Shown here: piece after piece, positions 1-64,000 of the stretch | Numbering within the stretch: the first letter of the stretch is position 1 | How the letters are laid out: each line of letters begins with the position of its first letter | The notes under the pieces: generated by a model | The model's database searches: none | The model's input: only the letters and a program-made list of their open reading frames with translations | What the model was told of the DNA's origin: nothing | Program-made: the position numbers and the translations under genes | Assembly (NCBI GenBank): GCA_963764035.1 | Contig: CAVXQV010000011.1 | Span: 105,042 to 169,041 of the forward strand | Direction of reading: 5' to 3' | DNA from: an uncultured Verrucomicrobiae bacterium | GTDB lineage: Bacteria; Verrucomicrobiota; Verrucomicrobiia; Limisphaerales; UBA11358 | Length of the DNA stretch: 64,000 nt

Positions 1-2198
1 TTGCGTCACGCACCAGGCCGCGCCGCAGTTCATCTTCGAGCTGCTCGACGACACGGTGCGGCTGCGGCTGCTGGCGAAAAGCCAGCGCGACCAGAGCACC
101 TGGTTTTGGAACGGCCACGAATGGTCGCCGCACGACCGCGTCATCAAGCCCGGCGACAAGCCGGAAATCCTCGACGACCCGCGGCTGGATCCGGCGGTTC
201 AGTGGCTGCGCAAGCTGGACTGGTTCATGCAGGAGCCCGGCCTGTGGATCGGCGACGCGAATGAAAATTTCCTCGGCACGCTCGCCGAGGCGCGTGGGCC
301 GGCGACGCCCGACGGAGGCGGAATTTCTCGGCAACCCGGCGTTTCACCGGCTGTTCCTCACGCCGCGCCAGCTCAAGCCGCGGCTCGTCGTCAAGGGCAG
401 CGGCATTGACTGGCTGGCCGTCTCCGCCGAATGGGAGGCGGAGGGACTGAAGCTCACCAAGGCGGACTTGGAACGGCTCGCCGCCGCGACCAGCCGCTTC
501 GTCAAGCTGCCGAACTCCGGCTGGGTGGAACTGGACACCAACGCCGTCCAGGGCGCGCACGAGGCGATGGCCGAGATGGGCGTGGACGGCCTCATCGCCG
601 TGCCGCAGAAGGTCGGGCATGGAGCACGTCGCGCACCTGGACGAGGACGAATTGAAGCGGTTCGCCGATTCGCCCGAGGCGAAGGCATTGCGCGAGCGCG
701 TCGCCGAATTTCAAGGGCGTTCCGTCCGTCGAATTGCCCAAGGGCTTGCAGGCCGAGTTGCGCCCGTATCAAAAGGACGGGTTCGATTTCCTCTGCCACC
801 TCACGCACATCCGGCTCGGCGGCATTCTCGCCGACGACATGGGCCTCGGCAAAACGCTCCAGACGCTCGCGTGGCTGGCGTGGCTCAAGGAGCAGAACAA
901 GAAAGACCACAAGCCGTCGCTCGTCATCTGCCCGGCGTCCGTGCTGCACAACTGGCGGCGCGAGGCCGAACGGTTCACGCCGGACCTGAAGGTGCTCGTG
1001 CTCGAAAGCGGCGCGGCGCGGCACAATTTGCGCAAGCAGATTCCGCAGAACGACATCATCGTGACCAATTACGCGCTGCTCCGGCGCGACCTGGAGGAGC
1101 TGCAGAAATTCGCCTTCCGCGCGGTGATTCTGGACGAGGCGCAGTTCATCAAGAACCCCGGCGCGCAGGTGACGCGCTCGGTCAAGCAGGTCAAATCCGA
1201 GCACCGGCTGGCGCTCACCGGCACGCCGCTGGAAAACCGGCTGCTCGATTTGTGGAGCATCGTGGATTTCATCCAGCCGGGCTACCTCGGCAACCAGGAC
1301 CAGTTTGCCGAGACCTACGAACCGCGCGCGCAGGCGGCCGATGAAACCGCGCCGAGTCGCACCGCTCGAAACGCGCGGCGAGAAGACCGAATCCGTCCAG
1401 CGCATCGCGCGCAAGCGGCTTTCGGCCAAATTGCGCCCGCTGCTGCTGCGCCGGTTGAAGAAGCACGTCGCGAAGGATTTGCCCGACCGCATCGAGGAGC
1501 GCCTCGACTGCCCGCTCGGCGACGAGCAGCGCAAATTGTATCTGGCCGAACTGCGCCGCAGCCGCGACCAGGTGATGAAGGTGGTCGAGACGCAGGGCAT
1601 CAACAAGAGCAAGATGCACGTGCTGGCCGCGCTCACGCGCCTGCGCCAGATTTGCTGCCATCCGTCGCTCGTCGGCAGCGACACCGCCTCCGGCAAGACC
1701 GAGACGCTGTTCGAATTGCTCGACCCGCTGGTGGCCGACGGCCAGAAGGTTCTGGTGTTCAGCCAGTTCGTCCAGATGCTGCAACTGCTGGAAAAGGAAT
1801 GCGCGACGCGGAACATCCACACGCACGTGCTCACCGGCCAGACCAAGGACCGGCAGCAGGTCGTCAGCGAATTCCAGGCCGACACCAAGCCCGGCGTGTT
1901 CCTGTTGAGCCTGCGCGCGGCGGGCACCGGCTTGAACCTGACGAACGCCAGCTACGTGGTGCTTTACGACCCGTGGTGGAACCCGGCGGTGGAGGCGCAG
2001 GCCATTGACCGCTCGCACCGCATCGGCCAGACCCAGACCGTGAACGCCTACCGCCTCATCGCGCCCGGCACCGTCGAGGAAAAGATCTGGGAACTGCAGC
2101 AGAGCAAGGCGCAGACGATTGCCGACGTGCTGGGCGAGGAAGGCTTTGCCCGCAGCCTCACCGCCACGGATTTGGAATATTTGTTCGCGGAGGATTGA
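1..2198 (+). CDS. SNF2/RapA-family helicase; 5' end lies outside the window; reading frame broken about 4 times in this sequence
   Basis: ORF 734..2008 carries motif I ILADDMGLGKTLQ, DEAQ box ILDEAQFIKN and LALTGTPLENRL. ORF 1305..2198 carries the helicase-C lobe (KVLVFSQF, LSLRAAGTGLNLT, YDPWWNPAVEAQAIDRSHRIGQ). The N-terminal part continues through the frames of ORFs 56..409, 261..989 and 619..1344. Frame switches lie near 300, 617 (GGG run), 708 (TTT run) and ~1320. Confidence 0.85.
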
Positions 2199-2320
2199 AC
2201 CGTCGGGATTTGTAGCGGCGCTCTGTGAGCATCGTCCCCGGCGGTCATGGACCGCCGCTGCAAACCTGCCGCCTTTGGCCGCGTGATTTTTCTTTCCCGG
2301 CAGATGGCCACAGCCTTCGA

Positions 2321-2602
2321 CCGTGCCACCGGACCTTTCAGCCGTGCATTCCGGCCGGCCGCGCGCACATTCGAAGCCTCCGGGCATACATCCGGGAGAT
2401 CCGCAGGCATCCCCGGACCATCCGGGCGCACCTACGGAAGTTCCGGATGGACCAACGGATCATTCGGCCATACCTACGGAACGTCCGGGCGCACCTACGG
2501 AACGCCCGGCCACACCAACGGACCGTCCGTCCATGCCTACGGAAGCTCCGGACACACCGACGGAGCGTTCGGAGGTGCCTACGGACCATCCGGAGGTGCG
2601 GG
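2321..2602. repeat. Degenerate tandem array R1, unit exactly 21 bp, about 13 units
   Basis: Consensus CCGGRCRCACCTACGGAASNT. The ACGG of successive units sits at 2434, 2455, 2476, 2497, 2518, 2539, 2560 and 2581. The array is open in at least 5 of 6 frames (ORFs 2225..2662, 2247..2669, 2323..2718, 2338..2712-, 2460..2648-), so no frame stands out as coding. Confidence 0.85.
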
Positions 2603-2706
2603 TTTTTGGCCAAAACAGGCCGAAAACAGCGAAAAACACGCCTTCCAACGCCCGGACCGTAGGAATTGATGAATTGGGCGCAAGTTGCCCGGCTGGGGCG
2701 GGTTCC

Positions 2707-2820
2707 GGCCACGGTTAAAGGCCAAACATCAAACTTGACCTTGCCCGCCGGTGGACGAATGCTGATGGCATGAAATGGAAAGCAACCCGTTTGCCTTCGC
2801 CAACGCCTGAAACCAAGACA
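2707..2820 (+). promoter_or_regulatory. Conserved 114-nt leader element (copy 1 of 2) with a sigma70-like promoter TTGACC-N17-AATGCT reading into the cassette
   Basis: Its first ~85 nt are about 90% identical to the reverse complement of 52028..52141. The -35 TTGACC is at 2735..2740, followed by a 17-nt spacer and the -10-like AATGCT at 2758..2763. Promoter activity is inferred from sequence only. Confidence 0.35.
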
Positions 2821-3330
2821 CAGGATAGGCTGAATATAGCGCCGTCCATGATCTGTTAGGCATCATCACACGTTTATGCGCTATCTCGTCACTATTTTAT
2901 TTGTGCTGGTAGTTCTCGTCGCCTGTTCACGCAAGTCGGATATTTCCCAGCGCGACCCGCAACGTGAGCAGCGTGATATTCTTCTTCATGCGCAATCGGA
3001 GGCTTTGCAGGCCAAGATTGTCCTGACCCAGTTGCACGACGGACACCTTACCAATGCGCTGGAGCTTTTGGAGATGCAGATAGACACATCGGTTATTATG
3101 ATTGACCATTCTTTGCCGAGCCTTTCCGGCGCACAGCGTGACGAGGCTTTGGGCACGCTACGGCTGCTTAAAGCGTATCGAGAGGCACACCCGCGACAGC
3201 AGGAGGCAGTTATTCCGGATGCCGACAAGGAAGACGCAGCGGCACTGATCCAAGCAAGCCAAAAGGCGTCCCAAATTTTGAGCGATTTGAAATGAACCTG
3301 ATGCCTAATATGAGAATAGGCTGAACGGCT
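2821..3330 (+). mobile_element. Integron-cassette-like unit C1: one ORF between attC-like left and right elements
   Basis: Left element 2821..2864 is CAGGATAGGCTGAATATAGCGCCGTCCATGATCTGTTAGGCATC. Right element 3300..3330 is GATGCCTAATATGAGAATAGGCTGAACGGCT. The 9-nt ends TTAGGCATC/GATGCCTAA are perfect inverted repeats. ATAGGCTGAA is a direct repeat at 2825..2834 and 3316..3325. Both elements recur at 50411..52027 and 57265..57692. Confidence 0.55.
2876..3295 (+). CDS. Hypothetical lipoprotein (cassette ORF, 139 aa)
   Basis: The ATG lies 14 nt after GTTAGGC. The N-terminus MRYLVTILFVLVVLVACSRK has a signal peptide and lipobox Cys. GC is visibly lower than in the neighbours. I do not recognise a family. 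Confidence 0.7.
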   Translation: MRYLVTILFVLVVLVACSRKSDISQRDPQREQRDILLHAQSEALQAKIVLTQLHDGHLTNALELLEMQIDTSVIMIDHSLPSLSGAQRDEALGTLRLLKAYREAHPRQQEAVIPDADKEDAAALIQASQKASQILSDLK

Positions 3331-3349
3331 TGATCCGCCCTCCGCGCAT

Positions 3350-3490
3350 TTATTCATAGCGCAGGGATTCACCCGGGTCGAGGTTTGCACCTTCCACGCG
3401 GGATTGGTTCCAAAGACAATTCCCACGACGGAACACAGCACCAGCCCCGGCACAATCCCGTCCACCGGGTTGGCGGAGGCGCACACCCGG
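3350..3490 (-). pseudogene. Relic of a MacB/FtsX-type permease C-terminus
   Basis: The reverse strand reads [38 protein letters not shown] with one frame slip. This matches the end of the permease at 49149 ([37 protein letters not shown]). No upstream continuation is present. Confidence 0.7.
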
Positions 3491-3545
3491 ATCCCGAAGT
3501 TGCTGGGAGCGAGTAGCGGTGGCGCCTCGTCACCGTAGGGTGGCT

Positions 3546-3640
3546 GCGACGCCCTCGTCGCATGATTCACTGTGTGGGAAGCCGCTGATTCGACCGGCGA
3601 CGAGGGCGTCGCCAACACAGTTCTGCGACGGGGCGTCGCA
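3546..3640. repeat. Three REP-like hairpins of one family (GCGACG-N4-CGTCGC)
   Basis: GCGACGCCCTCGTCGC at 3546..3561, GGCGACGAGGGCGTCGCC at 3596..3613, TGCGACGGGGCGTCGCA at 3624..3640. Confidence 0.7.
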
Positions 3641-3678
3641 GCTACCTGCATTCCGTTCGGAATTCGGATTGAATCCGC

Positions 3679-5057
3679 CTATTGCAACCGCTGCGGCATC
3701 TGGAAAATGCCATCGTAAAGCTGCGCGAGCGTGCCGCCGGTGTGACGGCTGCGCAAATCCTGGTCGAACGCAAACGTCGCGGCGGCGGCGAAGCCGTGCA
3801 GCGTCAGGCAGTAGGTGTTGTTGACCATGATGCCCAGCAGTTCGCCGGTGCGGCTGAACACCAGGTCGCCGCGCGAGGGATTGAATTTGCCGAACAGCCC
3901 CTTCAACAGGCTGCGGTCCAGCTTCAGGTATTGCGGCGTGTTCAACTCGATTTGGAAATTGCATTCGCCGTAATAGCCCTCGTTCGCGCCGACGAGCACG
4001 GCGTCCTGGAATTTGTAGGGATCGGACGACAGGCGGTAAACGTGGCAGCCGAGTTTGCGCGCGTCCGCGTCCGTCACCGGCATCATCACGACGCGCGGAT
4101 CCTGCGCGTGAAAGGTCAGCGACCGAATCGGCACCTGCATGACGCCCCACGTGAGCGAGCCGGTGAATTTGTCCCAGTCCGTGCCCGGGTCCCACAGCGT
4201 GAGCGGGGTGTCGGCCACGTGGCAGAGGGCAAAGGTGTTGGTCCCGTCGGTGGCGAGCACGGTTTCGGTGGTTTTGTCCTTCGCCGTGTCCTCGCTGAAG
4301 AAGCCGGTGCGCGCGGCCACGATCGCCGCCGCGACGCGGTTGGAAACGAAGTCGCTGAAGATGGTGTTCGGCGCGAGCGGGGTGTTCGCGCGGATTTCCT
4401 GGGTCAACTGGGTGGAATTGGTCGCGAGCGTTTTGAAGCCCTCGGCGAGCTTGGCGTTTTCGGCGTGCGCGGCCTGGGCTTCCTGCGACAGGAGGGCGGC
4501 CTTGTCGTTCGCGGCCCGCGCTTCGACCTCCGCCACCTGCAATTGGTTGGCCAATTTGTCCTTCTCGGCCTGCGCCAACTGGTTGCTCTTGGTCAAGTCG
4601 TCGAGCTGGCGGCGCAAGCGCCTCGGCCAGGTTGGACGCCTTTTGGGCCTCGGTTTCCGCCGCCGTGAATTTCTGCTGCGCCTGTTCGGACTGCGCGGAG
4701 CTGGTTTGCAACTGAAGCTTGAGATTCTCCAGGTTCGTTTGCGCGGTGGCGACCTGTTGTTGCAGGCGCGAATTCTCCTGTTCGCGCTGGCTCAAGTGCC
4801 GACTGCTGCTGCCCCGCCGATTCGCGCGCGACGGCCAGTTGCTGCTGCAACTGGGTCGTGCTCCGGCGCTCCTCTTCGAGCGCGAGCTTCATCGCGGCGG
4901 CCAGGTCGCTGCCGGGATTCGGAACGACGTTGGTGGCGATGACGATTTTCGTCGGCGGCCGGGTGTTTTCATCCGCCATGTGGTTGATGTCCGTCGAGAA
5001 CGTCAACAGGCTCAACAGCAGAAAGTCGCAGATGACGATGAGGATGCTGCGGTTCAT
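3679..5057 (-). CDS. Membrane-anchored coiled-coil protein with a MotB/ExbD/TolR-like TM-Asp helix; frame broken twice
   Basis: The N-terminal TM helix has an embedded Asp (MNRSILIVICDFLLLSLLTF). About 180 aa of Q/A/E-rich coiled coil follow (ORFs 4593..5057 and 3530..4795). The C-terminal ~230-aa globular domain is in ORF 3679..4617. Frame switches lie near 4800 and 4620. The ATG at 5057 sits in an ATGA overlap with a possible stop of the upstream gene. Confidence 0.6.
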
Positions 5058-6766
5058 GACAAGGCGGGTGGGCGGCGGCGTAGGTCTCGGCGTTCTGCGA
5101 CTCGGCTTCGAGCAGCAGCTTCCGGCGCGTCGGGCGCAGGTGGAAGATTTTGAAGATGACGACGAAGATGATGCCGAACGACGTGGAGGAATAGGCCGCC
5201 ATGAGGCTGAATTTCACCAGCCCCAGCGAGGCGATGATCAGCGACACGATGGTGCCCACGAAGCCGAGATAAAGCCCGGCGTCGAACAGGTGGTCTTCAT
5301 TTTCCAGCAGCTTGAGCTTCATGCGCGGCGGCACATTTTGACGGCGGATTTCCGCCAGTTTCACGAGGCACGAAATGTAGAGCAGCGCCTGCAGCACGAA
5401 GAACACAAGCAGCGTCAACACGATGGTGGGGTTCCAGGTATTTGGGTTCATAACGGTTTGTTTGAGGCCGGCGAATCCCGCGGGGACCGTCCCGCCCGTC
5501 GTGGGCAGGATCAGTCGAAGGGAAAAACTTCCCTTCTGGCTTTCCTGGGCGAGAAACGGCTCGCTCAAGAGCAACACCACCAGCAGAAACGCCAGCGAAA
5601 ATAAAAATTCGCGCGCGAGGTGAACCCCGCGCACTTGCAAGCGGACGCTCCAACGGCGAAACGGCGGGCCGCGCGCAATGCAGCGCCGCCGCGGCAAAAA
5701 AGCCGGCGAGCAGATATAGGAACCACTTTCCCGCCAGCGCCAGCCACGGATTTTGAACCGCAACTCCCGCCGCGTAATAATAAAACGCGCCGAACGGATT
5801 GAACGCCGCCACCCGGCGCTCGACCGGCGGATCGTAAAATTGCTGCTGCCGCTTCGCCAGTTCGGCCACGCCGCCCGCGCCGTAACGCAGGCTCGCGCCG
5901 AGATTGGACAGGCCGGTGTCCTTGAACTTCGCGAGATAATCCGCCACGTCCGCCGGCCGGCCCGAAAGCTGAACGGCGGCAAAGAGCACGGGCAGTTTGG
6001 CGTCGGCGGCGCGGGCGTCGTCCGCGAGCCGGTGCAGCGTGCCGGCGTCGGGAATGTCCGCGACAAATGCCGTCAATTGGTCCCAGTTGAACCGCTCGCC
6101 CAGCGACAGGAAATCCATCAGCGACTGTTCCAACGGTTCGGAGCCGGAGCCGCGATTGGCTTGCGACGCCAAGTCGGAAATGTCCCGGCTCAAGCCCGCC
6201 GGCAGATGGTTGCCGTCCAAAAGCAGGCCGCCAATGCAAACCGCGGTGTCGAAGGACTGGCCGGCCGCCGACGATGAGGGCGGGAACAGGCTGGTGTCCT
6301 TGAGCGACCGGGTGCGCAACAATTCCTGGACCGACTGCACCGTCGAGCCTTGCAAATGCGCCAGCGCCGCCTCGCGGTTGCCCTGGCGGATGATGAAATC
6401 GGCGAGGGGGGAATCTGGTGCGGCCAGCGCGGATTCGTTGCCGAAAAGCCCCGCCACGCGCCCGTCGTCGCCCCAAGCCAGCGCCGCCGGATTTTGCCGC
6501 GCCAAATTTGTGATGGTGTCCGCCAGCCGGTCCCAGGCGGGCATGCCCGCCGCGCGGGCGGCCTGCACGAGCATTTGCGCCACGCCCAATTTCCGCTCGC
6601 CCGCCAGCATTTGGCCATGGCCCAGCAACGATGGGCCGTTGGCGCCCGCCCGCTTCAGGACGCCGGCGTCCACCGCCCGCAGATGCATGGGCACGAGCAG
6701 GCCGCAGACCAGCAGCGCCAGTCCAAGGACGGCGCAAATAACGAATGCCAGCCACCGGAAGTTCAT
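5054..6766 (-). CDS. Polytopic membrane protein with a MotA/TolQ/ExbB-like C-terminal channel region; frame broken at least once
   Basis: The ATG at 6766 is preceded by AAGGAG. An N-terminal TM helix (WLAFVICAVLGLALLVCGLLV) is followed by a ~380-aa soluble region and several TM helices. LYLGFVGTIVSLIIASLGL...SSTSFGIIFVVIF resembles the MotA/ExbB signature, judged by eye only. The frame switches near 5620 (ORF 5297..6847 to ORF 4969..6066). The 3' end at 5054 assumes a further slip around 5060-5100. Confidence 0.5.
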
Positions 6767-6880
6767 GGTTTGCTCCTTGAAACTTTTGACTGCGCCAGGC
6801 CAATGGCCGTTCAAAATCCGTTTTGAAACAGAACGCCGCCGGGGCACCCAGCGACCTGTCCCCGGCGGAATGACCCCGAA

Positions 6881-8125
6881 TCATTGCCCGAAAAATTTCT
6901 GAATCTCGCGGACGACTTCGACAAAGCGGTCCACTTCAGCGTGGGTGTTGTAAAAATAAAAACTCGCGCGGGCGGTGGATTCCACTCCGAGCCGGTGCAT
7001 GAGCGGCTGTGTGCAATGGTGCCCGCCGCGCAACGCCACGCCCGCCTGGTCCGCCAGTGTCAGCACGTCGTGCGCGTGAACGTCCTTGAGCAGAAAACTA
7101 ACCAGTCCGGCACGGTTCTCCGAACGGGCACCGGGGCCAAACAACCGGATGTTCTTAAGTCCGGCAAGCTGATCGTAAGCGTAATGCGCCAGTTCCTGGT
7201 CGTGCTTCCAGATATTTTCGCGGCCGATGGCGTCGAGGTAATCCATCGCGGCGTGCAGGCCAATCGGGCCGGAAATGTCTGGCGTGCCGGCCTCAAACCG
7301 GTGCGGCGCGGGCTTGAACTCGGTCTTCTGGTATTCGACGGACAGAATCATTTCACCGCCGCCTTGATACGGCGGCATGGCGTTGAGCAATTCCTGCCGC
7401 CCCCACAAAACGCCGATGCCGGTCGGGCCGCAAATCTTGTGGCCGCTGAACGCGAAGAAATCGCAACCGATGGCATGCATGTCCACCGGGCAATGCCCGG
7501 CGCTCTGCGCGCCGTCCACAAGCGTGACGATGCCGAGCTTGCGCGCGCGAGCGCACAAGTCGGCCACCGGGTTCACCGTGCCGAGCGAATTGGAAATGTG
7601 AACCATCGAAAAGATTTTGACCTGCCTCGTCAGCAGCGAATCGAGCTTGGACAAATCAAGGATGCCTTCGTCGCCGGTGACGGGCACGTAGGCAATTTTT
7701 GCGCCGGTGCGTTGGGCGAGCAATTGCCACGGCACGAGGTTGCTGTGATGCTCCATTTCCGTGAGGAGAATCACGTCGCCGGATTTGAGGTTTTTGGCGC
7801 CCCAGGAACTGGCGACGAGATTGATCCCTTCCGTCGTGCCGCGCGTGAAGACGATTTCCTCGGCGGTTTCGGCGTTGATGAATTTGGCTGCCAGCGCCCG
7901 CGCCGCCTCGTAGGCCATTGTGGCGCGATTGCTCAATTCATGGATGCCGCGATGGACGTTGGCGTTGTCGCGCTCGTAGTAATGGACCAGCGCATCAATC
8001 ACCGCGCGCGGTTTCTGCGACGTGGCGGCGTTGTCGAAATATATCAGCGGTTTGCCGTGGACCTGCTGGTCGAGGATGGGAAAATCGGCGCGAAGCTTTG
8101 CCCAGTTTGGCGCTTGGTTTGTCAT
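6881..8125 (-). CDS. sufS: Cysteine desulfurase SufS
   Basis: Intact 414-aa ORF. Motifs: MEHHSNLVPW, PLP-lysine motif FSGHKICGPTGIG, active-site loop RGGHHCTQPLM. It is the last gene of the suf cluster. Confidence 0.93.
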   Translation of the reverse strand: MTNQAPNWAKLRADFPILDQQVHGKPLIYFDNAATSQKPRAVIDALVHYYERDNANVHRGIHELSNRATMAYEAARALAAKFINAETAEEIVFTRGTTEGINLVASSWGAKNLKSGDVILLTEMEHHSNLVPWQLLAQRTGAKIAYVPVTGDEGILDLSKLDSLLTRQVKIFSMVHISNSLGTVNPVADLCARARKLGIVTLVDGAQSAGHCPVDMHAIGCDFFAFSGHKICGPTGIGVLWGRQELLNAMPPYQGGGEMILSVEYQKTEFKPAPHRFEAGTPDISGPIGLHAAMDYLDAIGRENIWKHDQELAHYAYDQLAGLKNIRLFGPGARSENRAGLVSFLLKDVHAHDVLTLADQAGVALRGGHHCTQPLMHRLGVESTARASFYFYNTHAEVDRFVEVVREIQKFFGQ

Positions 8126-8150
8126 TAATTAAAATCTTTCACCCGTGGCA

Positions 8151-8215
8151 TCGTCCTCGTCGTCGTCCTCGTTCTCTTGATCGAATTTCGAGGACGAGGA
8201 CGAGAACGAGGAGGA
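8151..8215. repeat. REP-like long hairpin (TCGTCC/TCGTCG)n ... (GAGGACGAG)n, copy 1 of 2
   Basis: TCGTCCTCGTCGTCGTCCTCGTTCTC TTGATCGAATT TCGAGGACGAGGACGAGAACGAGGAGGA. A near-identical element lies at 56523..56592. Confidence 0.8.
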
Positions 8216-8222
8216 TTGAAAA

Positions 8223-8777
8223 TCACATCAGCCCCAGTTGCAGCTTGGCCGCCTCGGTCATCATGCCCTGGTTCCACGGCGGGTCCCAGACGAGCTCGAC
8301 GTTCGCCTCGTCAATCGGCTCCAGCGAGAGCAGTTTGTTTTGCACATCCTGCGCCAGCACCGGCCCCATGCCGCAGCCGGGGGCAGTCAAAGTCATTTTT
8401 ACGTCAGCCTTGAAACTGTTCTCGGCAGCGGGCGTGAGGTGGCAGTCGTAAATCAAACCGAGATCCACGATGTTGACTGGAATTTCCGGGTCGTAACACG
8501 TCTTGAGCGCGTCCCAGATTTGCTTTTCCAACTGCTCCTGCGTGACCGCGTCGCCGGAGACGGACTTCGCTGGCGCGACCTTTACTTCCAGCCCAAGCGC
8601 ATCGGCATCCTTGCTGTCAATCCGGAACATGTTGCCGTTGACGATGACAGTGAACGCGCCGCCGAGGGATTGCGTGACATAAGCCTGCCCGCCCTTTTGC
8701 AGCGTCACCTTCGTGCCGACGGGGACGACTGAAGCCTCCACGTCGCGCGTCAAAATTTTTGGCTCGTTCGGATTCAT
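8223..8777 (-). CDS. sufT: SufT-like Fe-S assembly protein (DUF59/MIP18 domain)
   Basis: DUF59 motif CYDPEIPVNIVDLGLIYD preceded by a SufT-type N-terminal domain. I chose the ATG at 8777; the ORF-track start at 8918 runs into intergenic sequence. Confidence 0.8.
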   Translation of the reverse strand: MNPNEPKILTRDVEASVVPVGTKVTLQKGGQAYVTQSLGGAFTVIVNGNMFRIDSKDADALGLEVKVAPAKSVSGDAVTQEQLEKQIWDALKTCYDPEIPVNIVDLGLIYDCHLTPAAENSFKADVKMTLTAPGCGMGPVLAQDVQNKLLSLEPIDEANVELVWDPPWNQGMMTEAAKLQLGLM

Positions 8778-8833
8778 AAAACGATTCAACTCATTTCTAA
8801 CAACATAATCGCCGCAAATGCGCCTGAAATCAA

Positions 8834-9289
8834 TCAGGTCTGCTCGTTTTCCGTGCTGACGGGCTTGGCGTCGCCTTTCAAAGCCGCCATCACCGCGTGC
8901 CAAGACAGAATGGCGCATTTCACGCGCACCGGGTATTTGTGGACACCGGCGAACACGGCGAGTTTGCCTACGTCGCCCAGCACCTTGCCGGTCGTGACCA
9001 TTTCATGCACCGCGCCAAACATTGTTTCCACATCGGATTTCGTTTTGCCCTTGGCAAATTCCGTGAGCAGCGACGCTGACGCCTTGGAGATGCAGCAGCC
9101 GGAGCCGACGAAACTGACGTCTTTGATTTTGTCGCCGTCCAGCGCGAGGAACAACTTCAACTGGTCGCCGCAAAGCGGGTTGTGGCCCTGCGCCGAGCAG
9201 GTCGCCGCCGGCATCTCGTGGAAATTCCGCGGCTGCTTGCAGTGGTCAAGGATGACCTGCTGGTAAAGGTCGTTGATGTCGTCAAACAT
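8834..9289 (-). CDS. sufU: SUF-system NifU/IscU-like scaffold protein SufU
   Basis: 151 aa with HNPLCGD, GSGCCISKASAS and VKCAILSW (three Cys ligands). Confidence 0.88.
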   Translation of the reverse strand: MFDDINDLYQQVILDHCKQPRNFHEMPAATCSAQGHNPLCGDQLKLFLALDGDKIKDVSFVGSGCCISKASASLLTEFAKGKTKSDVETMFGAVHEMVTTGKVLGDVGKLAVFAGVHKYPVRVKCAILSWHAVMAALKGDAKPVSTENEQT

Positions 9290-9300
9290 GGCTGGAACTT

Positions 9301-9361
9301 AACCACGAAATACACCAAAGCAAAAATATTTCATTTCGGGTGGTTCGTGTATTTCGTGGTT
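9301..9361. repeat. Intergenic hairpin with perfect 15-bp arms
   Basis: AACCACGAAATACAC at 9301..9315 pairs with GTGTATTTCGTGGTT at 9347..9361. It lies between the sufD stop and the sufU start. Confidence 0.8.
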
Positions 9362-9367
9362 AAAAAA

Positions 9368-10714
9368 TCATTTCTCCGCCAGATGCGGATTCGCTTCCAG
9401 CCGGTTCCAGACAATCTTGTCCAACTCCTCGCGCACCGGCCCGCATTTCACGCGCTCGACGATTTCGCCGGCGAAGGCGTGAATCAGCATCCGTCGCGCC
9501 GTTTTTTCCGGAATGCCGCGTGAGCGCAAATAAAAAATGCTTTCACTGTTCAACTGGCCAATCGTCGCGCCGTGCGTGCATTTCACGTCGTCGGCGTAAA
9601 TCTCTAGTTGCGGCTTGGTGTCGGCGGTCGCGTCGTCGGACAGCAGAAGGTTCTTGTTCGTCTGCTTCGCGTCGGTCTTTTGCGCGACCGGATGAACGTA
9701 AATCCGCCCATGGAAAACGCCCTTGGACTTGTCGTCGAGAATCCCGTTGAAATATTCGTGGCTGGCGCAATGCGGCTGCGCGTGCTCGACGATCATGTGG
9801 TGGTCGGCCAGTTGATCGCGGCGCGTGAGGTAAAGTCCGTTCAAAACGCATTCCAGTCCCTCGCCGGCCAGCTTCGCGCGGATGTTGTTCCGCGACAGCC
9901 TGGCGCCGAGCGCGAACGAATGCACGTTCACGTTGCTGGCGCGCTCAAATTCGCCCGCGATCGTGGCAATGTGAAACGCCGCCGCCGCCTCGTCCTGCAA
10001 CTTGAGGTGCTCGACCGAGGCGTTTTCGCCCGCGACAATTTCGGTGACAGCATTGGTGAAATACGCGGCGCCGCTCGCGCTCAAATAGCTTTCGACGATG
10101 GTCACCTTGCTGTTCGCTTCGGCGATGATGAGATTGCGCGGCTGGATGGTTTCGCCGCCCTGTTTCGCGGACGAAATGTAAATCAATTGCACCGGCTCGG
10201 CGACTTCCACGCCCTGCGGCACGAAGATAAATGCGCCGTCGGTGAAGAACGCCTGGTTCAACGCGGCGAACGTGTTCTTCGCCGTGTGCGCGTATTTTCC
10301 GAGATGCTTTTCGATCAGCGCGGAATCTCTGGCCAACGCGGCGGAAAGATTTTCGACGCGCACGCCGCCGGCGATGGACTTGACCGCAGACAGTTCCGCC
10401 GAGAAAAATCCGTTCACGAACACGAGCCGGCAGCCAGGCAACGTGGTAAACGCCGCCTCGTTCAGGACCTTGCTTTCCACGCCGTCGGCCGCGGTTTCGC
10501 GCGCGGGTTGAAACGACAATTGCTCCATCGGCGCGACATTCGTGAAGCGCCAGTCCTCGTCGTGCAGGGTCGGGAAGCCCTGTTCGGCAAAGCTGGCGAT
10601 GCCCGCCTTGCGCAGCGGCAGGAGCCATTTCGGCTGGTCCGCCGACTCCATGCGGCTGAAATGCTTCACGAACGGCTCGACGCCGTGGGCGGGTTTCTGT
10701 GTCGTTGGTGCCAT
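9368..10714 (-). CDS. sufD: Fe-S cluster assembly protein SufD
   Basis: 448 aa. C-terminal beta-helix signature GRIYVHPVAQKTDAKQTNKNLLLSDDATADTKPQLEIYADDVKCTHGATIGQL. The length fits SufD rather than SufB. Confidence 0.85.
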   Translation of the reverse strand: MAPTTQKPAHGVEPFVKHFSRMESADQPKWLLPLRKAGIASFAEQGFPTLHDEDWRFTNVAPMEQLSFQPARETAADGVESKVLNEAAFTTLPGCRLVFVNGFFSAELSAVKSIAGGVRVENLSAALARDSALIEKHLGKYAHTAKNTFAALNQAFFTDGAFIFVPQGVEVAEPVQLIYISSAKQGGETIQPRNLIIAEANSKVTIVESYLSASGAAYFTNAVTEIVAGENASVEHLKLQDEAAAAFHIATIAGEFERASNVNVHSFALGARLSRNNIRAKLAGEGLECVLNGLYLTRRDQLADHHMIVEHAQPHCASHEYFNGILDDKSKGVFHGRIYVHPVAQKTDAKQTNKNLLLSDDATADTKPQLEIYADDVKCTHGATIGQLNSESIFYLRSRGIPEKTARRMLIHAFAGEIVERVKCGPVREELDKIVWNRLEANPHLAEK

Positions 10715-10885
10715 ATTTGATTGTTTAACCTCACAAATCAGACCGCCAATTTCCCACGCCCGCCGCGCCCGCGCAAGTCTGCATTGGCATCATCCGGCTT
10801 GACGGGGCGGCGGCGAAAGTTCAATTTGAACGCCGTTGGAGGAATCAGACAGTTGGAGGGTCCCGGACAAGAACAACTTGACGCC

Positions 10886-12729
10886 ATGAAACACAGGAAT
10901 GAATCGAAATTGACTTCCCCCATCCAGGATTTTCTGGAGGAATTGTCATAGTGAATGCGCCGCCGTGAAGGACGGAGAGGTGGCAACCTACATCCCGGAG
11001 TTGGCGAAAGCGGATCCTGGCTGGGTCGGACATCTGCCTCGTCACCACGAACGGGTCGGTGTATGAGGTCGGCGATACGCGGCAGGAATTCACCATCCAA
11101 TCCATTTCCAAGCCCTTTGTCTATGGGCTCGCGCTCGAGGACAACGGCCGCGAGGCGGCGTTGCAGAGAGTTGGCGTCGAACCGACTGGTGATGCGTTCA
11201 ATTCCATCAGCCTCGATCCGGGCACGGGCCGTCCGCGCAATCCCATGATCAACGCGGGTGCGATTGCGACCGCCGCCTTGATTGCAGGAAAGACGGCGCA
11301 AACCAAATTCAAACGCGTTCTGGAGATGTTTTCGCTCTACGCCGGGCGCTGGCTTTCTCTGGATGAAACCGTTTACCGTTCTGAAAGAGAAACCGGCCAT
11401 CGCAACCGCGCCATCGGCCACATGCTGCGGAATTTTGACAAGCTCACCGGGGATCCCGCGCCGACCACGGAATTGTATTTCCAGCAATGCTCCATTTCCG
11501 TGACCTGCCGCGACTTGGGCGTCATGGCGCGACCCTGGCCAAGAGTGGCGTCAATCCCTTGACGGGCAGGCAGGCATTGCGCGGCGAATATGTGGAAAGT
11601 GTGTTGAGCGTTATGGGCACCTGCGGCATGTATGATTTCGCGGGCGAGTGGCTCTACAACGTCGGCATCCCCGCCAAGAGCGGCGTCGCGGGCGGCGTCC
11701 TCGCGGTGCTGCCGAGCCGGCTCGGCATCGGCGTGTTTTCACCGCGGCTGGACGCTCACGGCAACAGCGTCCGCGGCATCCGCGTCTGCCAGGAACTTTC
11801 GCGCCGGCTCGACTTGCATCTGTTCAATCGCAAAACGGCCGGCAAGTCCGTGATCCGCCTGAAATTCACCGGCGGTCAATTCAATTCCAGCCATGTCCGC
11901 AATCCGCAGGACGAGCACGTTTTGCGCGCATCGGCCAGTGTGATCCAAGTTTACCAACTGCAAGGCAACCTGATTTTTGCCACAACCGAACCCGTGGTGG
12001 CCGAGGTCCTGGGGAACCTGCGACGGCATTGAATATCTCATCAGCGACCTGCGCCGCGTTTTGAGCCTGAACGAAAGCGCCGGCCATTTCATGCGTCACC
12101 AAACTGGCCGCGACCGGCAAGACGGCCGTCTTCACGCATCACAAGCATCTGCCGCTGCTGCGACGTCATGATGAAGACCAAGCTCGGCGCGAAATTCGAT
12201 GAACAATTCCATTCCTTCCCCGACAACGACCTGGCGTTGGAATGGTGCGAGAACCGGGTGCTCGAAAAACATTCCGACACACGCATCACCGGCGCGCGCG
12301 TCAAAACCGCCGATTATGAACTGCTGCGCGGACTTCACGGCGGCGGAACTGGACGTGATTCAACCGCTGCTCCGGCCGCATTCCTTCAAGCGCGGCCATG
12401 AGATCATCAGCGCCGGCGACGAGGCGCGCGAAATCTTTTTCCTGTCCCGCGACGTCGTGAGCATCCATTTGCCGGGCGAAGAGCGCCGCTGGCTGGCGAG
12501 TTTTTCCCCCGGCATATGCTTTGGCGAGATGGCGTTCATTGACGGCGCACCGCGCTCGGCCAACATCATCGCCGACAGCGACGTGGAATGCCATATGTTG
12601 AGCCTCCAGGATTTCACCGCGCTCGGCGAATCGCAACCCGCGCTCAAAATCAAGCTGCTGGAACACCTCTGCCTGGACCTGACGCGCAAACTGCGCAAGG
12701 CCAACCGCGAGATCTCCGTCCTGGAGTGA
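10886..12729 (+). CDS. glsA: Glutaminase fused to STAS and cyclic-nucleotide-binding domains; frame broken at least 6 times
   Basis: Glutaminase core motifs: [93 protein letters not shown]-like segment: [38 protein letters not shown]. cNMP-binding motifs: [38 protein letters not shown]. The pieces are spread over ORFs 10721..10951, 11059..11562, 11487..12032, 11977..12171, 12168..12401 and 12199..12729. The break near 11526 is a GG where GGG would restore the frame. Confidence 0.85.
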
Positions 12730-12780
12730 CGCGTCAAAGCAACTTGCCTTTGTCCGCGCGGCTGGCAATTTGTGGGTTCC

Positions 12781-13826
12781 ATGCTTTCACAGGAAACCAT
12801 CTTGGATGCGCTCAAAGCCGTCAAATATCCCGGCTTCTCGCGCGACATCGTTTCGTTCGGGCTGGTCAAGGAAATCGTTGCCGTCGCTAACGGCGCGGTG
12901 AGCGTGACACTGCAATTGACTTCGGCCAATCCCGGAGCCGCGCAACAAATCAAAACCGAAGCAGAGCGCGTTTTGAAGAATCTGCCCGGCGTGAATCATG
13001 TTCACGTCGAAGTGCAATTACCGGCCGCTGGTCAGACTGCGCCGACGAATCCGTTCGCGAGCCAAACAGGGTTCCCGGCGTGAAGCGCGTCATCGCCATC
13101 GCCAGCGGCAAGGGCGGCGTCGGCAAATCCACCGTGTCGGCGAATCTCGCCTGCGCCTTGCAGCATCTCGGCGGCGAAGGTCGGCTTGCTGGATTGCGAC
13201 ATTTACGGGCCGAGCATTCCGCTGATGATGGGCGTCCACGAGAAGCCGACCATCAGCGCGGAAGCGACGACTGGTTCCGCCCGTCGCGCCATGGCGTGAA
13301 AGTGATGAGCATCGGATTGTTGCTGGCCGACGACCAGCCGGTCATCTGGCGCGGGCCGATGATCACGAAGACCATTCACCAGTTTTTAACGGCGGTCGAA
13401 TGGGGCGATCTGGATTTTCTGCTGGTGGATTTGCCGCCGGGCACGGGCGACGCGCAACTCTCGCTCTGCCAGACCGTGCCGCTCGACGGCGGGGTCATCG
13501 TGACCACGCCGCAGGAGGCGTCGCTCGGCGTCGTGCGCAAGGGCATCGCGATGTTCCAGAAGGTCAACGTGCCGATTCTCGGCATCGTGGAGAACATGAG
13601 CTATTTCACCACGCCCAACGGCGAGCGCGTGGAAATCTTCGGCCACGGCGGCGGCCAAGCGGAGGCCGCGCGGCAGAAAATTCCGTTCCTCGGCGAAGTG
13701 CCGATTTTCACCGAAATCCGCGAAGGCGGCGACCGCGGCATGCCGGTGGTGGTTTCCGCGCCGAATCATCCGGCGGGGAAGGCGTTCATCCGGATTGCGG
13801 AGGCGCTGCAGGCGAAGTTCAGATGA
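12781..13826 (+). CDS. apbC: Mrp/ApbC/NBP35-family Fe-S cluster carrier ATPase; frame broken about 3 times
   Basis: N-terminal DUF59 domain (ILDALKAVKYPGFSRDIVSFGLV), P-loop IAIASGKGGVGKST, KVGLLDCDIYGPSIP in a third frame around 13170-13270, and VDLPPGTGD. Fragments are ORFs 12772..13083 and 13080..13826. Confidence 0.85.
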
Positions 13827-13987
13827 GCCTGCGCAGGCGCCTCCGCCCGTTCCACGCCAAGATCGTTTGTCTTTTCGATTTCGAAAACAGCGGGAAGATC
13901 CTGAATTTCAGTGGTTTTTCCGCGCAGATTTCCATTGCCAGAATTGTCACCCGGAATTAACTTTAGCGGTGACAATTGAATTTCACT

Positions 13988-14209
13988 ATGTCGAACGTCG
14001 GAAAAGAATCATCGTCGGCGAACGATTTGCTGAAGAACTCCTCGCTCTACCGTGAGTTCCAGGCCGAGCGCGAGGAAATCCTCAGGCACAAGTGGATTGA
14101 GTCGGAAAAGGCCGGCCATGACATCGGCTTCGAGCGGGCGCTGACGGATTGGATCATCAGGCACCGCTCAAGCTGGCGCAAGGCCCGGCAGGCCGCCGGC
14201 AATAATTGA
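13988..14209 (+). CDS. Small conserved hypothetical protein (73 aa)
   Basis: Intact ORF with the motif HKWIESEKAGHDIGFERALTDWI. I preferred the ATG at 13988 over the TTG at 13976. I do not recognise the family. Confidence 0.55.
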   Translation: MSNVGKESSSANDLLKNSSLYREFQAEREEILRHKWIESEKAGHDIGFERALTDWIIRHRSSWRKARQAAGNN

Positions 14210-14272
14210 ACCACCTGTTCCTTTAACGCCGCCCGGCGAGGCAGCAAAGGACAATGATGACGAAACGCACAA

Positions 14273-14321
14273 CGCGAATCGCCTCCGCACCACGGCGGAG
14301 CGGGTTCGCGATTTTCTTTTC
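14273..14321 (+). terminator. Hairpin plus T-tract: terminator of the small ORF or a pyr attenuator
   Basis: CGCGAATCGCCTCCGC ... GGCGGAGCGGGTTCGCG is followed by ATTTTCTTTTC. It sits 50 nt upstream of pyrR. Confidence 0.45.
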
Positions 14322-14373
14322 GCAAATTGTCTTCGCCCTCAACTCTCAGATTTCGAACCCTAAACTTTCTCCA

Positions 14374-14910
14374 ATGCCTGAACCCACCATCATCCTCGAC
14401 GCGCTCGCCATCCAGCGCGCGCTCACGCGCATCGCGCACGAAATCGCCGAGCGCAACGAGGTCGGCGACGACGTGGTGCTCGTCGGCATCCCCGTCGGCG
14501 GCGACCATCTTGCGGCGCGGCTGGCAAAGATCCTGGCCGGCATCTGGAACCACGCCGTGCCGGTGGGCATTCTCGACGTGAACATGCACCGCGACGACCT
14601 GGACCAGCGCGCCGCGCCCACCATTCATCCCACCGTCATCCCGTTTGACGTGACCGGCAAGACCGTCGTGCTGGTGGACGACGTGCTGTTCAGCGGCCGC
14701 ACGACCCGCGCGGCGATGGACGCATTGAACGATTTCGGCCGGCCGAAGAAAATCCAACTGGCCGTGCTGATTGACCGCGGCCATCGCGAGCTGCCGATCA
14801 GGGCGGATTTCGTCGGCAAGAACGTGCCCACGGCGCTGGAGGAAAAGATTTCGTTGCAGCTGGTCGAAGCCGGCGCGGCGCGGGACGAGGTGCTCCTGTT
14901 GAAGCCATGA
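14374..14910 (+). CDS. pyrR: PyrR bifunctional pyrimidine regulator / uracil phosphoribosyltransferase
   Basis: PRTase motif [17 protein letters not shown], plus [22 protein letters not shown] at 14374. Overlaps the pyrB start by 4 nt. Confidence 0.88.
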
Positions 14911-15847
14911 GATGGACCCGCAAACATCTGCTCGACATCGAATCGCTCTCGGCGGACGAAATCAACCTCGTGCTCGACACGGCCCGCGCATTCAAGGCGG
15001 TCGGCCAGCGGGCGATCAAGAAGGTCCCGGCGCTGCGCGGCAAGACGGTCGTCAATTTGTTCGTCGAGCCGTCCACGCGCACGCGCATCAGCTTTGAACT
15101 GGCCGAGCAGCGGCTGTCCGCCGACATCATCAATTTTTCCACCGAGGCATCGTCGTTCAAAAAGGGCGAGACGCTCAAGGACACGGCGCTGAATCTTCAG
15201 GCGCTCAAGGCAGATTTCATCGTCATGCGCCACAGCGCATCCGGCGCGCCGCACTTTCTTTCCCGCGTGCTTGACGGCCAGCGTCATCAACGCCGGCGAC
15301 GGCGCGCACGAACATCCCACGCAGGCGTTGCTCGACGCCTTCACCATTCGCGAGCACAAGGGAAAGGTCGCCGGGCTGAACGTGACGATCCTGGGCGACA
15401 TCCTCTACAGCCGCGTCGCGCGCTCGGACATCTGGGCGCTCACGAAACTTGGCGCCAAGGTGACGCTGTGCGGCCCGTCCACGCTGGTGCCGCAAAGCCT
15501 TTGAGCAGATGGGCTGCCGCGTGACGCACGACGTGGACGAGGCCATCCGCGAGGCGGACATCATCAATCTGCTGCGCATCCAGCACGAGCGCCAGCGCAA
15601 GACGATGTTTCCGAGCATCGGCGAATACACGCAGCTTTTCGGCCTGAACAAGGCGCGGCTGGCGAGGACGAAACCCGACGCCCTCGATCATGCATCCCGG
15701 CCCGATCAACCGCGGCGTGGAGATTGACAGCGAAATCGCCGATTGCGGCCGCTCGGTGATTCTGGAGCAGGTCACCAACGGCCTCGCCGTCCGCATGGCC
15801 GTGTTGTTCCTCGTCAACGGCGGCAAAGGCCCGCAGGAAGTGGCGTG
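14907..15847 (+). CDS. pyrB: Aspartate carbamoyltransferase catalytic subunit; frame broken about 3 times
   Basis: Motifs: [48 protein letters not shown]. The pieces lie in ORFs 14907..15524, 15271..15504 and 15509..15727, with a fourth frame running to the TGA at 15845..15847. Confidence 0.88.
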
Positions 15848-15860
15848 AGACTGAAGCGGT

Positions 15861-16060
15861 TCATTTGCGCTTCCAGAAAAACTGCACACGCCGAGGAGCG
15901 CGATGACTCCGCCGCAGGCGTAGATATACACCGCGCGATCCGTCGGCGCGCCTTCGAACGGCGGCTGCACTTCGGCTCCGTAGTGGTCCGCGATTTTACG
16001 CGCGGCGATGAGCACGGCCACGCCGATCAGCAAAACGATAATGCCGGAAACTTTTTGCAT
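15861..16060 (-). CDS. Possible small two-TM membrane protein
   Basis: MQKVSGIIVLLIGVAVLIAARK ... VYIYACGGVIALLGVCSF. A 1-nt slip in a T5 run would end it as ...FFWKRK*. As written, the ORF (15440..16117) runs antisense through pyrB. Confidence 0.3.
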
Positions 16061-16150
16061 GAGATGCCTTTGTGACGTATCGGCAAATTCTCCGTCAAAA
16101 CCCGGTTGAAGCAACAATTCCTGCGCCGCGCAACGGGCGGCGCGTGCCGG

Positions 16151-18892
16151 TTATTGCCCTTTGAACCAGACGATCGAATTCGGCCCGGAACCGCGGCCTG
16201 GACCCTGGGCGATGCGATTTTCGCGCGCGTAATTCGGGATGGCCACCAGCGGGCTGCCGTCGGCCCACTGGCCTTTGATGACCATCACGCCGCCGAGCAG
16301 GTCACCGCGCCATTCGGGAGTGAGCGGGGCGGAACCAAGGGCCAGATTGATATTCGGCTGGTCGGCCCGCTCAACATTGTAAATCAACGGGCCGTAGCGC
16401 AATGCGATCCGGCCGTGGTCCGCCACGATTTTATCGCTAGGCTTGATGACCTGGACTTCCATCGGCAACGAAAGGTTGATGGTGTCGCCCGCTTTCCATT
16501 GGCGCGTGATGGCGGCGTAACCATTTTCAATCTTCGGTGAAATTTCCTGTCCGTTCACCGCGAGTGATTTGAGGCCGCTCACCTGCGGCGTGGGCGTGTA
16601 GAGCGCGCTCGTCGTGCGGTCCGGCACGCGGACATAAACGGTGAACTCCTTCGATTCCTTCGGATTCACCGTGATGGCGACGTTGCCGACCCACGGGTAA
16701 TCAGTTTTCTGCACCATCTGCACGTCCGTGCCGGCGACCTTCTCGATATTGATGGTGCTGCCAATGAACATATTGACGTAAAGCCCGTCCGCGCTTTTTG
16801 CATAGGTCCACGTGGGCACCATCAGGAGCGTCCGCGGGATGTTGCCGACGCAGCAGGGACAATTGTGCCACGGATAGCGCGCCCGGCTGGAGTCAAGCGG
16901 GTTGTCGTAGTAGAAATTGTTGCCATCCAAGTCCGTCGCGCCGAGCAGGGCGTTATACATCGTCTCCTCGTAAAGGTCGGCGTATTTCGCGTCGTGATAG
17001 GCGAGGTTCATTTTCCACTGGAAGAAAATCTCACCGCAACTGGAGCAGGACTCGCAGTAGGCATTGTTCCGCAGCGAATAATCCCCGCCGAAACCCTCCG
17101 ACGTTTCGCCGCTGCCGACGCCGCCGGTGACGTAATACTTTTTGTTCACGAGATTGTCCCAAAGCGACAGGACGGCGCTCTGATAAGCCGGGTCGTGCGT
17201 TTCCGCCGCCACGTCCGCCATGCCGGAGTAGAGGTAAACCGCGCGCACGGCGTGGCCCACGGCCTCGTATTGCTCCGTGACGGGCGACTGGGTCTGGTCG
17301 TAATCCGAGCCGCCGTGCTGGCCGCGGCAATCGAGGAGGAATTTTGAGAGGGCGATGTAGCTGTCGCCGTGGCCCTGGCCCTCCATATCATTCACGAAGC
17401 GGCCGAACCGCACGAGCGCCTGTTCCATTTCCTCGTGGCCGTCATACCATTCTTTCTTGCCCGGCCCAATGTTCGCCACCCAGCAGTCGGCGAGCTTCTT
17501 CGCCGCATTGTAAAGCCGCTTGTCCGTGCCGCCTGTCAGCGTGTAATTGTTGATGGCCGACTCGATGAAATAGCCGGCGGTGTAGCCCTCGTGGTTGCCG
17601 CGGCTTTGCGGCGACCAGCGCTCACGCCATTGGTTCGTGTTGCGGAGCGTCCAGGCAGTTTGCAAGTAGCCGTCCGGCTCCTGCGCCGCGAGAATTTTCG
17701 GGATCCAATCTTCGAGAGTTGCTTTCATCTTGTCCTGCGCCGCGATCATGTCCTTGTCACCCTGCGGGTCCACCATCAGCGCGATGCACATGGACTCGAC
17801 GGTTTGATGCACCCACGCGTTGGCGAAAACGTAGCCCCTCTGTCGCTGGTGCGGTTCGCCGCGCAACGCCTTCGCCGCCTCGATAAAATTGTCAATGCCG
17901 CCGTCACCCTGGTTGCGCGCGATGTTCGTGCTGTTGATCTGGTCAATGCAATGGGGAATCCAGTCCACGATGAGCGCCTTCACCCGCGCGTTCCAGAGCG
18001 GACTGTCAATCTTGTAAGGCTTCGTGTAAACCACGTCGAGCCGCTCGGCCGGCGGCGGGGTCGCCGCCTTCACCCGCAATGTGGCCGACGCGCTCAAATC
18101 ACCTTCGCCTGCCGTCAATTTCAGGACGTAATCGCCCGGCTCCGAAAAAGTCGCCGTCGTCACCTGGGCATTCACATCCGCAAATGTCACACTGCCTAGA
18201 CCGGAATCCTTGCTCCAGACAACTTTCGCCGACGGACCCGGTTTCAGGAATTTCACCGCTCCGGACAAATAGGTTTTGCCGCCCACCATCACGTCGCGAT
18301 CCACGCCGGCGGAAACCATCGGCGGGAAATCCGGCGACTTGCCCGAATCCAAAACCCGCCATTCCAAAATGCCCGTGGAATAAGTGTTGTCCCCGTCCAT
18401 CTCCAGCCGCAGCTTCGTCGTCGTGATTTCGTCGAACGTCGTCACATTGAACTTGTCACCCGCGACACCGAGGGCGTTGGTGTCGCCCAGCGTGTTCACC
18501 GCGACAAAAGCGTTGCCATCCCAGTATTTCAACCGGCTCGCCTTGGGCAGGCGCACACCTTGACCATCGGCCCACCAATACACCTCGATTTGCTTCGTGC
18601 TGACGGGATGGCTCCAGTCGTATTCCACCCATTGCGTGCCGGTGCTAGGCCAGTTGCCGTAGGAACCGCGCCGGTTGTCGCGCGAATTGCGCGGCGCGAC
18701 GCCGTCGTTCAGCGCCGCCAGCAACGTGTCGCCGGAGACGTTGGACGCCGATGGCACCGCCACCAAGGCCACGTTCGCCGACGCGGCGGATTCCTGCGCG
18801 GCCACACTCGCGCAAAGCGGCAGGCTGGCCATGAGACAGAAGATGAAACCGGGCAGCCCGGATTTAAAGACGGGGATCTTGGATGGATTCAT
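16151..18892 (-). CDS. Secreted glycoside hydrolase family 127 (DUF1680, beta-L-arabinofuranosidase-like) with an N-terminal F5/8 type C (discoidin)-like domain
   Basis: Intact ORF. Motifs: HEGYTAGYFIESA, AVGHAVRAVYLYSGMAD, YVTGGVGS, YCESCSSCGEIF, HNCPCCVGNIPR (Cys-rich site as in HypBA1-type enzymes). A signal peptide follows the ATG at 18892 (MNPSKIPVFKSGLPGFIFCLMASLPLCASVAAQ). The alternative start at 19021 would overlap deoC by 4 nt. Confidence 0.8.
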   Translation of the reverse strand: MNPSKIPVFKSGLPGFIFCLMASLPLCASVAAQESAASANVALVAVPSASNVSGDTLLAALNDGVAPRNSRDNRRGSYGNWPSTGTQWVEYDWSHPVSTKQIEVYWWADGQGVRLPKASRLKYWDGNAFVAVNTLGDTNALGVAGDKFNVTTFDEITTTKLRLEMDGDNTYSTGILEWRVLDSGKSPDFPPMVSAGVDRDVMVGGKTYLSGAVKFLKPGPSAKVVWSKDSGLGSVTFADVNAQVTTATFSEPGDYVLKLTAGEGDLSASATLRVKAATPPPAERLDVVYTKPYKIDSPLWNARVKALIVDWIPHCIDQINSTNIARNQGDGGIDNFIEAAKALRGEPHQRQRGYVFANAWVHQTVESMCIALMVDPQGDKDMIAAQDKMKATLEDWIPKILAAQEPDGYLQTAWTLRNTNQWRERWSPQSRGNHEGYTAGYFIESAINNYTLTGGTDKRLYNAAKKLADCWVANIGPGKKEWYDGHEEMEQALVRFGRFVNDMEGQGHGDSYIALSKFLLDCRGQHGGSDYDQTQSPVTEQYEAVGHAVRAVYLYSGMADVAAETHDPAYQSAVLSLWDNLVNKKYYVTGGVGSGETSEGFGGDYSLRNNAYCESCSSCGEIFFQWKMNLAYHDAKYADLYEETMYNALLGATDLDGNNFYYDNPLDSSRARYPWHNCPCCVGNIPRTLLMVPTWTYAKSADGLYVNMFIGSTINIEKVAGTDVQMVQKTDYPWVGNVAITVNPKESKEFTVYVRVPDRTTSALYTPTPQVSGLKSLAVNGQEISPKIENGYAAITRQWKAGDTINLSLPMEVQVIKPSDKIVADHGRIALRYGPLIYNVERADQPNINLALGSAPLTPEWRGDLLGGVMVIKGQWADGSPLVAIPNYARENRIAQGPGRGSGPNSIVWFKGQ

Positions 18893-19017
18893 AATGCGTA
18901 TTGGCAAATTGTCACCCATCATTTGCCTCAACGCAAGGGCTGATGGTCGGCTGACTGACCGCAGCCCAAGCAAGGCGTTCGGCACTTGGGTTCCCCGAAA
19001 CCACCCGCGGGTTTTGC

Positions 19018-19710
19018 TCAATACGAGCCGCCGGATTTGTTCCCAACTCCCCTGACAATGGCGATGCTGGCCGAAGTGCCAAGGCGCGTCGCGCCGGCCT
19101 CAATCATCGCCAGCGCCGTTTGCAAATCGCGGATGCCGCCGGAGGCCTTGACACCGAATTCCGGGCCGACCGTGGCGCGCATTAATTTCACGTCGGCAAT
19201 CGTCGCGCCGCCGGTGCTGAAGCCGGTCGAGGTCTTGACGAAATGCGCGCCGCTCTCGACGACTAGTTTGCAGGCGCAGACCTTTTCTGCGTCGGTCAGC
19301 AGGCACGTTTCCAGAATCACCTTCACCGTCCGTTCATCCGCGGCCTCGGCCACGTCCGTCAATTCGCGCAGGACGTATTTGTCGTCGCCGTCCTTGAGCC
19401 GGGCGACGTTGAGCACCATGTCAATCTCCTGCGCGCCGTCGTCAATGGCCGCCTCGGTTTCAAACCGCTTGGCGTCGCTGGACATTGCGCCGAGCGGAAA
19501 GCCGACAACGCTGGCGACCTTCACGTCCGAGCCGTCCAGAAAATGCCGCGCGGCGGCGACCCGCGAGCCGTTGACGCAGACGGAGAAAAATTTGTGTTCG
19601 CGCGCCTCGGCGCAGAGTTTTTCAATTTGCGCGGCAGTGGCGTCAGGCTTGAGCAGCGTGTGGTCAATGAAGGCGGCGAGTTGTGCGGCGGAAAGTTGAG
19701 TAGCGTTCAC
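19018..19710 (-). CDS. deoC: Deoxyribose-phosphate aldolase
   Basis: 230 aa. Motifs: IDHTLLKP, VVGFPLG, EIDMVLN, FVKTSTGF, and KASGGIR with the Schiff-base Lys. Confidence 0.9.
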   Translation of the reverse strand: MNATQLSAAQLAAFIDHTLLKPDATAAQIEKLCAEAREHKFFSVCVNGSRVAAARHFLDGSDVKVASVVGFPLGAMSSDAKRFETEAAIDDGAQEIDMVLNVARLKDGDDKYVLRELTDVAEAADERTVKVILETCLLTDAEKVCACKLVVESGAHFVKTSTGFSTGGATIADVKLMRATVGPEFGVKASGGIRDLQTALAMIEAGATRLGTSASIAIVRGVGNKSGGSY

Positions 19711-19808
19711 GGAAAAAGTTTAGCCACAGATGGACACAGATGGAACACAGATTTTCAGCGGTCACTGTGGCGACGCAAGCGGGATAACTAAGTCCAAGCG
19801 GGGTATTT

Positions 19809-21281
19809 CTAACCCTGCAACAATTTAATCTGCTCGCTGTCCTTCTCCACCGCCTCGCCGAGCGTCTGGGCCTGGCGCTTGCGGCTCTCGATGATGTGTT
19901 TGTCCAGCAGCGGGTCGTAGGGCACGGGATATTTGCCGTCGTAACACGCCATGCAAAAGGATTCCTTCGCCAACCCCGTTGCCTTCACCATGCCGGTCTG
20001 GGAGAGGTAATGCAGCGAGTCGGCGTTCAGGTATTTGCGGATTTCGTCCACGGTATTGTTCGCCGCCATCAGCTTGCTGCGGTCGGGAAAATCAATGCCA
20101 TACACGCACGGGTTCGTGTGCGGCGGGCAACTGACCGCGACGTGGACCTCCTTTGCGCCCGCTTCCTTGAGCGTCTTGACGCGCGTCTTGCAGGTCGTCC
20201 CGCGCACGATGGAATCGTCCACGATCACCACGCGCTTGTCCTTCACGAGCGAGGCGATGAGGTTCAGCTTCACGCGCACGTCGAAGTCGCGGATGAGCTG
20301 CGTCGGCTGGAGGAAGCTGCGCCCGACGTAGTGGTTGCGGATGAACGCCATCTCGAAGGGGATGCCCGACTGCTCTGAATAACCCATCGCCGCGCAGACG
20401 CCGCTGTCCGGCACCGGGATCACGAGGTCGGCCTTGACCGGATGTTCGCGCGCGAGCTGGCGGCCCATTTCCTTGCGGACTTCGTAAACGCTGCGGCCGC
20501 CAATGTTGCTGTCCGGCCGCGCGAAATAGACGTATTCAAAAATGCAGAACGCGCGCTTCTCGTGTTCGGGAAACGCCTGCAGGCTGGTCAGCCCTTTTTC
20601 GTTGATGATGACGATTTCGCCCGGCGCCACGTCGCGGACAAATTTGGCCTGGATCTGGTCGAGCGCCACTGATTCGCTGGCCAGCACCCACGCGCCGTTC
20701 ACGCGGCCCAGACACAACGGACGGAACCCGAACGGGTCGCGCGCGCCGATCAATTCCTTCTCCGTCAGGATGACCAGCGAATACGCGCCTTCGATGCGCC
20801 GGACCGTCTGGACCAGCGTGTTCTCCATCCCGCCAATCGTCGGCTGCGCCAGCATCATGATGATGATTTCGCTGTCCACGCTCGTCTGGAAAACGAGGCC
20901 GCGGCGTTCCAACTCGTCGCGCAATTGCGCCGCGTTCGTCAAATTCCCGTTGTGGGCCACGGCGATCTGGCCGCGCGTGCAATCCACCGTCAGCGGCTGG
21001 GCATTGCGGATGTGCGACGACCCGGTGGTGGAATACCGCGTATGGGCGACGGCCACGTTGCCGACGAGGTCGTGCAGGATTTTGGGATTGAACACCTGCG
21101 GCACCAGGCCCATGCCGTGGTGCTTGTAAAATTTCCCCTCGTGGCAGGTGACGATGCCCGCGCTCTCCTGGCCGCGGTGCTGGAGGGCGTAGAGACCATA
21201 GTAGGCAAGTTCGGCGGCATTCGGATGGCCGAAAATGCCGAACACGCCGCAGTAATGTTTGGGGTAATTTTGCTGTTGCAT
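19809..21281 (-). CDS. purF: Amidophosphoribosyltransferase
   Basis: A propeptide precedes the Ntn Cys (MQQQNYPKHYCGVFGIFG). PRTase motif VVIVDDSIVRGTT. Cys ligands lie in SCPPHTNPCVYGID. ATG at 21281. Confidence 0.92.
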   Translation of the reverse strand: MQQQNYPKHYCGVFGIFGHPNAAELAYYGLYALQHRGQESAGIVTCHEGKFYKHHGMGLVPQVFNPKILHDLVGNVAVAHTRYSTTGSSHIRNAQPLTVDCTRGQIAVAHNGNLTNAAQLRDELERRGLVFQTSVDSEIIIMMLAQPTIGGMENTLVQTVRRIEGAYSLVILTEKELIGARDPFGFRPLCLGRVNGAWVLASESVALDQIQAKFVRDVAPGEIVIINEKGLTSLQAFPEHEKRAFCIFEYVYFARPDSNIGGRSVYEVRKEMGRQLAREHPVKADLVIPVPDSGVCAAMGYSEQSGIPFEMAFIRNHYVGRSFLQPTQLIRDFDVRVKLNLIASLVKDKRVVIVDDSIVRGTTCKTRVKTLKEAGAKEVHVAVSCPPHTNPCVYGIDFPDRSKLMAANNTVDEIRKYLNADSLHYLSQTGMVKATGLAKESFCMACYDGKYPVPYDPLLDKHIIESRKRQAQTLGEAVEKDSEQIKLLQG

Positions 21282-21594
21282 CGCCCGCGCCGCTGAAGGG
21301 TCGCAGACGATAACGCGAAGTGCAAGGCGGAACGAAAATCGGCGCGGGCGCATATCAAGATTTGAGGGGGTATCAGTGATGGAAAACTCTCGAATTGACA
21401 ACCATTTCATTAACACCCTGTTTTAGCCGAATCCAAGTAGTTGAAATTGCCCTTCGGAGGCATGAGGGTTGGCTGGAAGGTTCTCCGGCCCGTGCCTGCC
21501 CGACCGTATTTAGTCCAGCCGCACTGCTCCAAAGGTCAAATCCCAAAAATTAGAGGGGTTTCAGCCAAAACCGGCATTCATTCCTTCGGCATTG

Positions 21595-21850
21595 GAGCAC
21601 ACTCTTTCGCCGTTCGAGCGCGCTCTTTTCGCGTGGGAGCATGCTCCCGCGCCGTTCGCGTGCGCTCCCACCGCGTTGGAGCGTGCTCTATCGCCGCGGG
21701 AGCACACGCCTGCGGCGTGGGCGTGCGCTCTTTTCCCGTGGGCGCATGCTCTTTTCCAAAAAGAGCACACTCTTTTCCCGTTGGAGCGCGCTCTTTTTCC
21801 GTTCGAGCATGCTCTTTTCCCGTTGGAGCATGCTCTTTTTCCGAAAGAGG
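21595..21850. repeat. Degenerate tandem array R2, unit exactly 21 bp, 12-13 units
   Basis: Consensus GGAGCRYGCTCTTTTCCCGTT, containing the 10-bp palindromes GAGCATGCTC and GAGCGCGCTC. GAGC or its variants sit at 21595 + 21n for n=0..12, with no indel. All three + frames and two - frames are open. Confidence 0.88.
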
Positions 21851-22065
21851 AGGCGATTTTGGGCGCTTTTTGCCGGCTTTCACGGCTTGAATACGCTAGA
21901 ACAAGTTTATTTTCAACGAGTTACGCTGTAGTGGTCAAAAATAGCCACTTTTTGGGGGTGCCGGGCGGGCGTTCCGATGCCACCCGCCCGCCCCGGCGAA
22001 AGGGACGCCTTTGGAAGGGCGCATATCAAAAAAAAGCCATTTGCCGCCGGGCGTTCAAGCGCGCT

Positions 22066-23160
22066 TTATCCCTGGCCATCCGTGGTGGAAGCAAGGCCGG
22101 CTTTGCCGGCGGCGGCGGGAGTGGCCGGGTTCCATTCCTCAAGGAGCCGGTAACCGACGGCCAGCAGGGTCGGGCCGAGGAAAACACCGATGAAGCCGAA
22201 GGCGAGCGCGCCGCCGATGACGCCGAAGAAAATCAGGACGAACGGCATGTTGCTGCCCTGGCTGATGAGCCACGGTTTGACGACGTTGTCCACGTTCGCG
22301 ACGAGGAGGCCCCAGACGATCATGAAAATGCCCCAGCCGGTCGCGCCCTGGTGGAAGAGCCAGATGGCGGCGGGAATCCAGACCAAGCCCGTCCCGAGCA
22401 CGGGCACGACGGAAACAAAAAAGGTGAGCAGGGCCAGCAGCGCAGCGCCGGGAACGCCGGCGACGAGAAAACCGATGCCTGCAAGCAACGCCTGCACGAG
22501 CGCGGTGCCGAGAATGCCATAGACGACGCCGCGAACGGTCCGGGCCGCGACGGTGATCAGGCGCACGCCCCGGTCGCCGCCGATGCGAGTGACGCCGGCA
22601 TTGAGCCGCCCAGCAAGAGCGACGCCGTCGCGGAACAGGAAGAAGGCGATGAACACGCTCAAGGCGAGTTGAATCAATCCGTGACCGAGCAACAATCCAC
22701 CCTTCAGCAGCCAGCCACTGACAGTGGGGATCCATTCCTTGGCCTTTTCCATGAGCTTGGTGGTGTCGCCGGCGAGGTTTTGCCACGAGGCAACGGCTTT
22801 GGCGCCGACGACGGGAACCTTGCCTAGCCAATCTGGCGGCGCGGGCGGTCCGGCCTCAATCCATTTCTTCGTGGCGGCGGTCAAGTCGTTCACGTTGTCG
22901 GCGAGCGTGGTGCCGACGATGAACAGTGGCAGCAGGAGGATGAGAATCATGCCGAAGGTCATCGTCAAGGCGGCCAGCGTGCGGCGTTGACGGAGGAAGC
23001 GCAGCAGCCGGCTGTAGAGTGGCCAGCTCGTGGAGCAGAGCACCACCGCCCAGAGCAGGGCGGACACGAAGGGGCGCAGCACCAGCAGGCAGCCGGCGAG
23101 CAGCAGCAGGACAACGGCCCAGCCGATGTAGCGTTCGTTTCTTCCGCTCAATGTGGCCAT
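22066..23160 (-). CDS. AI-2E family transporter (PerM/UPF0118)
   Basis: 364 aa and polytopic. C-terminal signature VVPVLGTGLVWIPAAIWL ... DNVVKPWLISQGSNMPFVLIFFGVIGG. Confidence 0.8.
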   Translation of the reverse strand: MATLSGRNERYIGWAVVLLLLAGCLLVLRPFVSALLWAVVLCSTSWPLYSRLLRFLRQRRTLAALTMTFGMILILLLPLFIVGTTLADNVNDLTAATKKWIEAGPPAPPDWLGKVPVVGAKAVASWQNLAGDTTKLMEKAKEWIPTVSGWLLKGGLLLGHGLIQLALSVFIAFFLFRDGVALAGRLNAGVTRIGGDRGVRLITVAARTVRGVVYGILGTALVQALLAGIGFLVAGVPGAALLALLTFFVSVVPVLGTGLVWIPAAIWLFHQGATGWGIFMIVWGLLVANVDNVVKPWLISQGSNMPFVLIFFGVIGGALAFGFIGVFLGPTLLAVGYRLLEEWNPATPAAAGKAGLASTTDGQG

Positions 23161-23218
23161 GTTTCCTTTCTGTCATCTGTGCCGAGGCAGGGCCGCCGGC
23201 GCTCGGGAATTTGTTTGG

Positions 23219-23370
23219 TCATGCGGCGGCTTCCTCCTCCGCGAACACCACCTGAAACCGCCCGCGCATCGCCGGGGTCGCCGGCGATTGCGCCGCCGGG
23301 GTTATTGATGAACTTGATCACAAGCTTGGCGAAATGGTAAGCCGGCGCGGCCTCGCCGCCGAAGAAAAAA
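23219..23370 (-). pseudogene. Short relic of an alpha-glucan (glycogen/maltodextrin) phosphorylase gene
   Basis: The reverse strand reads FFFGGEAAPAYHFAKLVIKFINNPGGAIAGDP and, after a 1-nt slip, AMRGRFQVVF. This resembles the conserved phosphorylase block GGKAAPGY..AK.IIKLI.......DP......KVVF. Only ~50 codons remain, with no start and no continuation. Confidence 0.4.
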
Positions 23371-23542
23371 ATGCGCGCGGCGCATCTATTTCGGATTTTC
23401 GCGCGGGCGTTAAACCCGCGACGGCGGGATGGCGGCAGACATTTTTTCGGCTCGCGGCCGGCGGATTAAGCTGTTATACACGAGACGCAAGCATGAACAC
23501 TTTCTTATCACGCCCGGCCGGCAACACAACTCCATTCCAATT

Positions 23543-24625
23543 ATGAAAACCAAAATCGGCATCGTGACCGGCGGCGGCGACTGCCCCGGGCTGAACACCG
23601 TCATCCGCGCCGTGGCCAAGGCCGCGGCCAAACGCGACTGGGAAACTCTGGGCATCATCGGCGGCTACGCCGGGCTGCTGGAGCCGCGCCAGTATCGCGT
23701 GCTGGATTACCAGGCGTTGAGCGGACTGCTGACGCGCGGCGGCACCATCCTCGGCACGGCGAATCGCGGAAAATTCTCCGCCAAGACCGGCCACGGCGAG
23801 GGCCGGCGGCTGCCGAAGGAATTGCTGGACGAGACCCGCGCCGGCATGGATGCGCTGGGGCTGTCGGCGCTGGTGTCGGTGGGCGGCGACGGCTCGTTGA
23901 GCATCGCCCAACAGATGCACGAGCACGGCATCCCGATTGTCGGCGTGCCCAAGACGATTGACAACGACCTGCACGGGACAATGATGACGTTCGGGTTCGA
24001 CTCGGCGGTGGCCTGCGCGACGGACGCGCTGGACCGGCTGCACACGACCGCCGAGAGCCACAACCGCGTGATGGTGCTGGAAGTGATGGGGCGTTATGCG
24101 GGCTGGATCGCGCTGTATGCCGGCGTGGCGGGCGGCGCGGACGTGATTTTGATTCCGGAAATCCCGTTCACCTACGAGAGCATCTGCGCCAAGGTGAAGG
24201 AACGCGAGGGCCAGGGAAAACAATTCACGCTGGTGGTGGTGGCGGAAGGCGCGCGCGAAAAGGGCGGGGGCTTTGTCACCTCCGGCGGCGCGGAGGCGAA
24301 CCGCGAGGCGCACCTGGGCGGCATCGGCGCGGTGGTGGCGGCGGAACTCGCCAAGCGCACGGGCAAGGAAACGCGGAACTGCGTGCTGGGCCACCTCCAG
24401 CGCGGCGGCAGCCCGACGACCTTTGACCGCGCGCTGTGCTCCATGTTCGGCGCGACGGCGGTGGAACTGGTGGCGGCGGGCGAATTCGGGAAGATGGTGG
24501 CGTTCACGGGGGCCGGCGTGGCGGGCGTGGCCATCAGCGAAGCCGTGGGCCGGCTCAAAACGGTGCCGCCGGAAGGCAATTTGGCGCGCACGGCGCGTGC
24601 GCTGGGGATTTCGCTGGGTGACTGA
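23543..24625 (+). CDS. pfkA: 6-phosphofructokinase (ATP- or PPi-dependent)
   Basis: Motifs: IVTGGGDCPGLN, VGGDGS, PKTIDNDL, EVMGRYAGW. ATG at 23543. Confidence 0.88.
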   Translation: MKTKIGIVTGGGDCPGLNTVIRAVAKAAAKRDWETLGIIGGYAGLLEPRQYRVLDYQALSGLLTRGGTILGTANRGKFSAKTGHGEGRRLPKELLDETRAGMDALGLSALVSVGGDGSLSIAQQMHEHGIPIVGVPKTIDNDLHGTMMTFGFDSAVACATDALDRLHTTAESHNRVMVLEVMGRYAGWIALYAGVAGGADVILIPEIPFTYESICAKVKEREGQGKQFTLVVVAEGAREKGGGFVTSGGAEANREAHLGGIGAVVAAELAKRTGKETRNCVLGHLQRGGSPTTFDRALCSMFGATAVELVAAGEFGKMVAFTGAGVAGVAISEAVGRLKTVPPEGNLARTARALGISLGD

Positions 24626-24672
24626 AATCAGAAACTATCGCGTCCCAATAACCTCCAACCGGATCAGACAAT

Positions 24673-25305
24673 ATGAAAATCCGATTCCACAACGTTCTCA
24701 TCGCCGCGCTCGCAGCGTTCCTTTGCTCCTGCGCAGCCACTTCAATCAAATCCACCTGGAAGTCGCCGGACTATCGCGGCGGGCCGGTTCGCAATGTCGC
24801 CGTGCTGGCGGTGGATGAACAGGGCAATTACCGCACGGCGTTTGAGGGGCAATTCGTCGCTCAACTGGAGCAAAAGGGCCAGCCGGCATTCAAGACGCTG
24901 GGCATTCTTAGCCTGGATGAAATCAAGGCGGACAAGGAGGCCGCGGCGGAAAAATTGCGGGCGGCGGGCGCGGATTCGGTCTTGATCATCCGGTTGGTTG
25001 ACTCCTACAACCAGTCCTCGCCGGCACCCATCGGCGGAGGGAACACTTTGGTGACGCGGACCTCCGGCCAGGTCGGCGGCTTCGAATATTACACCGTCTC
25101 CTCGCCCGGCCGTGGCGGAATGCAGCATACCTTGAACAAGTATGTTTGCCTCGAAACCAGCCTCTATGATTTGAAGACCGAAACAAAACTGTGGTCGGCG
25201 GTCACCGGAACGCTGTTGCGGGAGGGAGCCGAGCCCCTGGACGAGATCGGCCCGCTGGCGGCCAAGGTGCTGACCGCCCTGCGCGCAGATGGTTTGATCC
25301 GGTGA
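24673..25305 (+). CDS. Hypothetical lipoprotein
   Basis: Intact 210-aa ORF with signal peptide and lipobox (LAAFLCSCAAT). Confidence 0.65.
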   Translation: MKIRFHNVLIAALAAFLCSCAATSIKSTWKSPDYRGGPVRNVAVLAVDEQGNYRTAFEGQFVAQLEQKGQPAFKTLGILSLDEIKADKEAAAEKLRAAGADSVLIIRLVDSYNQSSPAPIGGGNTLVTRTSGQVGGFEYYTVSSPGRGGMQHTLNKYVCLETSLYDLKTETKLWSAVTGTLLREGAEPLDEIGPLAAKVLTALRADGLIR

Positions 25306-25579
25306 GTCGCGCAGAATGACAGCCAGCCAATTCTCTGTTGTGGGCGTAAACTGACACTATGCATCAAGGCCTCCGCCCACCAAACAGGCCGCACCGGGCG
25401 CACGGGATTCGGTCAATTGACGAAATTGCTGGCGTCCGGCGGGGAAATTTGGTTACCATCGGCGCATCAGCACGCGGGCATTGACAGGTGAATCCTGTCC
25501 GTCGAGACCCGCAGGCGGTGGCGGATTTGATCCAGTCTCAAGCACGGCAACATGACGATACAAACGGAAACCCCGGCCG

Positions 25580-26692
25580 ATGAGCGACACAACCTCCCAT
25601 CCAAACGGCCCCGGCCTCGCTGAATTACTGCAGGTCCTGGTGCAAAACAAGGGTTCCGACCTGCACATCCAGGCCGGCGAAGTGCCCATGGGCCGCATCC
25701 ACGGACAATTGGGCCGGTTCGAAATGGCGCCGCTGACCGAGGACGACGTGCTGCGCCTGGCGCGGGAAATCTTGCGGAACGAGGAAAAATTCCATGAGTT
25801 CCTGGCCAGCCGGGACTGCGACGCGGCGGTCGCGATTCCAGATGTCGGCCGGTTCCGCGCCAATTTGTTTTATCAGCGCGACAAGCCGGGCCTGGTGTTG
25901 CGGACTATCGGGACAAAAATTTTGAATCTCGATGCGCTCGAATTGCCGGATGTCCTGAAGACCATCGCCACGGCCAACGACGGCTTGGTGCTGGTGACGG
26001 GCGCGACGGGCAGCGGCAAGTCCACCACGCTGGCGGCGCTGATTGACCACATCAACGCCACCGAGGCGTGCCACATCATGACGCTCGAAGATCCCATCGA
26101 GTTCGTGCACGAGAACAAACTGGCGCTGGTGAATCAGCGGGAAATCGCGCTGGACTCCGCCAGTTTCGCCGCCGCACTCAAGCATGTTTTGCGGCAGGAC
26201 CCGGATGTGATCCTCATCGGCGAGATGCGCGACATGGAGTCGGCGTCCGTGGCGCTGACGGCGGCCGAGACCGGGCATCTGGTGTTCGGCACGCTGCACA
26301 CGCAGGACGCCCCGGAGTCCATCGAGCGGCTGCTGAATCTGTTTCCCACCGACCGCACGCCGCAGATGCGCATGCAACTTTCGCTCGGGCTGCGGGCCAT
26401 CATCTGTCAGAAACTCGTGCCGCGCGCGGGCGGCGGGCGCGTTGCAGCGCTGGAAATCCTGATCAACACGCCCCGCATCAAAAAATTGATCCTCGAAGGC
26501 GAGACCACCAAAATCCCGGCGGCCATCCAGGCCGCCCGCACCGAGGGCATGCAGACGTTCAATCAGGCGCTGGTGGACCTGGTCAGGGCCGGCAAGGTCG
26601 AGGAGAGCGAGGCCCTGCGCGTTTCGCCCAAACCCGACGAACTCAAGATGAACCTCAAAGGCATCTATTCCGGCACCAGCGGAATGGTTTGA
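25580..26692 (+). CDS. pilT: Type IV pilus retraction ATPase, PilT/PilU family
   Basis: Walker A GATGSGKSTT, TLEDPIEF, Walker B VILIGEMRD, His box GTLHTQDA. Confidence 0.88.
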   Translation: MSDTTSHPNGPGLAELLQVLVQNKGSDLHIQAGEVPMGRIHGQLGRFEMAPLTEDDVLRLAREILRNEEKFHEFLASRDCDAAVAIPDVGRFRANLFYQRDKPGLVLRTIGTKILNLDALELPDVLKTIATANDGLVLVTGATGSGKSTTLAALIDHINATEACHIMTLEDPIEFVHENKLALVNQREIALDSASFAAALKHVLRQDPDVILIGEMRDMESASVALTAAETGHLVFGTLHTQDAPESIERLLNLFPTDRTPQMRMQLSLGLRAIICQKLVPRAGGGRVAALEILINTPRIKKLILEGETTKIPAAIQAARTEGMQTFNQALVDLVRAGKVEESEALRVSPKPDELKMNLKGIYSGTSGMV

Positions 26693-26709
26693 TTCTACCC
26701 GCCAAAATT

Positions 26710-27771
26710 ATGGACCTCGCCGAATTGCTCAAATACGCCGTGGAATACGGCGCCTCCGACCTGCACCTGACCATCGGCCGCCCGCCGATGGTGCGCATCT
26801 CCGGCCAGTTGATCGCCAGCGGCTATGACACGGTGCTCGGCCCCGACGAAACCAAGTCGCTCATTTACAGCATCCTCACCGACGACCAGAAGGCGGCGTT
26901 TGAAGAGGAGCACGAGCTGGATTTTTCCGTCGGCATTCCCGGCGTGTCGCGGTTCCGCGTCAACGTCTTCATGCAGCGCGGCAGCGTGGCCGGCGTGTTC
27001 CGGACGATTGGCGAGAACATTCCGAGCTTCGAGGAACTCGGCCTGTCGGACACCCTGCGCCGGCTCGCCCTGCTGCCGCGCGGACTGGTGCTGGTGACCG
27101 GCCCGACCGGTTGCGGCAAGTCCACCACGCTCGCCGCGGTGATCAATCTCATCAACCAGGAAAAGGCGGGGCACATCGTGACGATTGAAGATCCCATCGA
27201 GTTTGTGCATCCGCACATCCGCTGCACGATCAACCAGCGCGAACTGGGCCACGACACGCACTCCTTCCCGCGGGCATTGAAGAGCGTCCTGCGCGAGGAT
27301 CCGAACGTGATTCTCGTGGGCGAAATGCGCGACCTGGAAACCATCGCGGCGGCGCTGACGCTCTCGGAAACCGGCCATCTGGTGCTCTCGACGCTCCACA
27401 CCCAGGACGCCGCGCAGACGGTGGACCGCATCATAGACGTGTTTCCGCCGTATCAGCAGGAGCAAATCCGCGTCATGCTCGCTTCGAGTTTGAAGGGCGT
27501 CGTGTCGCAGATTCTGCTGCCGCGGGCCGACGGCAACGGGCGCGTGGCGGCCCGCGAACTCCTGGTGGTGACGCCGGCCATTTCCTCCATCATTCGCGAA
27601 GGCAAGACGCACCAGATCTATTCCGCCATTCAGACCGGCGGCCGCGAAGGCATGTGCACCATGGAGCAATCGCTGAATCAACTGGTCCAGGCCGGGCTGG
27701 TCAATCTGGAAGACGCCTTGAGCAAGGCGAACCATCCGCAGGAACTCCGCAACCTGGCGCGCGTGGCCTGA
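26710..27771 (+). CDS. pilT: Type IV pilus retraction ATPase PilT (second paralogue)
   Basis: Walker A GPTGCGKSTT, TIEDPIEF, VILVGEMRD, STLHTQDA. ATG at 26710; the ORF-track start at 26068 lies inside the upstream gene. Confidence 0.88.
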   Translation: MDLAELLKYAVEYGASDLHLTIGRPPMVRISGQLIASGYDTVLGPDETKSLIYSILTDDQKAAFEEEHELDFSVGIPGVSRFRVNVFMQRGSVAGVFRTIGENIPSFEELGLSDTLRRLALLPRGLVLVTGPTGCGKSTTLAAVINLINQEKAGHIVTIEDPIEFVHPHIRCTINQRELGHDTHSFPRALKSVLREDPNVILVGEMRDLETIAAALTLSETGHLVLSTLHTQDAAQTVDRIIDVFPPYQQEQIRVMLASSLKGVVSQILLPRADGNGRVAARELLVVTPAISSIIREGKTHQIYSAIQTGGREGMCTMEQSLNQLVQAGLVNLEDALSKANHPQELRNLARVA

Positions 27772-27779
27772 AGCATCAG

Positions 27780-28737
27780 ATGAACCTGGAAGACCTGAAG
27801 AAGATCAACGTGCTTGGCGCGCATGACGACGCGGCGCTGGCGCGGCTCGGCGCGGTTTTGGCGTCCCGCGAGTTTGCCGACGGCGAAACCATTTTTGCGG
27901 AAGGGTTCGCCCGGCGACGGCATGCATTTCATCTCGAGCGGCGCCGTCCGCATCGAGAAACAGACCGGCGTTGCCGGTGGGATCGCGAAGACGCTGGCCG
28001 TGATCGAGGCGGGCGATTATTTCGGCGAGATGTCGCTGTTCGACCAGCAGCCGCGGTCGGCCTCCGCCGTGGCCGCCGGCCGCACGCAGACCTTTTGGCT
28101 GTCCAAGGCGGCGTTCGACGACCTGCCGAAAGCCGGGGGCCAGGCCGGCATGGGCGTGTTGTTCGGGATGATCCGCACTTCCAGCGAACGCATCCGGCGG
28201 CTGAACCGGCAGGTGATTGTCTATGACGAAATCGGCAAGGCCATTGGCGAAGCGACCGGTCTGCAGCAACTGCTCGACGTGATGGCGCGCCAGCTTTGTC
28301 TCGGCACGCTGGCGGATTGGGCGATGGTCCTGCTGCGGGCGCAATTCTCCGACCGGGTCGAAGTCCGCAGTTGCGTCAACCTGCAGTTGACCGCGGCGCA
28401 ACGGGAGGCGCTGGAGGACGGCGCGGGATTTTGGACGGCAGTCCTGCGCGAGCCGGGCGACCGGTTGGTGCGGGACATCACGCAGGAAGAGCCGTTCAAG
28501 TCCGGAACGGGCCTCGGCTTCGAGACCCCTGCGCTGCTGCTGGCGCCGATCCGGATCGAAAGCCAGTCGCTGGGGCTGCTCGTCTTGGGCGGCAGGCAAG
28601 CCGGCCAGTTTGATGCGAACGACCTGAACCTCGTCCGGGGCGTGGCGCGGCAGGCGGCGCAGGCCATCGTAAACGCGCGCCACCGCGAGGAAGAGGCGGC
28701 GCGGACGCGGCACGCCAAACAATTTGTCCGATTTTGA
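27780..28737 (+). CDS. Cyclic-nucleotide-binding domain + GAF-like domain protein; one frame break near 27905
   Basis: cNMP-binding motifs: FADGETIFAEG then SPGDGMHFISSGAVRIEK, YFGEMSLFDQQPRSASAVA. The C-terminal half is GAF-like (ALLLAPIRIESQSLGLLVLGG). The pieces lie in ORFs 27654..28226 and 27814..28737. Confidence 0.7.
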
Positions 28738-28892
28738 AGCGCCCCGGAGAAGGGGCGAAGGTGCGGGGTGTTGCGTTGCCGGATCTTTCACAGGGCGAGC
28801 CACGCGCCCCGTTGCCCCTGCGGAATGCGGATTCCGTCAAATACATAAACATAATCCCAAAGAAATGGGGATTATGCACTTGACGGAAGTTT

Positions 28893-29098
28893 CCCTCGCC
28901 CCGCCCAAGCGGGGAGAGGGTCAGGGTGAGAATTCTCCGAACCCCATTTCGCGCTTTGAACCCCTGCAACCTCAAGATGCGCAAGTCGCTGATAATCAAG
29001 TTGGCGATCTTGAGGTTCATGGGGAGGGGATTTCATTTTTCAATTGAAATCAGCGCCACCTCACCCCAGCCCTCTCCCCCGCTTCGCGGCGGAGAGGG
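28893..29098. repeat. Composite REP-like element with two CCCTC(T/G)CC...GGAGAGGG hairpins, copy 1 of 2
   Basis: Hairpins at 28893..28920 and 29070..29098, joined by ...TTTTCAATTGAAATCAGCGCCACCTCACCCC. The same arrangement occurs inverted at 42525..42635. CATAATCCCAAAGAAATG occurs twice nearby, around 28850 and 29140. Confidence 0.75.
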
Positions 29099-29211
29099 AG
29101 GATTTCCGCGTATCATCTTAATTTTACGTCAACGACATAATCCCAAAGAAATGCCATTTTTGCCATTTTCCAGCTAAATCACCTGTTTTCAGCCAGTTCC
29201 AGCGGTTTTTG

Positions 29212-29484
29212 GATGTCGCAAAATCATTTTGGGACATCCCCCCGGAGTTTTGGGACATCGCAAAGCCAGCTCGTGACATCCCATCGTCGTTTCGCGACGT
29301 CGCACCCCTGGCTTGGGACATCCCAAAACCGCGGTGAGACATCGCGAAATCCTGGCGCGACATCCCGCCGGCGTCTCGGGACATCGCAAAGTTGGCGGGT
29401 CAGATCCCGGCGTCGTTCCGCGACATCGCACCCTTGGCCTGGGATATCGCAGGGCCGCTTTGGGACATCGCCGCCTGGTTTCCT
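29212..29484. repeat. Degenerate tandem array R3, 21-bp phase with 42-bp and 126-bp higher order, 13 units
   Basis: GACATC or variants sit at 29212 + 21n for n=0..12. Units mostly alternate GACATCCC and GACATCGC. Units 2-7 resemble units 8-13 pairwise. The array ends 95 nt before the kinase start. Confidence 0.88.
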
Positions 29485-29578
29485 CCATTTCGCTTTGAAC
29501 GACCGGCGGCTTGACGTAATTTATCGCCATGCAAACCCGACGGACCCGTCCGGCCATTGAGCCCATCAGGAGGGAGCC

Positions 29579-33519
<3,941 letters not shown>

Positions 33520-33538
33520 AGAACGAATTTTCCCCCGC

Positions 33539-34711
33539 ATGAAAAAACTCTCCGACTGCCGCGTGCTGCTGGTGGATGATGCCAAGGCCAACCTCGACAT
33601 CCTGGTCGAGGGCTTGAAGGCCGACCACAAGTTGAGCCTCGCGCTCAACGGCGAGATGGCCCTGCAAATCGCCGCGCGCACGCCGCCGGATCTGGTGCTG
33701 CTCGACATCATGATGCCGGGCCTGGACGGCTACGAAGTCTGCCGCCGCATGCGCCAGATGCCGGAGACGGCCGAGGTGCCGATCATGTTTTTGTCGTCGC
33801 TCGAAGAGGTGCAGAACAAGACGCGCGGCTTCGAGGCGGGCGCGAATGATTATCTCACCAAGCCGTTCGACATGCTGGAGGTGAAGGCGCGCGTGCGGTC
33901 GCTGCTCAAGGCCAAGGCCTACAGCGACGCGGTGAAGGAACAAATCGCCAGCGAACTGCGCGTCGCCCGCGAAATCCAGATGGGCATGTTGCCGCACGAT
34001 TTTGCGCAGCGTGGAACAAACCTACGGCGTCGAGCTTCGGCGCGCGTGCTGGAACCGGCGCGCGAAGTGGGCGGCGATCTTTACGGCGTCTGCGCCGCCG
34101 GCGCCGGAGCGGCTGGTGGTTTTCCTGGGCGACGTTTCCGGCAAGGGCATTCCCGCCTCGATGTTCATGGTGCGCGCGATCAGCCTGGCGCGGTTGCTGG
34201 CGCGGGAAATCGCCGAGCCGGAGAAGATTCTCGCGCGGTTGAACGACGAGCTGGCCGCGGACAATCCGTCCGGCATGTTCGTGACGTTTCTGTGCGCGGT
34301 GTTCGAGCCGAAGTCCGGCCGGCTCACGCTGGCGAATGCAGGCCATTGCCGTCCGGTGATTTTGCACGACGGCCAGCCGCCGCGCTGGGCGGTCAAAAAT
34401 CTCGGCACGGCGCTCGGCTTCGAGCCGGGACTGGAATTCGAGCGCACCGAATTGCAAGTTGCACACCGGCGATGCGCTGATGCTTTATTCGGACGGCGTG
34501 ACCGAGGCGTTCAATCCGCAGGAGGAACTTTACGGCGACGACCGGCTGCTCGCGGACGCCGCCGGGTTGTCCGGCCAGTCCGCGCCGGCCATTACCGCCG
34601 AGTCTGCTGCAGAAAGTCCGCGCCTTTGCCGGCGGCGCGCCGCAGTCCGACGACATCGCCATCCTGGCGTTGAAAGTGAACGGCACAGCGGGTAAGTTGG
34701 ACGGCGCATGA
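33539..34711 (+). CDS. Response regulator fused to a PP2C/SpoIIE phosphatase (RsbU-like); frame broken at least 3 times
   Basis: REC motifs: VLLVDDAKANLD, LDIMMPGLDG, TKPF. PP2C motifs: EIQMGMLP, GGDLYG, VFLGDVSGKGIPASMFM, TLANAGH, LMLYSDGVTEAF, QSDDIAILA. The pieces lie in ORFs 33395..34480, 34002..34673 and 34459..34695. Confidence 0.82.
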
Positions 34712-35159
34712 CCCTGGAATTGCGCGCCACGCCGGAGGAAGTCATGCGCGCCGTGGAGGCATTGCAGGAATTCGCCCGCGCGGCAGCAGGTTCCGGAGAA
34801 AATCATTTTCGGCCTCGCGCTGGCGCTGGAAGAGTGCGGCAGCAACATCGTCAATCATGCGCTGAAACGGGACGCGCACCAGACGTTCCGCGTGACCATC
34901 GAGCGCGACGGCGACGTGCTGTTCGTCGAATTGCGCGATCGCGGCCCGGAGTTTGACCCCACGCGCCGCGCCGCCGCAGGCCGGTTTGCAAGAGAGCGAC
35001 GACGATCTGCCCGGCGGCTGGGGCATCCAACTGGTCCGCCGTTACACGGATGAAATTCGTTACCGCCGCGAAGCCGGAGAGAATATCCTGCGCCTGGGCA
35101 AGCGGCTGTCGCCGGCCGCCGGCGCGACAAATTTCAACAGTCCGAACCAAACCAATTGA
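34708..35159 (+). CDS. RsbW/SpoIIAB-like anti-sigma serine kinase (HATPase_c); frame broken at least twice
   Basis: ATGA overlap with the upstream gene. Motifs: LALEECGSNIVNHA, FVELRDRGPEFDP, GGWGIQLVRRYTDEIRY. The pieces lie in ORFs 34708..34956 and 34953..35159 plus a third frame. Confidence 0.7.
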
Positions 35160-35179
35160 AACCACAACAGCAAACTGAT

Positions 35180-35566
35180 ATGCCACTCGAAATCCAAATC
35201 CAAAAGAACATCGGCCCCAAAAACACCGGCGCGGTCACCGTGAAACTCACCGGCAGCCTGGACACCGCCACCGCGCCCGACCTGGAGCGCCAGCTCGCGC
35301 CCGTGCTGGGCGGCCCGGTCAAGGACGTCGTGTTTGACCTGGCCCAGCTGAAGTTCATCAGCAGCGCCGGCCTGCGCGTGTTTTCCGCCGCCCGCAAGAC
35401 GCTCAAGGAGCGCGGCGGCCAGGCCTCGTTCGTGAACATGCAGCCGCAAATCCAGGAAGTCTTTGAAATCATCAAGTCGCTGCCCGGCGTGGCGATTTTC
35501 AAGGACGTGGCCGAGCTGGACAAATATCTGGCCGCGCGGCAGCGTTCACACGCGGACAACCAGTAG
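35180..35566 (+). CDS. STAS-domain anti-sigma-factor antagonist (RsbV/SpoIIAA-like)
   Basis: Intact ORF with VFDLAQLKFISSAGLRVF (phosphorylatable Ser context). ATG at 35180. Confidence 0.8.
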   Translation: MPLEIQIQKNIGPKNTGAVTVKLTGSLDTATAPDLERQLAPVLGGPVKDVVFDLAQLKFISSAGLRVFSAARKTLKERGGQASFVNMQPQIQEVFEIIKSLPGVAIFKDVAELDKYLAARQRSHADNQ

Positions 35567-35605
35567 AGATTTGACCGCTCCGCCGGCATCGTCCGGACGG
35601 AAAAC

Positions 35606-36625
35606 ATGAGCAGCCGCATCCTCATCGTTGACGACACGCCGGCCAACATCCAGGCGCTGGCGGGCACGTTGAAGGACAAAGGCTACCAAATCAGCGTGGC
35701 CACCAATGGCCGGCAGGCACTCGAGGTCGTCGGGCGAATGCGACCCGATTTGATCCTGCTCGATGTGATGATGCCGGAGATGGACGGGTTCGAGACCTGC
35801 CGCCAGTTGAAGGCCGCCGCCGCCACGCATGACATTCCGGTGATCTTCCTGACCGCGCGCACCGAGACGACCGACATCGTGAAGGGATTTGATTTGGGCG
35901 CGCTGGATTACGTGTCCAAGCCTTTCAACGCGCCGGAATTGCTGGCGCGCGTCAACACACACCTGACGATTGACCGGCTCCACCGGGAAAACGAGCGGCT
36001 GCTGCTCTCCATTTTGCCGGCGTCCATCGCGAAACGGCTGAAATCGAGCGACGCGGGCATCGCCGATCATTTCCCGGAGGTCAGCGTGCTCTTTGCCGAC
36101 ATTGTGGATTTCACCGTTCTGTCCAGCGGCATGTCACCCCAGCCGCTGGTGTCGCTGCTCAACGAGCTGTTCACCCGGTTCGATGAACTGGCGCGCCAGC
36201 ACCGGGTCGAAAAAATCAAGACCATCGGCGATTGTTACATGGCCGTGTGCGGCGTGCCCGACCCGCGCCCCGACCACGCGGCGGCGCTGGCCGAGATGGC
36301 GCTGGAAATGATCGGGTGTCTGAAACAATTCAACTCCAGCCGCGGCACTTCCGTCCGCATCCGCATCGGCATGAACACCGGGCCGGTGGTCGCCGGCGTG
36401 ATTGGCCGGAGCAAGTTCATCTACGATTTGTGGGGCGACACGGTGAACACCGCCAGCCGCATGGAATCCACCGGCCTGCCCGACCGCGTGCAGGTGACCG
36501 AGCCGATGCAGCGGGCGCTGGCAGCGGGATTCGACCTCGCCGAGCGCGGCGAAGTGGAGGTCAAAGGCAAGGGCCGCCTGCGCACGTGGCTGTTGGTTGG
36601 ACGCAAACCGGCCGTGCCCGCCTGA
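35606..36625 (+). CDS. Response regulator fused to a class III adenylate/guanylate cyclase
   Basis: Intact 339 aa. REC motifs: ILIVDDTPANIQ, LDVMMPEMDG, SKPF. Cyclase motifs: VLFADIVDFT, KTIGDCYMAV, GPVVAGVIG, YDLWGDTVNTASRMES. Confidence 0.88.
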   Translation: MSSRILIVDDTPANIQALAGTLKDKGYQISVATNGRQALEVVGRMRPDLILLDVMMPEMDGFETCRQLKAAAATHDIPVIFLTARTETTDIVKGFDLGALDYVSKPFNAPELLARVNTHLTIDRLHRENERLLLSILPASIAKRLKSSDAGIADHFPEVSVLFADIVDFTVLSSGMSPQPLVSLLNELFTRFDELARQHRVEKIKTIGDCYMAVCGVPDPRPDHAAALAEMALEMIGCLKQFNSSRGTSVRIRIGMNTGPVVAGVIGRSKFIYDLWGDTVNTASRMESTGLPDRVQVTEPMQRALAAGFDLAERGEVEVKGKGRLRTWLLVGRKPAVPA

Positions 36626-36627
36626 AA

Positions 36628-37290
36628 ATGTCCAGCGATTCTGCCAAGCCGTCCAAGCGCGTGCTCGATTCCTATGAGCGGGTGTCTGAAGTTTTGTTCG
36701 GGCTGATCATGGTGCTCACGTTCACCGGCTCGATCAACGCCGCGCAGGCGGGCCGGGCGGAAATCCGCACGATGCTGTTCGGCGCGCTGGGCTGTAATCT
36801 GGCCTGGGGCATTATTGATGGCGTTTTGTATCTGATGGGTTGTCTGGCCGACCAGAGCGGAAGGCTCCGAACCTTGTGGGCGTTGCGCCGCACAACCAAC
36901 GATCAGGAGGCGCACCGCGCCATCGCCGACGCGTTGCCGCCGCTGGTCGCGTCCGTGATGCAACCGGCCGAGTTCGAAGCCATCCATCAACGGTTGATCC
37001 GATTGCCCGAGCCGCCGAAACGCGCGCGGTTGGGCGGACGCGATTACCTCGGCGGGCTGGCGGTTTTCCTGCTCGTGTTCTTCTCCACCTTTCCCGTGGT
37101 CATTCCGTTCCTGTTCATGCAGGAAACCACGCTGGCGTTGCGCACCTCCAACGTCGTCGCCATTGGAATGTTGTTCCTCACCGGTTACGCCTACGGCCGC
37201 TGCACCGGGCGGCGCCCGTGGGTCACGGGGATTGTAATGATCTTCGTCGGCGCGGGACTGGTTGGACTTAGCATGGTGCTGGGCGGATGA
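36628..37290 (+). CDS. VIT1/CCC1-family-like membrane protein
   Basis: 220 aa. The N-terminal helix region is SEVLFGLIMVLTFTG and hydrophobic helices follow at the C-terminus. The family call is made by eye. Confidence 0.5.
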   Translation: MSSDSAKPSKRVLDSYERVSEVLFGLIMVLTFTGSINAAQAGRAEIRTMLFGALGCNLAWGIIDGVLYLMGCLADQSGRLRTLWALRRTTNDQEAHRAIADALPPLVASVMQPAEFEAIHQRLIRLPEPPKRARLGGRDYLGGLAVFLLVFFSTFPVVIPFLFMQETTLALRTSNVVAIGMLFLTGYAYGRCTGRRPWVTGIVMIFVGAGLVGLSMVLGG

Positions 37291-37525
37291 TGATCGGTTG
37301 CGGTCCGTCCCTTAACTTTTCATCTTTGCGCCCTCGCCCTCGTGTCCCTTTGCACGACGCGTTTCCATTTTGCGAAGAGCGCCCGCCAACCAAAAGGTCG
37401 CCGGATGGAGCGTCCGCCAGCCAAAACCCTGCCGTCTGGCTTGCTGCGTGACGGAACGCGCGGCTTTGCCGGTGGGCGGCGTGGTTTCAAGCAAAGGCAA
37501 CTCGCAGAATGCCGGACAGGAAACT

Positions 37526-37903
37526 TCAGCCGTTTTCATCACGTTCAGCACTTTTCATCGCCTTGCGAAGTGCGGCGAATAATTTATCCGGGCCATCTCC
37601 TTTGGCGACAAAACCCGACGCGCCGGCCGCGTGGGCGAGCCGTTCAATCTGCCGCGCGTCGAACATCGTGGTGGCGACTATGGGCAGCTCCGGCAACCGT
37701 TCGCGCAGGGACTTGATCAAATCCAGTCCGCTGGAGGACTGGAGCCGGATGTCGGTCAGCACCACGTCGGGCGGGTGCGACACGATGGCCGCCAGCGCCG
37801 CCGGCGCGTCCTCCGCCTGGCCGCACACGGACAGGTCCGGCTCGCGTTCGATGGCCTCGATGATGCTCCGCCGCATCAGCGAATGGTCCTCCACGAGAAA
37901 CAC
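37526..37903 (-). CDS. Stand-alone receiver (CheY-like) protein
   Basis: FLVEDHSLMRRS ... VVLTDIRLQSSSGLDL ... VAKG. A GTG at 37903 preceded by GAGGAAA is proposed as the start, because the ORF-track start overlaps the upstream gene. Confidence 0.7.
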   Translation of the reverse strand: MFLVEDHSLMRRSIIEAIEREPDLSVCGQAEDAPAALAAIVSHPPDVVLTDIRLQSSSGLDLIKSLRERLPELPIVATTMFDARQIERLAHAAGASGFVAKGDGPDKLFAALRKAMKSAERDENG

Positions 37904-37968
37904 CCGTTTCCTCGGACCCGGACGTATGTCCGATGCGCGTGCCGGCAGGCTCTTGTTCGCGGAGGCGT

Positions 37969-38856
37969 TCAATTGGTGGACAGGTGTTGGCGGTATTCGG
38001 TGGGTGACTGCCCGGCGATGTTCCGGAACACGCGGTTGAAATGCGTCAGGGACTGAAAACCCACCTCGTAGGCAATCTCGCTGATCCGATAGTTCGCGTT
38101 CAGCAACAGGGTCTTCGCCTTCTCCACCCGGACGCCGGAAACGTAATTGGCGAAATTCACCCCGGTGACCTTCTTGAACATCTTGCAAAAGTAGAACGGG
38201 CTCATCCGGGCCTGCTTGGCCACGGTGCCGAGGGAAAGTTCCTCATGGGCATTCGCCTCGATAAATTGCCGGGCGCGCGTGATCTGCACGGGTTCGGCAT
38301 CTGTTTGTTGCAGCATGATTTGATTGGCGAGCGCGCCGAGCTGGTCGGCAAAAAACTGGAGCAGCCGGATCGTCGCCTCGTATTCAGCCGTCGGCACGAC
38401 CGGGGTCTCGTTGTAATGCCGCGCCGCTTCCTGGCGGTCGGTGTCCAGCCCCCACTCCTTGATCAGGTTCAGCGCGCGGCTGGTCTGCTGCGGCTTGGGC
38501 GCCTTGAAAAAAACCTGGCCGGTCTGGAGGTAGGCGATGATTTCCTTGCCGATTTTCACGCCCACGGCCGATTCATGGAGGCCGAACGAGCAGCGCAGCG
38601 TGCAGGGCACGCCGTTGACCCCTTCGCAAACCCGCTGTTGCATCCGCAAACAGGCCGCGCACGACTGGCTCTCCTTCGACATCAAGGCGCAAAACCCGTT
38701 CTGGCGCCGGCTGCCGTGGTGGGCCAGTTGCCAGCCCTCGACCGCCCGCAGGGTCAGCGGCAATTGCGTGGCCTCCTCGAAGGCCCGTTGATACTCGCGG
38801 AAAATGTCCGAGCCGGCCAGCTTCTCCACCAGTTGCTTGTTCGAGCTGGTGACCAT
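37969..38856 (-). CDS. AraC-family transcriptional regulator with an N-terminal Cys-rich (PocR-like) sensor domain
   Basis: HTH motifs: LGTVAKQARMSPFYFCKMFKKVTG and ISEIAYEVGFQSLTHFNRVFRNIAGQSPTEYR. The start is uncertain: the ATG at 38856 is preferred, with alternatives at 38997 and 39048. Confidence 0.8.
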   Translation of the reverse strand: MVTSSNKQLVEKLAGSDIFREYQRAFEEATQLPLTLRAVEGWQLAHHGSRRQNGFCALMSKESQSCAACLRMQQRVCEGVNGVPCTLRCSFGLHESAVGVKIGKEIIAYLQTGQVFFKAPKPQQTSRALNLIKEWGLDTDRQEAARHYNETPVVPTAEYEATIRLLQFFADQLGALANQIMLQQTDAEPVQITRARQFIEANAHEELSLGTVAKQARMSPFYFCKMFKKVTGVNFANYVSGVRVEKAKTLLLNANYRISEIAYEVGFQSLTHFNRVFRNIAGQSPTEYRQHLSTN

Positions 38857-39154
38857 GGTGAAATTGGCGGGCAGGCGGTTCGCGGCGGGCGCGGACCCGG
38901 CCGGCGGCGGGAAGCCCGCGGGCGCCACCTGCCGCAACGCCACCGGCAACCGCGGGGCGGGTGCGACAAACTCAACTGATATTCTTGTTCCATTCATGGG
39001 AGCAGAATAGAACGGAATTGAATTCCCGCCTATTGGCGCGAAAGACACGCGCGCGTAGGGCCGGGGAAACGCGGCGGATAGGGAAAATGCTTATCCGGCT
39101 AAAACGATGCCTTACGGAACGATGCAGTAGGACAGGCGTCGCGCCTGTCCCATG

Positions 39155-39625
39155 AGGATGAGGGCGGGCGTAAAACACAAAATGATTTGGTTGCAACGAC
39201 CGTCCTCACCCCGGCCCTCTCCTCCGAGGAGAGGGTGGAACTGCCGCCGCCGCCCTGACAATCCACGCGCCGGATTTGCCGGATGGCCAACTGCATCACC
39301 GGAAACGCCCGCAGGCTGTTCCTTCTCCCTGGGGGAGAAGGTCAGGATGAGGGCGGGCGTAAATCACAAAACAATTCAGTTTTAACGACCGTCCTCACCC
39401 CGGCCCTCTCCTCCGAGGAGAGGGTGGAACTGCCGCCGCCGCCCTGACAAGCCATGCGCCGGATTTGCCGGATGGCCAACCGCATCACCGGAAACGCCCA
39501 CAGGCTGTTCCTTCTCCCCGAGGGAGAAGGTCAGGATGAGGGCGGGCGTAAACCACAAACCAATTCAGTTTTAACGACCGTCCTCACCCCGGCCCTCTCC
39601 TCCGAGGAGAGGGAGCACCCGCCCG
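39155..39625. repeat. Tandem repeat, 189-bp unit, about 2.5 copies, each unit carrying two REP-like hairpins
   Basis: AGGATGAGGGCGGGCG starts at 39155, 39344 and 39533. Each unit contains the hairpins CCTTCTCC-N5-GGAGAAGG and CCCTCTCC-N6-GAGAGGG. Confidence 0.9.
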
Positions 39626-39659
39626 CCGCCGCCATGAACGGAGGGCCGGGCCATCGGCA

Positions 39660-40397
39660 TCAGGCCGCCGGCGGGGTGGGCGCGGGCGGGACGGGGTCGG
39701 GCGTCTCGCCGGGGTTGGCGGCATACACCACGCCCCACTCGCGCGCCTGGCGGCGCAGGGCGGACGGCTCGCTCTGGCGATAGGTGAATTCGATGGTGTC
39801 CCACAAATCCAAAATGCAGGCGTCCGCGGCCGGCCGCAACCCTTGCACGCCCCGCTGCGCGAGGTCGTAGGCGTCCTTGGCCGTGCTGGCCGCTTCGAGC
39901 AGGGGCAGATAGGCCGTGAGCGCGGCGTCCACGTCCGCGGCGGCGGGCAGGGCCATGGGTTGATAGGCGGCGCCCTCGGCGGCCTGGCGGGCGGCCTCGC
40001 CGGCGATGGTGTTTTGCGCCCAGGTCAGGCGGTCGGCGTGGTTGGCGATGACGGGCGCGGAGGCGGAGCTGGCGTCCAGCTTGTAATAGGCGCGGGCGCC
40101 GGCGTTGAAAATGCCGCGGGCCACGCCGAGGTTGAAGACCTGGAAGAAGTGGGAGATGACCTGTTCGAGCAGGCGGCCCTGGGCGTCGGCGGTCTTGTTG
40201 GCGGTGATCTGGGCGACGAGGGCGGCGGAGGCGGTGCCGGCCCTGGCCTTCCAGAGGGTGCGCTGGGCGGTGAGCGTGGTGTTTTGGTCCGCCGAGAAGG
40301 CCCGCTGTGGGGCGGGGGTGGCGGCCCATTTGTTGAAGGCGGCGTCCAAGGCGCTGGTGCGCTGGGTGTCGCTGCCGGGTAACGTGCGTGCTGGCAT
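39660..40397 (-). CDS. Hypothetical protein (245 aa, Ala-rich, very high GC)
   Basis: Intact ORF with no motif I recognise, flanked by repeat arrays on both sides. Coding status rests only on ORF length and the absence of a better antisense candidate. Confidence 0.5.
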   Translation of the reverse strand: MPARTLPGSDTQRTSALDAAFNKWAATPAPQRAFSADQNTTLTAQRTLWKARAGTASAALVAQITANKTADAQGRLLEQVISHFFQVFNLGVARGIFNAGARAYYKLDASSASAPVIANHADRLTWAQNTIAGEAARQAAEGAAYQPMALPAAADVDAALTAYLPLLEAASTAKDAYDLAQRGVQGLRPAADACILDLWDTIEFTYRQSEPSALRRQAREWGVVYAANPGETPDPVPPAPTPPAA

Positions 40398-40533
40398 AGG
40401 TTTTAGTCGGTTTTAGTGCTGTCTGGCTGTTTTTTCGTTCATTGATTGGATTTTCTACGGTTTTGGATCAGGTTCGGTGCCGTAAAATCGGGCGGGTTTG
40501 GCTCAATTGATGCCCTTTTTGGTGTAAATATCG

Positions 40534-40900
40534 TCAAGTGGCTGTCAACTAACCGGTTGCCGGGTATGGCAGTGGGCAAGTTGAATTCAACTGACGGTCT
40601 GCCATGTATGGGAGGGGGCAAGTTGAATTCAACTGACGGTCTGCCATGTATGGGAGGGGGCAAGCTGGATTCAACTGATGGGTTGCCATGTATGGGAGGG
40701 GGCAAGTTGGATTCAACTAACGGTCTGCCATGTATGGAGGGGGCAGTGGATCAACTGATGGGTTGCCATGTATGCAGGGGCGAGTTGGATTCAACTGACG
40801 GTCTGCCATACATGGCAGGGGGCCAGTTGAATTCAGCCAACGCCCTTGGCGGTGTCAAGGGAGGGGGGTTGAGACCGGCTGGCGTGCCGGGCGACGGCGG
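40534..40900. repeat. Tandem array R4, 42-bp unit (2 x 21), about 9 units, decaying at both ends
   Basis: Unit GGCAAGTTGAATTCAACTGACGGTCTGCCATGTATGGGAGGG, with the palindrome GTTGAATTCAAC and the near-palindrome CCATGTATGG. GAATTC/GGATTC sits at 40583, 40625, 40667 and 40709. Later units carry small indels. Confidence 0.88.
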
Positions 40901-41208
40901 AGGGGGGCAGTTGAAATCCACCGGCGGTCGGGCGCAACGGGCGGTGGCGTGGCGGCGGCGGGCGATGGGGGTGTCTGCCGCCGGAATGGCTGACGGAAAT
41001 GGGCGCAGGGGTATTGCCGGGCGAAAACAAGCTCGCCGAGGGTTTTGGAAATGGTTCATTCCAATCATCCCGACTCCGCTGATATTGTCTCCCCAGGCGC
41101 GGCGCGGGGCTACACCCTTAATGGTATTGAATGAACATTTCTTGCCACGGTTTGAAGGCGGATTCCGTGCGGAGAGGGAGGCGAAGGCTGCGGCGAGGGG
41201 ATTGGGCG

Positions 41209-41655
41209 TCACTTCTTAAACGTCATGCGGCCTGCCACGCTTGGATGCCCAAATACCATCTCTCCATCTGCCATGTGGTCGAGAAAAAACATTTCATCGT
41301 TACTACCCGGCAGGGCGTCCCGCGTCTTGGTGACTATCAAAACACCGTCCTGGTCAACCCGCCAATACAGGTGACGCTCCTGTTTGTCCGGGCTGTTCGT
41401 GTGTAACACGCTCAACTGTCCATCGGGACTGAACGTAAAGAGCACGAATGGACCATCGGGATTATAGTTGTCAAACCACCAACTGCCGACGATGTGCGCT
41501 CGCAGTTCAGCAGCCGGCACTGTTGTATGCAATTCAGCAGCCGACGCCGCTGAATGTGGCTCTGTCTGCCTGCACGCCGTCAGCAAGCAACCCAACGAGA
41601 TCAATAACAGTGCATTCTTTACAAGCTGTGTTTCATGGCAATGAGTCTGCCCCAT
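41209..41655 (-). CDS. Hypothetical lipoprotein
   Basis: Lipobox LISLGCLLTAC. GC is lower than the surroundings. The start is uncertain (41655 or 41679). Confidence 0.6.
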   Translation of the reverse strand: MGQTHCHETQLVKNALLLISLGCLLTACRQTEPHSAASAAELHTTVPAAELRAHIVGSWWFDNYNPDGPFVLFTFSPDGQLSVLHTNSPDKQERHLYWRVDQDGVLIVTKTRDALPGSNDEMFFLDHMADGEMVFGHPSVAGRMTFKK

Positions 41656-41772
41656 TTTTGAGGTCAATCTCTGATCCATGATTTGACCTTACCCCTGCGT
41701 TTTGGCCCTGTCCACAACTTTTGGCAGCGGAGGGGGCGGGCGCATCAAGATTCGCCCGGCGCACGGCCTGGC

Positions 41773-42465
41773 TTACGCGTCCGGGCCGCCCTGGGCCGCC
41801 ACCCAGCGGATGGCGAAGCGCTGGAATTCAGGCGTGGTCTTCAAGCCGAGCTTCTCCTTGATGTGCGCCCGGTGGACGTCCACCGTTTTGGGACTCAAGT
41901 GGAGGCGTTTGGCGATTTCATCCGTGCTCCAGCCGCCGCCAAACAGCCGCAAGACTTCCAGTTCACGGTCCGACAGTCTGCCCTCCGGCCCTTCACCCGT
42001 CTGTCCGGCCGGCCCGACCATCGCCTCCAGCATCCTGGCGGACATGCGCGGACTCAACGCCACCTGGCCGTTCAACACGGCGCGAATTGCCGTGGCGAGT
42101 TGCTCCGGCGCGCCGCCCTTCATCACGTAGCCGCGTCCGCCGGCCCGCAAAACCCGCGCGGCATAGAGCGATTCGTCCTGCATGGACATCGCCAGCACCG
42201 GCAGGCCCGGATGCAGCGCCTGGATGTCCTTGATGAGTTCCAAGCCGTCCTTGTCCGGCAATCCCATGTCCACCAGCACGAGGTCGGGTTGCAGTTTCGC
42301 AATGGCTTCCATCGCCTCGCGCGCCGTGCCGGCCTCGCCGCAGACGGCCAAATCCGGTTCGCGTTCCAGCAGGTCGGCCTGCCCGCGCCGCATCAGGGGA
42401 TGATCGTCCACCAGCAAAATTCTCTTCCGTTTGACGGCGGCGGCGGATGATTTCTTGACGGCCAT
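41773..42465 (-). CDS. NarL/LuxR-family response regulator
   Basis: REC motifs: ILLVDDHPLMR, VLVDMGLPDKDG. LuxR HTH: LSDRELEVLRLFGGGWSTDEIAKRLHLSPKTVDVHRAHIKEKLG. Confidence 0.88.
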   Translation of the reverse strand: MAVKKSSAAAVKRKRILLVDDHPLMRRGQADLLEREPDLAVCGEAGTAREAMEAIAKLQPDLVLVDMGLPDKDGLELIKDIQALHPGLPVLAMSMQDESLYAARVLRAGGRGYVMKGGAPEQLATAIRAVLNGQVALSPRMSARMLEAMVGPAGQTGEGPEGRLSDRELEVLRLFGGGWSTDEIAKRLHLSPKTVDVHRAHIKEKLGLKTTPEFQRFAIRWVAAQGGPDA

Positions 42466-42524
42466 GGCTTCTGGAATTGGGACTACTTCGTTGACACAAA
42501 TTTACCAATGACATTCGCAAACTT

Positions 42525-42635
42525 CTCCCTCTCCGCCGCGAAGCGGGGGAGAGGGCCGGGGTGAGGTGGCGCTGATTTCAATGGAAAAAGAATTGCCCCT
42601 CACCCTGACCCTCTCCCCGTCCGACGGGGAGAGGG
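42525..42635. repeat. Composite REP-like two-hairpin element, copy 2 (inverted relative to 28893..29098)
   Basis: CTCCCTCTCCGCCGCGAAGCGGGGGAGAGGG ... GGCGCTGATTTCAATGGAAAAAGAATTGCCCCTCACCC ... CCCTCTCCCCGTCCGACGGGGAGAGGG. Confidence 0.75.
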
Positions 42636-42652
42636 AATACAGCAATTGTATG

Positions 42653-44122
42653 TCATCGGCATAGTTCCTCATAATCTTGCTTTGATTTTCGTCGTGTTAC
42701 GCGTTGCTGCCGGCGGCGACTTCCATTCCCAAGACCGCCTTGGGCACGGAGCAGATCGACCGTGACGCCGCCGTGGGGCTGGTTGCGCACGGACAATTGC
42801 CCGCCGACCAGCCGCGCGCGTTGTTCCATCGTGTGGAGGCCCAGCCCGCGGGATTGCCTGGCCGACGGCAGGCCGACGCCGTTGTCCCGGATTCTCAACT
42901 CCACGCTGGCGGGCTGGTCGGCCAGTTCCAGATCAATGCGCGACGCGTGGCTGTGCTTGAGCGCGTTGTGGACCGCCTCCTGCGCGATCCGGTAGAGATG
43001 ACTGGCCACGAGTTGATTCGGCATCAGAATCGTCGCGGCGCTGTTGAAGACGCAGTTGGCGCCGCGCTCGCTGGCGCGCTCGGCCAGGTTCTCCAGCGCC
43101 TGCGACAAACCGTCCGGCGACGGCGGCACGGCATAGAGTTCGTGGGCCAAGGTGCGCGCCTGCGTCAGCGCGACGGCGATCTCACCGGCAAGCCGTCGGG
43201 CGGTGTCCGCGTGCGGGGCGTGCGCGGACTGCAAGTCGCGGCACAAGCCGTCCATCAGAAACCGCAGTCCGCCCAGTTGCTGGCCCAGGCCGTCGTGCAG
43301 TTCCCGCGCGATGCGCGCCCGTTCCTGCTCGGCCGCCGCCTCCACGGCCAGTTCCAGCGCCCGGCGCTCGGAGATGTCGCGCGCGATTTTCGCGGCGCCG
43401 ATGATCCGGCCCTGGCTGTCCTTGATGGGGGAGATGGTCACCGAAACCTCGATGCGCTTGCCGTCCCGGCGCAGCCGGACGGTTTCGTAGTGGTCCACGC
43501 TCTCGCCGCGCGTAATCCGGGCCAGGATGTCCGCCTCTTCCTTCACGCGTTCCGGCGGAAAGAGCATCAGGATGGGCTGGCCCACGGCCTCGCTGGCCGG
43601 ATAGCCGAAAAGTTTTTCCGCGCCGCGGTTCCAGCTCGTGATGATGCCGTCCAGAGTCTTGCTGAAGATGGCGTCATCCGACGACTCGACAATGGCCGCC
43701 ATGCGGGCGAGCGATTCTTCCGCCTGTTTCCGCGCGGTGATGTCGGCGCGGATGGCCACGTATTGGCGCGGCTTGCCCTGCTCGTTGAGGAACGGCACGA
43801 TGGTCGTGTCCACCCAGTAAAAACTGCCGTCCTTGGCCCGGTTCCGGATTTCGCCCTTCCAGACCCGGCCCTGCGCGATGGTGGTCCACAAATCGCGCAT
43901 GAATTCCTTGGAATGGTGGCCGGAATTGATGAGGCGATGGTCCTGCCCCAGCAACTCCGCGCGCGGGTATTTTGAGATCGCGCAGAACTTGTCGTTGACG
44001 TAGGTGATTTTCCCCTGGGGATCGGTGATGGCCACAATGGCGTGCTCGTCGAGGGCGGCCTTCAACTCGACCACCTCGCGGTATCGCGCTTCATCCGGTT
44101 GTATTGAAGATTCCGTCCGCAC
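42653..44122 (-). CDS. PAS-PAS sensor histidine kinase (HisKA_3 / NarX-DegS type)
   Basis: Intact 489 aa with two PAS domains ([14 protein letters not shown]..., [15 protein letters not shown]...), an H-box [12 protein letters not shown] and the HATPase motif [20 protein letters not shown]. It pairs with the adjacent NarL-type regulator. Confidence 0.85.
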
Positions 44123-44250
44123 CTGTGTGCCTTTGCCGAAAACGGGTTAACCCATTCGCCAAAGCCGGGTTACTGTGCCATCATCCCGGCCGCTTCTTTT
44201 CCTTTGCCACACAAGCGATTAACGCATTTCACCGGAACATACAACATTTT

Positions 44251-44277
44251 TTGACTTTCAATATGACAAAATACACT
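44251..44277 (+). promoter_or_regulatory. Possible sigma70-type promoter for the macAB operon
   Basis: TTGACT at 44251..44256 and TACACT at 44272..44277, with a short 15-nt spacer. The match is weak and rests on sequence only. Confidence 0.2.
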
Positions 44278-44377
44278 CCGCCGTAAACGGCATCCGCTCC
44301 GAGCAGCATCTCCGGCACCCCGGCGCGCGCTCCGGGGTGCGACAATCTTTGGCCGGACTTGCCGCGAATGCCGCCGG

Positions 44378-45865
44378 TTGAAACTGGACAATCGCCGGCG
44401 GTTTCCGCATTTTTGTCGGGTGGAAAAGCCACCTATCCTCCAATCGCTTCCTGTCACTCCCAGGAAAAAGAAACGCGGGGTGTTGATTGTCTGTCTGGTC
44501 GTCGGCGTGGCCCTGGCCTTGAGCGCCGTCGTCGTGGTCGTCAAGCGCGCGCAAGCCGCCCATCACGGTGCAGACCACCAAGGTTTCGCGCCACAGCCTC
44601 ACCAACCTCGTCGTCGCCAACGGCCAGATCCAGCCCGTCGTGCAGGTCACCATCAGCCCGGAGGTGAGCGGCGAAATCATCGACCTGCCGGTCAAGGAAG
44701 GCCAGCTCGTCAACAAGGGCGATTTGCTGGTGAAAATCAAACCGGATGTCTATGTCGCGGCGGTCAACCAGGCCAAGGCCAGTTACGCCTCGTCGGTGGC
44801 CGGCCAGGCCCAGTCCGCGGCCAACGCGGAAAAGGCCGAGGCGGATTACCAGCGCAATCTGGAATTGTTCAACCGCAAACTGCTTTCGGAATCGGACTTC
44901 ATCGGGTTCAAGGCCGCGCGCGACGTGGCCCGCGCCCAGTTGGAAAGCGCCACCAACCAGGTGAACATGGCCAAGGCCGGCGTGGACAGCGCGGAGGAGG
45001 AACTGGCCAAAACCACCATCTTTTCGCCGCTCACCGGCACCATCACCCGCTTGAATTCCGAAGTCGGCGAACGCGTCCTGGGCACGGTCCAGAATGCCGG
45101 AACCGAAATCATGACCATCTCGGATTTGAACCAGATCGAGGCGCGGGTGAACGTGGGCGAAATGGACGTGGTCGGCATCACGCCCGGCCAGCAGGCGCGG
45201 CTGGAAGTGGACGCCTTCAAGGACCGCAAATTCACCGGCGTGGTGACGGACGTCGCCAATTCCGCCGTCGGTTCGGGCAGCCAGAGCAGCCACCGCCAGC
45301 AGCAGCCAGTCGCAGCAGGCCACGCAATTTGAAGTGCGCATCCGCGTCAACGAAAAGGAGCCGGCCTTCCGCCCCGGCATGTCGGTGACGGCGGAAATCG
45401 AAACCGAGTATCGCACCAACGTCCTGACCGTTCCGCTGGCCAGCGTCACCACCCGCCCGATGAAACCTGATCCGCCGAAAACCGGCGGAACAAATGCCGA
45501 CCGCCGCCACCGCTTCAAGCACCAACGCAGTCGCAGGCACAAACAGTGTCGCGGGCACGAACACCGACAAGGCTGCGGGAAAACTGGCATCGGCCGCCAA
45601 ATCGAACGACGTCGCCAAACCGACCGACGTGGTCTTCGTGGTGGACGGCGACCACGTGAAGGCCGTGCCGGTGAAGATCGGCATTTGCGACGACAATTAC
45701 TGGGAAATCACCGACGGCCTGACCAACGACGAGGAGATTGTCTCCGGCGGTTACCGCGCCATCGGACGCGACCTTCAGGACGGCTCGAAAATCCACGTCG
45801 GCCCGGCCGGAGCGGACACCGGAGACGGAAAAGAAATGAAAACTTTGGTGAAACGTGATGTGTGA
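44378..45865 (+). CDS. macA: MacA/HlyD-family periplasmic adaptor of an ABC-type efflux pump; frame broken about 3 times
   Basis: A TM anchor (VLIVCLVVGVALALSAVVVVV) is followed by VVANGQIQPVVQVTISPEVSGEIIDLPVKEGQLVNKGDLL, a coiled-coil hairpin, TIFSPLTGTITRLN, and a beta-barrel/MP domain. The pieces lie in ORFs 44378..45388, 44568..45332, 45334..45858 and 45494..45865. The start is uncertain. Confidence 0.8.
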
Positions 45866-45928
45866 AACGTGAATAACAGCAATCTCGGAACAATTTTCAC
45901 GCTTCACGCTTCACGCTTCACTTCAACC

Positions 45929-46637
45929 ATGAGCTTGATTCATCTCCAGCAAATTTCGCGGCGCTACCAGATGGGCGGGGAAACCGTCCACGCCCTGCGC
46001 GACGTGTCGCTCGAAATCCAGCGCGGCGAATACGTCGCCATCATGGGACCGTCCGGCTCCGGCAAATCCACGCTCATGAATTTGATCGGCTGCCTCGACA
46101 CGCCCATCGCCGGCCGCTACGAATTGAACGGCATCAGCGTCAGCGAAATGGACGACAACCAGCTCGCCGAAATCCGCAACCGGGAGATCGGTTTCGTCTT
46201 CCAGACCTTCAACCTGCTGGCGCGCTCGAACGCGCTGCACAACGTCGAACTGCCGCTGATTTACGCGGGCGTGCCCGCCGACGAACGGCGGCAGATCGCG
46301 CTGGAGGCGCTGGCCAACGTCGGCCTGGCCGACCGCGTTCATCACAAGCCCAACGAACTGTCCGGCGGCCAGCGCCAGCGCGTGGCCGTGGCGCGCGCGC
46401 TCGTCAACAAGCCGTCCATCCTGCTGGCCGACGAGCCGACGGGCAATCTCGATTCCAAGACCGGCGACGGAAATCATGGCGCTGTTCGACGAGCTTTCCC
46501 GGAAAGGCAACACCATCATCGTCGTCACGCACGAGGAGGACATCGCCCGGCACGCCCGCCGCATCATCCGCATCCGCGACGGCTTGATCGCCAGCGACGA
46601 AACGGTCGAACATCGACATTCCGGAATTCCGTCATGA
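45929..46637 (+). CDS. macB: MacB/LolD-type ABC transporter ATP-binding protein; one frame break near 46460
   Basis: Walker [11 protein letters not shown]-loop FVFQTFNL, signature [15 protein letters not shown], Walker [13 protein letters not shown]. After the slip the sequence continues [23 protein letters not shown]. Confidence 0.88.
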
Positions 46638-47873
46638 ACTTTCTCTGTTCCGAAATCCGCGAAGGCCTGGGCATCTCCTGGGCCGCCCTGCGCGCGAACA
46701 AGATGCGCTCGGTGCTGGCCACGCTCGGCATCGTCATCGGCATTCTCACCGTCACGCTCATGGGCGCGGCCATCAACGGATTGAACCAGGCGTTCATCCG
46801 CAACGTTTCCTCGCTGGGCGCGAATGTGTTTTACGTGTCGCGCTACAAGTGGTTCAACAATTCCTACGAGGACTGGTTGAGCATGCGGCGGCGCCCGCCG
46901 ATCACGCTCGCCGAGGCGGAAAACGTCGGCCCGGCTGTTGACCCTCGCCCAGGCCGTCGCGCCCGACGGCGTACGACGATGACCCGGTGAAATACAGGAA
47001 CCGCAGCGCCGACAGCGTGGACAATCATCGGCACGACGGAAGCCTACCTGCAAACCAGCGGCGTGGACGTGGCGGACGGCCGGTTCCTGACCGCCGCCGA
47101 CGCCGAAGGCACCCAGCCGATTTGCGTCATCGGCAACGACGTCGCCACGAATCTGTTTCGCGGCGAATCGCCCCTCGGCAAGCGCATCCGCATCGCGGAC
47201 CAGTCGTTTCAAGTCGTCGGCGTGCTGCAAAAACAGGGCATGATGTTCGGCGACAGCCTCGACAACCGCATCATCGTTCCGCTCCGGGAATTTTTGAAGG
47301 ACATCTGGAGCCGGCCGAACATTGACCATCCAGGTGAAGGCCGGCTCGGCTGGCGCAGCTGGACGAGGCCCAGGAGGAATTGCGCCAGGTGATGCGCCAG
47401 CGTCCGCCACCTGCGCCCGGACCAGCCCGACAATTTTTCCATCAACCAGCAGGACCAGATCGTCGACATGGTTTCATGCGCAGACCGCCGTCATCGCCAT
47501 CATCGGCCTGTTCGTCACCAGCCTGGCGCTGTTCGTCGGCGGCATCGGCATCATGAACATCATGTTCGTGTCGGTCGTCGAGCGGACGCGCGAAATCGGC
47601 GTGCGCAAGGCCATCGGCGCCAAACGCCGCACCATCCTGCTGCAATTTCTGATCGAAGCCGCCTCCATCTGCCTCTTCGGCGGCTTGATCGCGCTGGGCA
47701 TCGCGTGGCTGGCCACGCTGGCGGTGACCCATTGGCTGTTTCCGGCCAGCCTGTCGGCGGGCATCGTCGTCATCTCGGTGCTGGTCTCGGTGATGACCGG
47801 GGTGGTTTCCGGTTTCCTGCCGGCCTGGCGCGCGGCGCGGATGGACCCGGTGGAGGCGTTGAGGAGCGAATGA
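46634..47873 (+). CDS. MacB/FtsX-family ABC permease 1; frame broken at least 4 times
   Basis: N-terminus [25 protein letters not shown], a MacB periplasmic core ([27 protein letters not shown]), and the FtsX C-terminus [38 protein letters not shown]...[20 protein letters not shown]. Confidence 0.82.
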
Positions 47874-47876
47874 AAC

Positions 47877-49149
47877 ATGCATCTGCGGCCAACCATCGTC
47901 CTGCTGCTCGGCGAAATCCGCGGAAAGCATTTCGATGGCCTTGAACGCGATCATCGGCGCACAAGCTGCGCTCCGCGCTCACGCTGCTCGGCGTGTTGAT
48001 CGGCGTGTTTTCCATCATCGTCGTGATGACCGCCATGCGCGTGCTGGAGCGGAACATCGAAGACCAACTTGAGCCAGTTGGGCAGCCAGACGTTTGCCAT
48101 CCAGAAATGTCCGGCAGGTCCAGTTCGGCAACAGTTCCGATTGGGAAAAATACTGGCGGCGCAAGAACATCACGCTCGAACAGGGCGCAAGCGGTCGCGG
48201 AAAAGGCCACGCTCGCCGCCGCCGTCGGCGTCGAAGGCACTTTCTGGGGCGGCCAGATCTCAGACCCGCTACGCCAAGACCGCGCCCAACGTCCAGTTGC
48301 TCGGCGACACGCCCGGCAGTTTCCCGGCGCACAACTGGATCATTGACGAGGGCCGCCTTTTTGACGACAGCGACGTGGACAACGCCCGCAGCGTTTGCGT
48401 GCTGGGCAGCGCGCTGGCCAAAACGGTTTTTCCCTTCGGCTCCGCCCTCGGCGAGCAACTCAAAATCAACGGCATCAATTACGCCGTCGTCGGCGTGCTC
48501 GCGCCCAAGGGCGGCTCGGTCGGCGGCAACCAGGACAACTTCGCCGTCGTCCCGCTCACCACGGCGCTCCACCGCTACGGACTGCGCTGGAACGGATTGA
48601 GCATTCTGGTCCAGGCGCGCAGCTCCGCCGTCTACGCCGATTGCGAGGAACAGGTGCGCGGCATCCTGCGCGACGCCCGCAAGGTCCGGCCCGGCGACCC
48701 GGACGATTTTGAACTGTATCTCCAACGACTCGCTGATCGAACAATTCAAGACCTTCACCCGCGCCGTGCGCATCGGCGTGGCGGTGGTCAGCTCCATCGC
48801 GCTGCTCGCGGCGGGCGTCGGCATCATGAACATCATGCTCGTCTCGGTCACGGAACGGACGCGGGAAATCGGCGTCCGCCGCGCCATCGGCGCCAAGCGG
48901 CGGAACATCATGGCGCAATTCATCATGGAAGCCGTCGTGCTGTGCGAAGTCGGCGGCGTCATCGGCGTCGTGCTCGGCATTCTGGGCGGCAACGTCCTCG
49001 CCTGGTTCATGAAAGTCCCGCCCGCCATCCCGGTGGACTGGATTGTGCTCGGGCTGGTGCTGTGCTCCGTCGTGGGCATTGTCTTCGGCACCTATCCCGC
49101 GTGGAAGGCGGCGAACCTCGACCCGATTGAATCCCTGCGCTACGAATAA
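47877..49149 (+). CDS. MacB/FtsX-family ABC permease 2; frame broken at least 5 times
   Basis: Motifs: KLRSALTLLGVLIGVFSIIVVMTAM; LKINGINYAVVGVLAPKG; [38 protein letters not shown]...GTYPAWKAANLDPIESLRYE*. Confidence 0.82.
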
Positions 49150-49151
49150 AG

Positions 49152-50239
49152 ATGGCCGGGCCTAAAAACAGCGGCTACCTGCGGCAATTGGATGGTTTGC
49201 GCGCCTTGTCCGTCGCGGCCGTCGCCTGGAGCCATTGGCGCGCCTATTGGTTCCGGGAATCCTCCGTGCCCTGGGCGGAATTTGGCGTTGAAACCTTTTT
49301 CGTCATCAGCGGCTTTTTAATCACGGGCATCCTCCTGGACAACCGTTCAGAATCATCGAAGCCCTTTGTCCTGCGGCAATTTTACGCGCGCCGGTTCCTC
49401 CGAATTTTTCCGCTGTTCTACGCGACCCTTGTGATCGGGTTCGTTCTGCGCGCCGACAGCCTGCGTCAAACGTTGTTTTGGCACGCCGGTTATTTGTCCA
49501 ACATCTATTTTTACCTTTGGGGCTGGTGCGGGCAATTGAGCCATTTCTGGTCGCTGGCGGTGGAGGAACAATTCTACCTGTTCTGGCCGCTCCTGATGAT
49601 TTTCCTGCCCAAACGCTTTTTGCTGCCGGCGATCCTGGCCGGCATCGGATTCGCCCCCTGTTTGAAACCGCCATGGATTCGTTTTATCCGGGGCATTCAG
49701 CGCAGGTGTCGGCCAGCGTTTTGATGCCCAGTTGCATGGACGCCCTGGGCATGGGCGCCTTGCTCGCTTACGGCATCAGAAACCAATTTCCCATGAAACG
49801 CCTGGCCTTGATCCTTCTACCGGTTGGAATCGCCGGCTACGCCTTGTGCAATCATTTCGGCGCGTGCAAAGCGGCCGGACGGCTGGCGGAAGATTGCGTC
49901 TTGGGCTGGCTGGTTTATTCCGCCGCCCAAGGTTTTCGCGGACCGTTCGGATGGTTTCTGGAATGTGCGCCGATGAACTATCTGGGCAAAATCAGCTACG
50001 GCCTGTATGTCATACACAATTTCGCCGTCTCCATTTGCACGTCCTTGATACTTCGATTGGGAAGCCCCGATTGGCTGGTCAGACTTTACAACATCCCCGT
50101 GGTGCGAATCCTGGCATTCACCGGCGTGACCGTGGGACTGGCCGCTTATTCATGGCATCGGTTTGAAAAGCCGATCAACAATCTGAAACGCAAATTCCCA
50201 TACCCCGTTGCTGCGGCAACGCCTTCGCCCGGGCCTTGA
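49152..50239 (+). CDS. Acyltransferase family 3 (OafA/YrhL-like) membrane protein; one frame break near 49660
   Basis: Motifs: LDGLRALSVAAVAWSH, FFVISGFLITGIL, HFWSLAVEEQFYLFWP, GKISYGLYVIHNF. The pieces lie in ORFs 49152..49724 and 49478..50239. It starts 2 nt after the permease stop. Confidence 0.82.
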
Positions 50240-50251
50240 AACTGCCGCGCA

Positions 50252-50376
50252 CCATTCCGTCGGACAGGATTGCGCTGGGGCTGGGGCTGTGCTCCCTCGT
50301 GGGCATTGTCTTCGGCACCTACCCCGCTTGGAAGGCTGCGAACCTCGACCCGATTGAATCCCTGCGCTACGAATAA
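50252..50376 (+). pseudogene. Duplicated 3' end of the MacB/FtsX permease gene (about 90% identical to 49025..49149)
   Basis: It reads ...IALGLGLCSLVGIVFGTYPAWKAANLDPIESLRYE* and has no upstream gene body. It forms a direct repeat bracketing the acyltransferase gene. Confidence 0.85.
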
Positions 50377-50459
50377 ATTCGCGGGGAAGGATTGAATGCA
50401 AAGGAGATTGAGCCGTTCAGCCTATTCTCATATTAGGCAGCGCATATGGCTGCGCTGCG

Positions 50460-51029
50460 TCAATCTCTTGGTAGCAGCCCCAAATGCTTCTCAATAATAC
50501 TGGTCGTAATTTCATCCGAATAGTTTGGACATAACTCATATGATCTCTTCAAACTGTAAGACCTCTTGTCAAGTAATGAGTAATCGAATGTCTCCATGTC
50601 CTCAATCCGATCCCCGTTCCGAAACTCTCGCAGCAATGTGGGACTCGAAATCACGCCGTTTCCGCCATCGTAGTAACTGCCATCCGGCAGTTTGCTCAAA
50701 ACGTGATCACAAATCCCATTGGTTGTCATGATAAACGCGATGCAGACCTTATCATTGAACTTCTCGTTCCACTCTTCGTAAAACAGCTTGGCAAAACGAC
50801 CACAAGGCCCCCGGTCAATTCGTGGCCACCCATCCACATATCCGTAGGTCAAATTGATTTCGTCCCTCAATCCATTCAGCACGGCCACCTGCTGATAGCT
50901 TAATCCTCTTGCTGGAGCAGTTTTATAAACAGGTAGTTGCCGGCAAGAGCATAGAGAGAAAACCAGCGTCATGATTATCAGAAACTTTTGCCAAGGTCGC
51001 AGCATCGTTAATTTGGTTTGTTTCATCAC
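50460..51029 (-). CDS. Hypothetical lipoprotein (cassette ORF, 189 aa)
   Basis: Signal peptide and lipobox (LIIMTLVFSLCSCRQ). Markedly lower GC. Followed by the hairpin GCAGCGCA-N6-TGCGCTGC. Confidence 0.7.
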   Translation of the reverse strand: MMKQTKLTMLRPWQKFLIIMTLVFSLCSCRQLPVYKTAPARGLSYQQVAVLNGLRDEINLTYGYVDGWPRIDRGPCGRFAKLFYEEWNEKFNDKVCIAFIMTTNGICDHVLSKLPDGSYYDGGNGVISSPTLLREFRNGDRIEDMETFDYSLLDKRSYSLKRSYELCPNYSDEITTSIIEKHLGLLPRD

Positions 51030-51054
51030 ACCGGCGCGGTGTTAGGCGACGAAA

Positions 51055-51915
51055 TCATTTCGAAACATCAAAGCTGGTGACCAAGCCATATCGAACCTCA
51101 CGATAACCGTTGCGCATCCTAGATGACTTGATGAATCGCTCTACAGCCGCGTCCAGCCAGCGTTGATCCGATGCGGTGATGAGAGTTCCACCGCTCGAGT
51201 GTATAATTACATAACCTGAATACATAAATGGATGGAAAGAGCGTGTCTCCAACCAAACACAACCGGCAGGAGGGTTGGTTTGCATTTCTGTGAGAGGAAA
51301 ACCAAATGCCTTCGCTAACTTCTCTGCCGCCTCACGGTGTGCTTTCGAAGCGTCTTGAGGTATTCCAATGTTTGGGCAGATACGATGCCACAGTAGAACG
51401 TCTGCGTAGGAACTTCCTAAATTCTCGATGAAATTATCAGCAACAACACGTTGAGGAGCGTTGGAAGCAACCAGCCGATCCCTCGCGGTCAGCAATGCCG
51501 CCCTGTCTTGCGTCAAAAAGGCTTTCATCGCCGCAACATTATCGTTCCAATTCGCTCCTAGATCAGAGGTTTTGTCGTAGCATATTGCCTGATCCAATTG
51601 TTCCACCGCCAGCGTGTTCCTGCCCGCCACTGCATACAATTGCGCCTCATGGAAGTGAAGAAACTTTTGCTGAGAAACCGTTAATTCCGGGTGCGCTTTT
51701 AGGTAATCACGAATCAGAACCGCAGCCTCAAAATACCGCCCACTGTCGTAAAGCACACGAAACCCAGAGCCATAAGTCTGATCAAAGTCACTGTAAGAAA
51801 GCGAAAGCATGGCTGTTCGTTCTCGGCTTTCTTGAGTCGCGCAACCTCCAACAAGTATGCTGAAGATCACAAGAACCAGTGACGTTACTACCGCTGATTG
51901 GATGAAACGACTCAT
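51055..51915 (-). CDS. Hypothetical lipoprotein (cassette ORF, 286 aa)
   Basis: Signal peptide and lipobox (LVLVIFSILVGGCATQ). Lower GC. I do not recognise a family. Confidence 0.7.
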   Translation of the reverse strand: MSRFIQSAVVTSLVLVIFSILVGGCATQESRERTAMLSLSYSDFDQTYGSGFRVLYDSGRYFEAAVLIRDYLKAHPELTVSQQKFLHFHEAQLYAVAGRNTLAVEQLDQAICYDKTSDLGANWNDNVAAMKAFLTQDRAALLTARDRLVASNAPQRVVADNFIENLGSSYADVLLWHRICPNIGIPQDASKAHREAAEKLAKAFGFPLTEMQTNPPAGCVWLETRSFHPFMYSGYVIIHSSGGTLITASDQRWLDAAVERFIKSSRMRNGYREVRYGLVTSFDVSK

Positions 51916-52027
51916 ATCACCTCATAGACACCGACCACACAGTGTTTTGTATAACTATTTTTATTGTGCTTGGTCCCGACATCGCAGCCTAACAGAACGT
52001 GGGCGGTGCCGTATTCAGCCCATCCTG

Positions 52028-52141
52028 TTTCATGGCTTTGAGTGTTAGCGGAAGCAAACGGGTTGCATTCCATTTCATGGCGTCAGCATTCGTCCACTGG
52101 CGGGCAAGGTCAAGTTCGATGTTTGGCCTTCAGCCGTGGCC
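52028..52141 (-). promoter_or_regulatory. Conserved leader element (copy 2) with TTGACC-N17-AATGCT reading into cassette unit C2
   Basis: Its reverse complement aligns with 2707..2820. The -35 is at 52113..52108 and the -10-like hexamer at 52090..52085, both on the minus strand. Confidence 0.35.
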
Positions 52142-52342
52142 GTCACGGTCATTTGATGCCGAAGCGTTTTTTGACTTCGGCATGGGTGAGGCGCGGTTTG
52201 CCTTCGTCGCGCACGCGCGCTTCGGTCAGGTCCGGATAACCGAATCCACGCCTGTCCTGCGCAAGCCGGCTCGCGCCGCGTGGCTGGCAACTGCATGGAA
52301 CCGGTTTAATCCGTCCCTCCGTGATTGAACCGCGGCTTTTAG

Positions 52343-52663
52343 CTAAACCAACTCCAGCCGCAGCACGCACAGGCCGCAATCCACCGTGGCTTCGCCGGGC
52401 GTCGGCAGCCGTTGCGCCGGGATCTGGTATAGATGCGCGTGCGCCCGCACCACCAAACCGGCGGCGTGCAGCTTGGCCACGTGCTTGGACGTCATGTCCG
52501 CGCTGCACCCCACGGCCCGCGCAATTTCGAGGACCATGTGCGGCTGGCCGTTGGACAGTTCTTTGAGGATCCGCCAGCGGACGGGATGGCTCAACGCCGC
52601 CGCGAGTTTGTTCAGTTCCGGCAACGTCGTTGCCGCCGTCGTTTTTGCGGTTTCTGTGGTCAT
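52343..52663 (-). CDS. ArsR/SmtB-family transcriptional regulator
   Basis: LAAALSHPVRWRILKELSNGQPHMVLEIARAVGCSADMTSKHVAKLHAAGLV. The ATG at 52663 is preferred over the ORF-track start at 52732. Confidence 0.8.
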   Translation of the reverse strand: MTTETAKTTAATTLPELNKLAAALSHPVRWRILKELSNGQPHMVLEIARAVGCSADMTSKHVAKLHAAGLVVRAHAHLYQIPAQRLPTPGEATVDCGLCVLRLELV

Positions 52664-52848
52664 AAATCGCGGTTTGTCAGGGAAAAACTCGATTTCGCCT
52701 GAATCAGATGTATTTACAGAATAAAGCGACATATTGTCAAAGGAAAAATATCTAGTCTCGGACTAAATGGATGTCGAGTAGTGATATATGTATGTATTCT
52801 ATGAATATATAAACGTCCTCTATTTGGGAGACGGTTTACGCTCTAAAT

Positions 52849-52975
52849 AGATTTATGTCCGCTCTTTAGCAAAACATTTAGTCTATTAATATCTCGATTT
52901 CTGCTCTGCTGATAAATATCTACGCTCGGCATAAATCTAATTCCGCTCGCCACCGGCTTTTCGTCCGTCGCCCCG
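52849..52975. repeat. AT-rich phased array R5, 21-bp unit, about 6 units
   Basis: CGCTC/TGCTC sits at 52849, 52870, 52912, 52933 and 52954; the 52891 unit is degenerate. Units also carry TAAAT/ATAAAT. The array is embedded in a ~270-bp stretch (52733..53005) of much lower GC than the rest of the window. Confidence 0.7.
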
Positions 52976-53005
52976 AATTCATTCGCGGTCGGACGAGAAA
53001 AATAA

Positions 53006-54112
53006 TCAGACGTTGAACTTGAAGAGCAGCACGTCGCCGTCTTTTACGACGTATTCCTTGCCTTCCATCCGGTAAAGGCCCTTTTCGCGCGCGGCGGCGA
53101 CGGAGCCGCATTTCACCAAATCGTCGTAGGCCACGGTCTCGGCCTTGATGAAGCCGCGCTCGAAATCGGAATGGATCACGCCCGCCGCCTTGGGCGCGGT
53201 GTCGCCGGCGTGAATCGTCCAGGCGCGGACCTCCTTTTCGCCGGCGGTCAGGTAAGTCCGCAGGCCGAGCAGGTGATAGGTGGCGCGGATGAGCTGGCCG
53301 ATGCCGGATTCCTCCACGCCGAGTTCCTTGAGAAATTGTTTCGCTTCGTCGGGCGAGAGGTCAATCAGGTCGCTCTCGATTTGCGCGCTGATGACGACGG
53401 CTTCGCAGGCGAGGTGCGTTTTGACGTAATCGCGCACCTTGAGGACAAATGGATTTTTGTCGGCGGTGGCCAGATCGCCTTCCTTCACGTTGCAGGCGAA
53501 AATCGTCGGGCTTGTCGGTGAGCAGGAAGAAAGCCCCTGGCCATCGCTTTTTCGTCCGGTGAGAGCTGGACGGTCAAGGCGAGTTTGCCGGAGTTGAGAA
53601 CCGGTTCAAATTTCGCGAGCACGGCGTCCTCGGCCACGGCGGCCTTTTCGCCGCGCTTCACGTCCTTGGCGAGTTTCTCGCGGCGTTTCTTGATGTTGTC
53701 GAGGTCGGCGATGACCAGTTCGGTGTTGATGATCTCGATGTCGCGGACGGGGTCAATCGTGCCGGTGACGTGGATGAATGTCCGCGTCCTCGAAGCAGCG
53801 GACGACCTGGACGATGGCGTCCACTTCGCGGATGTGGGAGAGGAATTTGTTGCCGAGGCCTTCGCCGTCGCTCGCGCCCTTGACGAGGCCGGCGATGTCC
53901 ACGAATTCAATGGCCGCCGGGATGATGACGGTGGTTTTGGCGATCTTGGCGAGCGGTTCGAGCCGCGGGTCCGGCACGGTGACGACGCCGACGTTCGGGT
54001 CGATGGTGCAAAAGGGATAATTCGCCGCCTCGGCCTTGCGCGTGCGCGTGACGGCGTTGAACAGCGTGGATTTGCCCACGTTGGGCAGTCCGACGATTCC
54101 GGCTTTGAGCAT
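53006..54112 (-). CDS. ychF: Ribosome-binding ATPase YchF (Obg-like); frame broken twice
   Basis: G1 [15 protein letters not shown] and [10 protein letters not shown], followed by the TGS/C-terminal domain [30 protein letters not shown]. The pieces lie in ORFs 53753..54112, 53485..53910 and 53006..53488. Confidence 0.9.
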
Positions 54113-54175
54113 AATTAGTTACCGCAAAGGGGAAGAATAAACCACGAAGGCGCGCCGGGACAAAGCAATTTGTTT

Positions 54176-54837
54176 TCACATTCGGTGATGCGAGAGCTGC
54201 CGGGCGAGCTGCCAGACGATGTGCCCGCCGTCAATGAGGCCCAGGGTCACCAGGCAAAGGCCGGAGAGATGCTGCATGCGCAACAGCGTCTGTTCGCTGA
54301 ACCAGCCGTGGCCGCGCGACACGGCATAGCTGAACGCGCAAAACCAGGTGTTCATGCCCAGCGCCGCGCCGACGACGCACGCGGTCTTGGCGGCGAACGT
54401 GTCGTCCACCCAGTCATGGGCGATGAAGTTCGCGGCGAGGACAATCCACATCAGCAGGACGCCGAGGTTGCCCATCACGCGCACAAACCCGATCAGAACG
54501 CCGAGTGCGGATGCAGTTTTTGCCCAGCCGCGCCTCGATTTTTTCCGAGGCGGCATCGAGCTTGGTCGGCACGGTCACGGTCTTGGCCAGAGAAATTTCC
54601 CGCCGATAAACAGCAGAAAAACGAAGCTGAACACCTCCATAGAGCGCCTTGACGATGGGGCTGCCAAAGAAAGTGGAAAAGCTGGTGAACGAGATCGATG
54701 CAGTAAATCACCTCCATCGCCGACGCGCCCAGGCCGATGAGCAGCGCCCATTTGAACCCGCGCTGCGCGCCCTCGTTGAGGATGGTGAGGTTGATCGGCC
54801 CGACGGAAATGGACGAGAACAGGAGCGCCGACGACAT
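54176..54837 (-). CDS. LysE/RhtB-type translocator-like membrane protein; frame broken at least once
   Basis: The hydrophobic pieces lie in ORFs 54493..54933 (LLFSSISVGPINLTILNEGAQRGFKWALLIGLGASAMEVIYC) and 54176..54556. The family call is tentative. Confidence 0.45.
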
Positions 54838-54886
54838 ATCCGGCGAGCGCCGCGGCGTCAAAATGGCTGGCAGTTCGGACATCGAT

Positions 54887-55757
54887 TCAATGCGCCGCGC
54901 CCGGCTCGTCGTCGTCTTCCTCCTCGATTTCACGCCGCCAGGCGCGCGAGAGGCTCGGCCGCACGAAACCGTAAATCAGATAAAGCGTGAAGAACGCCGG
55001 CAGCACGTAATAAAGAATCTTCTCGCGCAAAATCAGGATGCAGCCGACGAACAGGGCCACGCCGATGGCTTTGATGAACGTGTTTTGCGAGCGCAGTCCG
55101 AGCGATTTGAAGCTGGGATACCGCACCGTGCTGACCATCATCGCCGACAGGAACACCAGCACGAACGCGATGAGATAATTCCAGTTGCCGAGGCTCTTTT
55201 CCTTTTCGTTGAAATGAATGATGAGCAGCGTCAGCGACGCGACCAGCCCGGCGGCGGACGGAATGGGAAAGCCGAGAAAATCCTTGCCGGCGCCGGGCAG
55301 GTTCATCGCGGAGAGGCAATTGAATCGCGCCAGCCGGAACGCGCCGCAGAGCAGGTAAATCGAGGCGATGAACCAACTGATGCGGCGGTAATCCTCGGGG
55401 AAAACATCGGCCAGCACGACGCGTTGGACGAGAAACGCCGGCGCAACGCCGAAGGAAACCAGGTCGGCGAGCGAATCGAATTCGCGGCCGAACGGGCTTT
55501 CCACGCCGCCCATGCGCGCCACGCGGCCGTCGAACAAATCGAAAATGCACGCGAGCAAGATGAACGCCAGCGCCAGTTTGATGGGCAGCCAGTCAACGTG
55601 GCCCATACTGTCGGGCGTGAGATCCGCGTCCACGATCTTCGTCAGCGCCACGAAACCGCAGAACAGATTGCCCGCCGTGAGCAGGTTCGGCAGAAAATAA
55701 ATCTTCAGCTTCTCGTCCGGATTGTCCGGCGCGGGCTTGGGAAATCGGTTCGCTCAT
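54887..55757 (-). CDS. pssA: CDP-diacylglycerol--serine O-phosphatidyltransferase; one frame break at a CCC run near 55738
   Basis: CDP-alcohol phosphatidyltransferase motif DLFDGRVARMGGVESPFGREFDSLADLVSFGVAP. The N-terminus MSEPIS then KPAPDNPDEKLKIYFLPNLLTAGNLFCGF lies one frame off. Confidence 0.85.
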
Positions 55758-55759
55758 AT

Positions 55760-56450
55760 TCAGTCAAACGAGGCAATCACCGTTTCGCCGCCCTTCACCT
55801 TGTCGCCGAGATTGACGCGGATTTTGGCGCGCAGCGGCAGGTAAACGTCCACGCGCGAGCCGAATTGGATGAGGCTGATGCGTTCGCCGCGCTGGACGGC
55901 GTCGTTTTGGGCGACCCACGGCACGATGCGGCGCGCGATGAGGCCGGCGATGAGCCGCACGCCGATTTTTTCGCCGCCCGGCTCGCTGGCGTCGAGGCCG
56001 ATGAGCACGTTTTCGTTGAACTTCGCGCTGTCGGTCTTCATCGCGTTCAGATACTGGCCGGGCGTGTGCTTGAAAAGCGCCGACGCGGCCCGTCACCGGC
56101 GCGTTTTGCACGTGAACGTCAAACACGGAAAGAAAAATCGAGACGCGCCGGCATTCGCCGCCCATGAAATCCGGCTCGGTGGTCGTGTCAATCACGTCCA
56201 CCTTGCCGTGGCCGGGCGAGACGACGAGATCCTTGCCGGTCGGCACCAGCGGGTCGGGGTCGCGGAAGAAATAGAACGTGAACCCGGCGAACAGCGCCCA
56301 CAGCGAAACCAAAACCCACTTCAGATATGCGAGAACGAAGGTGCCGATGATCTTGCCCAGAAACGCCGCGGCCAGCAGCGCGGCGAGCGCCGCGCAACCC
56401 AAGGCCGATGAGTTTCAGCGCGGCGAGCGCGGCTTTTCCCGAGTGTTTCA
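55760..56450 (-). CDS. psd: Phosphatidylserine decarboxylase proenzyme (short type); frame broken about twice
   Basis: Motifs: FFRDPDPLVP, VVSPGHGKVDVI, VSIFLSVFDVHVQNAPVTG, and LIQFGSRVDVYLP at the cleavage-site region. The pieces lie in ORFs 55764..56402, 55760..56041 and 56188..56628. The GTG start at 56450 is tentative. Confidence 0.8.
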
Positions 56451-56522
56451 CGCGGGCAAGAGTAAAATTTCCGGACGGCACTTGCAATTCGGCATTTTCG
56501 GTGCAAGTTAAGCGGCAACAAA

Positions 56523-56592
56523 TCGTCCTCGTCGTCGTCCTCGTCCTCGTAATCGAAAACAAAAATCGAGGACGAGATCGAGAACGAGGAGG
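56523..56592. repeat. REP-like long hairpin (TCGTCC)n ... (GAGGACGAG)n, copy 2
   Basis: TCGTCCTCGTCGTCGTCCTCGTCCTCGTAATCGA AAACAAAA ATCGAGGACGAGATCGAGAACGAGGAGGA. Compare 8151..8215. Confidence 0.8.
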
Positions 56593-56614
56593 AAAATAAA
56601 CGAAAGAGAAAATT

Positions 56615-57059
56615 ATGTCATTGCACACACCTGATTTGACGAAGTTCCCGCCGCGCAGCCCGCGCGTGCGGCTGGGCGGTTACGTGATTCTGCCGCGCTG
56701 CCTCGACAAGGGCCGCGCGACGCTGGCCGGCAAGAACGGCGAGTATCATTACGCCTGCCCGCTCGACCAGGATTTCCTGGAATTTGCCGGCATTGATCCC
56801 GAGGAACTGAAAAAGCAGCTTGGCAAAAGCGACAGCGAGGTTTTGGAATGGATCAGCGCCAACGCGAAGCACAAGCACACCGCCGGCGGAAATCGCCGCG
56901 TGGTCGGCGTTGCGGAACAGAGCGCGCCGGACAGTCCCGGAATCGCGCGAGCATTTCAACGAAATCCACAAAAACGCCGCGCCCAAACGCGCGGACATCG
57001 CCTCCTGGTTTGACTTGCTGGATTTGGACGACTACGTGAGCTTTGGCGGGAAAGCCTGA
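56615..57059 (+). CDS. DUF5069-family protein; one frame break near 56885
   Basis: PRSPRVRLGGYVILPRCLDKGRATLAGKNGEYHYACPLDQDFLEFAGID. After the slip it continues AEIAAWSALRNRA...SWFDLLDLDDYVSFGGKA*. Confidence 0.7.
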
Positions 57060-57074
57060 AAGCTCCGGTCAATC

Positions 57075-57150
57075 GTAGCGGCGGTCGGCAGACCGCCGCA
57101 TTTCTTTCTTGAGATTTGAACAATGCGGCTCTCTGCCGAGGAGCCGCTAC
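57075..57150. repeat. Long imperfect hairpin (8 bp / internal loop / 7 bp / internal loop / 7 bp, with a 21-nt loop)
   Basis: GTAGCGGCGGTCGGCAGACCGCCGCAT ... ATGCGGCTCTCTGCCGAGGAGCCGCTAC. It lies between two copies of the DUF5069 gene 3' end (57032..57062 and 57147..57177, 28/31 identical). A second strong hairpin lies at 57200..57235. Confidence 0.75.
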
Positions 57151-57264
57151 GCGAGCTTTGGCAGCAAAGCCTGAAAGAATTTACGATTGGCGATTGACGA
57201 TTTACGAGCGCGGGAAATTCGCCCGCCTCGTAAATCCGTCGTGGCAGCGGGAACGGCGAGACGA

Positions 57265-57692
57265 TTGCAGCCTATCCTTATATTAGACGCCCCCCGTTCT
57301 TCCGCTGGGGTCCACGAACGGAAATCTTTTCCGTAGGTCGTCCAAAGATGAGACGTGGCGACTCGACACCAAGCTGGTAGCTTCAGCTAGCGCGACACCG
57401 ATAGGATCAACACTTGGATCAGGAGCGCAGTTACGACGCAGAGTGAATGTTTCCGCACCGCGCTTGAGACCGAGCCAGCGCCTCGGGCTTGGTGTAACAA
57501 TGGGTTCCAGCCATACTCCGTCGGCGTCGTAAAACACAATGACTCCTGACTCAACGTCACGAGAGTAGGAACCCCATTCCCGAAGAAGCTGGTCCTCGTC
57601 TTCGAACAGTCTCACTTCGCCGTATTCAAGAACGCCGATGATCATCTTTTAGCGTCTAACTGATAATGGTCAGCATGATATTCCGTCTATCC
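57265..57692 (-). mobile_element. Integron-cassette-like unit C3: one ORF between attC-like left and right elements
   Basis: On the minus strand, the left element 57692..57651 reads GGATAGACGGAATATCATGCTGACCATTATCAGTTAGACGCT, 29/41 identical to 2821..2861. The right element 57290..57265 reads GCGTCTAATATAAGGATAGGCTGCAA. The 9-nt ends TTAGACGCT/AGCGTCTAA are perfect inverted repeats and differ from those of C1 in a compensating way. Confidence 0.5.
57283..57645 (-). CDS. Hypothetical protein (cassette ORF, 120 aa)
   Basis: The ATG lies 8 nt after GTTAGAC+GCT. The TAA stop lies inside the GTCTAAT box. GC is lower than the flanks. I do not recognise a family. Confidence 0.6.
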   Translation of the reverse strand: MIIGVLEYGEVRLFEDEDQLLREWGSYSRDVESGVIVFYDADGVWLEPIVTPSPRRWLGLKRGAETFTLRRNCAPDPSVDPIGVALAEATSLVSSRHVSSLDDLRKRFPFVDPSGRTGGV

Positions 57693-57762
57693 TAAATTGC
57701 GGGGCAAACCTATTTCCGCTGCAAATTCTGTCAAGCCAGTTTCTTTAATCAGATTTAAAGAG

Positions 57763-59634
57763 TCAAACCTGCGGCTGAGCTTCCGCCGGAGCGGCGGGCG
57801 GGGCCACGGGCGCCTCGCTTTTCCACGCCTCGATTTTTTCGATGCGGTGCCGGTGTTTCGCGCCGTGAAATTCAAATTCCACTTCCTCGCCGACTTTGTG
57901 GTTCAGCAGCGCCGCGCCGACGGGCGAGAGGTAGCTGATGACGCCCTTGTCCGGGTCGGAATCCCACGCGCCCAGAATCGTGAACGTCTCCGGCTGGTTC
58001 GTGCCGAGGTCGGTGGCCAGCACGACGCTGCCGATGGCGACGGCGTCGGTCGTGGTGTTGGAGAAATCCGTGCCGCGGGCGCGCATGAGCTGCGCTTCCA
58101 GTTCCTGTTTTTGGCGCATGAGGACTTTCTGCATTTCCTTGGCGGCCTTGAATTCGTGGTTTTCGCGCAAGTCGCCGTAGCTGCGGGCGATGGCGATTTC
58201 CTTCGAGTTGGCCGGGATTTTCTTCTGCACGAGATCCTGATACTCGACGCGGCGGCGTTCGAGGCTGTCCCACGAAACGAGCAGCGAGCTCTCCTGCTTG
58301 GTCTGCTCGCCGGTGATGAGCGACTGGATGGCGGGATGCGCCTTGACGAGCCGCGCGAGCAGCGACCGCTTGTCCATGTCGTCGAACACGGTCGAAAGTT
58401 GCAGCGCGCGCGTCAAATCCTTGATGACCTCGATGTCGGCGGACGCGGTCAGTTCGCCGAGCAATTCCTGGTCGTCGAGGATGAATTCGCGCAGGCGGTT
58501 GGAGCGTTTCTCGTTGAACTGGTCGCGTTCCATCGCCGTGAGCATGGCGCGGAACACTTCCGGGCCGAGGATGTCGGCGAAGGAATCGTTGCGGTCGCGG
58601 CCGAGCCAGAGCAGCAATTCGCTGCCGGCGGTGTGCTGGCTGACGAGCCGCGCCAGCGTTTCCTTGAGCGAATCCATCTTGCCGCCCTGGATGAGCAGGC
58701 TGGCCAGCTCGCGGCATAATTTCGCGGAAACGGCATTCAGCGCGCCGCGCACCATTTCCTGCCAGCGGTCGGGGTTCGCCGCCTTGAACGATTCCAGCGC
58801 GCGATGATGTTTGGCGGCGGGAACTAGTTCGAGCACCGGGCCGAACTTGACGCCGTCCTGCAGCCAGATTTGCGCGTCGGTGATTTCATCCGCGGCGCGG
58901 GCGGCAGTCCCGCGGCGGCGCGCAATTCGTCGCGCGCAAACACCGCCTCCAGCGCGACCGCCGGCTGCGTGCGCTGGTGCGACACGATGTCCGCGTTCAA
59001 GCGCCGTGATGATTTCATTGGCCGCCGCCGCCTTGTCGGTCAAATCCGAAGCCATCTTGAGAACTTCCGCGACCACCAGAATGCGCGCCCTCAATCCCTT
59101 GGCCGCGCGGAAATCCGCCAGCACGCGGTCCTGCAGCGACGTTTCCTGCGCCTGAAACACGACCGGCTCGGTCTTTTTCGTCGGCACGATGAAGTGGCCG
59201 TCTTTTTTCATCTCGCGCTTGGCGGTTTCCCACCATTTCCGCCAGTCGTCGCGGATGACATCGGGCACGAGCACCTGCTGGATCTGGTCCGCCGTCGCCC
59301 GGCCGCCGAAGCTGTTCAGCACCACCTTGATCAAATCGAGGTGATGCGCGGCCAGTTGGCGGACGGCTTCGAGGTCGTTGGTCTTGCGGGCGAGGATGTG
59401 GTCCTTGGGAATCGGCTTGAGCGTTTCGGCGGCGAACGCCAAATCCATCGTGTGCCCCGGCTTGCCGGGGAAATCAATCGTGAACCGCGCGAACACCGTG
59501 TCCACCGTCTTGATTTTGCCGAAACCCCAGCTCCGGTGCATGCAGCAGCCGCCTTCCGCCAGTTTGGTCAGCGGTTCGACATGGCGTCCCTCGATTTTTC
59601 CCGCCGCCGCCAATTTTTCAAATTCTTCTCTCAT
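57763..59634 (-). CDS. Large GreA/GreB C-terminal-domain protein with a ~470-aa N-terminal extension; probable compensated double frameshift around 58900-59010
   Basis: C-terminal motifs: IARSYGDLRENHEFKAAKEMQ ... FTILGAWDSDPDKGVISYLSPVGAALLNHKVGEEVEF. The Arg/Gly-rich stretch ERGHRVAPAHAAGGRAGGGVCARRIARRRG reads sensibly in the frame of ORF 58824..59018 (NADIVSHQRTQPAVALEAVFARDELRAAAGL). Confidence 0.75.
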   Translation of the reverse strand: MREEFEKLAAAGKIEGRHVEPLTKLAEGGCCMHRSWGFGKIKTVDTVFARFTIDFPGKPGHTMDLAFAAETLKPIPKDHILARKTNDLEAVRQLAAHHLDLIKVVLNSFGGRATADQIQQVLVPDVIRDDWRKWWETAKREMKKDGHFIVPTKKTEPVVFQAQETSLQDRVLADFRAAKGLRARILVVAEVLKMASDLTDKAAAANEIITALERGHRVAPAHAAGGRAGGGVCARRIARRRGTAARAADEITDAQIWLQDGVKFGPVLELVPAAKHHRALESFKAANPDRWQEMVRGALNAVSAKLCRELASLLIQGGKMDSLKETLARLVSQHTAGSELLLWLGRDRNDSFADILGPEVFRAMLTAMERDQFNEKRSNRLREFILDDQELLGELTASADIEVIKDLTRALQLSTVFDDMDKRSLLARLVKAHPAIQSLITGEQTKQESSLLVSWDSLERRRVEYQDLVQKKIPANSKEIAIARSYGDLRENHEFKAAKEMQKVLMRQKQELEAQLMRARGTDFSNTTTDAVAIGSVVLATDLGTNQPETFTILGAWDSDPDKGVISYLSPVGAALLNHKVGEEVEFEFHGAKHRHRIEKIEAWKSEAPVAPPAAPAEAQPQV

Positions 59635-59685
59635 AATAGAATCGTATTTTCCCCGTCACGGACTCACAATGCTCCATTAAACGCG

Positions 59686-61102
59686 ATGAACGGACAAAAT
59701 CCAAGAGAAATTGCGGCGAGAGTTTTGCGGCAGCGGCGCGCCGGCGGCGAATTTACGGAGACTTTGCTGGAACGCGCGCTGGCGGGCGCGCGGCTTTCGC
59801 CCGCCGACCGCGGGCTTTGCCAGGAACTGGTTTATGGCGTCGTCCGCTGGCAGGCCGCGCTCGACTGGCTCATCGCGCGGAAAACCGAGCGGCCGCGAGC
59901 AAAACGCCGGCCTGCAAAACCTGCTGCGCCTCGGCCTCTACCAGATTTTCTGGCTCGACCGGATTCCCGACCACGCCGCCGTCCATGAAACCGTCGAACT
60001 CGCCAAACACAGCGGCTTCGGCCCGCAGGCGGGATTTGTGAACGCCATCTTGCGCGGCTATTTGCGCGAGCACGAAGCAGACCCGGAAGCTGCTGGCCGA
60101 ATTGAAGAAATCCCTGCCTGCCATCGGGTTGCTCGCATCCCGAATGGCTGGTGGAAAAATGGCGCGCCCGTTTTGGCGACGATCAAAACAGCGCAATTGC
60201 TGGAATGGAACAACACGCCGCCGAAAACGTTTGCGCGGGTCAATGCGCTGAAGGCAGGGTCGGCGCGCTGCGCCGACCGGACGCCGCACGCGGCGTCCCC
60301 ACCAAAATGGAAAATGCCGGCGATTTGCTCGCCCGCTGGCGCGAGGAAAATGTGGAATATGATTTCGTCCGGCGCGACTGGCTGGAGGAAAATCTGGTCT
60401 TCGAGCTGAAATCGCATCCGTCGCTGAATTCGCTCGCAAGTTTCCGCGACGGCTGGTTTTACGTTCAGGACCCCGGCACGCTGCTGGCGCGTGACGGAAC
60501 TCGAGTCCGCAGCCCGGCGAAACGATTCTGGATTTGTGCGCCGCGCCCGGCGGCAAGACCACGTTCATCGCGCAACTCATGCGCAATGAGGGCAAAATCG
60601 TGGCCTGCGATGTTTCCGAAGACCGGTTGAAATTGCTTCGCGAAAATTGCGGACGCCTCGGCGTCACCTGCGTCGAAACGATTTTATCTTCGGCCTTCAG
60701 CCTTCAGCCTTCAAGTCTTTGACCGGATTTTGGTGGACGCGCCCTGTTCCAACACCGGCGTGCTGCGCCGGCGCGTGGATTTGCGCTGGCGGATTACACC
60801 GGCGGAAATTTCACGGCTGCAGCAGACGCAACTGGAGTTGCTCAAGCTCGCCGCGACGAAACTGAAGCCCGGCGGCGTTCTGGTTTACAGCACGTGCAGC
60901 CTGGAACCGGAGGAAAATGCCGAAGTGGTGAAGGAATTTCTCGCCGCGCACCCGCAATTTCAAACTGGAAGCCGAGCGTGAGTTGCTGCCATTTGCGGAC
61001 AACGTGGACGGCGCGTTGATGTTGCGCCGGCTCGAAATGCGCCTGCAACGCAGGACCGGCGCGACGGTTAATGCTCGCCCGTACATCCCCATGATCTGGT
61101 AG
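59686..61102 (+). CDS. rsmB: 16S rRNA (cytosine-C5)-methyltransferase RsmB/Sun-like; frame broken at least 6 times; 3' end uncertain
   Basis: A NusB-like N-terminus (PREIAARVLRQ...LCQELVYGVVRWQAALDW) is followed by FVNAILRGYL, GWFYVQDPGT, CAAPGGKTTFIAQL, VDAPCSNTGVLRRRVDLRWR and LVYSTCSLEPEENAEVV. The fragments are spread over several ORFs between 58870 and 60981. Confidence 0.82.
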
Positions 61103-61854
61103 CCGCAATCCACGTAAATCACCTGGCCGGTGATGGCCGCCGCGCCGTCGCTGGCGAGAAATGTTCCGGTCGCGCCGAGTTCCTCCGGCACGACATTGCG
61201 TTTCAGCGGCGAGTGGGCTTCGTAATGCTTGAGCATTTCGCTGAAGCCGGCGATGCCGCGCGCGGCCAGCGTGTTGACCGGGCCGGCGCTGATGCAGTTG
61301 ACGCGGATTTTTTTCGGGCCGAGGTCGTAGGCGAGATAGCGCGTGCTGGCTTCGAGCGCGGCCTTGGCCACGCCCATGACGTTGTAATGCGGCACGACCT
61401 TTTCCGCGCCGTAATAACTCATCGCCACGATGCTGCCGCCGTCGGTCATCAGCGGCGCGGCGGCGCGGGCCAGCGCGACGAGCGAATAGGCGCTCACGTC
61501 GTGCGCCACGCGAAACGCTTCGCGGCTGGTGTTCACAAATTCGCCTTCCAGCGCGTCCTTGGGCGCAAACGCGACGGAATGCAGGAGCAGATTCAATTTG
61601 CCAAATTTTTCGCCGACGGTTCGTTGAAAACGCTGGCGATTTCTTCGTCCTTGGTCACGTCGCACGGCAGAATCAGCGTGTCGGCGCCAAACGTGCCGGC
61701 GAGTTCCGTCGACATTTTCCTTGAGCCGCTCGCCCTGGTAGGTGAAGGCGAGTTTCGCGCCTTCCCTGGCCCACGCCTGCGCGATGGCCCAGGCGATGGA
61801 GCGTTTGTTGGCGACGCCGAAGACGATTCCGGTTTTCCCTTCAAGCAATGGCAT
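61068..61854 (-). CDS. fabI: Enoyl-[acyl-carrier-protein] reductase FabI; compensated double frameshift around 61600-61700; 3' end uncertain
   Basis: Motifs: GKTGIVFGVANKRSIAWAIA, LLLHSVAFAP, MSYYGAEKVVPHYNVMGVAKAALE, IRVNCISAGPV. The out-of-frame patch reads correctly in ORF 61593..61844 (ELAGTFGADTLILPCDVTKDEEI). The TAA at 61068 is reached only after a 1-nt slip; otherwise the ORF runs on to 60811. Confidence 0.85.
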
Positions 61855-61923
61855 AAAGTTCGTTAAAGCGATGAATAATCGATTTGTTAAGGCGCGCAAG
61901 CGTAGGCAAAACGCCCCGGCGTT

Positions 61924-63767
61924 TCAACTCCGTAAACGCTTCAGCGGTTGGTCTTGAAATAAAGCTCCTCGGCGTTCCAAGTGACGCGGTAATAGTCCAA
62001 CGCCGTGGGACGCACGTTGCCGATGTCCGAGCGAATGGCGCGCGTAATAAATCGGCGTGACGGTGAAAATCATCGGCTGTTGCTCGGCGAGGATTTCCTG
62101 AACTTCGTCAAAATCCTTTTTTCGTTCGGCAAAATCCAGCGTCTTCATTTGCGCATCCATCAAGTGGTCAATGCGCGCTTCCCAGTCGGTGGAAGGCGTT
62201 TTCTCGCGCGGAAACCATGATGGGTGAAGCCGCTGGATTTGAGGACGTTCATGTTGGACGCCGGGTCCGTGCTGCCGCCGCCCAAGCCCAGCAGGATGCA
62301 GTCGTAATCGTAGGTGACGTCACATTTTGTTGACGAGCGTGTTGAATTCAATCGGCTGAAAAATGACTTTGAAGCCGAGCTTTTCCAAATCGGACTGGAT
62401 GAGCACGGCGCATTTTTTCGCGCGTGTCGTTGCCGGTGTTGGTGTTGAGCACAAATTCAATCTGATTGCCGTCGGCGTCGGTCAGAAAATTCCGTCGCCG
62501 TTGCGGTTTTTCGATGCCGATTTCCTTCAGCAACTCCAGCGCCTTGGCCGGGTCGTAGGGATATTTTTGATGTTCGGGTCATACCATTTTTTGTTGCCGG
62601 GCGTGACGAAACCGTAATTCGGCACCGGCCCGGCCGGAATAGACGGACTTGATGATGGCGTCGCGGTTAATGGCATACGAGCAGGCCTGGCGGAATTTCG
62701 TGTTGCGAAACCATTTCAATTTGACCGGGTCCACATAGCGGCTTGCCGGTCTTGGGATTCACGTTGGTGTTTTCGTTGAACCAGAAAAACGTCGTTTCCA
62801 GACCGATGCCCGGTTCTACCAGTTTGAATTTGCCTTTGGCGGCCGCCGCCTTGAATTGGTCGTAGTCGTCCGGCGTAAATGAAGTCCATCCGCGTCGCTC
62901 TCGCCGCTCAAGAAAACGCAGGACATGCGCGTTCATGTCCGGCACCACGGTGTAAATAACGTTGTCGAAATACGGCAGCCGCGTGCCGTTGGTATCCACC
63001 TCGCAAAAATAGGGATTGCGTTCCAGCAGGGTGTATTGCGCCGGCTTGTATTCCTTGAGCTGAGAACGGCCCGCTGCCGACGATGTCCTGCGGCTTCCAA
63101 TTGACGCCGTAGGCGGAAGTGAACGTTCCGTCCGCGACGGATTTGGCCAGAATGTGTTTGGGCAGGACCGGCACGCCCGCGCCGAAATTGTCCAGAAACG
63201 GCGCGAAAATATCCGGCGTGACCACTTGAATGGTCAGATCGTCCACCTTGGTCACCGTGAAGTCTTTTCCGTCCACGCTGCAAGGCGTCGCGCGATGACG
63301 TTGTTGATGTTCGTGTTGTAAATCAAATCGTTGCAAGTGAACACCACGTCGTCCGCCGTCAGCGGCTCGCCGTCGCTCCAGCGCAGATTTTTCCGCAGGT
63401 GGAACGTCCACGTTTTGCCGTCCGGCGAATTGGTCCACCAGTCGGCCAGGCCGGGCTCGACCTGCTTGCGTGGGCGCGTCGAAGCCGAGCAGTCGAGGCG
63501 AACATGAGCCGGATAAATGTCCATGGAAGACTGCTCATTGGCGGTGATGGGATTGAAGGTCTTCGGGATCGCCAGACGCTCGGCGACGACCAGCCGTCCG
63601 CCCGGATTGCCCGGCTGGCAATCGTGCCACCAGCGGCGGCTCGGGCAGCGGATAACTCAGCGGCGGATTTTTCCGGCGCGGTTTCCGGGTTTCTTGCCGC
63701 AACCGGAAAGACAAATAAGCGCCGCCGCGAAAACGCAGGCCGCTACCAATGAATTTTTCATGCGCAT
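61924..63767 (-). CDS. ABC transporter substrate-binding protein, family 5 (peptide/nickel type) lipoprotein; frame broken at least 7 times
   Basis: Lipoprotein signal MRMKNSLVAACVFAAALICLSGC. Later motifs: WTFHLRKNLRWSDGEPLTADDVVFT, VLPKHIL, YFDNVIYTVVPDMNA, FFWFNENTN. The fragments lie in ORFs 63252..63524, 62908..63438, 62667..62999, 62348..62533, 62160..62351 and 61924..62163. Confidence 0.78.
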
Positions 63768-63831
63768 CGTTTGACCTTTGAAAGCATTCCGCTTCCCTTG
63801 CTCAAAGTCGAGTTTTGAATTGTCGGATCAA

Positions 63832-63902
63832 CGTTCGGAGTTCCGCCTTCAGGCGGTCGTGGAACCCGGCTGGCTCCGCCGCGTGAACGCGGAACTCCAA
63901 AC
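63832..63902. repeat. REP-like nested hairpin
   Basis: GTTCGGAGTTCCGC at 63832..63845 pairs with GCGGAACTCCAAAC at 63889..63902. An inner CCGCCTTCAGGCGG hairpin lies between them. Confidence 0.7.
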
Positions 63903-64000
63903 GACAATTCCTTTTCACTCGCCCGCGCAAAAGATTTTTGCCACGTTTCCGGCGGCAATTGCGATGTGGTCATTTGTTCTGAAACGGCTGCTGCACATGA

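Follow-up and report, generated by a model that had tools for sequence, protein, structure and literature searches.

An attI-type site, a single cassette and an array-end element probably make up an orphan integron module in a Verrucomicrobial genome

Introduction

What kind of element is a small low-GC gene that lies between two short sequences, when both of these recur in the same order around unrelated genes nearby? This question is raised by locus 1 in a stretch of 64,000 nucleotides from an uncultured Verrucomicrobiae bacterium, here called the window in its whole length. Bacteria capture genes mainly by means of integrons, which are found computationally via attC hairpins and the integrase gene intI. 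Their occurrence in Verrucomicrobia has been reported by IntegronFinder (PMC4889954).

Results

Three units of one design

Sequence reading and pattern searches bear out the original prediction that three units (loci 1, 2 and 3) are present. In locus 1, an ORF (2876-3295) lies between a left element (L, 2821-2864) and a right element (R, 3300-3330), and both elements recur, with their relative order kept, around unrelated ORFs at 50406-52030 and 57265-57692, where they are found on the strand opposite to that of locus 1. Three copies of CTAATATGAGAATAGGCTG with at most two mismatches are present, versus none expected from 100 shuffles. Locus 1 comprises the following parts.

2706..2822, plus strand: leader, common to locus 2 with 85% identity (repeat I1, alignment)
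2770..2859, plus strand: predicted upstream ORF (uORF) of 29 codons (MKWKATRLPSPTPETKTQDRLNIAPSMIC), crossing the attI-type site, stop TAG
2823..2834, plus strand: direct-repeat box of the attI-type site (GGATAGGCTGAA), conserved in all L sites
2844..2861, plus strand: attI-type simple site with L box GTCCATG, spacer ATCT and R box GTTAGGC
2856..3308, plus strand: gene cassette of 453 nt, TTAGGC-ATCA to TGAT-GCCTAA (homology limits, covariation, GC)
2876..3295, plus strand: cassette ORF, 139 aa, predicted lipoprotein (signal peptide, LVAC lipobox)
3303..3325, plus strand: array-end element R with GCCTAAT, spacer ATGAG and a copy of the direct-repeat box (AATAGGCTGAA)
3342..3476, minus strand: relic of a MacB/FtsX 3' end with a 1-nt deletion (repeats I3, I7 and I11, alignment)

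The GC content of the cassette is 0.52 versus 0.61 for the window, and its ORF does not fall into any Pfam family. As had been noted originally, the leader is common to loci 1 and 2; together with the left element it forms a 156-nt repeat of 85% identity (2706-2861 versus 51987-52142). The MacB/FtsX relic, too, is found at both loci as described (3342-3476 on the minus strand, 50213-50377 on the plus strand), and a true copy of this 3' end resides at 48986-49150 (Pfam FtsX). The relic is flanking DNA common to loci 1 and 2 and stands outside the cassette system. The parts of loci 2 and 3 are arranged as listed here.

50416..50438, minus strand: locus 2, array-end element R (repeat I12)
50433..51992, minus strand: locus 2, cassette with a GC content of 0.48 and ORFs 51055-51915 (286 aa) and 50460-51029 (189 aa)
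51987..52142, minus strand: locus 2, attI-type site and leader, R box 51987-51993, direct-repeat box 52014-52025
57265..57288, minus strand: locus 3, array-end element R, GTCTAAT-ATAAG-GATAGGCTGCAA
57283..57659, minus strand: locus 3, cassette with ORF 57283-57645 (120 aa, without Pfam match)
57654..57692, minus strand: locus 3, degenerate attI-type site, R box GTTAGAC, direct-repeat box GGATAGACGG

Between the two ORFs of the locus 2 cassette the family covariance model detects no attC, and neither ORF has a Pfam match. The uORF of locus 2 is MKQDGLNTAPPTFC, while that of locus 3 is broken. The stop codon of the locus 3 cassette ORF is provided by the TAA of the R'' box.

The left element resembles attI sites next to integrase genes

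The left element had been taken for one half of an attC site. This assignment fails, and we find instead an attI-type site in which a direct-repeat box, an L box and the R box GTTAGGC follow each other in this order. Positions 2823-2861 share 80-87% identity over 40-54 nt with sites linked to intI, and the homologous sites are situated about 83-84 nt from the intI start codon at nine loci (L013, L055, L076-L081 and L123). In L013 and L055, a homologue of IntI is encoded directly upstream of L in divergent orientation; it has 46% identity to IntI1 (E 6e-78), and the match to TIGR02249 reaches 419 bits in L013 and 386 bits in L055 at a cut-off of 265. Seven of the ten closest metagenomic intI loci (L074-L082, L123) contain the same left site, followed by attC sites, and an integron integrase is also present in L074-L082 and L123. 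All L sites carry the direct-repeat box, often in two copies 21 nt apart. Homology thus places the left element among the predicted attI sites of a Verrucomicrobial integron. L and R are both better conserved than the leader that surrounds them.

The leader contains the promoter-like sequence TTGACC (2735-2740) and, after a 17-nt spacer, AATGCT (2758-2763), followed 6 nt further on by the ATG at 2770. The geometry is the same as in the family pattern TGGACA-N17-TACAnT-N6-ATG. The leader promoter proposed originally is therefore present as a sequence, but with only three of six matching positions in its -10 hexamer it does not pass a standard sigma-70 consensus scan. Compared with the leaders of other genomes, including the intI-proximal leader of the family, the window leader has no similarity. 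The stop codon TAG of the uORF coincides with positions 3-5 of the R box GTTAGGC, and frame and stop are kept at 31 attI sites with ATG starts and at further ones with GTG. ORF-11 of attI1 is likewise a short ORF that crosses the site and stops at the R-box TAG (PMC8876359, PMC12901181), and from its sequence the upstream ORF is predicted to be an ORF-11 analogue.

Cassette limits and covariation of the ends

Homology between loci 1 and 2 stops exactly after GTTAGGC, with the left limit at 2861, and resumes at GCCTAAT. The same breaks are found at an orthologous platform on the ntrC side, where five species harbor five different cassettes. Breaks at the R boxes are as expected for a G|TT crossover, which would lie at 2855|2856, with GCCTAA|T at 3308|3309 as its counterpart. 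The original prediction had assigned this role to a 10-bp direct repeat, ATAGGCTGAA. The repeat is real in loci 1 and 2 and degenerate in locus 3 (ATAGACGGAA versus ATAGGCTGCAA), but it does not qualify as the crossover core, since homology breaks at the R boxes and not at the repeat, and for the same reason we discard a classical attP x attB crossover there. It is the direct-repeat box of attI that is copied in this repeat.

The covariation of the outer ends, in turn, is not only real but general. We compared the 5 nt beyond TTAGGC with their partners in 33 units from the window and from related Limisphaerales and Verrucomicrobiae genomes: 125 of 165 positions match, while shuffled partners match at 73 ± 5 on average and at 95 at most in 10,000 shuffles. 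A change on both sides from T:A to G:C separates the homologous cassettes of the window and of L155, and in all but two of the 33 units attI and R have the same 2 nt behind their direct-repeat boxes. The ordinary attC-bounded cassettes of the family feature the same extension of the R'/R'' pairing by a few bases. In agreement with the original prediction, the ends behave like the R' and R'' boxes of integrons and the ORF constitutes an integron-type cassette behind a promoter-like leader, with complementary ends, a lower GC content and cargo that is unrelated between units, as is typical of gene cassettes.

The right element marks the end of arrays

R consists of the R'' box of the last cassette, to which a copy of the direct-repeat box of attI is fused. 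Our genome scan revealed about 65 copies of the R family, and R always resides at the distal end of an array or of a single cassette, also in the intI-linked loci L013 and L055. By inspection, its reverse complement, GCCTATC-CTCAT-A|TTAGGC, has 13-14 of 19-22 positions in common with the simple site of attI. A search for empty platforms, that is L followed by R within 120 nt, gave none for the roughly 65 R sites; the matches it returned were chance GTTAGGC-like words inside cassettes. An element of about 110 nt precedes R in L006, L011, L030 and L033, and folding shows no pairing of this element with R.

attC sites and integrases

We built a covariance model (R1) from the real attC sites of the family. 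In relatives it yields 39 strand-specific matches of 30-122 bits, whereas the window does not contain a complete attC, the best match being one of 16.7 bits (E about 0.02) inside an SNF2 gene. The attC search named as a check in the original prediction has thus gone against it, with the family model staying below the relatives' range of 30-122 bits throughout the window. Nor does the site obtained by joining a right to a left half fold into the attC-like hairpin envisaged, as only an outer 10-bp stem forms (dG -7.5 kcal/mol, z -1.8); on the basis of this weak fold, we dismissed joined R and L as a minimal attC. The sites of the relatives are of a different kind: L013 comprises five cassettes split by 99-nt GCCTAAC...GTTAGGC hairpins in an array ending in R. 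As DNA, the 99-nt attC folds with -24 kcal/mol (z -4.3), and the attC consensus structure has 25 pairs, seven of them with compensatory changes. The boxes of the complete attC arrays at related loci, GCCTAAC and GTTAGGC, are those used by the window ends.

The absence of a recombinase gene from the window, as claimed originally, holds for tyrosine recombinases, since tblastn with IntI1 and the IntI of the family finds none (best E 1.9). Because both an integrase gene and a complete attC are missing, the three units in the window are orphan modules made up of attI, cassette and end. An Rfam gathering scan of the window was empty, and we therefore set aside a known RNA family. For more distant integron classes, with IntI at 50-58% identity, we scanned the array side for array ends with the rough pattern RYYYAAC...GTTRRRY, which recovered hardly any attC sites.

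A family of units with exchangeable cargo

Of the 73 loci uncovered by the genome scan, about 65 belong to Verrucomicrobial MAGs, and a genome contains two to six. The proposal that the elements bracket variable ORFs applies to every one of the 33 L..R units, in which tightly packed, unit-filling, mutually unrelated low-GC ORFs all run from L to R. Upstream sequence of at least 1.3 kb is available for 29 units, and 27 of these lack intI there. A single MAG contains the complete integron L013 together with the orphans L001, L032 and L063, and four complete modules stand in tandem in L057. The family is a chromosomal integron of Limisphaerales-type soil and peat Verrucomicrobia with scattered docking sites for one cassette each.

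For the ORF of locus 1, we found 68 homologues with 40-90% identity in Verrucomicrobial genomes and metagenomes, distributed over at least four genomic contexts. In L155-157 they belong to same-strand arrays that have attC-like sites, in L158-160 to a further orphan module, which has identical cassette ends and a different context, and in L162 the family is present in decayed form. A look-up of the exact protein gave a 1.1-kb copy of the same sequence as the sole match. Six of 22 positions in the attI part distinguish the window from L158, yet the two have identical untranslated cassette ends. The frameworks of loci 1 and 2 are 85-90% identical and their cargo is unrelated. In a relative with 83-87% identical flanks, other genes replace a 1.5-kb block that includes not only locus 1 but also the leader and the macB relic, such that locus 1 may have come in a larger duplicated segment and not by cassette insertion.

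Discussion

How the units may have arisen

We consider it likely that each of loci 1, 2 and 3 represents an orphan integron module consisting of an attI-type site, a captured promoterless cassette and an array end. Cassettes are exchanged at orthologous platforms, and one and the same cassette family belongs to arrays with complete attC as well as to orphan modules without attC. An integrase encoded elsewhere in the genome would serve the orphan sites in trans. Judging from sequence resemblance, R may represent a second, inverted attI-like simple site, and recombination of attC with R would strip the attC from the last cassette, leaving it without attC just as in the units observed. On exchange, a circular cassette would have the junction TGATGCCTAA, followed by either the C...G part of attC or a TATGAG-type hybrid, and TTAGGCATCA. 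Transcription of the cassette would probably start from the leader promoter, and the uORF, with its start at the predicted transcript start and its stop in the R-box TAG, may aid translation of the cassette as ORF-11 does.

An extension of this reading, which we offer tentatively and with considerable doubt, is a distributed, two-ended integron in which one integrase serves several promoter-bearing attI docking sites and arrays are closed by an inverted R. Scattered attI sites equipped with promoters would allow each stored cassette to be expressed, and attC, probably as top strand, would recombine with R so that cassettes could be exchanged without a full attC.

It is also conceivable, though in our view rather unlikely, that the units are dead relics, i.e. 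duplicated or rearranged 5' ends of integrons that lost intI and have ceased to recombine, their L and R sequences and complementary ends being inherited and without function. The window indeed lacks intI, the direct-repeat box of locus 3 is degenerate and its uORF broken, loci 1 and 2 share flanks as in a segmental inverted duplication, the whole locus 1 region is missing in an 85% relative, and not one of about 65 R sites is empty. Relics would, however, hardly account for an orthologous platform that holds a different cassette in each of five species, with sharp limits at both R boxes, nor for the unrelated cargo in the 85-90% identical frameworks of loci 1 and 2. Conservation of L and R beyond that of the surrounding leader, compensatory changes in the pairing of the ends and an intact IntI encoded in a MAG that bears orphans likewise argue against decay. 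Unlikely, too, is movement or duplication of whole modules (attI, cassette and R, with or without flanks) by homologous recombination, inversion or other means without any cassette exchange at the orphans. While different cassettes at orthologous platforms with conserved leader, L and R, the six differences between the attI parts of the window and L158 next to identical untranslated cassette ends, and the presence of the cassette family in classical attC arrays all speak for exchange, the same cassette family with the same ends has its own L..R pair elsewhere (L158-160), a 1.5-kb block as a whole is present or absent at locus 1, L057 has its four tandem modules, and loci 1 and 2 are inverted repeats that extend into non-integron flanks.

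The untranslated 5' and 3' ends of the cassette mRNA could pair in a stem of 10-13 bp that stabilizes or processes the transcript, and this pairing could maintain the covariation in place of DNA recombination. Both arms reside inside the predicted transcript, the covariation includes a change on both sides and the ORFs are always co-oriented with the leader. We nevertheless regard this explanation as highly improbable, given that the constant parts of the arms are canonical R'/R'' boxes (GTTRRRY/RYYYAAC) common to the attC hairpins next to intI, that ordinary attC-bounded cassettes of the family have the same few-base extension of the pairing and that the window is devoid of Rfam families. A role as RNA would in any case be compatible with one as DNA. 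Hardly any credence can be given to L and R as dispersed repeats of the REP, MITE or IS type or as the inverted repeats of an invertible switch: the elements are short, dispersed and present in several copies per genome, and inverted repeats do flank the ORF, but the sample contains neither naked L or R without an ORF nor a transposase, L is physically linked to intI, and relative to the leader the ORFs point the same way in all 33 units. This single orientation led us to reject an inversion switch, and the absence of transposase, naked copies and subterminal hairpins led us to reject a REP, MITE or IS200/IS605-like element.

The orphan-module reading bears on how cassettes are found. Since the window units have an attI-type site instead of attC, tools based on attC would miss them. 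If orphan sites are active, each captured gene would be kept beside its own promoter and would not lie silent in a long array, and a class of cassette loci would be hidden from current tools. If the two-ended model is true, the integron cassette pools of soil bacteria are undercounted. L, R, the 99-nt attC and the matching IntI are concrete substrates for the question of a distal attI-like site. A conserved element closing every array is not part of the standard integron picture; to this are added single attC-less cassettes at orphan attI copies that differ between species at the same site.

Comparison with known systems

Sedentary chromosomal integrons, e.g. the VCR-containing one of Vibrio, resemble the relatives of our loci in the succession of intI, attI and arrays of small, unrelated low-GC ORFs, and the relatives' nearly identical 99-nt attC sites have R''/L''/L'/R' boxes, an unpaired spacer and bulged bases. 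The difference is that arrays of the present family end in R, which replaces the last attC, and that many units consist of a single cassette without attC away from intI. IntegronFinder assigns loci with two or more attC sites and no integrase to the class CALIN. The window units resemble these, and single attC sites lacking an integrase, in that no integrase is nearby, while the genome may encode IntI elsewhere. As the window does not contain attC, they do not belong to this class and carry an attI-type site and a promoter-like leader instead. REP or MITE elements differ from the 33 co-oriented units in that here each L is followed by one or more ORFs and R.

In mobile integrons, delta-attI-type or fused cassettes are known, in which attC is missing or replaced by attI-derived sequence (Partridge 2009; PMC12901181; PMC8876359), and attI-ORF-attI architectures are recombined by IntI1 (PMC12901181; PMC8876359). 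With its two ORFs, the cassette of locus 2 is similar to a fused cassette. The ORF of a delta-attI cassette is followed by 8-12 nt from the 3' end of attI, up to G|TT and in direct orientation, whereas the window units keep the R'' box, followed by ATGAG and a copy of the direct-repeat box and not by the segment of L box, spacer and G. Moreover, delta-attI cassettes are sporadic, whereas the structure seen in the window is conserved across a whole bacterial order. Our search of limited scope for orphan or solo attI sites in the literature returned false word matches only. Acinetobacter plasmids contain pdif modules, genes bracketed by inverted XerC/XerD sites. By analogy, these would be comparable as small gene modules with inverted recombinase sites in many contexts, but recombinase family and site structure appear to be different.

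A parallel in layout may also be drawn to attI1 of class 1 integrons, which features the direct repeats DR1 and DR2, an L box, an R box GTTRRRY, the Pc promoter and ORF-11. Like attI1, the left element in the window has one or two direct-repeat boxes resembling the R box, followed by an inverse L box, a 4-nt spacer and the R box GTTAGGC, and in the relatives the site adjoins a divergent intI with a promoter in between. On the other hand, sequence similarity to attI1 is confined to the R box, the window site lacks an adjacent integrase and is present three times in 64 kb, and the uORF in the window family apparently starts at the transcript start and not behind a Shine-Dalgarno sequence. An attI with direct repeats, simple site, promoter and ORF-11-like uORF in a phylum far from the clinical classes suggests that the attI design may be ancient.

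Cassette units in the window

An ORF at locus 1 framed by a left and a right element, both of which recur at loci 2 and 3 around unrelated ORFs, had been noticed before, and our reading of the sequence bears this out.

2821-2864, left element of locus 1, ACAGGATAGGCTGAATATAGCGCCGTCCATGATCTGTTAGGCATC
2876-3295, cargo ORF of locus 1, 139 aa, signal peptide with LVAC lipobox
3300-3328, right element of locus 1, GATGCCTAATATGAGAATAGGCTGAACGG
50406-52030, locus 2 unit, strand opposite to locus 1, two ORFs (286 and 189 aa) unrelated to the locus 1 cargo
57265-57692, locus 3 unit, strand opposite to locus 1, ORF of 120 aa, unrelated cargo

The right-element 19-mer occurs three times in the window at two or fewer mismatches, with zero occurrences expected. 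No Pfam family was found for any of the four cargo ORFs, the GC content of which is 0.48-0.52 versus 0.61 window-wide. Repeat and alignment comparison confirmed a common leader and MacB/FtsX relic at loci 1 and 2: leader plus left element (156 nt) are 85% identical, and the right element and the relic of a macB/FtsX 3' end are likewise shared. An intact copy of this 3' end resides at 48986-49150. Two copies of the terminal 165 nt of macB (48986-49150 and 50213-50377, 87% identity) flank an Acyl_transf_3 gene (within 49152-50239) that is broken into two frames with an overlap (49152-49724 and 49478-50239). Since macB likewise adjoins the acyltransferase gene in a relative, the downstream copy of the macB end is the odd one.

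Distribution and layout in Verrucomicrobia

Scanning one genome per species with the exact pattern CTAATATRAGRATAGGCTG returned 73 loci, about 65 of them from Limisphaerales/Verrucomicrobiae MAGs (peat, bog, soil), with two to six copies per Verrucomicrobial genome. Eight matches, all from low-GC Firmicutes or Bacteroidales, are not flanked by GC...CA and were discarded as chance. The search for further copies yielded 33 units, all of which bracket ORFs. The left element lies 237-2519 nt upstream of the right element on the same strand, and the ORFs invariably point from left to right and occupy the whole space, starting 12-30 nt past GTTAGGC and stopping about 10 nt ahead of GCCTAAT or, in about one third, at the TAA of GCCTAAT itself. 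Their GC content is below that of the surrounding DNA in every unit, and the approximately 45 cargo proteins share practically no mutual similarity. Integron-family contigs are also filed in MAGs named Bifidobacteriaceae and Candidatus Sulfotelmatobacter (L012, L030, L045; L008, L038), labels that are probably binning errors. Locus L057 (CAWHCL010000013.1, ~3650-5520) features a tandem of four complete attI-cassette-right element modules. Every module has a promoter region of its own, a terminator-like hairpin (CCCCGAACCCTTTCGGGG) lies between them, and at one junction right element and attI are fused into a 106-nt site.

Identity of the left element

A tblastn search of the window and the collected related loci with IntI1 gave matches, each over 337 aa, at L013 (46% identity, E 6e-78) and L055 (45% identity, E 1e-73) only. 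At either locus, the gene for the IntI homologue adjoins the left element on its upstream side and is transcribed away from it, and NCBIfam identifies the proteins as integron integrases (TIGR02249, 419 and 386 bits, cut-off 265). With these two integrases, 80 more intI loci were retrieved from metagenomes. In seven of the ten most similar ones (66% identity or more), GGATAGGCTG-N22-GTTAGGC begins about 83 nt away from the start codon of intI, and two of the remaining three (L074, L075) have a recognisable variant as judged by eye. Because the same site adjoins divergent integron integrase genes in relatives, the left element is identified from sequence as the attI of a Verrucomicrobial integron family and not, as had been proposed, as half an attC. 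The central idea of the original prediction, an integron system, was right; the finding in the window is real, and integrons are a known kind of system. In the family attI, the direct-repeat box GGATAGGCTG occurs once, or twice at a distance of 21 nt, and is followed by an L box (either GTCCATT or GCCTACT), a spacer of 4 nt and the R box GTTAGGC, an anatomy paralleling that of attI1 (PMC12901181).

attC sites

L013 is a complete integron, in which intI (3009-4046, minus strand) and attI are followed by five cassettes and, at the end, by the right element. Between its cassettes lie four 99-nt sites with the pattern GCCTAAC-AAnTC-...-GTTAGGC, a family of sites also found in L012, L018, L022, L036, L054, L066, L078, L079 and L123. 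As single-stranded DNA, the site forms a long imperfect hairpin (-24 kcal/mol, z -4.3). The consensus of an 18-sequence alignment features a 7-bp R box, an unpaired spacer and a bulged L stem, with compensatory changes in 7 of 25 pairs. A covariance model made from this alignment had 39 strand-specific matches of 30-122 bits in related loci versus a best score of 16.7 bits, in the SNF2 gene, for the 64-kb window, which is thus devoid of a complete attC. The suggestion that a right half joined to a left half gives an attC-like site also fell, as in the artificial join of the window elements the outer stem alone folds (z -1.8). Some called ORFs (L008, L039 and others) extend through the 99-nt attC, and the peptide PNKSPEPT[AS]VGA..SA[IV]AVH that they have in common results in spurious similarity among cassette proteins.

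Cassette ends and probable crossover points

The covariation of unit ends was upheld. Next to the constant TTAGGC, each unit has 3-6 nt of its own that are complementary at its two ends, with matches at 125 of 165 positions compared to 73 ± 5 with shuffled partners and a maximum of 95 in 10,000 shuffles. Between the window and L155, which carries a homologue of the locus 1 cargo, the second variable position of the pairing is altered on both sides (T:A to G:C).

Loci 1 and 2 are homologous up to 2861, the final base of GTTAGGC, and again from 3302 (TGCCTAAT). The recommended comparison of related genomes revealed an orthologous platform with an ntrC-like gene on one side and a convergent gene on the other, where five species carry five different cassettes; flanks, leader, attI and right element are common to all five, and conservation falls off precisely at the GTTAGGC and GCCTAAT boxes. 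Such breaks are what crossover at G|TT, mirrored by GCCTAA|T, would be expected to produce. A crossover core within the 10-bp direct repeat ATAGGCTGAA is rejected, since the breaks sit at the R boxes instead. The repeat duplicates the attI direct-repeat (integrase) box. After this box, attI and right element carry the same two bases (CA or AA) in 31 of 33 units, suggesting that one protein reads the box in both.

Expression signals

The intI-attI spacer of the family contains TGGACA-N17-TACAnT, followed after 6 nt by a conserved ATG or GTG. This opens a uORF of 14 codons (MK[K/Q]DRL..PSIIC; 21 where the direct-repeat box is doubled) that crosses attI and ends in a TAG formed by positions 3-5 of GTTAGGC. 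An ATG start is present in 31 attI sites, GTG at the same position in further sites. The arrangement is that of ORF-11 of attI1, which, according to the passage of PMC8876359 citing Hanau-Bercot 2002, couples translation to cassettes without their own initiation region. The window leader has no homology to the family leader but the same geometry, with TTGACC (2735-2740), N17, AATGCT (2758-2763), 6 nt and ATG (2770); the 29-codon uORF ends at the R-box TAG (2857-2859). The weak -10 hexamer fails a consensus scan, such that the locus 1 promoter is plausible but putative.

Orphan modules and the context of locus 1

Among 29 units with at least 1.3 kb of upstream sequence, 27 lack intI, and one MAG combines the complete integron L013 with the orphans L001, L032 and L063. 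The locus 1 protein has 68 homologues (40-90% identity). In L155-157 (78%), its gene is part of long arrays in which small ORFs share one strand and attC-like sites are present; in L158-160 (77%), it is the cargo of another orphan attI-cassette-right element unit between genes for a metallo-beta-lactamase-fold protein and a methyltransferase, with cassette ends identical to locus 1 (GTTAGGCATCATCACACGTTTATG ... TGATGCCTAAT); in L162 (63%), recognisable sites are absent. As judged from these arrangements, most modules are orphans, with cargo that moves. The structural identification (attI copy, cassette, array-end site) is highly probable; the chances that the units are presently active in trans appear evenly balanced.

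Window positions 1-2199 (SNF2 helicase) and 3683-6767 are 83-87% identical to metagenome contig L164, in which PadR and Wzz-like genes replace the stretch 2200-3682 (21-nt tandem array, leader, module, macB relic, palindrome) and neither element occurs. A further relative (P0069 contig, JGI 3300075153; 94% identity in the flanking gene, the closest found) carries a PIN toxin gene and its 81-aa partner at this position. Locus 1 is thus polymorphic as a block. Genes of the Phage_integrase family and Fic lie 3-4 kb upstream in the P0069 contig. Locus 1 probably arose by duplication of a locus 2-like module followed by replacement of the cassette. The two frameworks (2706-3476 and 50213-52142; leader, attI, right element, macB relic) are inverted repeats of ~0.3 kb in total around ~47 kb. 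They are a substrate for a large inversion, and relatives differ in gene order near these points.

Other repeats were noted as well. Tandem arrays at 2372-2602, 21595-21856, 40535-40864, 29216-29467 and 39155-39623 have periods of 21, 21, 42, 63 and 189 nt, all multiples of 21; the first sits directly between the SNF2 gene and the locus 1 leader and, if translated, would encode a proline/threonine-rich heptad. An imperfect palindrome (3513-3645; 49-nt arms, 76% complementary, 35-nt loop) separates the macB relic from the next gene. A 94-nt inverted repeat (29012-29105/42520-42613, 87% complementary, arms 13 kb apart) is unrelated to the cassette elements.

The right element and comparison with known integrons

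All arrays seen, the two next to intI among them, end in the right element, which is made up of the R'' box of the last cassette, ATGAG and the direct-repeat box. Its opposite strand, GCCTATC-CTCAT-A|TTAGGC, has an L-box-like word separated by a 5-nt spacer from an R box; by inspection, 13-14 of 19-22 positions match the simple attI site. Tentatively, and with considerable doubt, it may be a second, inverted attI-like site in a two-ended mechanism. An attC would then recombine with the right element using the strand opposite to that used at attI, placing the interior of the incoming attC upstream of the new last cassette. Full attC sites would result at all internal cassettes, with the right element at the end of the last one, and an intramolecular event of the same kind would generate single cassettes without attC. 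Such a scheme would fit every structure observed. In L006, L011, L030 and L033, a conserved ~110-nt element that is not a cassette ORF end precedes the right element; it begins near GCCTCCTAAG and contains the hairpin CCGCCTCCGAGGCGG, and folding revealed no pairing with the right element in these loci.

What is unusual is the architecture, i.e. attC-less single cassettes reaching from an orphan attI copy to a conserved array-end site at several chromosomal places. IntI1 is known to recombine cassettes without a normal attC, namely delta-attI-type cassettes as well as attI1-ORF-attI1 (PMC12901181), which resemble the family described here in the missing attC but differ from it in geometry.

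Follow-up and report, generated by a model that had tools for sequence, protein, structure and literature searches.

The array R2, which lies upstream of purF in the 64,000-nucleotide stretch of DNA analysed here (the window), is real, non-coding and strongly selected, and it belongs to a module that represents a previously undescribed family in soil and peat subdivision-3 Verrucomicrobiota. A literature search found no description of such arrays. Our preferred account, held tentatively and at somewhat less than even chances, is that R2 serves as a DNA lattice for the cooperative binding of a dimeric protein, coupled to its own promoter and transcribed from it.

Layout of the array and register of its promoter block

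R2 consists of 12 units placed at 21595 + 21n without a single indel, followed by a degenerate 13th unit at 21847 (GAGGAGGCGA). On the plus strand the unit reads GAGCRYRCTC and then a TTTTCCCGTTG-like sequence, and the minus-strand consensus, in the register anchored on the promoter, is GgAAAAGAGCgtGCTCcaACG. The preliminary description of this DNA, made from its letters, had proposed indel-free repeats of 21 bp, and this is borne out by the layout, by TRF (rows of period 21/42/63 over 21594-21849, the main rows with 0% indels) and by a repeat search that recovered 10 in-register copies, each exactly 21 bp apart. At lag 21 the fraction of matching positions reaches 0.73 over 126 bp, compared with a largest value of 0.508 at lags 5-89 in a control of 40 block-shuffled windows. 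A scan of the same lags within the 64-kb window returned long arrays at 21/42/63/84 only, at five loci. The units of R2 are contiguous and without unique spacers between the repeats, which ruled out a CRISPR array.

Each unit had also been credited with a 10-bp palindrome. This stands for the eight of 12 units that fit GAGCRYRCTC, whereas a perfect GAGCATGCTC or GAGCGCGCTC is present in five and four units are more degenerate. The palindrome variants are transitions of GAGCGCGCTC. Counted on both strands, GAGCRYRCTC occurs 16 times against 1.84 expected, with a single occurrence outside the array. The geometry first claimed, dyad-symmetric sites every 21 bp, is correct, as is the size of the gap upstream of purF (784 bp, 21282-22065).

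A promoter-like site of sigma-70 type is directed into the array and towards purF (Table 1), and the promoter scan calls the same site in the nearest homolog, contig L099, and in L083. The block around it is kept in all ten aligned family members as CCCCCAAAAGTGGCTATTTTTGACC, a partly conserved spacer and then TTGnAAAT; its conservation spans about -60 to +1 and falls directly downstream. A sequence model built from the ten-member alignment has a single match in the window, at R2 (68.4 bits, E 2.8e-19), and a 57-bp run of the block is 100% identical to L099. A sigma-54 promoter was rejected, the GG-N9-GC on the plus strand being mis-spaced and its GG lost in L085.

The promoter block and the array share one register. 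The dyad centres of R2 lie at n x 21 bp from the -35 centre, and the phase between the -35 centre and the strongest dyad (mod 21) is 0.0 bp in the R2-type arrays, L104 and L105, and 1 bp in L108 and L081; it is broken in the rearranged L101, which is 3.5 bp off. The first unit stands at n=4, 84 bp from the -35 centre, in all lattice-anchored arrays despite their diverged units. Since a promoter lies outside any RNA, double-stranded DNA offers the easiest explanation of this register.

Table 1. Features around R2 and other arrays of the window, with positions identical to the nearest homolog where the two were compared
Feature	Positions	Strand	Identical to L099	Remarks
purF (amidophosphoribosyltransferase)	19809..21281	-		downstream neighbour
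Direct repeat, copy 1	21346..21358	.		GGGCGCATATCAA (minus strand TTGATATGCGCCC); purF side of insertion
Insertion, 658 bp	21359..22016	.		extra DNA compared with the spacer between perM and purF in the closest relative
Post-array stretch	21527..21594	-	55/68	kept with L099 only (~80%); GCCGGTTTTGGCTGAAACCCCTC..ATTTTTGGG, weak hairpin and U-run
R2 array	21595..21846	.	250/252	12 units x 21 bp; layout, TRF, repeat search
Stretch between predicted start site and array, 56 bp	21847..21902	-	45/56	includes 13th unit, 21847-21867
Whole conserved promoter block	21894..21967	-	59/63	A-tract/TGGCTATTT upstream, -35, spacer CGTAA..CG, TTGnAAAT
Sigma-70-type promoter-like site, TTGACC-N18-GAAAAT	21909..21938	-		TTGACC 21938-21933, GAAAAT 21914-21909; promoter scan
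Direct repeat, copy 2	22017..22029	.		GGGCGCATATCAA; perM side of insertion
perM-like AI-2E family transporter	22066..23160	-		upstream neighbour
R1 array	2321-2594			intergenic; CGGA-N3-TCCG; 21/42-bp period, phased palindromes
R3 array	29212-29463			intergenic; TGGGACATCCCA alternating with GGGACATCGCAAA; 21/42-bp period, phased palindromes
R4 array	40534-40840			intergenic; AGTTGAATTCAACT alternating with TGCCATGTATGGCA, palindromes 21 bp apart; 21/42-bp period, phased palindromes
R5 stretch	52744-52973			AT-rich (39% GC), weak 42-bp periodicity, no significant dyads

Relatives of the module and its insertion between perM and purF

Members of the family come from peat and soil Verrucomicrobiota and as a rule neighbour a small FN3-domain gene, here named MAK; the family sample is small (~8 independent lineages). 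When metagenomes were scanned with a 25-nt unit pattern, five contigs from peat were recovered, and in these the module stands upstream of MAK. The nearest homolog, L099, aligns to window positions 21462-21996 with the same 12 units; L082 and L083 align to 21582-22001 with the order of units preserved. Each of the MAK-locus contigs L097/L098, L099/L100, L101, L104, L105 and L108 has a 21-bp array nearby, and the MAK locus of L107 has none. A motif match in L042 proved to be chance.

MAK itself has only 34 homologs, with weak FN3 matches, and its AlphaFold model (pLDDT 89) consists of a long helix and an FN3 domain, with PDB matches to FN3 only. It was rejected as the binder of the array, as the model shows no DNA-binding fold and the window carries no MAK. 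The MAK proteins of L104 and L105 are 64% and 54% identical, and the array units of these loci seem unrelated at first sight; the core in L104 is GACTGCAGTC, three symmetric pair changes away from GAGCATGCTC, and retains the dyad. In L081 and L108 the orientation of the spacer is flipped and the cores remain on the lattice. Upstream of MAK, L099 (3808-3823), L083 (962-977) and L105 (2818-2833) have a perfect CRP/FNR-type site, TGTGA-N6-TCACA; in R2-type loci it lies between the two divergent promoters, centred 82 bp from the -35-like hexamer of the one directed into the array.

Selection is concentrated on the array. Between the window and L099, two of 252 array positions differ, compared with 24 of 124 in the flanks (Fisher p = 9e-11), and in 15 of 15 pairwise comparisons conservation is higher in the array than in the 56-bp stretch beside it. 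Among six homologs, indels within the array always comprise whole 21-bp units; the 56-bp stretch is constant in length in six aligned sequences, at 46-80% identity to the window. Among orthologous units, variation is lowest in the palindrome arms GAG/GCTC and the ACGG; it falls on the middle of the palindrome, on the A/T tract and on the final two positions.

The copy in the window arrived by insertion. Its host is a subdivision-3 verrucomicrobium (best purF match 90% at the amino-acid level), and the closest perM homolog (87%) is on contig L096, where perM and purF are separated by a gap of 95 bp that has no array. In the window an exact 13-bp direct repeat brackets 658 extra base pairs, and the single site of L096 aligns to both copies; 0.005 exact repeats of 13 bp would be expected in the gap (calculated over 791 bp). 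Positions 21462-21996 of the insertion are homologous to the native module beside MAK in L099, no homolog was recognised for positions 21359-21461, and the window copy breaks off within what is the CRP-like site at the native locus. The MAK gene was not found anywhere in the 64-kb window. At L085 (~1000-1057 and 1690-1745), and also in L084, two diverged 5' fragments of pheT bracket the module (~690 bp), and intact pheT is absent from these contigs; these fragment copies are a further sign of arrival by insertion or duplication.

Because R2 lies within an insertion that its closest relative lacks, it is not an ancestral or resident control region of purF. In 80 related purF loci, upstream homology reaches no further than 50-70 bp from the start codon and none has the array, and a purF operator was rejected on these loci and the closest perM-purF locus. 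A PurBox of the B. subtilis type was likewise rejected: CCGAAC-like sequence occurs in some units only, and the native loci are unrelated to purine genes. The module promoter lies 620 bp upstream of purF in the same orientation, and no terminator was predicted between them on the minus strand of the window. From this geometry alone we infer that the inserted module, with its promoter facing purF, may influence that gene.

A proposed DNA lattice and the competing explanations

The two-turn period, the indels of whole units, the conserved dyad arms and the register with the promoter are most simply explained on duplex DNA, and the phased 21/42-bp arrays with unrelated units elsewhere in the 64 kb point to the helical repeat. 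R2 is a single copy of a non-coding module that is conserved in subdivision-3 Verrucomicrobiota. The unit of this module, a short palindrome with an A/T tract and a conserved ACGG, recurs every two B-DNA turns, so that the array would offer ~12 equivalent dyad sites along the same side of the helix. These would be bound cooperatively by a sequence-specific dimer whose gene lies elsewhere. The nucleoprotein lattice thus formed, beginning ~50 bp beyond the start site, would be coupled to the promoter: it would block or trap RNA polymerase, or it would be a filament that transcription remodels.

Several observations weigh against such a lattice. A candidate binding protein was not found, MAK included, and 10-bp palindromes are short for most dimeric regulators. 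The window and L099 also share unit-variable positions, beyond what the recognition of half-sites needs, and among the relatives L101 is off register and L107 arrayless. Finally, a promoter running into the array, combined with the terminator-like hairpins of L083 and L105, resembles an RNA gene.

As the conserved promoter, which the preliminary description had missed, is directed into the array, an RNA product is a serious rival, and we regard it as possible if somewhat unlikely. The product would be a non-coding transcript of ~350 nt, a short 5' stretch followed by 12 x 21 nt, whose ACGG and GAG..CUC would offer an RNA-binding protein a multivalent platform or sponge, or which would be cut to unit length. 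Besides the promoter block, it is favoured by the absence of a coding signal, by the array being the best conserved part, as for a functional product, and by terminator-like hairpins 3' of the array on the promoter strand in L105 and, by eye in the sequence, in L083. The GCCGGTTTTGGCTGAAACCCCTC..ATTTTTGGG hairpin of the window might also be a terminator on the minus strand; the terminator scan did not call it. A slight excess of G-U over A-C at imperfect sense-strand dyads (38 versus 21) is seen in R2-type arrays and L108, but its sign is reversed in L104 and L105.

The exact 21-nt period, the whole-unit indels and the -35 register are, however, unexplained by a single-stranded RNA, whose loopless 10-nt palindrome could not form a hairpin of its own. 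RNAalifold gave a positive covariation term (+4.18), that is, no net covariation, and the two strands of the array fold equally well (z = -6.2 and -7.2). The spacer flips of L081 and L108 also speak against an RNA, and Rfam returned no match at gathering score and only spurious miRNA-hairpin matches below threshold. An RNA product and a protein-bound lattice are not mutually exclusive.

Two known kinds of repeat RNA invite comparison. The sponge RNAs CsrB and RsmZ present GGA in hairpin loops at irregular spacing, and R2 recalls them as a ~350-nt promoter-driven non-coding unit with some 10-20 imperfect repeats of a short motif; it differs in its exact spacing, in its unsupported structure and in its conserved element. 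GGA is present in only eight of 12 sense-strand units, which makes a CsrB-like reading weak, and the conserved positions are ACGG/GAG/GCTC, not GGA. ToxI repeats of type III toxin-antitoxin systems are ~34-79 nt long, occur in 2-5.5 copies and are followed by a toxin gene. R2-family loci resemble them in having a promoter, tandem direct repeats and, in some loci, a terminator-like hairpin, but the gene downstream of the array is purF in the window, a phosphoglycerate-mutase-like gene in L083 and a carbonic anhydrase gene in L085; a type III system was rejected, no toxin gene being present downstream in these three.

It is improbable that R2 is a functionless passenger, a minisatellite fragment copied from the native MAK locus into the gap between perM and purF by illegitimate insertion and kept only because the event is recent. 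The 658-bp insertion with its 13-bp duplication, missing from the closest relative, agrees with such an origin, as do the truncation inside the CRP-like site, the lack of MAK and the presence of other dispersed repeats in the same intergenic regions. Nevertheless, the flanks of the copy have diverged from L099 by ~20% and the array by less than 1%, so the inserted copy is not recent and its array has been kept intact since the split, which makes a passenger unlikely; the promoter block is intact too. As for transposable elements of the MITE or IS type, the exact repeat around the 658 bp looks like a target-site duplication, the ends of the insertion carry no terminal inverted repeat, and the module is single-copy in the window. 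The pneumococcal BOX and mycobacterial MIRU elements are dispersed in many copies and have no fixed helical period. R2 is like them a non-coding tandem module between genes that has been inserted at a new site. Unlike them it is present once in 64 kb, comes with a conserved promoter of its own and normally occupies one conserved locus.

Iterons, centromere-like sites and operators had been named in the preliminary description as parallels for the array, and membership in any of them fails, as there is no rep, par or repressor gene and no plasmid or phage match. It is accordingly very improbable that R2 belongs to an integrated element as its iteron-type origin or as a centromere of the plasmid style (parC- or sopC-like). 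In favour of such a role stand ~12 phased 21-bp repeats with internal dyads beside A/T-rich DNA. Iterons of the lambda and plasmid type are ~19-22 bp long, lie two helical turns apart in 4-7 copies near A/T-rich bent DNA and, in lambda, each have internal dyad symmetry. R2 shares the direct repeats within 17-22 bp, their two-turn spacing, the dyads and the A/T-rich neighbourhood, but it has 12 copies, no initiator (Rep) gene beside it and no DnaA boxes identified. Its neighbours are perM and purF, and those of the native loci MAK and housekeeping genes, a context that largely refutes an origin or centromere.

The parC sites of plasmid R1 (type II partition) and pSK41 are short repeats locked to the helical repeat, with units of 11 or 20 bp; in plasmid R1 the promoter lies inside the phased iterons and transcription passes through the repeats. 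Phased repeats sharing a lattice with a promoter, and the proposed cooperative binding of a small dimer on one face, recall these sites. The units of R2, by contrast, are 21 bp long and dyad-symmetric, its array lies only downstream of the promoter, and it is chromosomal, beside housekeeping genes and without parM or parR. No operon of ParA/ParM with ParB/ParR/ParG was present in the window neighbourhood or at ~10 related loci, and no rep, parA/parM, parR/parB or integrase gene adjoins R2 or the native loci. BLAST of the insert found no similarity among 72,556 plasmids and 50,697 phages, and viral contigs contained no R2-type array, a two-palindrome pattern giving chance pairs only.

A small heptad-repeat protein, such as the product of the 101-aa minus-strand ORF 21578-21883 (KEHAPTG) or of the GKRACSN frame, is hardly credible, and its earlier rejection is upheld by codon phase, start codons, GC3 and protein searches. 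The observations behind that rejection hold as well: nearly all frames are open, and substitutions show no third-position bias, with minimum counts by codon phase of 48/41/32 that in the GKRACSN frame rank only weakly as position 3 > 1 > 2. In favour of a protein stand this weak ranking, the open frames, the seven codons that make up 21 bp and the coding array of L022 described below. GC by phase is 0.69/0.51/0.63 in the array against ~0.62/0.42/0.82 in real genes of this genome. Start codons are not conserved, an ATG of the GKRACSN frame being found in two of six homologs and the GTG of the window being absent from L099; the KEHAPTG frame has stops in L083 and L085, and the inverted spacers of L081 and L108 are equally adverse. 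A concatenated six-frame translation had no match among 5.8 billion predicted proteins, and eight array ORFs had no exact match in protein and contig collections from which the source genome is masked.

Arrays of this clade do reach gene catalogues. In L097, public gene calls at 2090-2752 and 2678-3232 (220 and 184 aa, without Pfam matches) overlie the array and are probably spurious ORFs that arise because the repeats are stop-free, a warning for annotation wherever such arrays are open in nearly all six frames. A relative, L022, has at 185-487 a 42-bp array that truly codes, for the N-terminal coiled-coil repeat of a PAS-domain protein, so periods that are multiples of 21 are not always non-coding in this clade.

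Other phased arrays and repeats in the window

R2 had been counted as one of five such arrays in the window. The count holds for R1, R2 and R3, whose phased dyads (4.0, 3.9 and 3.3 pairs of 5) far exceed the 99th percentile for random segments, and for R4 with its alternating palindromes, but not for R5, which has no significant dyads. R5 immediately precedes an ArsR-type HTH gene (52343-52732, minus strand), with a promoter-like TTGACA-N17-TGTAAAT at 52740, and is probably an ordinary regulatory region and not an array of the same kind. What the five share is an architecture, and the constraint or generating mechanism supposed to be common to them stays hypothetical; the promoter of the R2 family is found at R2 alone. 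A promoter common to R1, R3 and R4 was rejected, as the family model matches only R2 and nearby regex motifs are not significant.

Phased repeat arrays are a kind of sequence already known, and there is a real chance that R2 is something new. The wider proposal, which we consider rather unlikely, is an undescribed class of cis-element in subdivision-3 Verrucomicrobiota, with 10-15 dyad units locked to two helix turns, at least one conserved family of which is fused in exact register to a promoter of its own; it would act as a chromatin-like or switch device whose unit sequence turns over from lineage to lineage, with period, symmetry and register constant, and which can move and rewire neighbours such as purF. 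If true, it would be a new bacterial device in which a cooperative filament reads or gates transcription, or in which a structure is driven by transcription.

Should the lattice reading hold, the module would be a conserved, selected non-coding device in an abundant and poorly studied phylum of soil and peat, fitting no catalogued RNA family, mobile element, origin, centromere or operator. The two-turn period, the length changes by whole units and the promoter register across lineages make the assembly of a helically phased nucleoprotein a testable hypothesis, and the translocated copy before purF provides a natural experiment on the effect of the module upon a housekeeping gene.

Additional repeats accompany the arrays. 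An inverted dispersed repeat of 156 bp (2706-2861 and 51987-52142, 85% identity) carries ACAGGATAGGCTGAATA...TTAGGCATCATC, a motif of which L099 has three copies close to its native module (2950-2990, 3261). REP-like elements on GGGGAGAGGG/CCCTCTCCCC palindromes, and a tandem repeat with the same motif (2.6 copies of 189 bp, 9 x 21), lie at 29012-29146, 42477-42613 and 39155-39637. At 28849 and 29135 a REP-like element is bracketed by a perfect direct repeat of 19 bp, ACATAATCCCAAAGAAATG. Around R3, an imperfect repeat of ~17 bp, CCATTTCG(CG)CTTTGAAC, stands at 28944 and 29485, a hint that R3 too may lie within inserted DNA.

Tandem repeats of the clade are dominated by periods that are multiples of 7. 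Micro-arrays of heptanucleotides (GTGAAAC, TTCACGC, ATTGACG, CTTCAGC) occur in the window at 45848-45921, 57179-57207 and 60688-60713, and long 7-bp arrays are present in the relatives L045 (384-656) and L048 (9786-10096).

Follow-up and report, generated by a model that had tools for sequence, protein, structure and literature searches.

Rows of short protein-binding sites occur at plasmid replication and partition loci. The iterons of R6K and RK2, parC of R1 and pSK41 and sopC of F comprise 4-12 short, often dyad-symmetric sites which, in iterons and type Ib/II centromeres, are spaced by 20-22 or 43 bp and cooperatively load a dimeric protein onto one face of the DNA; such arrays adjoin the cognate Rep or Par gene, and there is one or a few of them per replicon. 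Helical phasing upstream of the core promoter is likewise characteristic of BvgA at ptx and fha, of the MetJ met boxes and ArgR boxes, and of upstream curved DNA, where geometry carries about as much weight as sequence; the known phased operator arrays have 2-6 sites and use one regulon-wide motif. Among dispersed intergenic repeats, BrickBuilt of Porphyromonas gingivalis is a minisatellite MITE built of a leader, 23-nt units and a tail and located always between genes (Klein et al. 2015, PMC4596501), and the palindromic REP/BIME and REPIN sequences are repeated in large numbers between genes (Di Nocera et al. 2013, PMC3733652).

Array R3 lies at positions 29206-29478 (plus strand) of the window, that is, of the whole 64,000-nt stretch analyzed here, which comes from an uncultured Verrucomicrobiae bacterium (genome G000; 4.56 Mb in 13 contigs, 59% G+C). 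It consists of 13 units of exactly 21 bp each, with the consensus TTTG-S-GACATC-S-CA..TCGT and not a single phase slip. The preliminary description placed a GACATC-type hexamer at 29212 + 21n for n = 0 to 12, and this regularity is borne out: cutting the array every 21 nt yields GATGTC, nine GACATC, GACGTC, CAGATC and GATATC. Self-identity is 0.50-0.70 at lags of 21, 42, 63, 84, 105 and 126 bp, compared with a mean of 0.25 and a maximum of 0.35 at the other lags up to 140 bp; Tandem Repeats Finder did not detect R3. The longer-range order that had been proposed turned out to be of two kinds. Units six apart are 70% identical versus 57% in unit-order shuffles, a value reached by 1 of 5000 shuffles (0.02%), which identifies the 126-bp order as a genuine duplication of six units, relating units 2-7 to units 8-13. 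The suggested 42-bp alternation of GGGACATCCC-type and GCGACATCGC-type palindromes, by contrast, is weak overall (0.615 vs 0.574, attained by 7.7% of the shuffles): what survives sits mainly at a single position, directly after the core, where C and G alternate (...ATCCC / ...ATCGC) in units 1-10, and no mirrored alternation is present in the left flank of the core.

The leader-proximal end of R3 is marked by a 29-bp palindrome (29211-29239; 14-nt arms, 93% complementary) that spans units 1 and 2 and arises from an inverted first unit, GGATGTCGCAAAAT-C-ATTTTGGGACATCC. This palindrome is retained in both R3 paralogs described below, and a perfect 31-bp version is found at C5:578672. A longer, imperfect palindrome of 60 bp (29290-29349; 29-nt arms, 79% complementary) has its center in the core of unit 5 and is an expression of the quasi-dyad symmetry that characterizes the entire array. 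When the 36 units of R3 and both paralogs are considered together, conservation is highest at G3, G5, A6, A8, T9 and C12 (1.45-2 bits), as against 0.3-0.7 bits in the spacer.

Sliding autocorrelation of the whole genome showed that R3 is one of many such arrays. We detected 116 arrays with a period of 21 bp, 141 with 42 bp and 101 with 63 bp, and most of the other periods between 6 and 69 bp, including 15, 18, 24, 27 and 30 bp, were represented by one array or none; the exceptions are 19 arrays at 41 bp, nine at 51 bp and five each at 45 and 69 bp. Merging gives approximately 170-186 arrays spread over all 13 contigs, and the 186 merged regions amount to about 50 kb, or about 1% of the genome. 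Within the window, arrays R1 (2414-2594), R2 (21594-21849) and R4 (40545-40835) belong to the same class as R3, each with a different unit; the leaders of R1 and R2 are T-rich, different yet related, and lie on the right-hand side of the arrays, pointing leftwards. The period is shared and the sequence is not: grouping the 167 usable arrays by the sequence of their units yields 109 clusters (consensus match at 16 or more of the 21 positions), the largest of which has at most four members, and shuffled consensus sequences never reached the similarity that defines a cluster. Dyad symmetry of the units is more frequent than in shuffled units, with at least 8 of 10 symmetric pairs in 13% of the arrays versus 1.7%.

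The register of these arrays is closely kept. Neighboring units are often only 55-70% identical, and the 2118 unit-to-unit steps include just 10 one-nucleotide phase slips, a count obtained after merging adjacent segments and from arrays found by their periodicity, a procedure that is biased against arrays that have lost phase. In non-coding bacterial DNA, small indels usually stand to substitutions at about 1:10; the slip ratio is far below this, an argument for constraint on the register. In young, homogeneous arrays the period could be preserved without selection if whole units turn over by unequal recombination.

Two groups of paralogous genes stand out among the neighbors of the arrays. 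The first is a family of 28 proteins of about 220 aa with an FN3-like C-terminus (e.g., G000:C6:107406-108062 and C10:158013-158672) and no match in Pfam or PHROG: it is enriched among the array-neighboring genes (21/28, p = 4e-11), and a 21-bp array lies 140-500 bp upstream of 22 of the 28 paralogs. The second comprises small regulators of the ArsR/HTH_20 type, such as G000:C5:162407-162787 and C11:157384-157773 (window 52343-52732), eight of nine of which have a 21-bp array 0-138 bp upstream of, or overlapping, the called start. Three more families of small proteins of no assigned type show the same pattern as the FN3-like family.

R3 does not begin abruptly. The 60-70 nt upstream of it match the flanks of other arrays in the genome and define a conserved leader, family F1 (29137-29219, plus strand; ..TTTTTGCCATTTTCCAG CTAAATCACCTGTTTTCAGCCAGTTCC..), which adjoins the 5' side of the array in a fixed register, and which is recovered by the covariance model of the leader (G000:C11:134178-134260, E = 5e-14). 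From 26 aligned leaders we derived the F1 consensus ..TTTTTGCC.TTTT..G.CTAAA...CT..TTTTCAG...GTTCC.., in which TAAA and TTTTCAG are invariant. The arrays behind this leader have unrelated units: GACATC in R3 and two others, and elsewhere TTCAAnnTTGAA, CACGTCAnTGCG, GCAACCGGGTGGTTGC, CCGACATGGG and CACGnnCGAA. The module thus defined has two parts, a leader of about 70 nt with a conserved sequence and, behind it, 8-20 units, each of exactly 21 bp. The sequence of the units is almost free from one module to the next, whereas their period and their register to the leader stay constant. Many F1-led arrays have an A/T-tract dyad (AAAATCATTTT or GAAAnCnTTTC; AAAnCnTTT) between the variable cores, and, measured from the leader, the center of this dyad has one common phase in 15 of 20 modules and is at most 1 nt off in 19 of 20; R3, with its dyad at phase 5, belongs to the 15. 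Even a subfamily with 84 nt, exactly 4 x 21, between the leader and the array proper keeps the phase of the A/T dyad. The period and the leader phase are thus constrained, a few positions are conserved in each unit within an array, and between arrays the sequence is almost completely free. In several arrays (G000:C2:30296-30674, C6:108229-108548 and C13:486643-486990, as well as L068 and L071), the units on the leader side are near-identical and those at the far end degenerate, a polarity that could mean growth or homogenization at the leader end.

The two other GACATC arrays, at C4:~138120-138440 (minus strand) and C4:277642-277990 (plus strand), are paralogs of R3 unit by unit: both have the F1 leader, a first unit in inverted orientation and the unit order of R3. 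Their identity to R3 is 74-77%, and they depart from it by whole units only. The three copies are followed by unrelated genes, namely a histidine kinase, one resembling RluA and, facing the opposite way, an ECF-sigma-like one, the last two named from reading of the sequence. In R3 itself, the array lies between the genes for a cNMP/GAF protein (for which an exact-protein look-up returned no record) and for a sensor histidine kinase (29579-32341, plus strand), a neighbor that is not part of the element, and the array ends 95 nt before the kinase start at 29579, as originally stated. The kinase had been described as a hybrid; Pfam assigns it the architecture 4HB_MCP-HAMP-GAF-PAS-HisKA-HATPase_c and finds no receiver domain in residues 800-920, so it is a sensor histidine kinase whose hybrid nature is unconfirmed.

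Comparison with homologous loci indicates how R3 came to lie there. Homologs of the kinase N-terminus were collected from 80 metagenome loci (49-73% identity). In 79 of them the available sequence extends 250 nt or more upstream, and a search up to 900 nt from the gene found no 21- or 42-bp array at any of these 79. One of the loci, L261, is syntenic with ours (T2SSE ATPase, hypothetical protein, cNMP/GAF protein, kinase), and its spacer between the cNMP/GAF and kinase genes measures 127 nt, compared with 841 nt here; R3 is therefore an insertion. The promoter-proximal part of the L261 spacer aligns with 29490-29578 of the window (plus strand), which accordingly represents the ancestral spacer, and the extra DNA consists of a single-copy stretch of about 120 nt, a MITE-like repeat of about 285 bp and the R3 module. 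The REP hairpins that had been noted in this spacer of about 840 bp are indeed present and belong to the MITE-like repeat (28860-29145), a separate dispersed sequence with 7-22 copies in the genome that abuts the R3 leader upstream. This repeat has inverted ends, GGGATTATG...CATAATCCC, each with a CCCTCTCC/GGAGAGGG hairpin, and is flanked by the direct repeat CATAATCCCAAAGAAATG at 28850-28868 and 29136-29154. Few orthologs of the kinase were found within the genus; the copy in G004 has a different sensor domain and is not accompanied by an array. In G004 and on metagenome contig L207, a related kinase directly follows a homolog of the window gene 23429-24625, and the T2SSE, hypothetical and cNMP/GAF genes are missing.

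The retained ancestral segment contains a putative kinase promoter at 29495-29522, with a candidate -35 element TTGAAC (29495-29500), a 16-nt spacer and a candidate -10 element TAATTT (29517-29522), followed by the Shine-Dalgarno sequence AGGAGGGAG. The putative -35/-10 pair resembles the promoters of the tRNA genes of this genome (TTGACA-N17-TAnnnT) and falls below the threshold of the promoter scan; a search of 28600-29700 for promoters and terminators returned none. About 15 tRNA genes cluster within 5 kb on the same contig, outside the window (G000:C11:3851-8501). R3 ends about 10 nt 5' of the putative -35 element, and regulators are encoded nearby, two circumstances that would suit a dedicated operator array of the kinase at which one of these regulators binds GNGACATCNC. 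The preliminary description had implied such a link to the kinase and the neighboring regulators. The comparative data largely refute it: R3 is one of some 170-186 arrays, the paralogous arrays with the same core adjoin unrelated genes, the leader also stands before unrelated arrays, both here and in other genomes, and the array is missing at the 79 homologous kinase loci and in the syntenic relative. Absence from syntenic relatives is what the preliminary description itself had named as evidence against its proposal and, as far as sequence can tell, it is what we observe. We consider a dedicated kinase operator very improbable.

An open frame of 115 codons runs across R3 (29213-29560, plus strand), which we read as not coding. 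A translated leader peptide of heptad repeats that controls the kinase by coupling would account for some of its features: the frame stops just 5' of the kinase Shine-Dalgarno sequence, 18 nt before the kinase ATG, the ATG in the first unit is kept in all three paralogs, and the period is a multiple of 3. This ATG, however, is merely the inverted core, the corresponding frames of the paralogs end far from genes or face away from the next gene, and the frame of R3 has no Pfam match. Open frames are common throughout the class, being present in 156 of 169 arrays versus 115 +/- 5 in column shuffles, and this excess follows from the genome-wide depletion of TA, which is observed at 0.41-0.43 of expectation in arrays and other intergenic DNA alike. 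Stop trinucleotides are not appreciably rarer in arrays (frequency 0.0234) than in other intergenic DNA (0.0262), and the 27 oriented modules have open frames on the leader strand in 25 cases and on the opposite strand in 25. In the non-coding DNA of this genome, TAG occurs at 0.24-0.26 of expectation; because of the TA and TAG depletion, open frames are frequent in non-coding DNA and gene callers can be misled. A crude ORF call covered 42 of the 186 arrays. A coding constraint alone would, moreover, also permit periods of 15, 18 and 24 bp, and the essential absence of these and of the other multiples of 3 (27 and 30 bp) speaks against coding. The array modules do not show the sense-strand-specific open frame with translational coupling that is expected of MIRU-like elements. 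In view of the TA depletion and the strand symmetry we reject a coding reading of the arrays; R3 is non-coding, and translational control of the kinase by its frame is extremely improbable.

A further alternative is that the module is transcribed, the leader acting as a non-canonical promoter and the array as a non-coding RNA or long 5' leader that works through hairpins or self-complementarity. RNA of such a quasi-palindromic array could fold back on itself, and R3 folds modestly better than its shuffles (z = -2.4 for the plus strand and -3.65 for the minus strand); in addition, a related type of leader, found at R2 and C1:538400, offers, by eye, a better match to a promoter, TTGACC-N17/18-GAAAAT. 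Against this, position 2 of the -10 hexamer is not an A in the F1 leader, RNAalifold predicts no pair and hence no consensus structure for the leader alignment, and no consistent terminator follows the arrays, with T5 in five and A5 in five of the 27 modules. Many cores, of the type GGGA-CA-TCCC, are unable to form stable hairpins, a period equal to the helical repeat of DNA has no obvious meaning for RNA, and the Rfam scan of R3 returned only a chance snoRNA match (E = 0.64). Inspection by eye, against the tRNA promoters of this genome and the consensus sequences, revealed no fit of the leader to a sigma-70, sigma-54, sigma-28 or ECF promoter or to an IHF site. We regard an RNA-level role as quite unlikely; the module would appear to work as DNA rather than as RNA or protein.

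The distribution of the leader is narrow and patchy. The sequence-only covariance model finds 12 copies in G000. Beyond G000, 22 of 150 genomes of the genus have 1-8 copies each, and elsewhere in the order the model matches one of 148 genomes, from another family, where both readable matches are followed by arrays. When the leader pattern was matched with no or one mismatch in 163 species of the same GTDB genus (genus and family being the same here), nearly all matches were followed by a 21- or 42-bp array; matches with two mismatches occurred at the rate of the reversed-pattern control and were mostly without an array. A scan of genome contigs with the same pattern is dominated by chance matches from AT-rich phyla and served solely as a negative control: among the matches listed, the chance matches in other phyla were without arrays. 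In G011 and G046, both members of the genus, 179 kb and 160 kb of sequence, respectively, contain no 21-bp array, and a DNA search with R3 in 40 relatives gave no match outside its own genome. R3 represents one lineage-specific insertion of a non-coding element that is modular, dispersed and restricted to certain lineages: it occurs in a patchy subset of one soil and peat genus of Verrucomicrobia and in at least one other family of the same order.

Such a distribution is what one might expect of a selfish or neutral mobile element, and this is the main rival of the reading we favor. Here the leader would be the part required for mobilization, the array a by-product of unequal crossing-over, and the period inherited from a common ancestor rather than selected, with no function for the host. 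BrickBuilt, with its leader, 23-nt minisatellite and tail in strictly intergenic positions, provides the precedent (PMC4596501). Consistent with such an origin, the modules are dispersed, multi-copy and located beside unrelated genes; R3 was inserted into a short ancestral spacer that was also hit by the MITE-like repeat; the species range is patchy (22/150 genomes of the genus, and none in the G011 and G046 sequence); F1 modules (n = 11) are oriented towards the next gene in six cases and against it in five; and positions between convergent genes are not avoided by the arrays (18% observed vs 16% expected). Yet no transposase is linked to the modules, and terminal inverted repeats and target-site duplications were not seen by eye at the ends of R3-type modules: comparison of the ends of R3 and its two paralogs revealed no inverted repeats, and the tail repeats the CTAAA box in direct orientation. 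The greater weakness of the selfish reading is that neutral decay should break the phase of old, diverged arrays, which it has done at only 10 of 2118 steps at unit identities of 55-70%; furthermore, the register between leader and array is fixed across species and core positions are conserved, both of which indicate constraint, and arrays are enriched 5' of paralog families (22/28 FN3-like and 8/9 ArsR-type). On balance, a selfish minisatellite element is rather unlikely.

We favor, at about an even chance, the view that R3 is a DNA-level element which is read largely by its geometry, as a phased row of protein sites, as coherently bent DNA or as both, anchored by the leader. Geometry is favored because the two-turn period is the sole property common to all arrays. 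Twenty-one base pairs correspond to two helical turns, and all units would consequently face the same side of the DNA. A dimeric protein might load at two-turn intervals and spread onward from the leader and the long proximal palindrome, which would nucleate or anchor it; alternatively or in addition, an intrinsic bend in each unit would add coherently along the array and produce a bent DNA arm with a fixed rotational setting. The regulatory nucleoprotein array envisaged in the preliminary description thus stands as the best class of explanation, given that the helical phasing is strict and that core positions are conserved; for its tie to the kinase and the nearby regulators we found no support. 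On the geometric reading, the module could modulate the kinase promoter merely by virtue of its landing site, not by origin; any effect on the kinase probably arises only because the module landed beside its promoter. Several observations weigh against our preferred reading. There are too many unit types, 109, for each to have a regulator of its own; only a minority of the arrays show strong dyad symmetry; the exact extended R3 unit occurs at no site in the genome outside the three paralogous arrays, with no sign of a single-site regulon; and the leader is unconvincing as a sigma-70 promoter when set beside the tRNA promoters of the genome. It is possible, and we put it forward tentatively, that a genome-wide system reads geometry in place of sequence, namely the exact two-turn period, the quasi-dyad units and a rotational setting fixed with respect to the conserved leader, with one factor, or curvature itself, recognizing more than 100 unrelated repeats, and with the module serving as a portable device that shapes local nucleoid structure or promoter activity at whatever site it enters. 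A bacterial system of this type is not known to have been described.

If the constraint is real, the arrays mark a reader of DNA shape, or a nucleoid or promoter architecture, that was not known before, in an abundant and little-studied soil phylum. The modules also suggest a simple design rule, namely a leader followed by n x 21 bp, and carry a warning for genome annotation in that such arrays should not be taken for locus-specific operators, small RNAs or repeat proteins. Full-text literature searches found no published description of an array class of this kind.

Set against the systems described at the outset, the R3 class shares single features with several of them. With plasmid iterons and centromeres it has in common rows of sites at whole helical turns; R3 can nevertheless be rejected as a plasmid iteron, centromere or origin, there being no adjacent Rep or Par gene and more than 150 arrays on 13 contigs. 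Nor is R3 a CRISPR, given units of 21 bp as opposed to repeats of 23-50 bp and given that the parts between the cores are themselves repeated, including the 126-bp duplication, and are not unique spacers. Phased operators differ from the arrays described here, in which 8-20 units with motifs peculiar to each array follow a portable leader. REPs, which resemble the R3 class in being abundant, intergenic and palindromic, are hairpins of 20-40 bp with a family-wide sequence and a RAYT transposase, unlike the strictly periodic R3 class with its variable sequence (PMC3733652). The nearest published element is BrickBuilt: both it and the R3 modules comprise a leader, gapless tandem units close to two helical turns and a tail, and both are multi-copy, intergenic (mostly so in the case of the modules) and confined to a narrow range of hosts (PMC4596501). 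Like an element of the BrickBuilt type, the R3 modules are multi-copy, intergenic and polymorphic for insertion; they do not share one common unit, the 167 arrays forming 109 clusters. BrickBuilt, for its part, has a single repeat sequence, small inverted-repeat ends and 19 copies per genome (PMC4596501), whereas the modules of this genome number some 170-186 arrays with about 109 unrelated units, adhere strictly to 21 bp and hold their leader in helical register with the array.

Follow-up and report, generated by a model that had tools for sequence, protein, structure and literature searches.

Why two loci of one bacterial chromosome should share closely similar flanks and enclose unrelated genes is the question raised by locus 2, a minus-strand region of the 64,000-nt stretch of Verrucomicrobiae DNA analysed here (the window). 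A preliminary description, made from the letters alone, had compared it with a paralogous region near the other end of the window and proposed a site-specific insertion platform or cassette array. Our analysis indicates that locus 2 is probably a cassette-like expression unit, consisting of a short uORF, variable cargo and a conserved 3′ element, and that its alleles are exchanged by homologous recombination in the flanks.

Architecture of locus 2 and its paralogue

The features on which the argument rests are as follows.

52142–50213, minus strand: locus 2, the cassette-like unit, compared with locus 1
52149–52240, minus strand: 3′ remnant of a 61-aa gene (ending in DLTEARVRDEGKPRLTHAEVKKRFGIK before the stop), abutting the leader of locus 2
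52034–52142, minus strand: 5′ core of the leader
52113–52108 (TTGACC) and 52090–52085 (AATGCT), 17-nt spacer, minus strand: putative promoter
51989–52078, minus strand: uORF of 29 codons (MKWNATRLLPLTLKAMKQDGLNTAPPTFC, then stop), its stop codon TAG lying inside GTTAGGC (51993–51987)
51986–52033, minus strand: left element, a short-uORF module (MKQDGLNTAPPTFC, then stop) and 5′ end of the dispersed unit, delimited by an nhmmer profile
51055–51915, minus strand: cargo 2a, ORF for a 286-aa lipoprotein, lipobox LVGGC, GC 0.49
51041–51047, minus strand: orphan GCCTAAC in the 25-nt spacer between cargos 2a and 2b
50460–51029, minus strand: cargo 2b, ORF for a 189-aa lipoprotein, lipobox SLCSC, GC 0.45
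50374–50439, minus strand: right element, core TGCCTAATATGAGAATAGGCTGAA at 50439–50416, then a tail up to the stop codon of the relic
50213–50377, plus strand: FtsX2 3′ relic, the last 165 nt of the gene, 87% identical to 48986–49150
49152–50239, plus strand: Acyltransferase_3 gene, between the full-length FtsX2 gene and the relic
47884–49149, plus strand: FtsX2, second permease of a MacB-type adaptor–ABC–FtsX1–FtsX2 operon
2706–3476, plus strand: locus 1, the paralogous unit (leader 2706–2861, uORF 2770–2859, cargo 2876–3295 encoding a 139-aa lipoprotein, right element 3302–3352, FtsX relic to 3476)
57231–57695, minus strand: third unit (left element 57695–57653, cargo 57645–57283, right element 57288–57231)

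Loci 1 and 2 lie 49 kb apart in inverted orientation and share leader, left element, right element and FtsX 3′ relic at 85–94% identity, while their cargos have no mutual similarity. Leader and left element form a single continuous block (52142–51987 against 2706–2861, 85% over 156 nt), whose homology ends exactly after TCTGTTAGGC in both copies; on the other side of the cargo, homology begins at TGCCTAATATGAG and the right elements are 94% identical (50439–50406 against 3302–3335). Judged from the alignment, identity of this size over ~350 nt of flank far exceeds chance. The preliminary description had placed the elements of locus 2 correctly apart from small corrections, and it was right that the flanks are paralogous and the enclosed ORFs unrelated; its permease relic is real but had been drawn too short (50376–50252, as against 50377–50213). 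Locus 1 sits directly 3′ of an SNF2 gene, which is the standard arrangement of the slot described below. The gene remnant preceding leader 2 recurs in the related locus L025, with the same gene end and the same leader junction; there two complete leaders stand in tandem, each with its own cargo, and the intact 61-aa gene is the last gene of the upstream cassette.

On the far side of the relic, the Acyltransferase_3 gene is missing at this position in L004, L007, L009, L010 and L015. It is split over two frames in the window and intact (362 aa) in L001. Because many window genes are split in this way while their L001 copies are intact, labelling the acyltransferase or FtsX genes as pseudogenes is unjustified.

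The leader core is near-invariant in 14 of 14 metagenome loci and the genome locus L004 retrieved by pattern scans, as well as in further loci fetched via FtsX2 homologues. It had no match on plasmids, scans of viral contigs detected neither the leader core nor the left-element pattern, and the leader is absent from more distant relatives (FtsX2 74–87% identical). The previously proposed promoter, TTGACC-N17-AATGCT at 52113–52085, is present and invariant in all relatives, but it agrees with the sigma-70 consensus at only 8 of 12 positions and a promoter scan made no call.

The ATG of the uORF (52078–52076) follows the putative −10 hexamer by 6 nt, a spacing that is constant across leaders, and all 18 leaders keep the frame open. 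The uORF stop codon overlaps the cargo start or lies ≤7 nt from it in eight of these leaders, the eight junctions being otherwise unrelated in sequence, and falls within ~33 nt of it in 16. A conserved frame that stops at or near the downstream start is, at the level of sequence, the pattern of uORF-coupled expression, the coupling itself being a prediction. The mRNA would probably be leaderless, with uORF and cargo coupled in their translation, so that any gene lying just behind the uORF stop codon would be expressed. The left element is the 3′ end of this conserved uORF, and its GTTAGGC contains the stop codon; the nhmmer profile matches the window at 2816–2864, 52033–51986 and 57695–57653, and further matches occur in L004, L011, L015, L016 and L022.

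The right element, which has the same sequence behind unrelated cargos, comprises a 24-nt core (consensus GCCTAATATGAGrATAGGCTGmA) and a tail of ~35 nt. We rejected a structural role for it as RNA or DNA: 11 right elements yielded no consensus structure, and single-strand DNA folds 3′ of each cargo contained only a 5-bp GCCTA/TAGGC hairpin, with weak z-scores (−0.5 to −1.4). The leader hairpins were likewise discarded as structured RNA, hairpin 1 being invariant and hairpin 2 showing covariation no better than shuffles (148/500). Rfam gave nothing at gathering score over the whole window and nothing at E≤1 over locus 2, and tRNA and tmRNA scans returned none.

The two cargo genes of locus 2 are indeed lower-GC lipoprotein ORFs, as previously described, with GC contents of 0.49 and 0.45 against 0.61 for the window. 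The predicted structure of cargo 2a combines a TPR-like helical N-terminal half with a C-terminal domain like the non-catalytic N-terminal domain of GH20 enzymes, a modelled resemblance that reveals no function. Cargo 2b is a member of a conserved family in which Cys, His and Asp residues are invariant, and its confidently modelled structure had no match among solved folds in the PDB.

Between them lies the orphan GCCTAAC, the position of which (51047–51041) was given accurately in the preliminary description, together with the suggestion that it marks the fusion of two cassettes. That suggestion is not supported, because in other genomes the homologues of 2a and 2b lie side by side and overlap, with neither heptamer nor leader; the homologous pair in L030 lacks the heptamer. 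Judging from these homologues, 2a–2b most likely entered the locus as one unit. GCCTAAY heptamers are of ordinary frequency in the window, since five were seen and 4.5 are expected from shuffles; all five lie inside loci 1 and 2, and GCCTAAT occurs in only some of the alleles. By coincidence, GTTAGGC and GCCTAAC agree with the integron core and inverse-core consensus.

A hypervariable slot and units outside it

The preliminary description had proposed looking for further copies with variable cargo, and the outcome was strongly positive. In a peat-soil lineage of Verrucomicrobiota, 17 copies of a slot between an SNF2 helicase gene and FtsX2 carry 16 unrelated low-GC cargo families, all in the same orientation. 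The slot measures 0.2–1.6 kb and holds one or two genes, and every locus with enough DNA runs from the leader through low-GC cargo to a convergent FtsX2 3′ end. The SNF2 gene (92–95% identical) stands just 5′ of the leader in L005, L009, L010 and L013, with just 54 nt of its 3′ end left in L006, and FtsX2 (90–93% identical) stands just 3′ of the cargo in L007, L009, L010 and L015. The slot thus has a fixed position and differing content, with flanks at 90–95% identity and unrelated cargo in each contig, as in replacement islands or hotspots.

When all units are counted, 20 units hold 19 unrelated cargo families, and all 20 are oriented alike with respect to the uORF. The data therefore support a cassette-like unit whose cargo varies. 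Most cargos are lipoproteins, secreted or membrane proteins, joined by some toxin–antitoxin, nuclease and DNA-binding genes. Pfam searches of the cargos yielded nothing beyond generic repeats and domains of unknown function (Sel1, TPR, Ank, DUF2314, AP2, DUF4760), and a PADLOC scan of them for anti-phage defence had no matches. With their mostly envelope proteins and their toxin–antitoxin and nuclease-like genes, the cargos are candidates for strain-specific interaction or defence functions.

Outside the slot, units have other upstream sequences. The same left and right ends bracket other cargos in the window (57695–57231), in a distant relative (L022) and in a phage contig (L019). The third unit of the window has neither leader core nor FtsX relic, and its 120-aa cargo product belongs to no Pfam family. 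The phage unit lies between a terminase fragment and a portal gene and consists of a lipoprotein gene, a preceding uORF ending TGTTAGGCC and a right-element core identical at 24 of 24 positions, its left side being only ~70% alike. Its GC content is 0.50 against 0.55 for the contig. The other 19 units have no phage context.

Exchange of cargo alleles and its possible mechanisms

Two contig comparisons bear directly on how cargos move. L024 and L026 are 100% identical for 4.9 kb, after which identity drops from 0.97 to 0.87 along the final ~350 nt of FtsX2, stands at 0.45–0.7 across the cargo and recovers inside the leader. The reverse pattern is seen between the window and L001, which could be a chimeric metagenome contig: cargo and right element match without a single difference across 1.4 kb, and the two sequences then diverge by 5–12% from the relic onward. 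Because the tracts in these comparisons end inside conserved flanks, whether in the leader, in the right element or in the final few hundred nucleotides of FtsX2, the passage of cargo alleles between strains by homologous recombination in these flanks is shown at the level of contig alignment. On the right-hand side of the slot, recombination is anchored by the FtsX2 3′ end.

We propose that the unit is built from the left element, which is a short uORF, from one or two low-GC cargo genes that vary between copies, and from the conserved 3′ element, and that its main home would be the hypervariable slot between the SNF2 gene and the convergent FtsX2 3′ end, where it would be preceded by an additional leader core contributing the putative promoter and a 5′ extension of the uORF. 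The leader would drive transcription there. The FtsX 3′ relics, the two inverted copies in the window and the tandem leaders of L025 may be by-products of recombination among repeated flanks, which would include one-sided or illegitimate joins.

A plain segmental duplication of one locus, with later divergence of its ORFs and no special turnover, was named in the preliminary description as the reading that would overturn its own. The two paralogous, inverted flanks and the rearrangement evident against distant relatives are what such a duplication might leave, but it would not yield cargos devoid of detectable similarity between flanks that remain 85–94% identical, nor an orthologous slot holding a different gene in nearly every related strain, nor homologues of 2a–2b at 74–75% nucleotide identity in an unrelated context. 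Since the cargos are unrelated and the population data show this turnover, simple duplication is refuted, and we regard it as highly improbable.

Homologous recombination only reshuffles existing alleles, and it leaves 19 unrelated genes behind one uORF unexplained. Several observations hint at a more specific process. In the subset with b-type leaders (loci 1 and 2 of the window, L004 and L011), boundaries are sharp to 1–3 nt despite unrelated cargos; in four loci the left and right elements are complementary to each other where they face the cargo, and their inner bases differ from locus to locus and covary (ATCA/TGAT, TGCG/CGCT, CACC/GGTG); a ~12-nt direct repeat, GGATAGGCTGmA, brackets many units; and the core is invariant in the phage. 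Units also turn up in at least four contexts that are unrelated to one another, including a phage, and all five heptamers of the window are confined to these loci. Together these observations would suit a true site-specific cassette system: a recombinase whose gene lies at another site of the genome, or in a phage, would insert and excise cassettes, its target being either the inverted GTTAGGC/GCCTAAT motifs or the direct repeat as att core, and homologous recombination would be superimposed. We nevertheless consider such a system unlikely. Pfam searches of the ORFs within 10 kb of loci 1 and 2 revealed no recombinase or transposase and only housekeeping functions (Suf system, glutaminase, two-component system, YchF, phospholipid synthesis, GreA, FabI), and the called genes of L020–L029 likewise contained neither type of enzyme. 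Neither a full palindromic core site at either junction nor an attC-like fold was found, and no empty att-like site was present in L023 or L020. Left and right cargo boundaries shift in L010, L013, L018 and L009, and the recombination tracts fade gradually. Long-range 5′–3′ pairing around the cargo was rejected as a general feature, own pairs being no stabler than cross pairs (p=0.23, 15 loci), even though four loci stood out on their own. Of the original proposal of an insertion platform or cassette array, then, the interchangeable cargo on a common platform stands, and the integron-like site-specific mechanism is not supported.

Units of the moron type, originating in phages, offer another account: the conserved ends would be 5′ and 3′ untranslated signals of phage accessory genes, and the chromosomal slot a drop site that exchanges genes with phages by short-homology recombination, which partly overlaps our preferred explanation. 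The lipoprotein unit of L019, with its uORF and identical core, fits this account, as does the nature of the cargos, which are small, low in GC and often lipoproteins, membrane proteins, toxin–antitoxin pairs or nucleases. That unit is, however, the single phage example from three motif scans of IMG/VR; viral contigs lack the leader core and any relatives of cargos 2a and 2b, and no prophage genes adjoin the chromosomal units, all of which makes a phage origin distinctly unlikely in our view.

A further reading, which we advance tentatively, is that the left element (uORF ending TGT-TAG) and the 24-nt right element are the handles of a new gene-cassette system in Verrucomicrobiota and their phages. 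Cassettes may be captured, expressed and exchanged among slots and phages without an integron integrase; either a recombinase may recognize the split palindrome or the direct repeat, or recombination may need no more than very short conserved handles. If the ends are such handles, they represent a new way to build cassette diversity. If they are expression signals only, the slot would be a very clean natural plug-in expression dock maintained by homologous recombination, and it would serve in addition as a marker of how strains of an uncultured soil phylum vary at fine scale.

Relation to known systems

To our knowledge, gene capture behind a fixed expression signal has so far been known mainly from integrons, where a dedicated integrase and attC sites are needed. 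Integron arrays are recognized by IntI, a tyrosine recombinase, beside an array of promoterless cassettes that rarely carry promoters of their own and are expressed from a single Pc, and CALINs by at least two attC sites (Cury et al. 2016, PMC4889954); attC is an imperfect palindrome with R″-L″...L′-R′ boxes, an unpaired central spacer, extrahelical bases and a variable terminal structure (PMC2727003). The units described here resemble integrons in having one platform, a fixed upstream expression signal, small and mostly uncharacterised cargos of foreign composition in one orientation, and occasional tandem copies. Unlike integrons, they have no IntI (within 10 kb of the loci or among the called genes of L020–L029) and no attC, the 5-bp hairpin being devoid of R/L boxes, unpaired spacer and extrahelical bases. 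Their 3′ element is identical for all cargos rather than cassette-specific, every unit brings a uORF with it and those in the slot a putative promoter as well (both tandem cassettes of L025 have a complete leader), and their exchange tracts resemble homologous recombination.

Replacement-type flexible genomic islands and integration hotspots (Lopez-Perez et al. 2014, PMC4033161; Touchon et al. 2009, PMC2617782), among them the core defence hotspots of Pseudomonas (PMC10250203), share with the slot a fixed position between conserved genes, differing content and divergence profiles pointing to homologous recombination in the flanks. The slot differs in being tiny, in having a conserved putative promoter/uORF and 3′ element inside the flanks, in the co-orientation of its cargos just behind the uORF, and in end sequences that are found again at other loci and also in a phage.

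Phage morons (Cumby et al. 2012, PMC3594210) are stretches of atypical composition that stand between phage genes and are transcribed independently, from a promoter to a terminator of their own. Our units would likewise be independent transcription units; they are small and atypical in composition, spread horizontally and often encode envelope proteins, and the one in L019 lies between terminase and portal genes; a uORF and 3′ element shared across unrelated cargos are, by contrast, not known for morons, and most units here are chromosomal and without a prophage.

A strongly conserved promoter plus 5′ region before divergent genes is also familiar from the erp and mlp lipoprotein families of Borrelia, with their upstream homology box, and from the variable lipoprotein genes of Mycoplasma, where recombination at this region shuffles lipoprotein genes. 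Those families are paralogous, lie on plasmids or in arrays within one genome and include the signal peptide in the conserved part, whereas here the cargos have no relationship to one another and what is conserved is a uORF distinct from them. Invertons, which combine flanking inverted repeats, an invertase and the occurrence of both orientations in populations, do not describe the units either, there being no invertase within 10 kb of loci 1 and 2, significant inverted repeats (8–11 nt) in four loci only, and a single orientation in all 20 units. As regards larger rearrangements, flipping the segment between the two inverted leaders, or the one between the FtsX 3′ copies, recovers the standard arrangement only partly and was set aside as a full history of loci 1 and 2; that the region is rearranged relative to distant relatives is evident.

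Common flanks and unrelated genes at two loci

Read on the minus strand, locus 2 (52142-50213) consists of a leader, whose 3′ part is the left element, two open reading frames (ORFs), here termed cargo 2a and cargo 2b, a right element, and the end of a permease gene in reverse complement.

Features of locus 2
52142-51987, minus strand, leader and left block (156 nt)
51915-51055, minus strand, cargo 2a ORF (286 aa)
51029-50460, minus strand, cargo 2b ORF (189 aa)
50439-50406, minus strand, right element (34 nt)
last part, following the right element, 3′ end of a permease gene in reverse complement

A repeat search matched three stretches of locus 1 (2706-3476, plus strand) to this region, namely 2706-2861 to 51987-52142 (85% over 156 nt), 3302-3335 to 50406-50439 (94%) and 3342-3389 to 50337-50384 (90%). 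In the alignment, the homology of the two loci stops on the left exactly after ...TCTGTTAGGC and starts on the right at TGCCTAATATGAG. The permease fragment of locus 2 (relic 2, 50213-50377) matches the end (48986-49150) of FtsX2, the second permease gene of the MacB-type adaptor-ABC-FtsX1-FtsX2 operon, with 87% identity over 165 nt. Both ORFs of locus 2 encode lipoprotein signal peptides and have a GC content of 0.49 and 0.45, compared to 0.61 for the window, and an all-against-all blastp of cargos revealed no relation between either of them and the 139-aa ORF of locus 1. With flanks 85-94% identical and ORFs unrelated, the preliminary description of locus 2 as the locus 1 platform carrying different cargo is upheld.

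Several evidently real genes of the window (SNF2, FtsX1, FtsX2, acyltransferase, glutaminase and YchF) are broken over two or three frames (split genes at 261-2198, 47063-49149, 49152-50239, 10969-12029 and 53009-54118). Because the related contig L001 retains unbroken counterparts of the FtsX genes (FtsX2 of 421 aa) and the acyltransferase (362 aa), we refrain from calling them pseudogenes; the splits represent either assembly indel errors or real decay. Close homologues of FtsX2 are labelled as Verrucomicrobiae or Verrucomicrobiota MAG, and the contigs are mostly metagenomic. The adaptor-ABC-FtsX operon (44600-50400) differs from L001 by 5-12% and the adjacent 41000-44400 by only 0-3%; the operon region of the window is itself a mosaic.

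A slot between SNF2 and FtsX2

Searches with a 22-base and a 23-base leader pattern retrieved one genome contig (L004) and 14 metagenome contigs, respectively. Across them, the leader core is near-invariant (GGCCAAACATCAAACTTGACCTTGCCCGCCGGTGGACGAATGCTGACGNCATGAAATGGAAAGCAACCCGTTTGCTTCC), while the sequence downstream is different in each, and every contig of sufficient length displays the same order of leader, low-GC ORF (128-286 aa) and the 3′ end of a convergent FtsX gene. According to blastn against the window, the SNF2 helicase gene (1-2201) lies directly upstream of the leader in L005, L009, L010 and L013 (92-95% identical), with just a 54-nt remnant of its 3′ end left in L006, and FtsX2 directly follows the cargo in L007, L009, L010 and L015 (90-93%). 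The recurrence of both neighbours identifies one orthologous slot, the standard arrangement of which is SNF2, leader, cargo, and convergent FtsX2-FtsX1-ABC-adaptor.

Additional contigs, obtained via FtsX2 homologues, contributed further cargos and one case of two complete tandem leaders (L025: leader A, hicB, hicA, a 61-aa gene, leader B, a tiny ORF, FtsX2). As the stretch of the window that precedes leader 2 (52240-52149) corresponds to the 3′ end of this 61-aa gene, with the same junction to the leader, locus 2 descends from a two-cassette array like that of L025. When the cargos from 17 slots plus three other units were compared by all-against-all blastp, a single related pair emerged (L024/L026, 55% identical), so that the 20 units represent 19 unrelated families, and the further variable-cargo copies to be looked for in relatives do exist. 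Pfam recognised only Sel1, TPR, ankyrin, DUF2314, AP2, DUF4760, NucS_C-like and HicA domains in the cargos, and PADLOC recognised nothing in them; seven carry lipoboxes, and several others signal peptides or membrane segments.

In distant relatives, whose FtsX2 is 74-87% identical, the operon is present and the leader absent. Two of them, L022 and L023, have genes of about 580 and 450 aa next after FtsX2, which in L023 extend to a convergent SNF2 gene, and homologues of these genes adjoin relic 1, the duplicated FtsX 3′ end at locus 1. A 169-aa 23S_rRNA_IVP (four-helix bundle) gene, absent from the window, separates FtsX1 from FtsX2 in L020, L022 and L023; a 189-aa ORF in the same gap of L004 resembles it by size and position alone.

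The leader harbours a putative promoter (8/12 against the sigma-70 consensus; not called by a promoter scan), and six bases after its putative -10 hexamer lies the ATG of a short upstream reading frame (uORF). This frame is open for 42-102 nt in all 18 leaders, the other two frames closing early. Its stop, the TAG within GTTAGGC at both window loci, is located within about 33 nt of the cargo start in 16 leaders, and in eight it overlaps that start (ATGA) or is ≤7 nt away; the junction sequences are otherwise unrelated. A translated uORF ending at this point would thus account for the sharpness of the left boundary. This proximity suggests that uORF and cargo may be translationally coupled, on a probably leaderless mRNA. 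Two possible leader hairpins lacked statistical support, and Rfam returned no family match.

Exchange and capture of cargo

L024 and L026, which come from different metagenomes, are 100% identical over the 4.9 kb that precede the final part of FtsX2, whereupon identity declines from 0.97 to 0.87 across ~350 nt of the FtsX2 end, drops to 0.45-0.7 in the cargo, recovers inside the leader and reaches ~100% past it. Such a profile is the signature of a replacement tract introduced by homologous recombination, with its ends in FtsX2 and in the leader. The window and L001 show 0 mismatches across the 1.4 kb that hold both cargo genes and the right element, and 5-12% divergence from the relic onward, so one and the same cassette occupies two diverged backgrounds, provided that the L001 assembly is not chimeric. 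The relics are in keeping with homologous recombination as well: those of locus 1, L013 and L014 share a one-base deletion and accompany different cargos, and relic lengths of about 95, 135 and 165 nt indicate breakpoints at various places in the FtsX2 end. The acyltransferase between FtsX2 and relic 2, missing from this position in the other strains examined, is flanked by the duplicated FtsX 3′ end, the arrangement to be expected if one side of an insertion had been anchored by homology.

The preliminary description proposed a site-specific insertion platform or cassette array; an integron-like mechanism of this kind is not supported by our data. Up to about 10 kb from each locus, and among the genes listed for related loci, there is no recombinase or transposase; folding of the regions 3′ of the cargos yielded only a 5-bp hairpin with unremarkable z-scores, 11 right elements share no consensus structure, and the defining features of attC and CALIN (PMC4889954, PMC2727003) were not found at these loci. 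Moreover, the boundaries are not fixed across the population, with the leader shortened in L013 and L018 and the GCCTAAT...AGGCTG part absent in L010 and L013. Five GCCTAAY heptamers in the window equal the chance expectation, yet all five fall within loci 1 and 2. One of them, the orphan GCCTAAC between the two ORFs (51047-51041), had been read as the trace of two fused cassettes. However, homologues of cargo 2a and 2b form an adjacent, overlapping pair in L030-L032 (74-75% nucleotide identity), with no leader, FtsX gene or intervening heptamer, and therefore the orphan heptamer provides no evidence for fusion. In genomes further removed, each of the two homologues can also be found on its own. 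At a distance of 2.5 kb from the homologous pair is a Y1_Tnp (IS200/IS605-type) gene (L030 3063-3515, L031 728-1180).

A site-specific or otherwise specialised capture mechanism is retained as a minority reading, considering that the initial entry of a foreign gene is beyond what homologous recombination can bring about, that the right-element core is strongly constrained in sequence, and that a ~12-nt direct repeat, GGATAGGCTGmA, opens the left element and closes the right-element core. In addition, the cargo-facing ends of the two elements are complementary, including locus-specific inner bases, at four loci (TTAGGCATCA/TGATGCCTAA, TTAGGCTGCG/CGCTGCCTAA, AGGCCACC/GGTGGCCT and CATTGAGCATA/TATGCTCAATG), although over 15 loci own left/right pairs were not more stable than cross pairs (p=0.23).

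Dispersed units and known systems

Searching the window and the contigs for the right-element core with ≤5 mismatches revealed further copies, all with ≤4 mismatches, a level at which ~0.008 chance hits are expected. A third unit in the window (57695-57231, minus strand), situated between a GreA-domain gene and a DUF5069 gene, comprises a left element in which the 37-nt spacing is kept (GGATAGACGGAATATC...ATCAGTTAG), a 120-aa ORF with no Pfam family, the stop of which is inside GTCTAAT, and a right element; it has neither leader core nor FtsX relic. In L022, the uORF MNNDRLQNEPPINC*, a homologue of the latter half of the window uORFs, precedes a lipoprotein gene and a right element with its tail; here the convergent neighbour is the ~450-aa gene, in place of FtsX2. 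The phage contig L019 (IMGVR_UViG_3300037104_000533), which has a terminase fragment and a portal gene, carries beside the terminase gene a lipoprotein gene unit (354-1200). A uORF ending TGTTAGGCC precedes this lipoprotein gene, and the right-element core after it equals that of the window over 24 bases, whereas the left side is only about 70% alike. The view of a cassette with conserved ends is thus borne out; the unit consists of a short uORF, cargo and right element, and the leader core is an addition specific to the SNF2-FtsX2 slot. About 5.6 kb of accessory genes lie between the terminase and portal genes of L019.

The slot has the defining features of replacement-type flexible islands and integration hotspots (PMC4033161, PMC2617782, PMC10250203), and one unit, that of L019, is a candidate phage moron (PMC3594210), whereas the likeness to integron arrays is functional only, the slot units not matching them in IntI, attC or promoterless cassettes. 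Within the literature searched, the very small size of the slot, its conserved uORF dock with uniform cargo orientation, and the sharing of one pair of end sequences by several loci and a phage appear to be undescribed.

Tandem arrays with a 21-nt period separate the upstream gene from the leader in the window (2372-2602) and in L024, L026 and L027; L024 and L026 have a similar array in the opposite orientation and a partial leader copy before the array, and more partial copies occur in L013 (8946-8991) and L018 (943-977). Several contigs have REP-like (repetitive extragenic palindromic) sequences that recur 5′ of leaders, and an inverted repeat of 49 nt is found directly inside relic 1 (3513-3561/3597-3645). 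Elsewhere, the window contains tandem arrays at 21595-21856, 29216-29467, 39155-39623 and 40535-40864 (periods 21, 63, 189 and 42 nt), the last falling where the GC skew is +0.32 (40-41 kb), a 94-nt inverted repeat pair (29012-29105/42520-42613, 87%), and 67-nt GAC/GAG-rich palindromic repeats (8151-8217/56521-56593).
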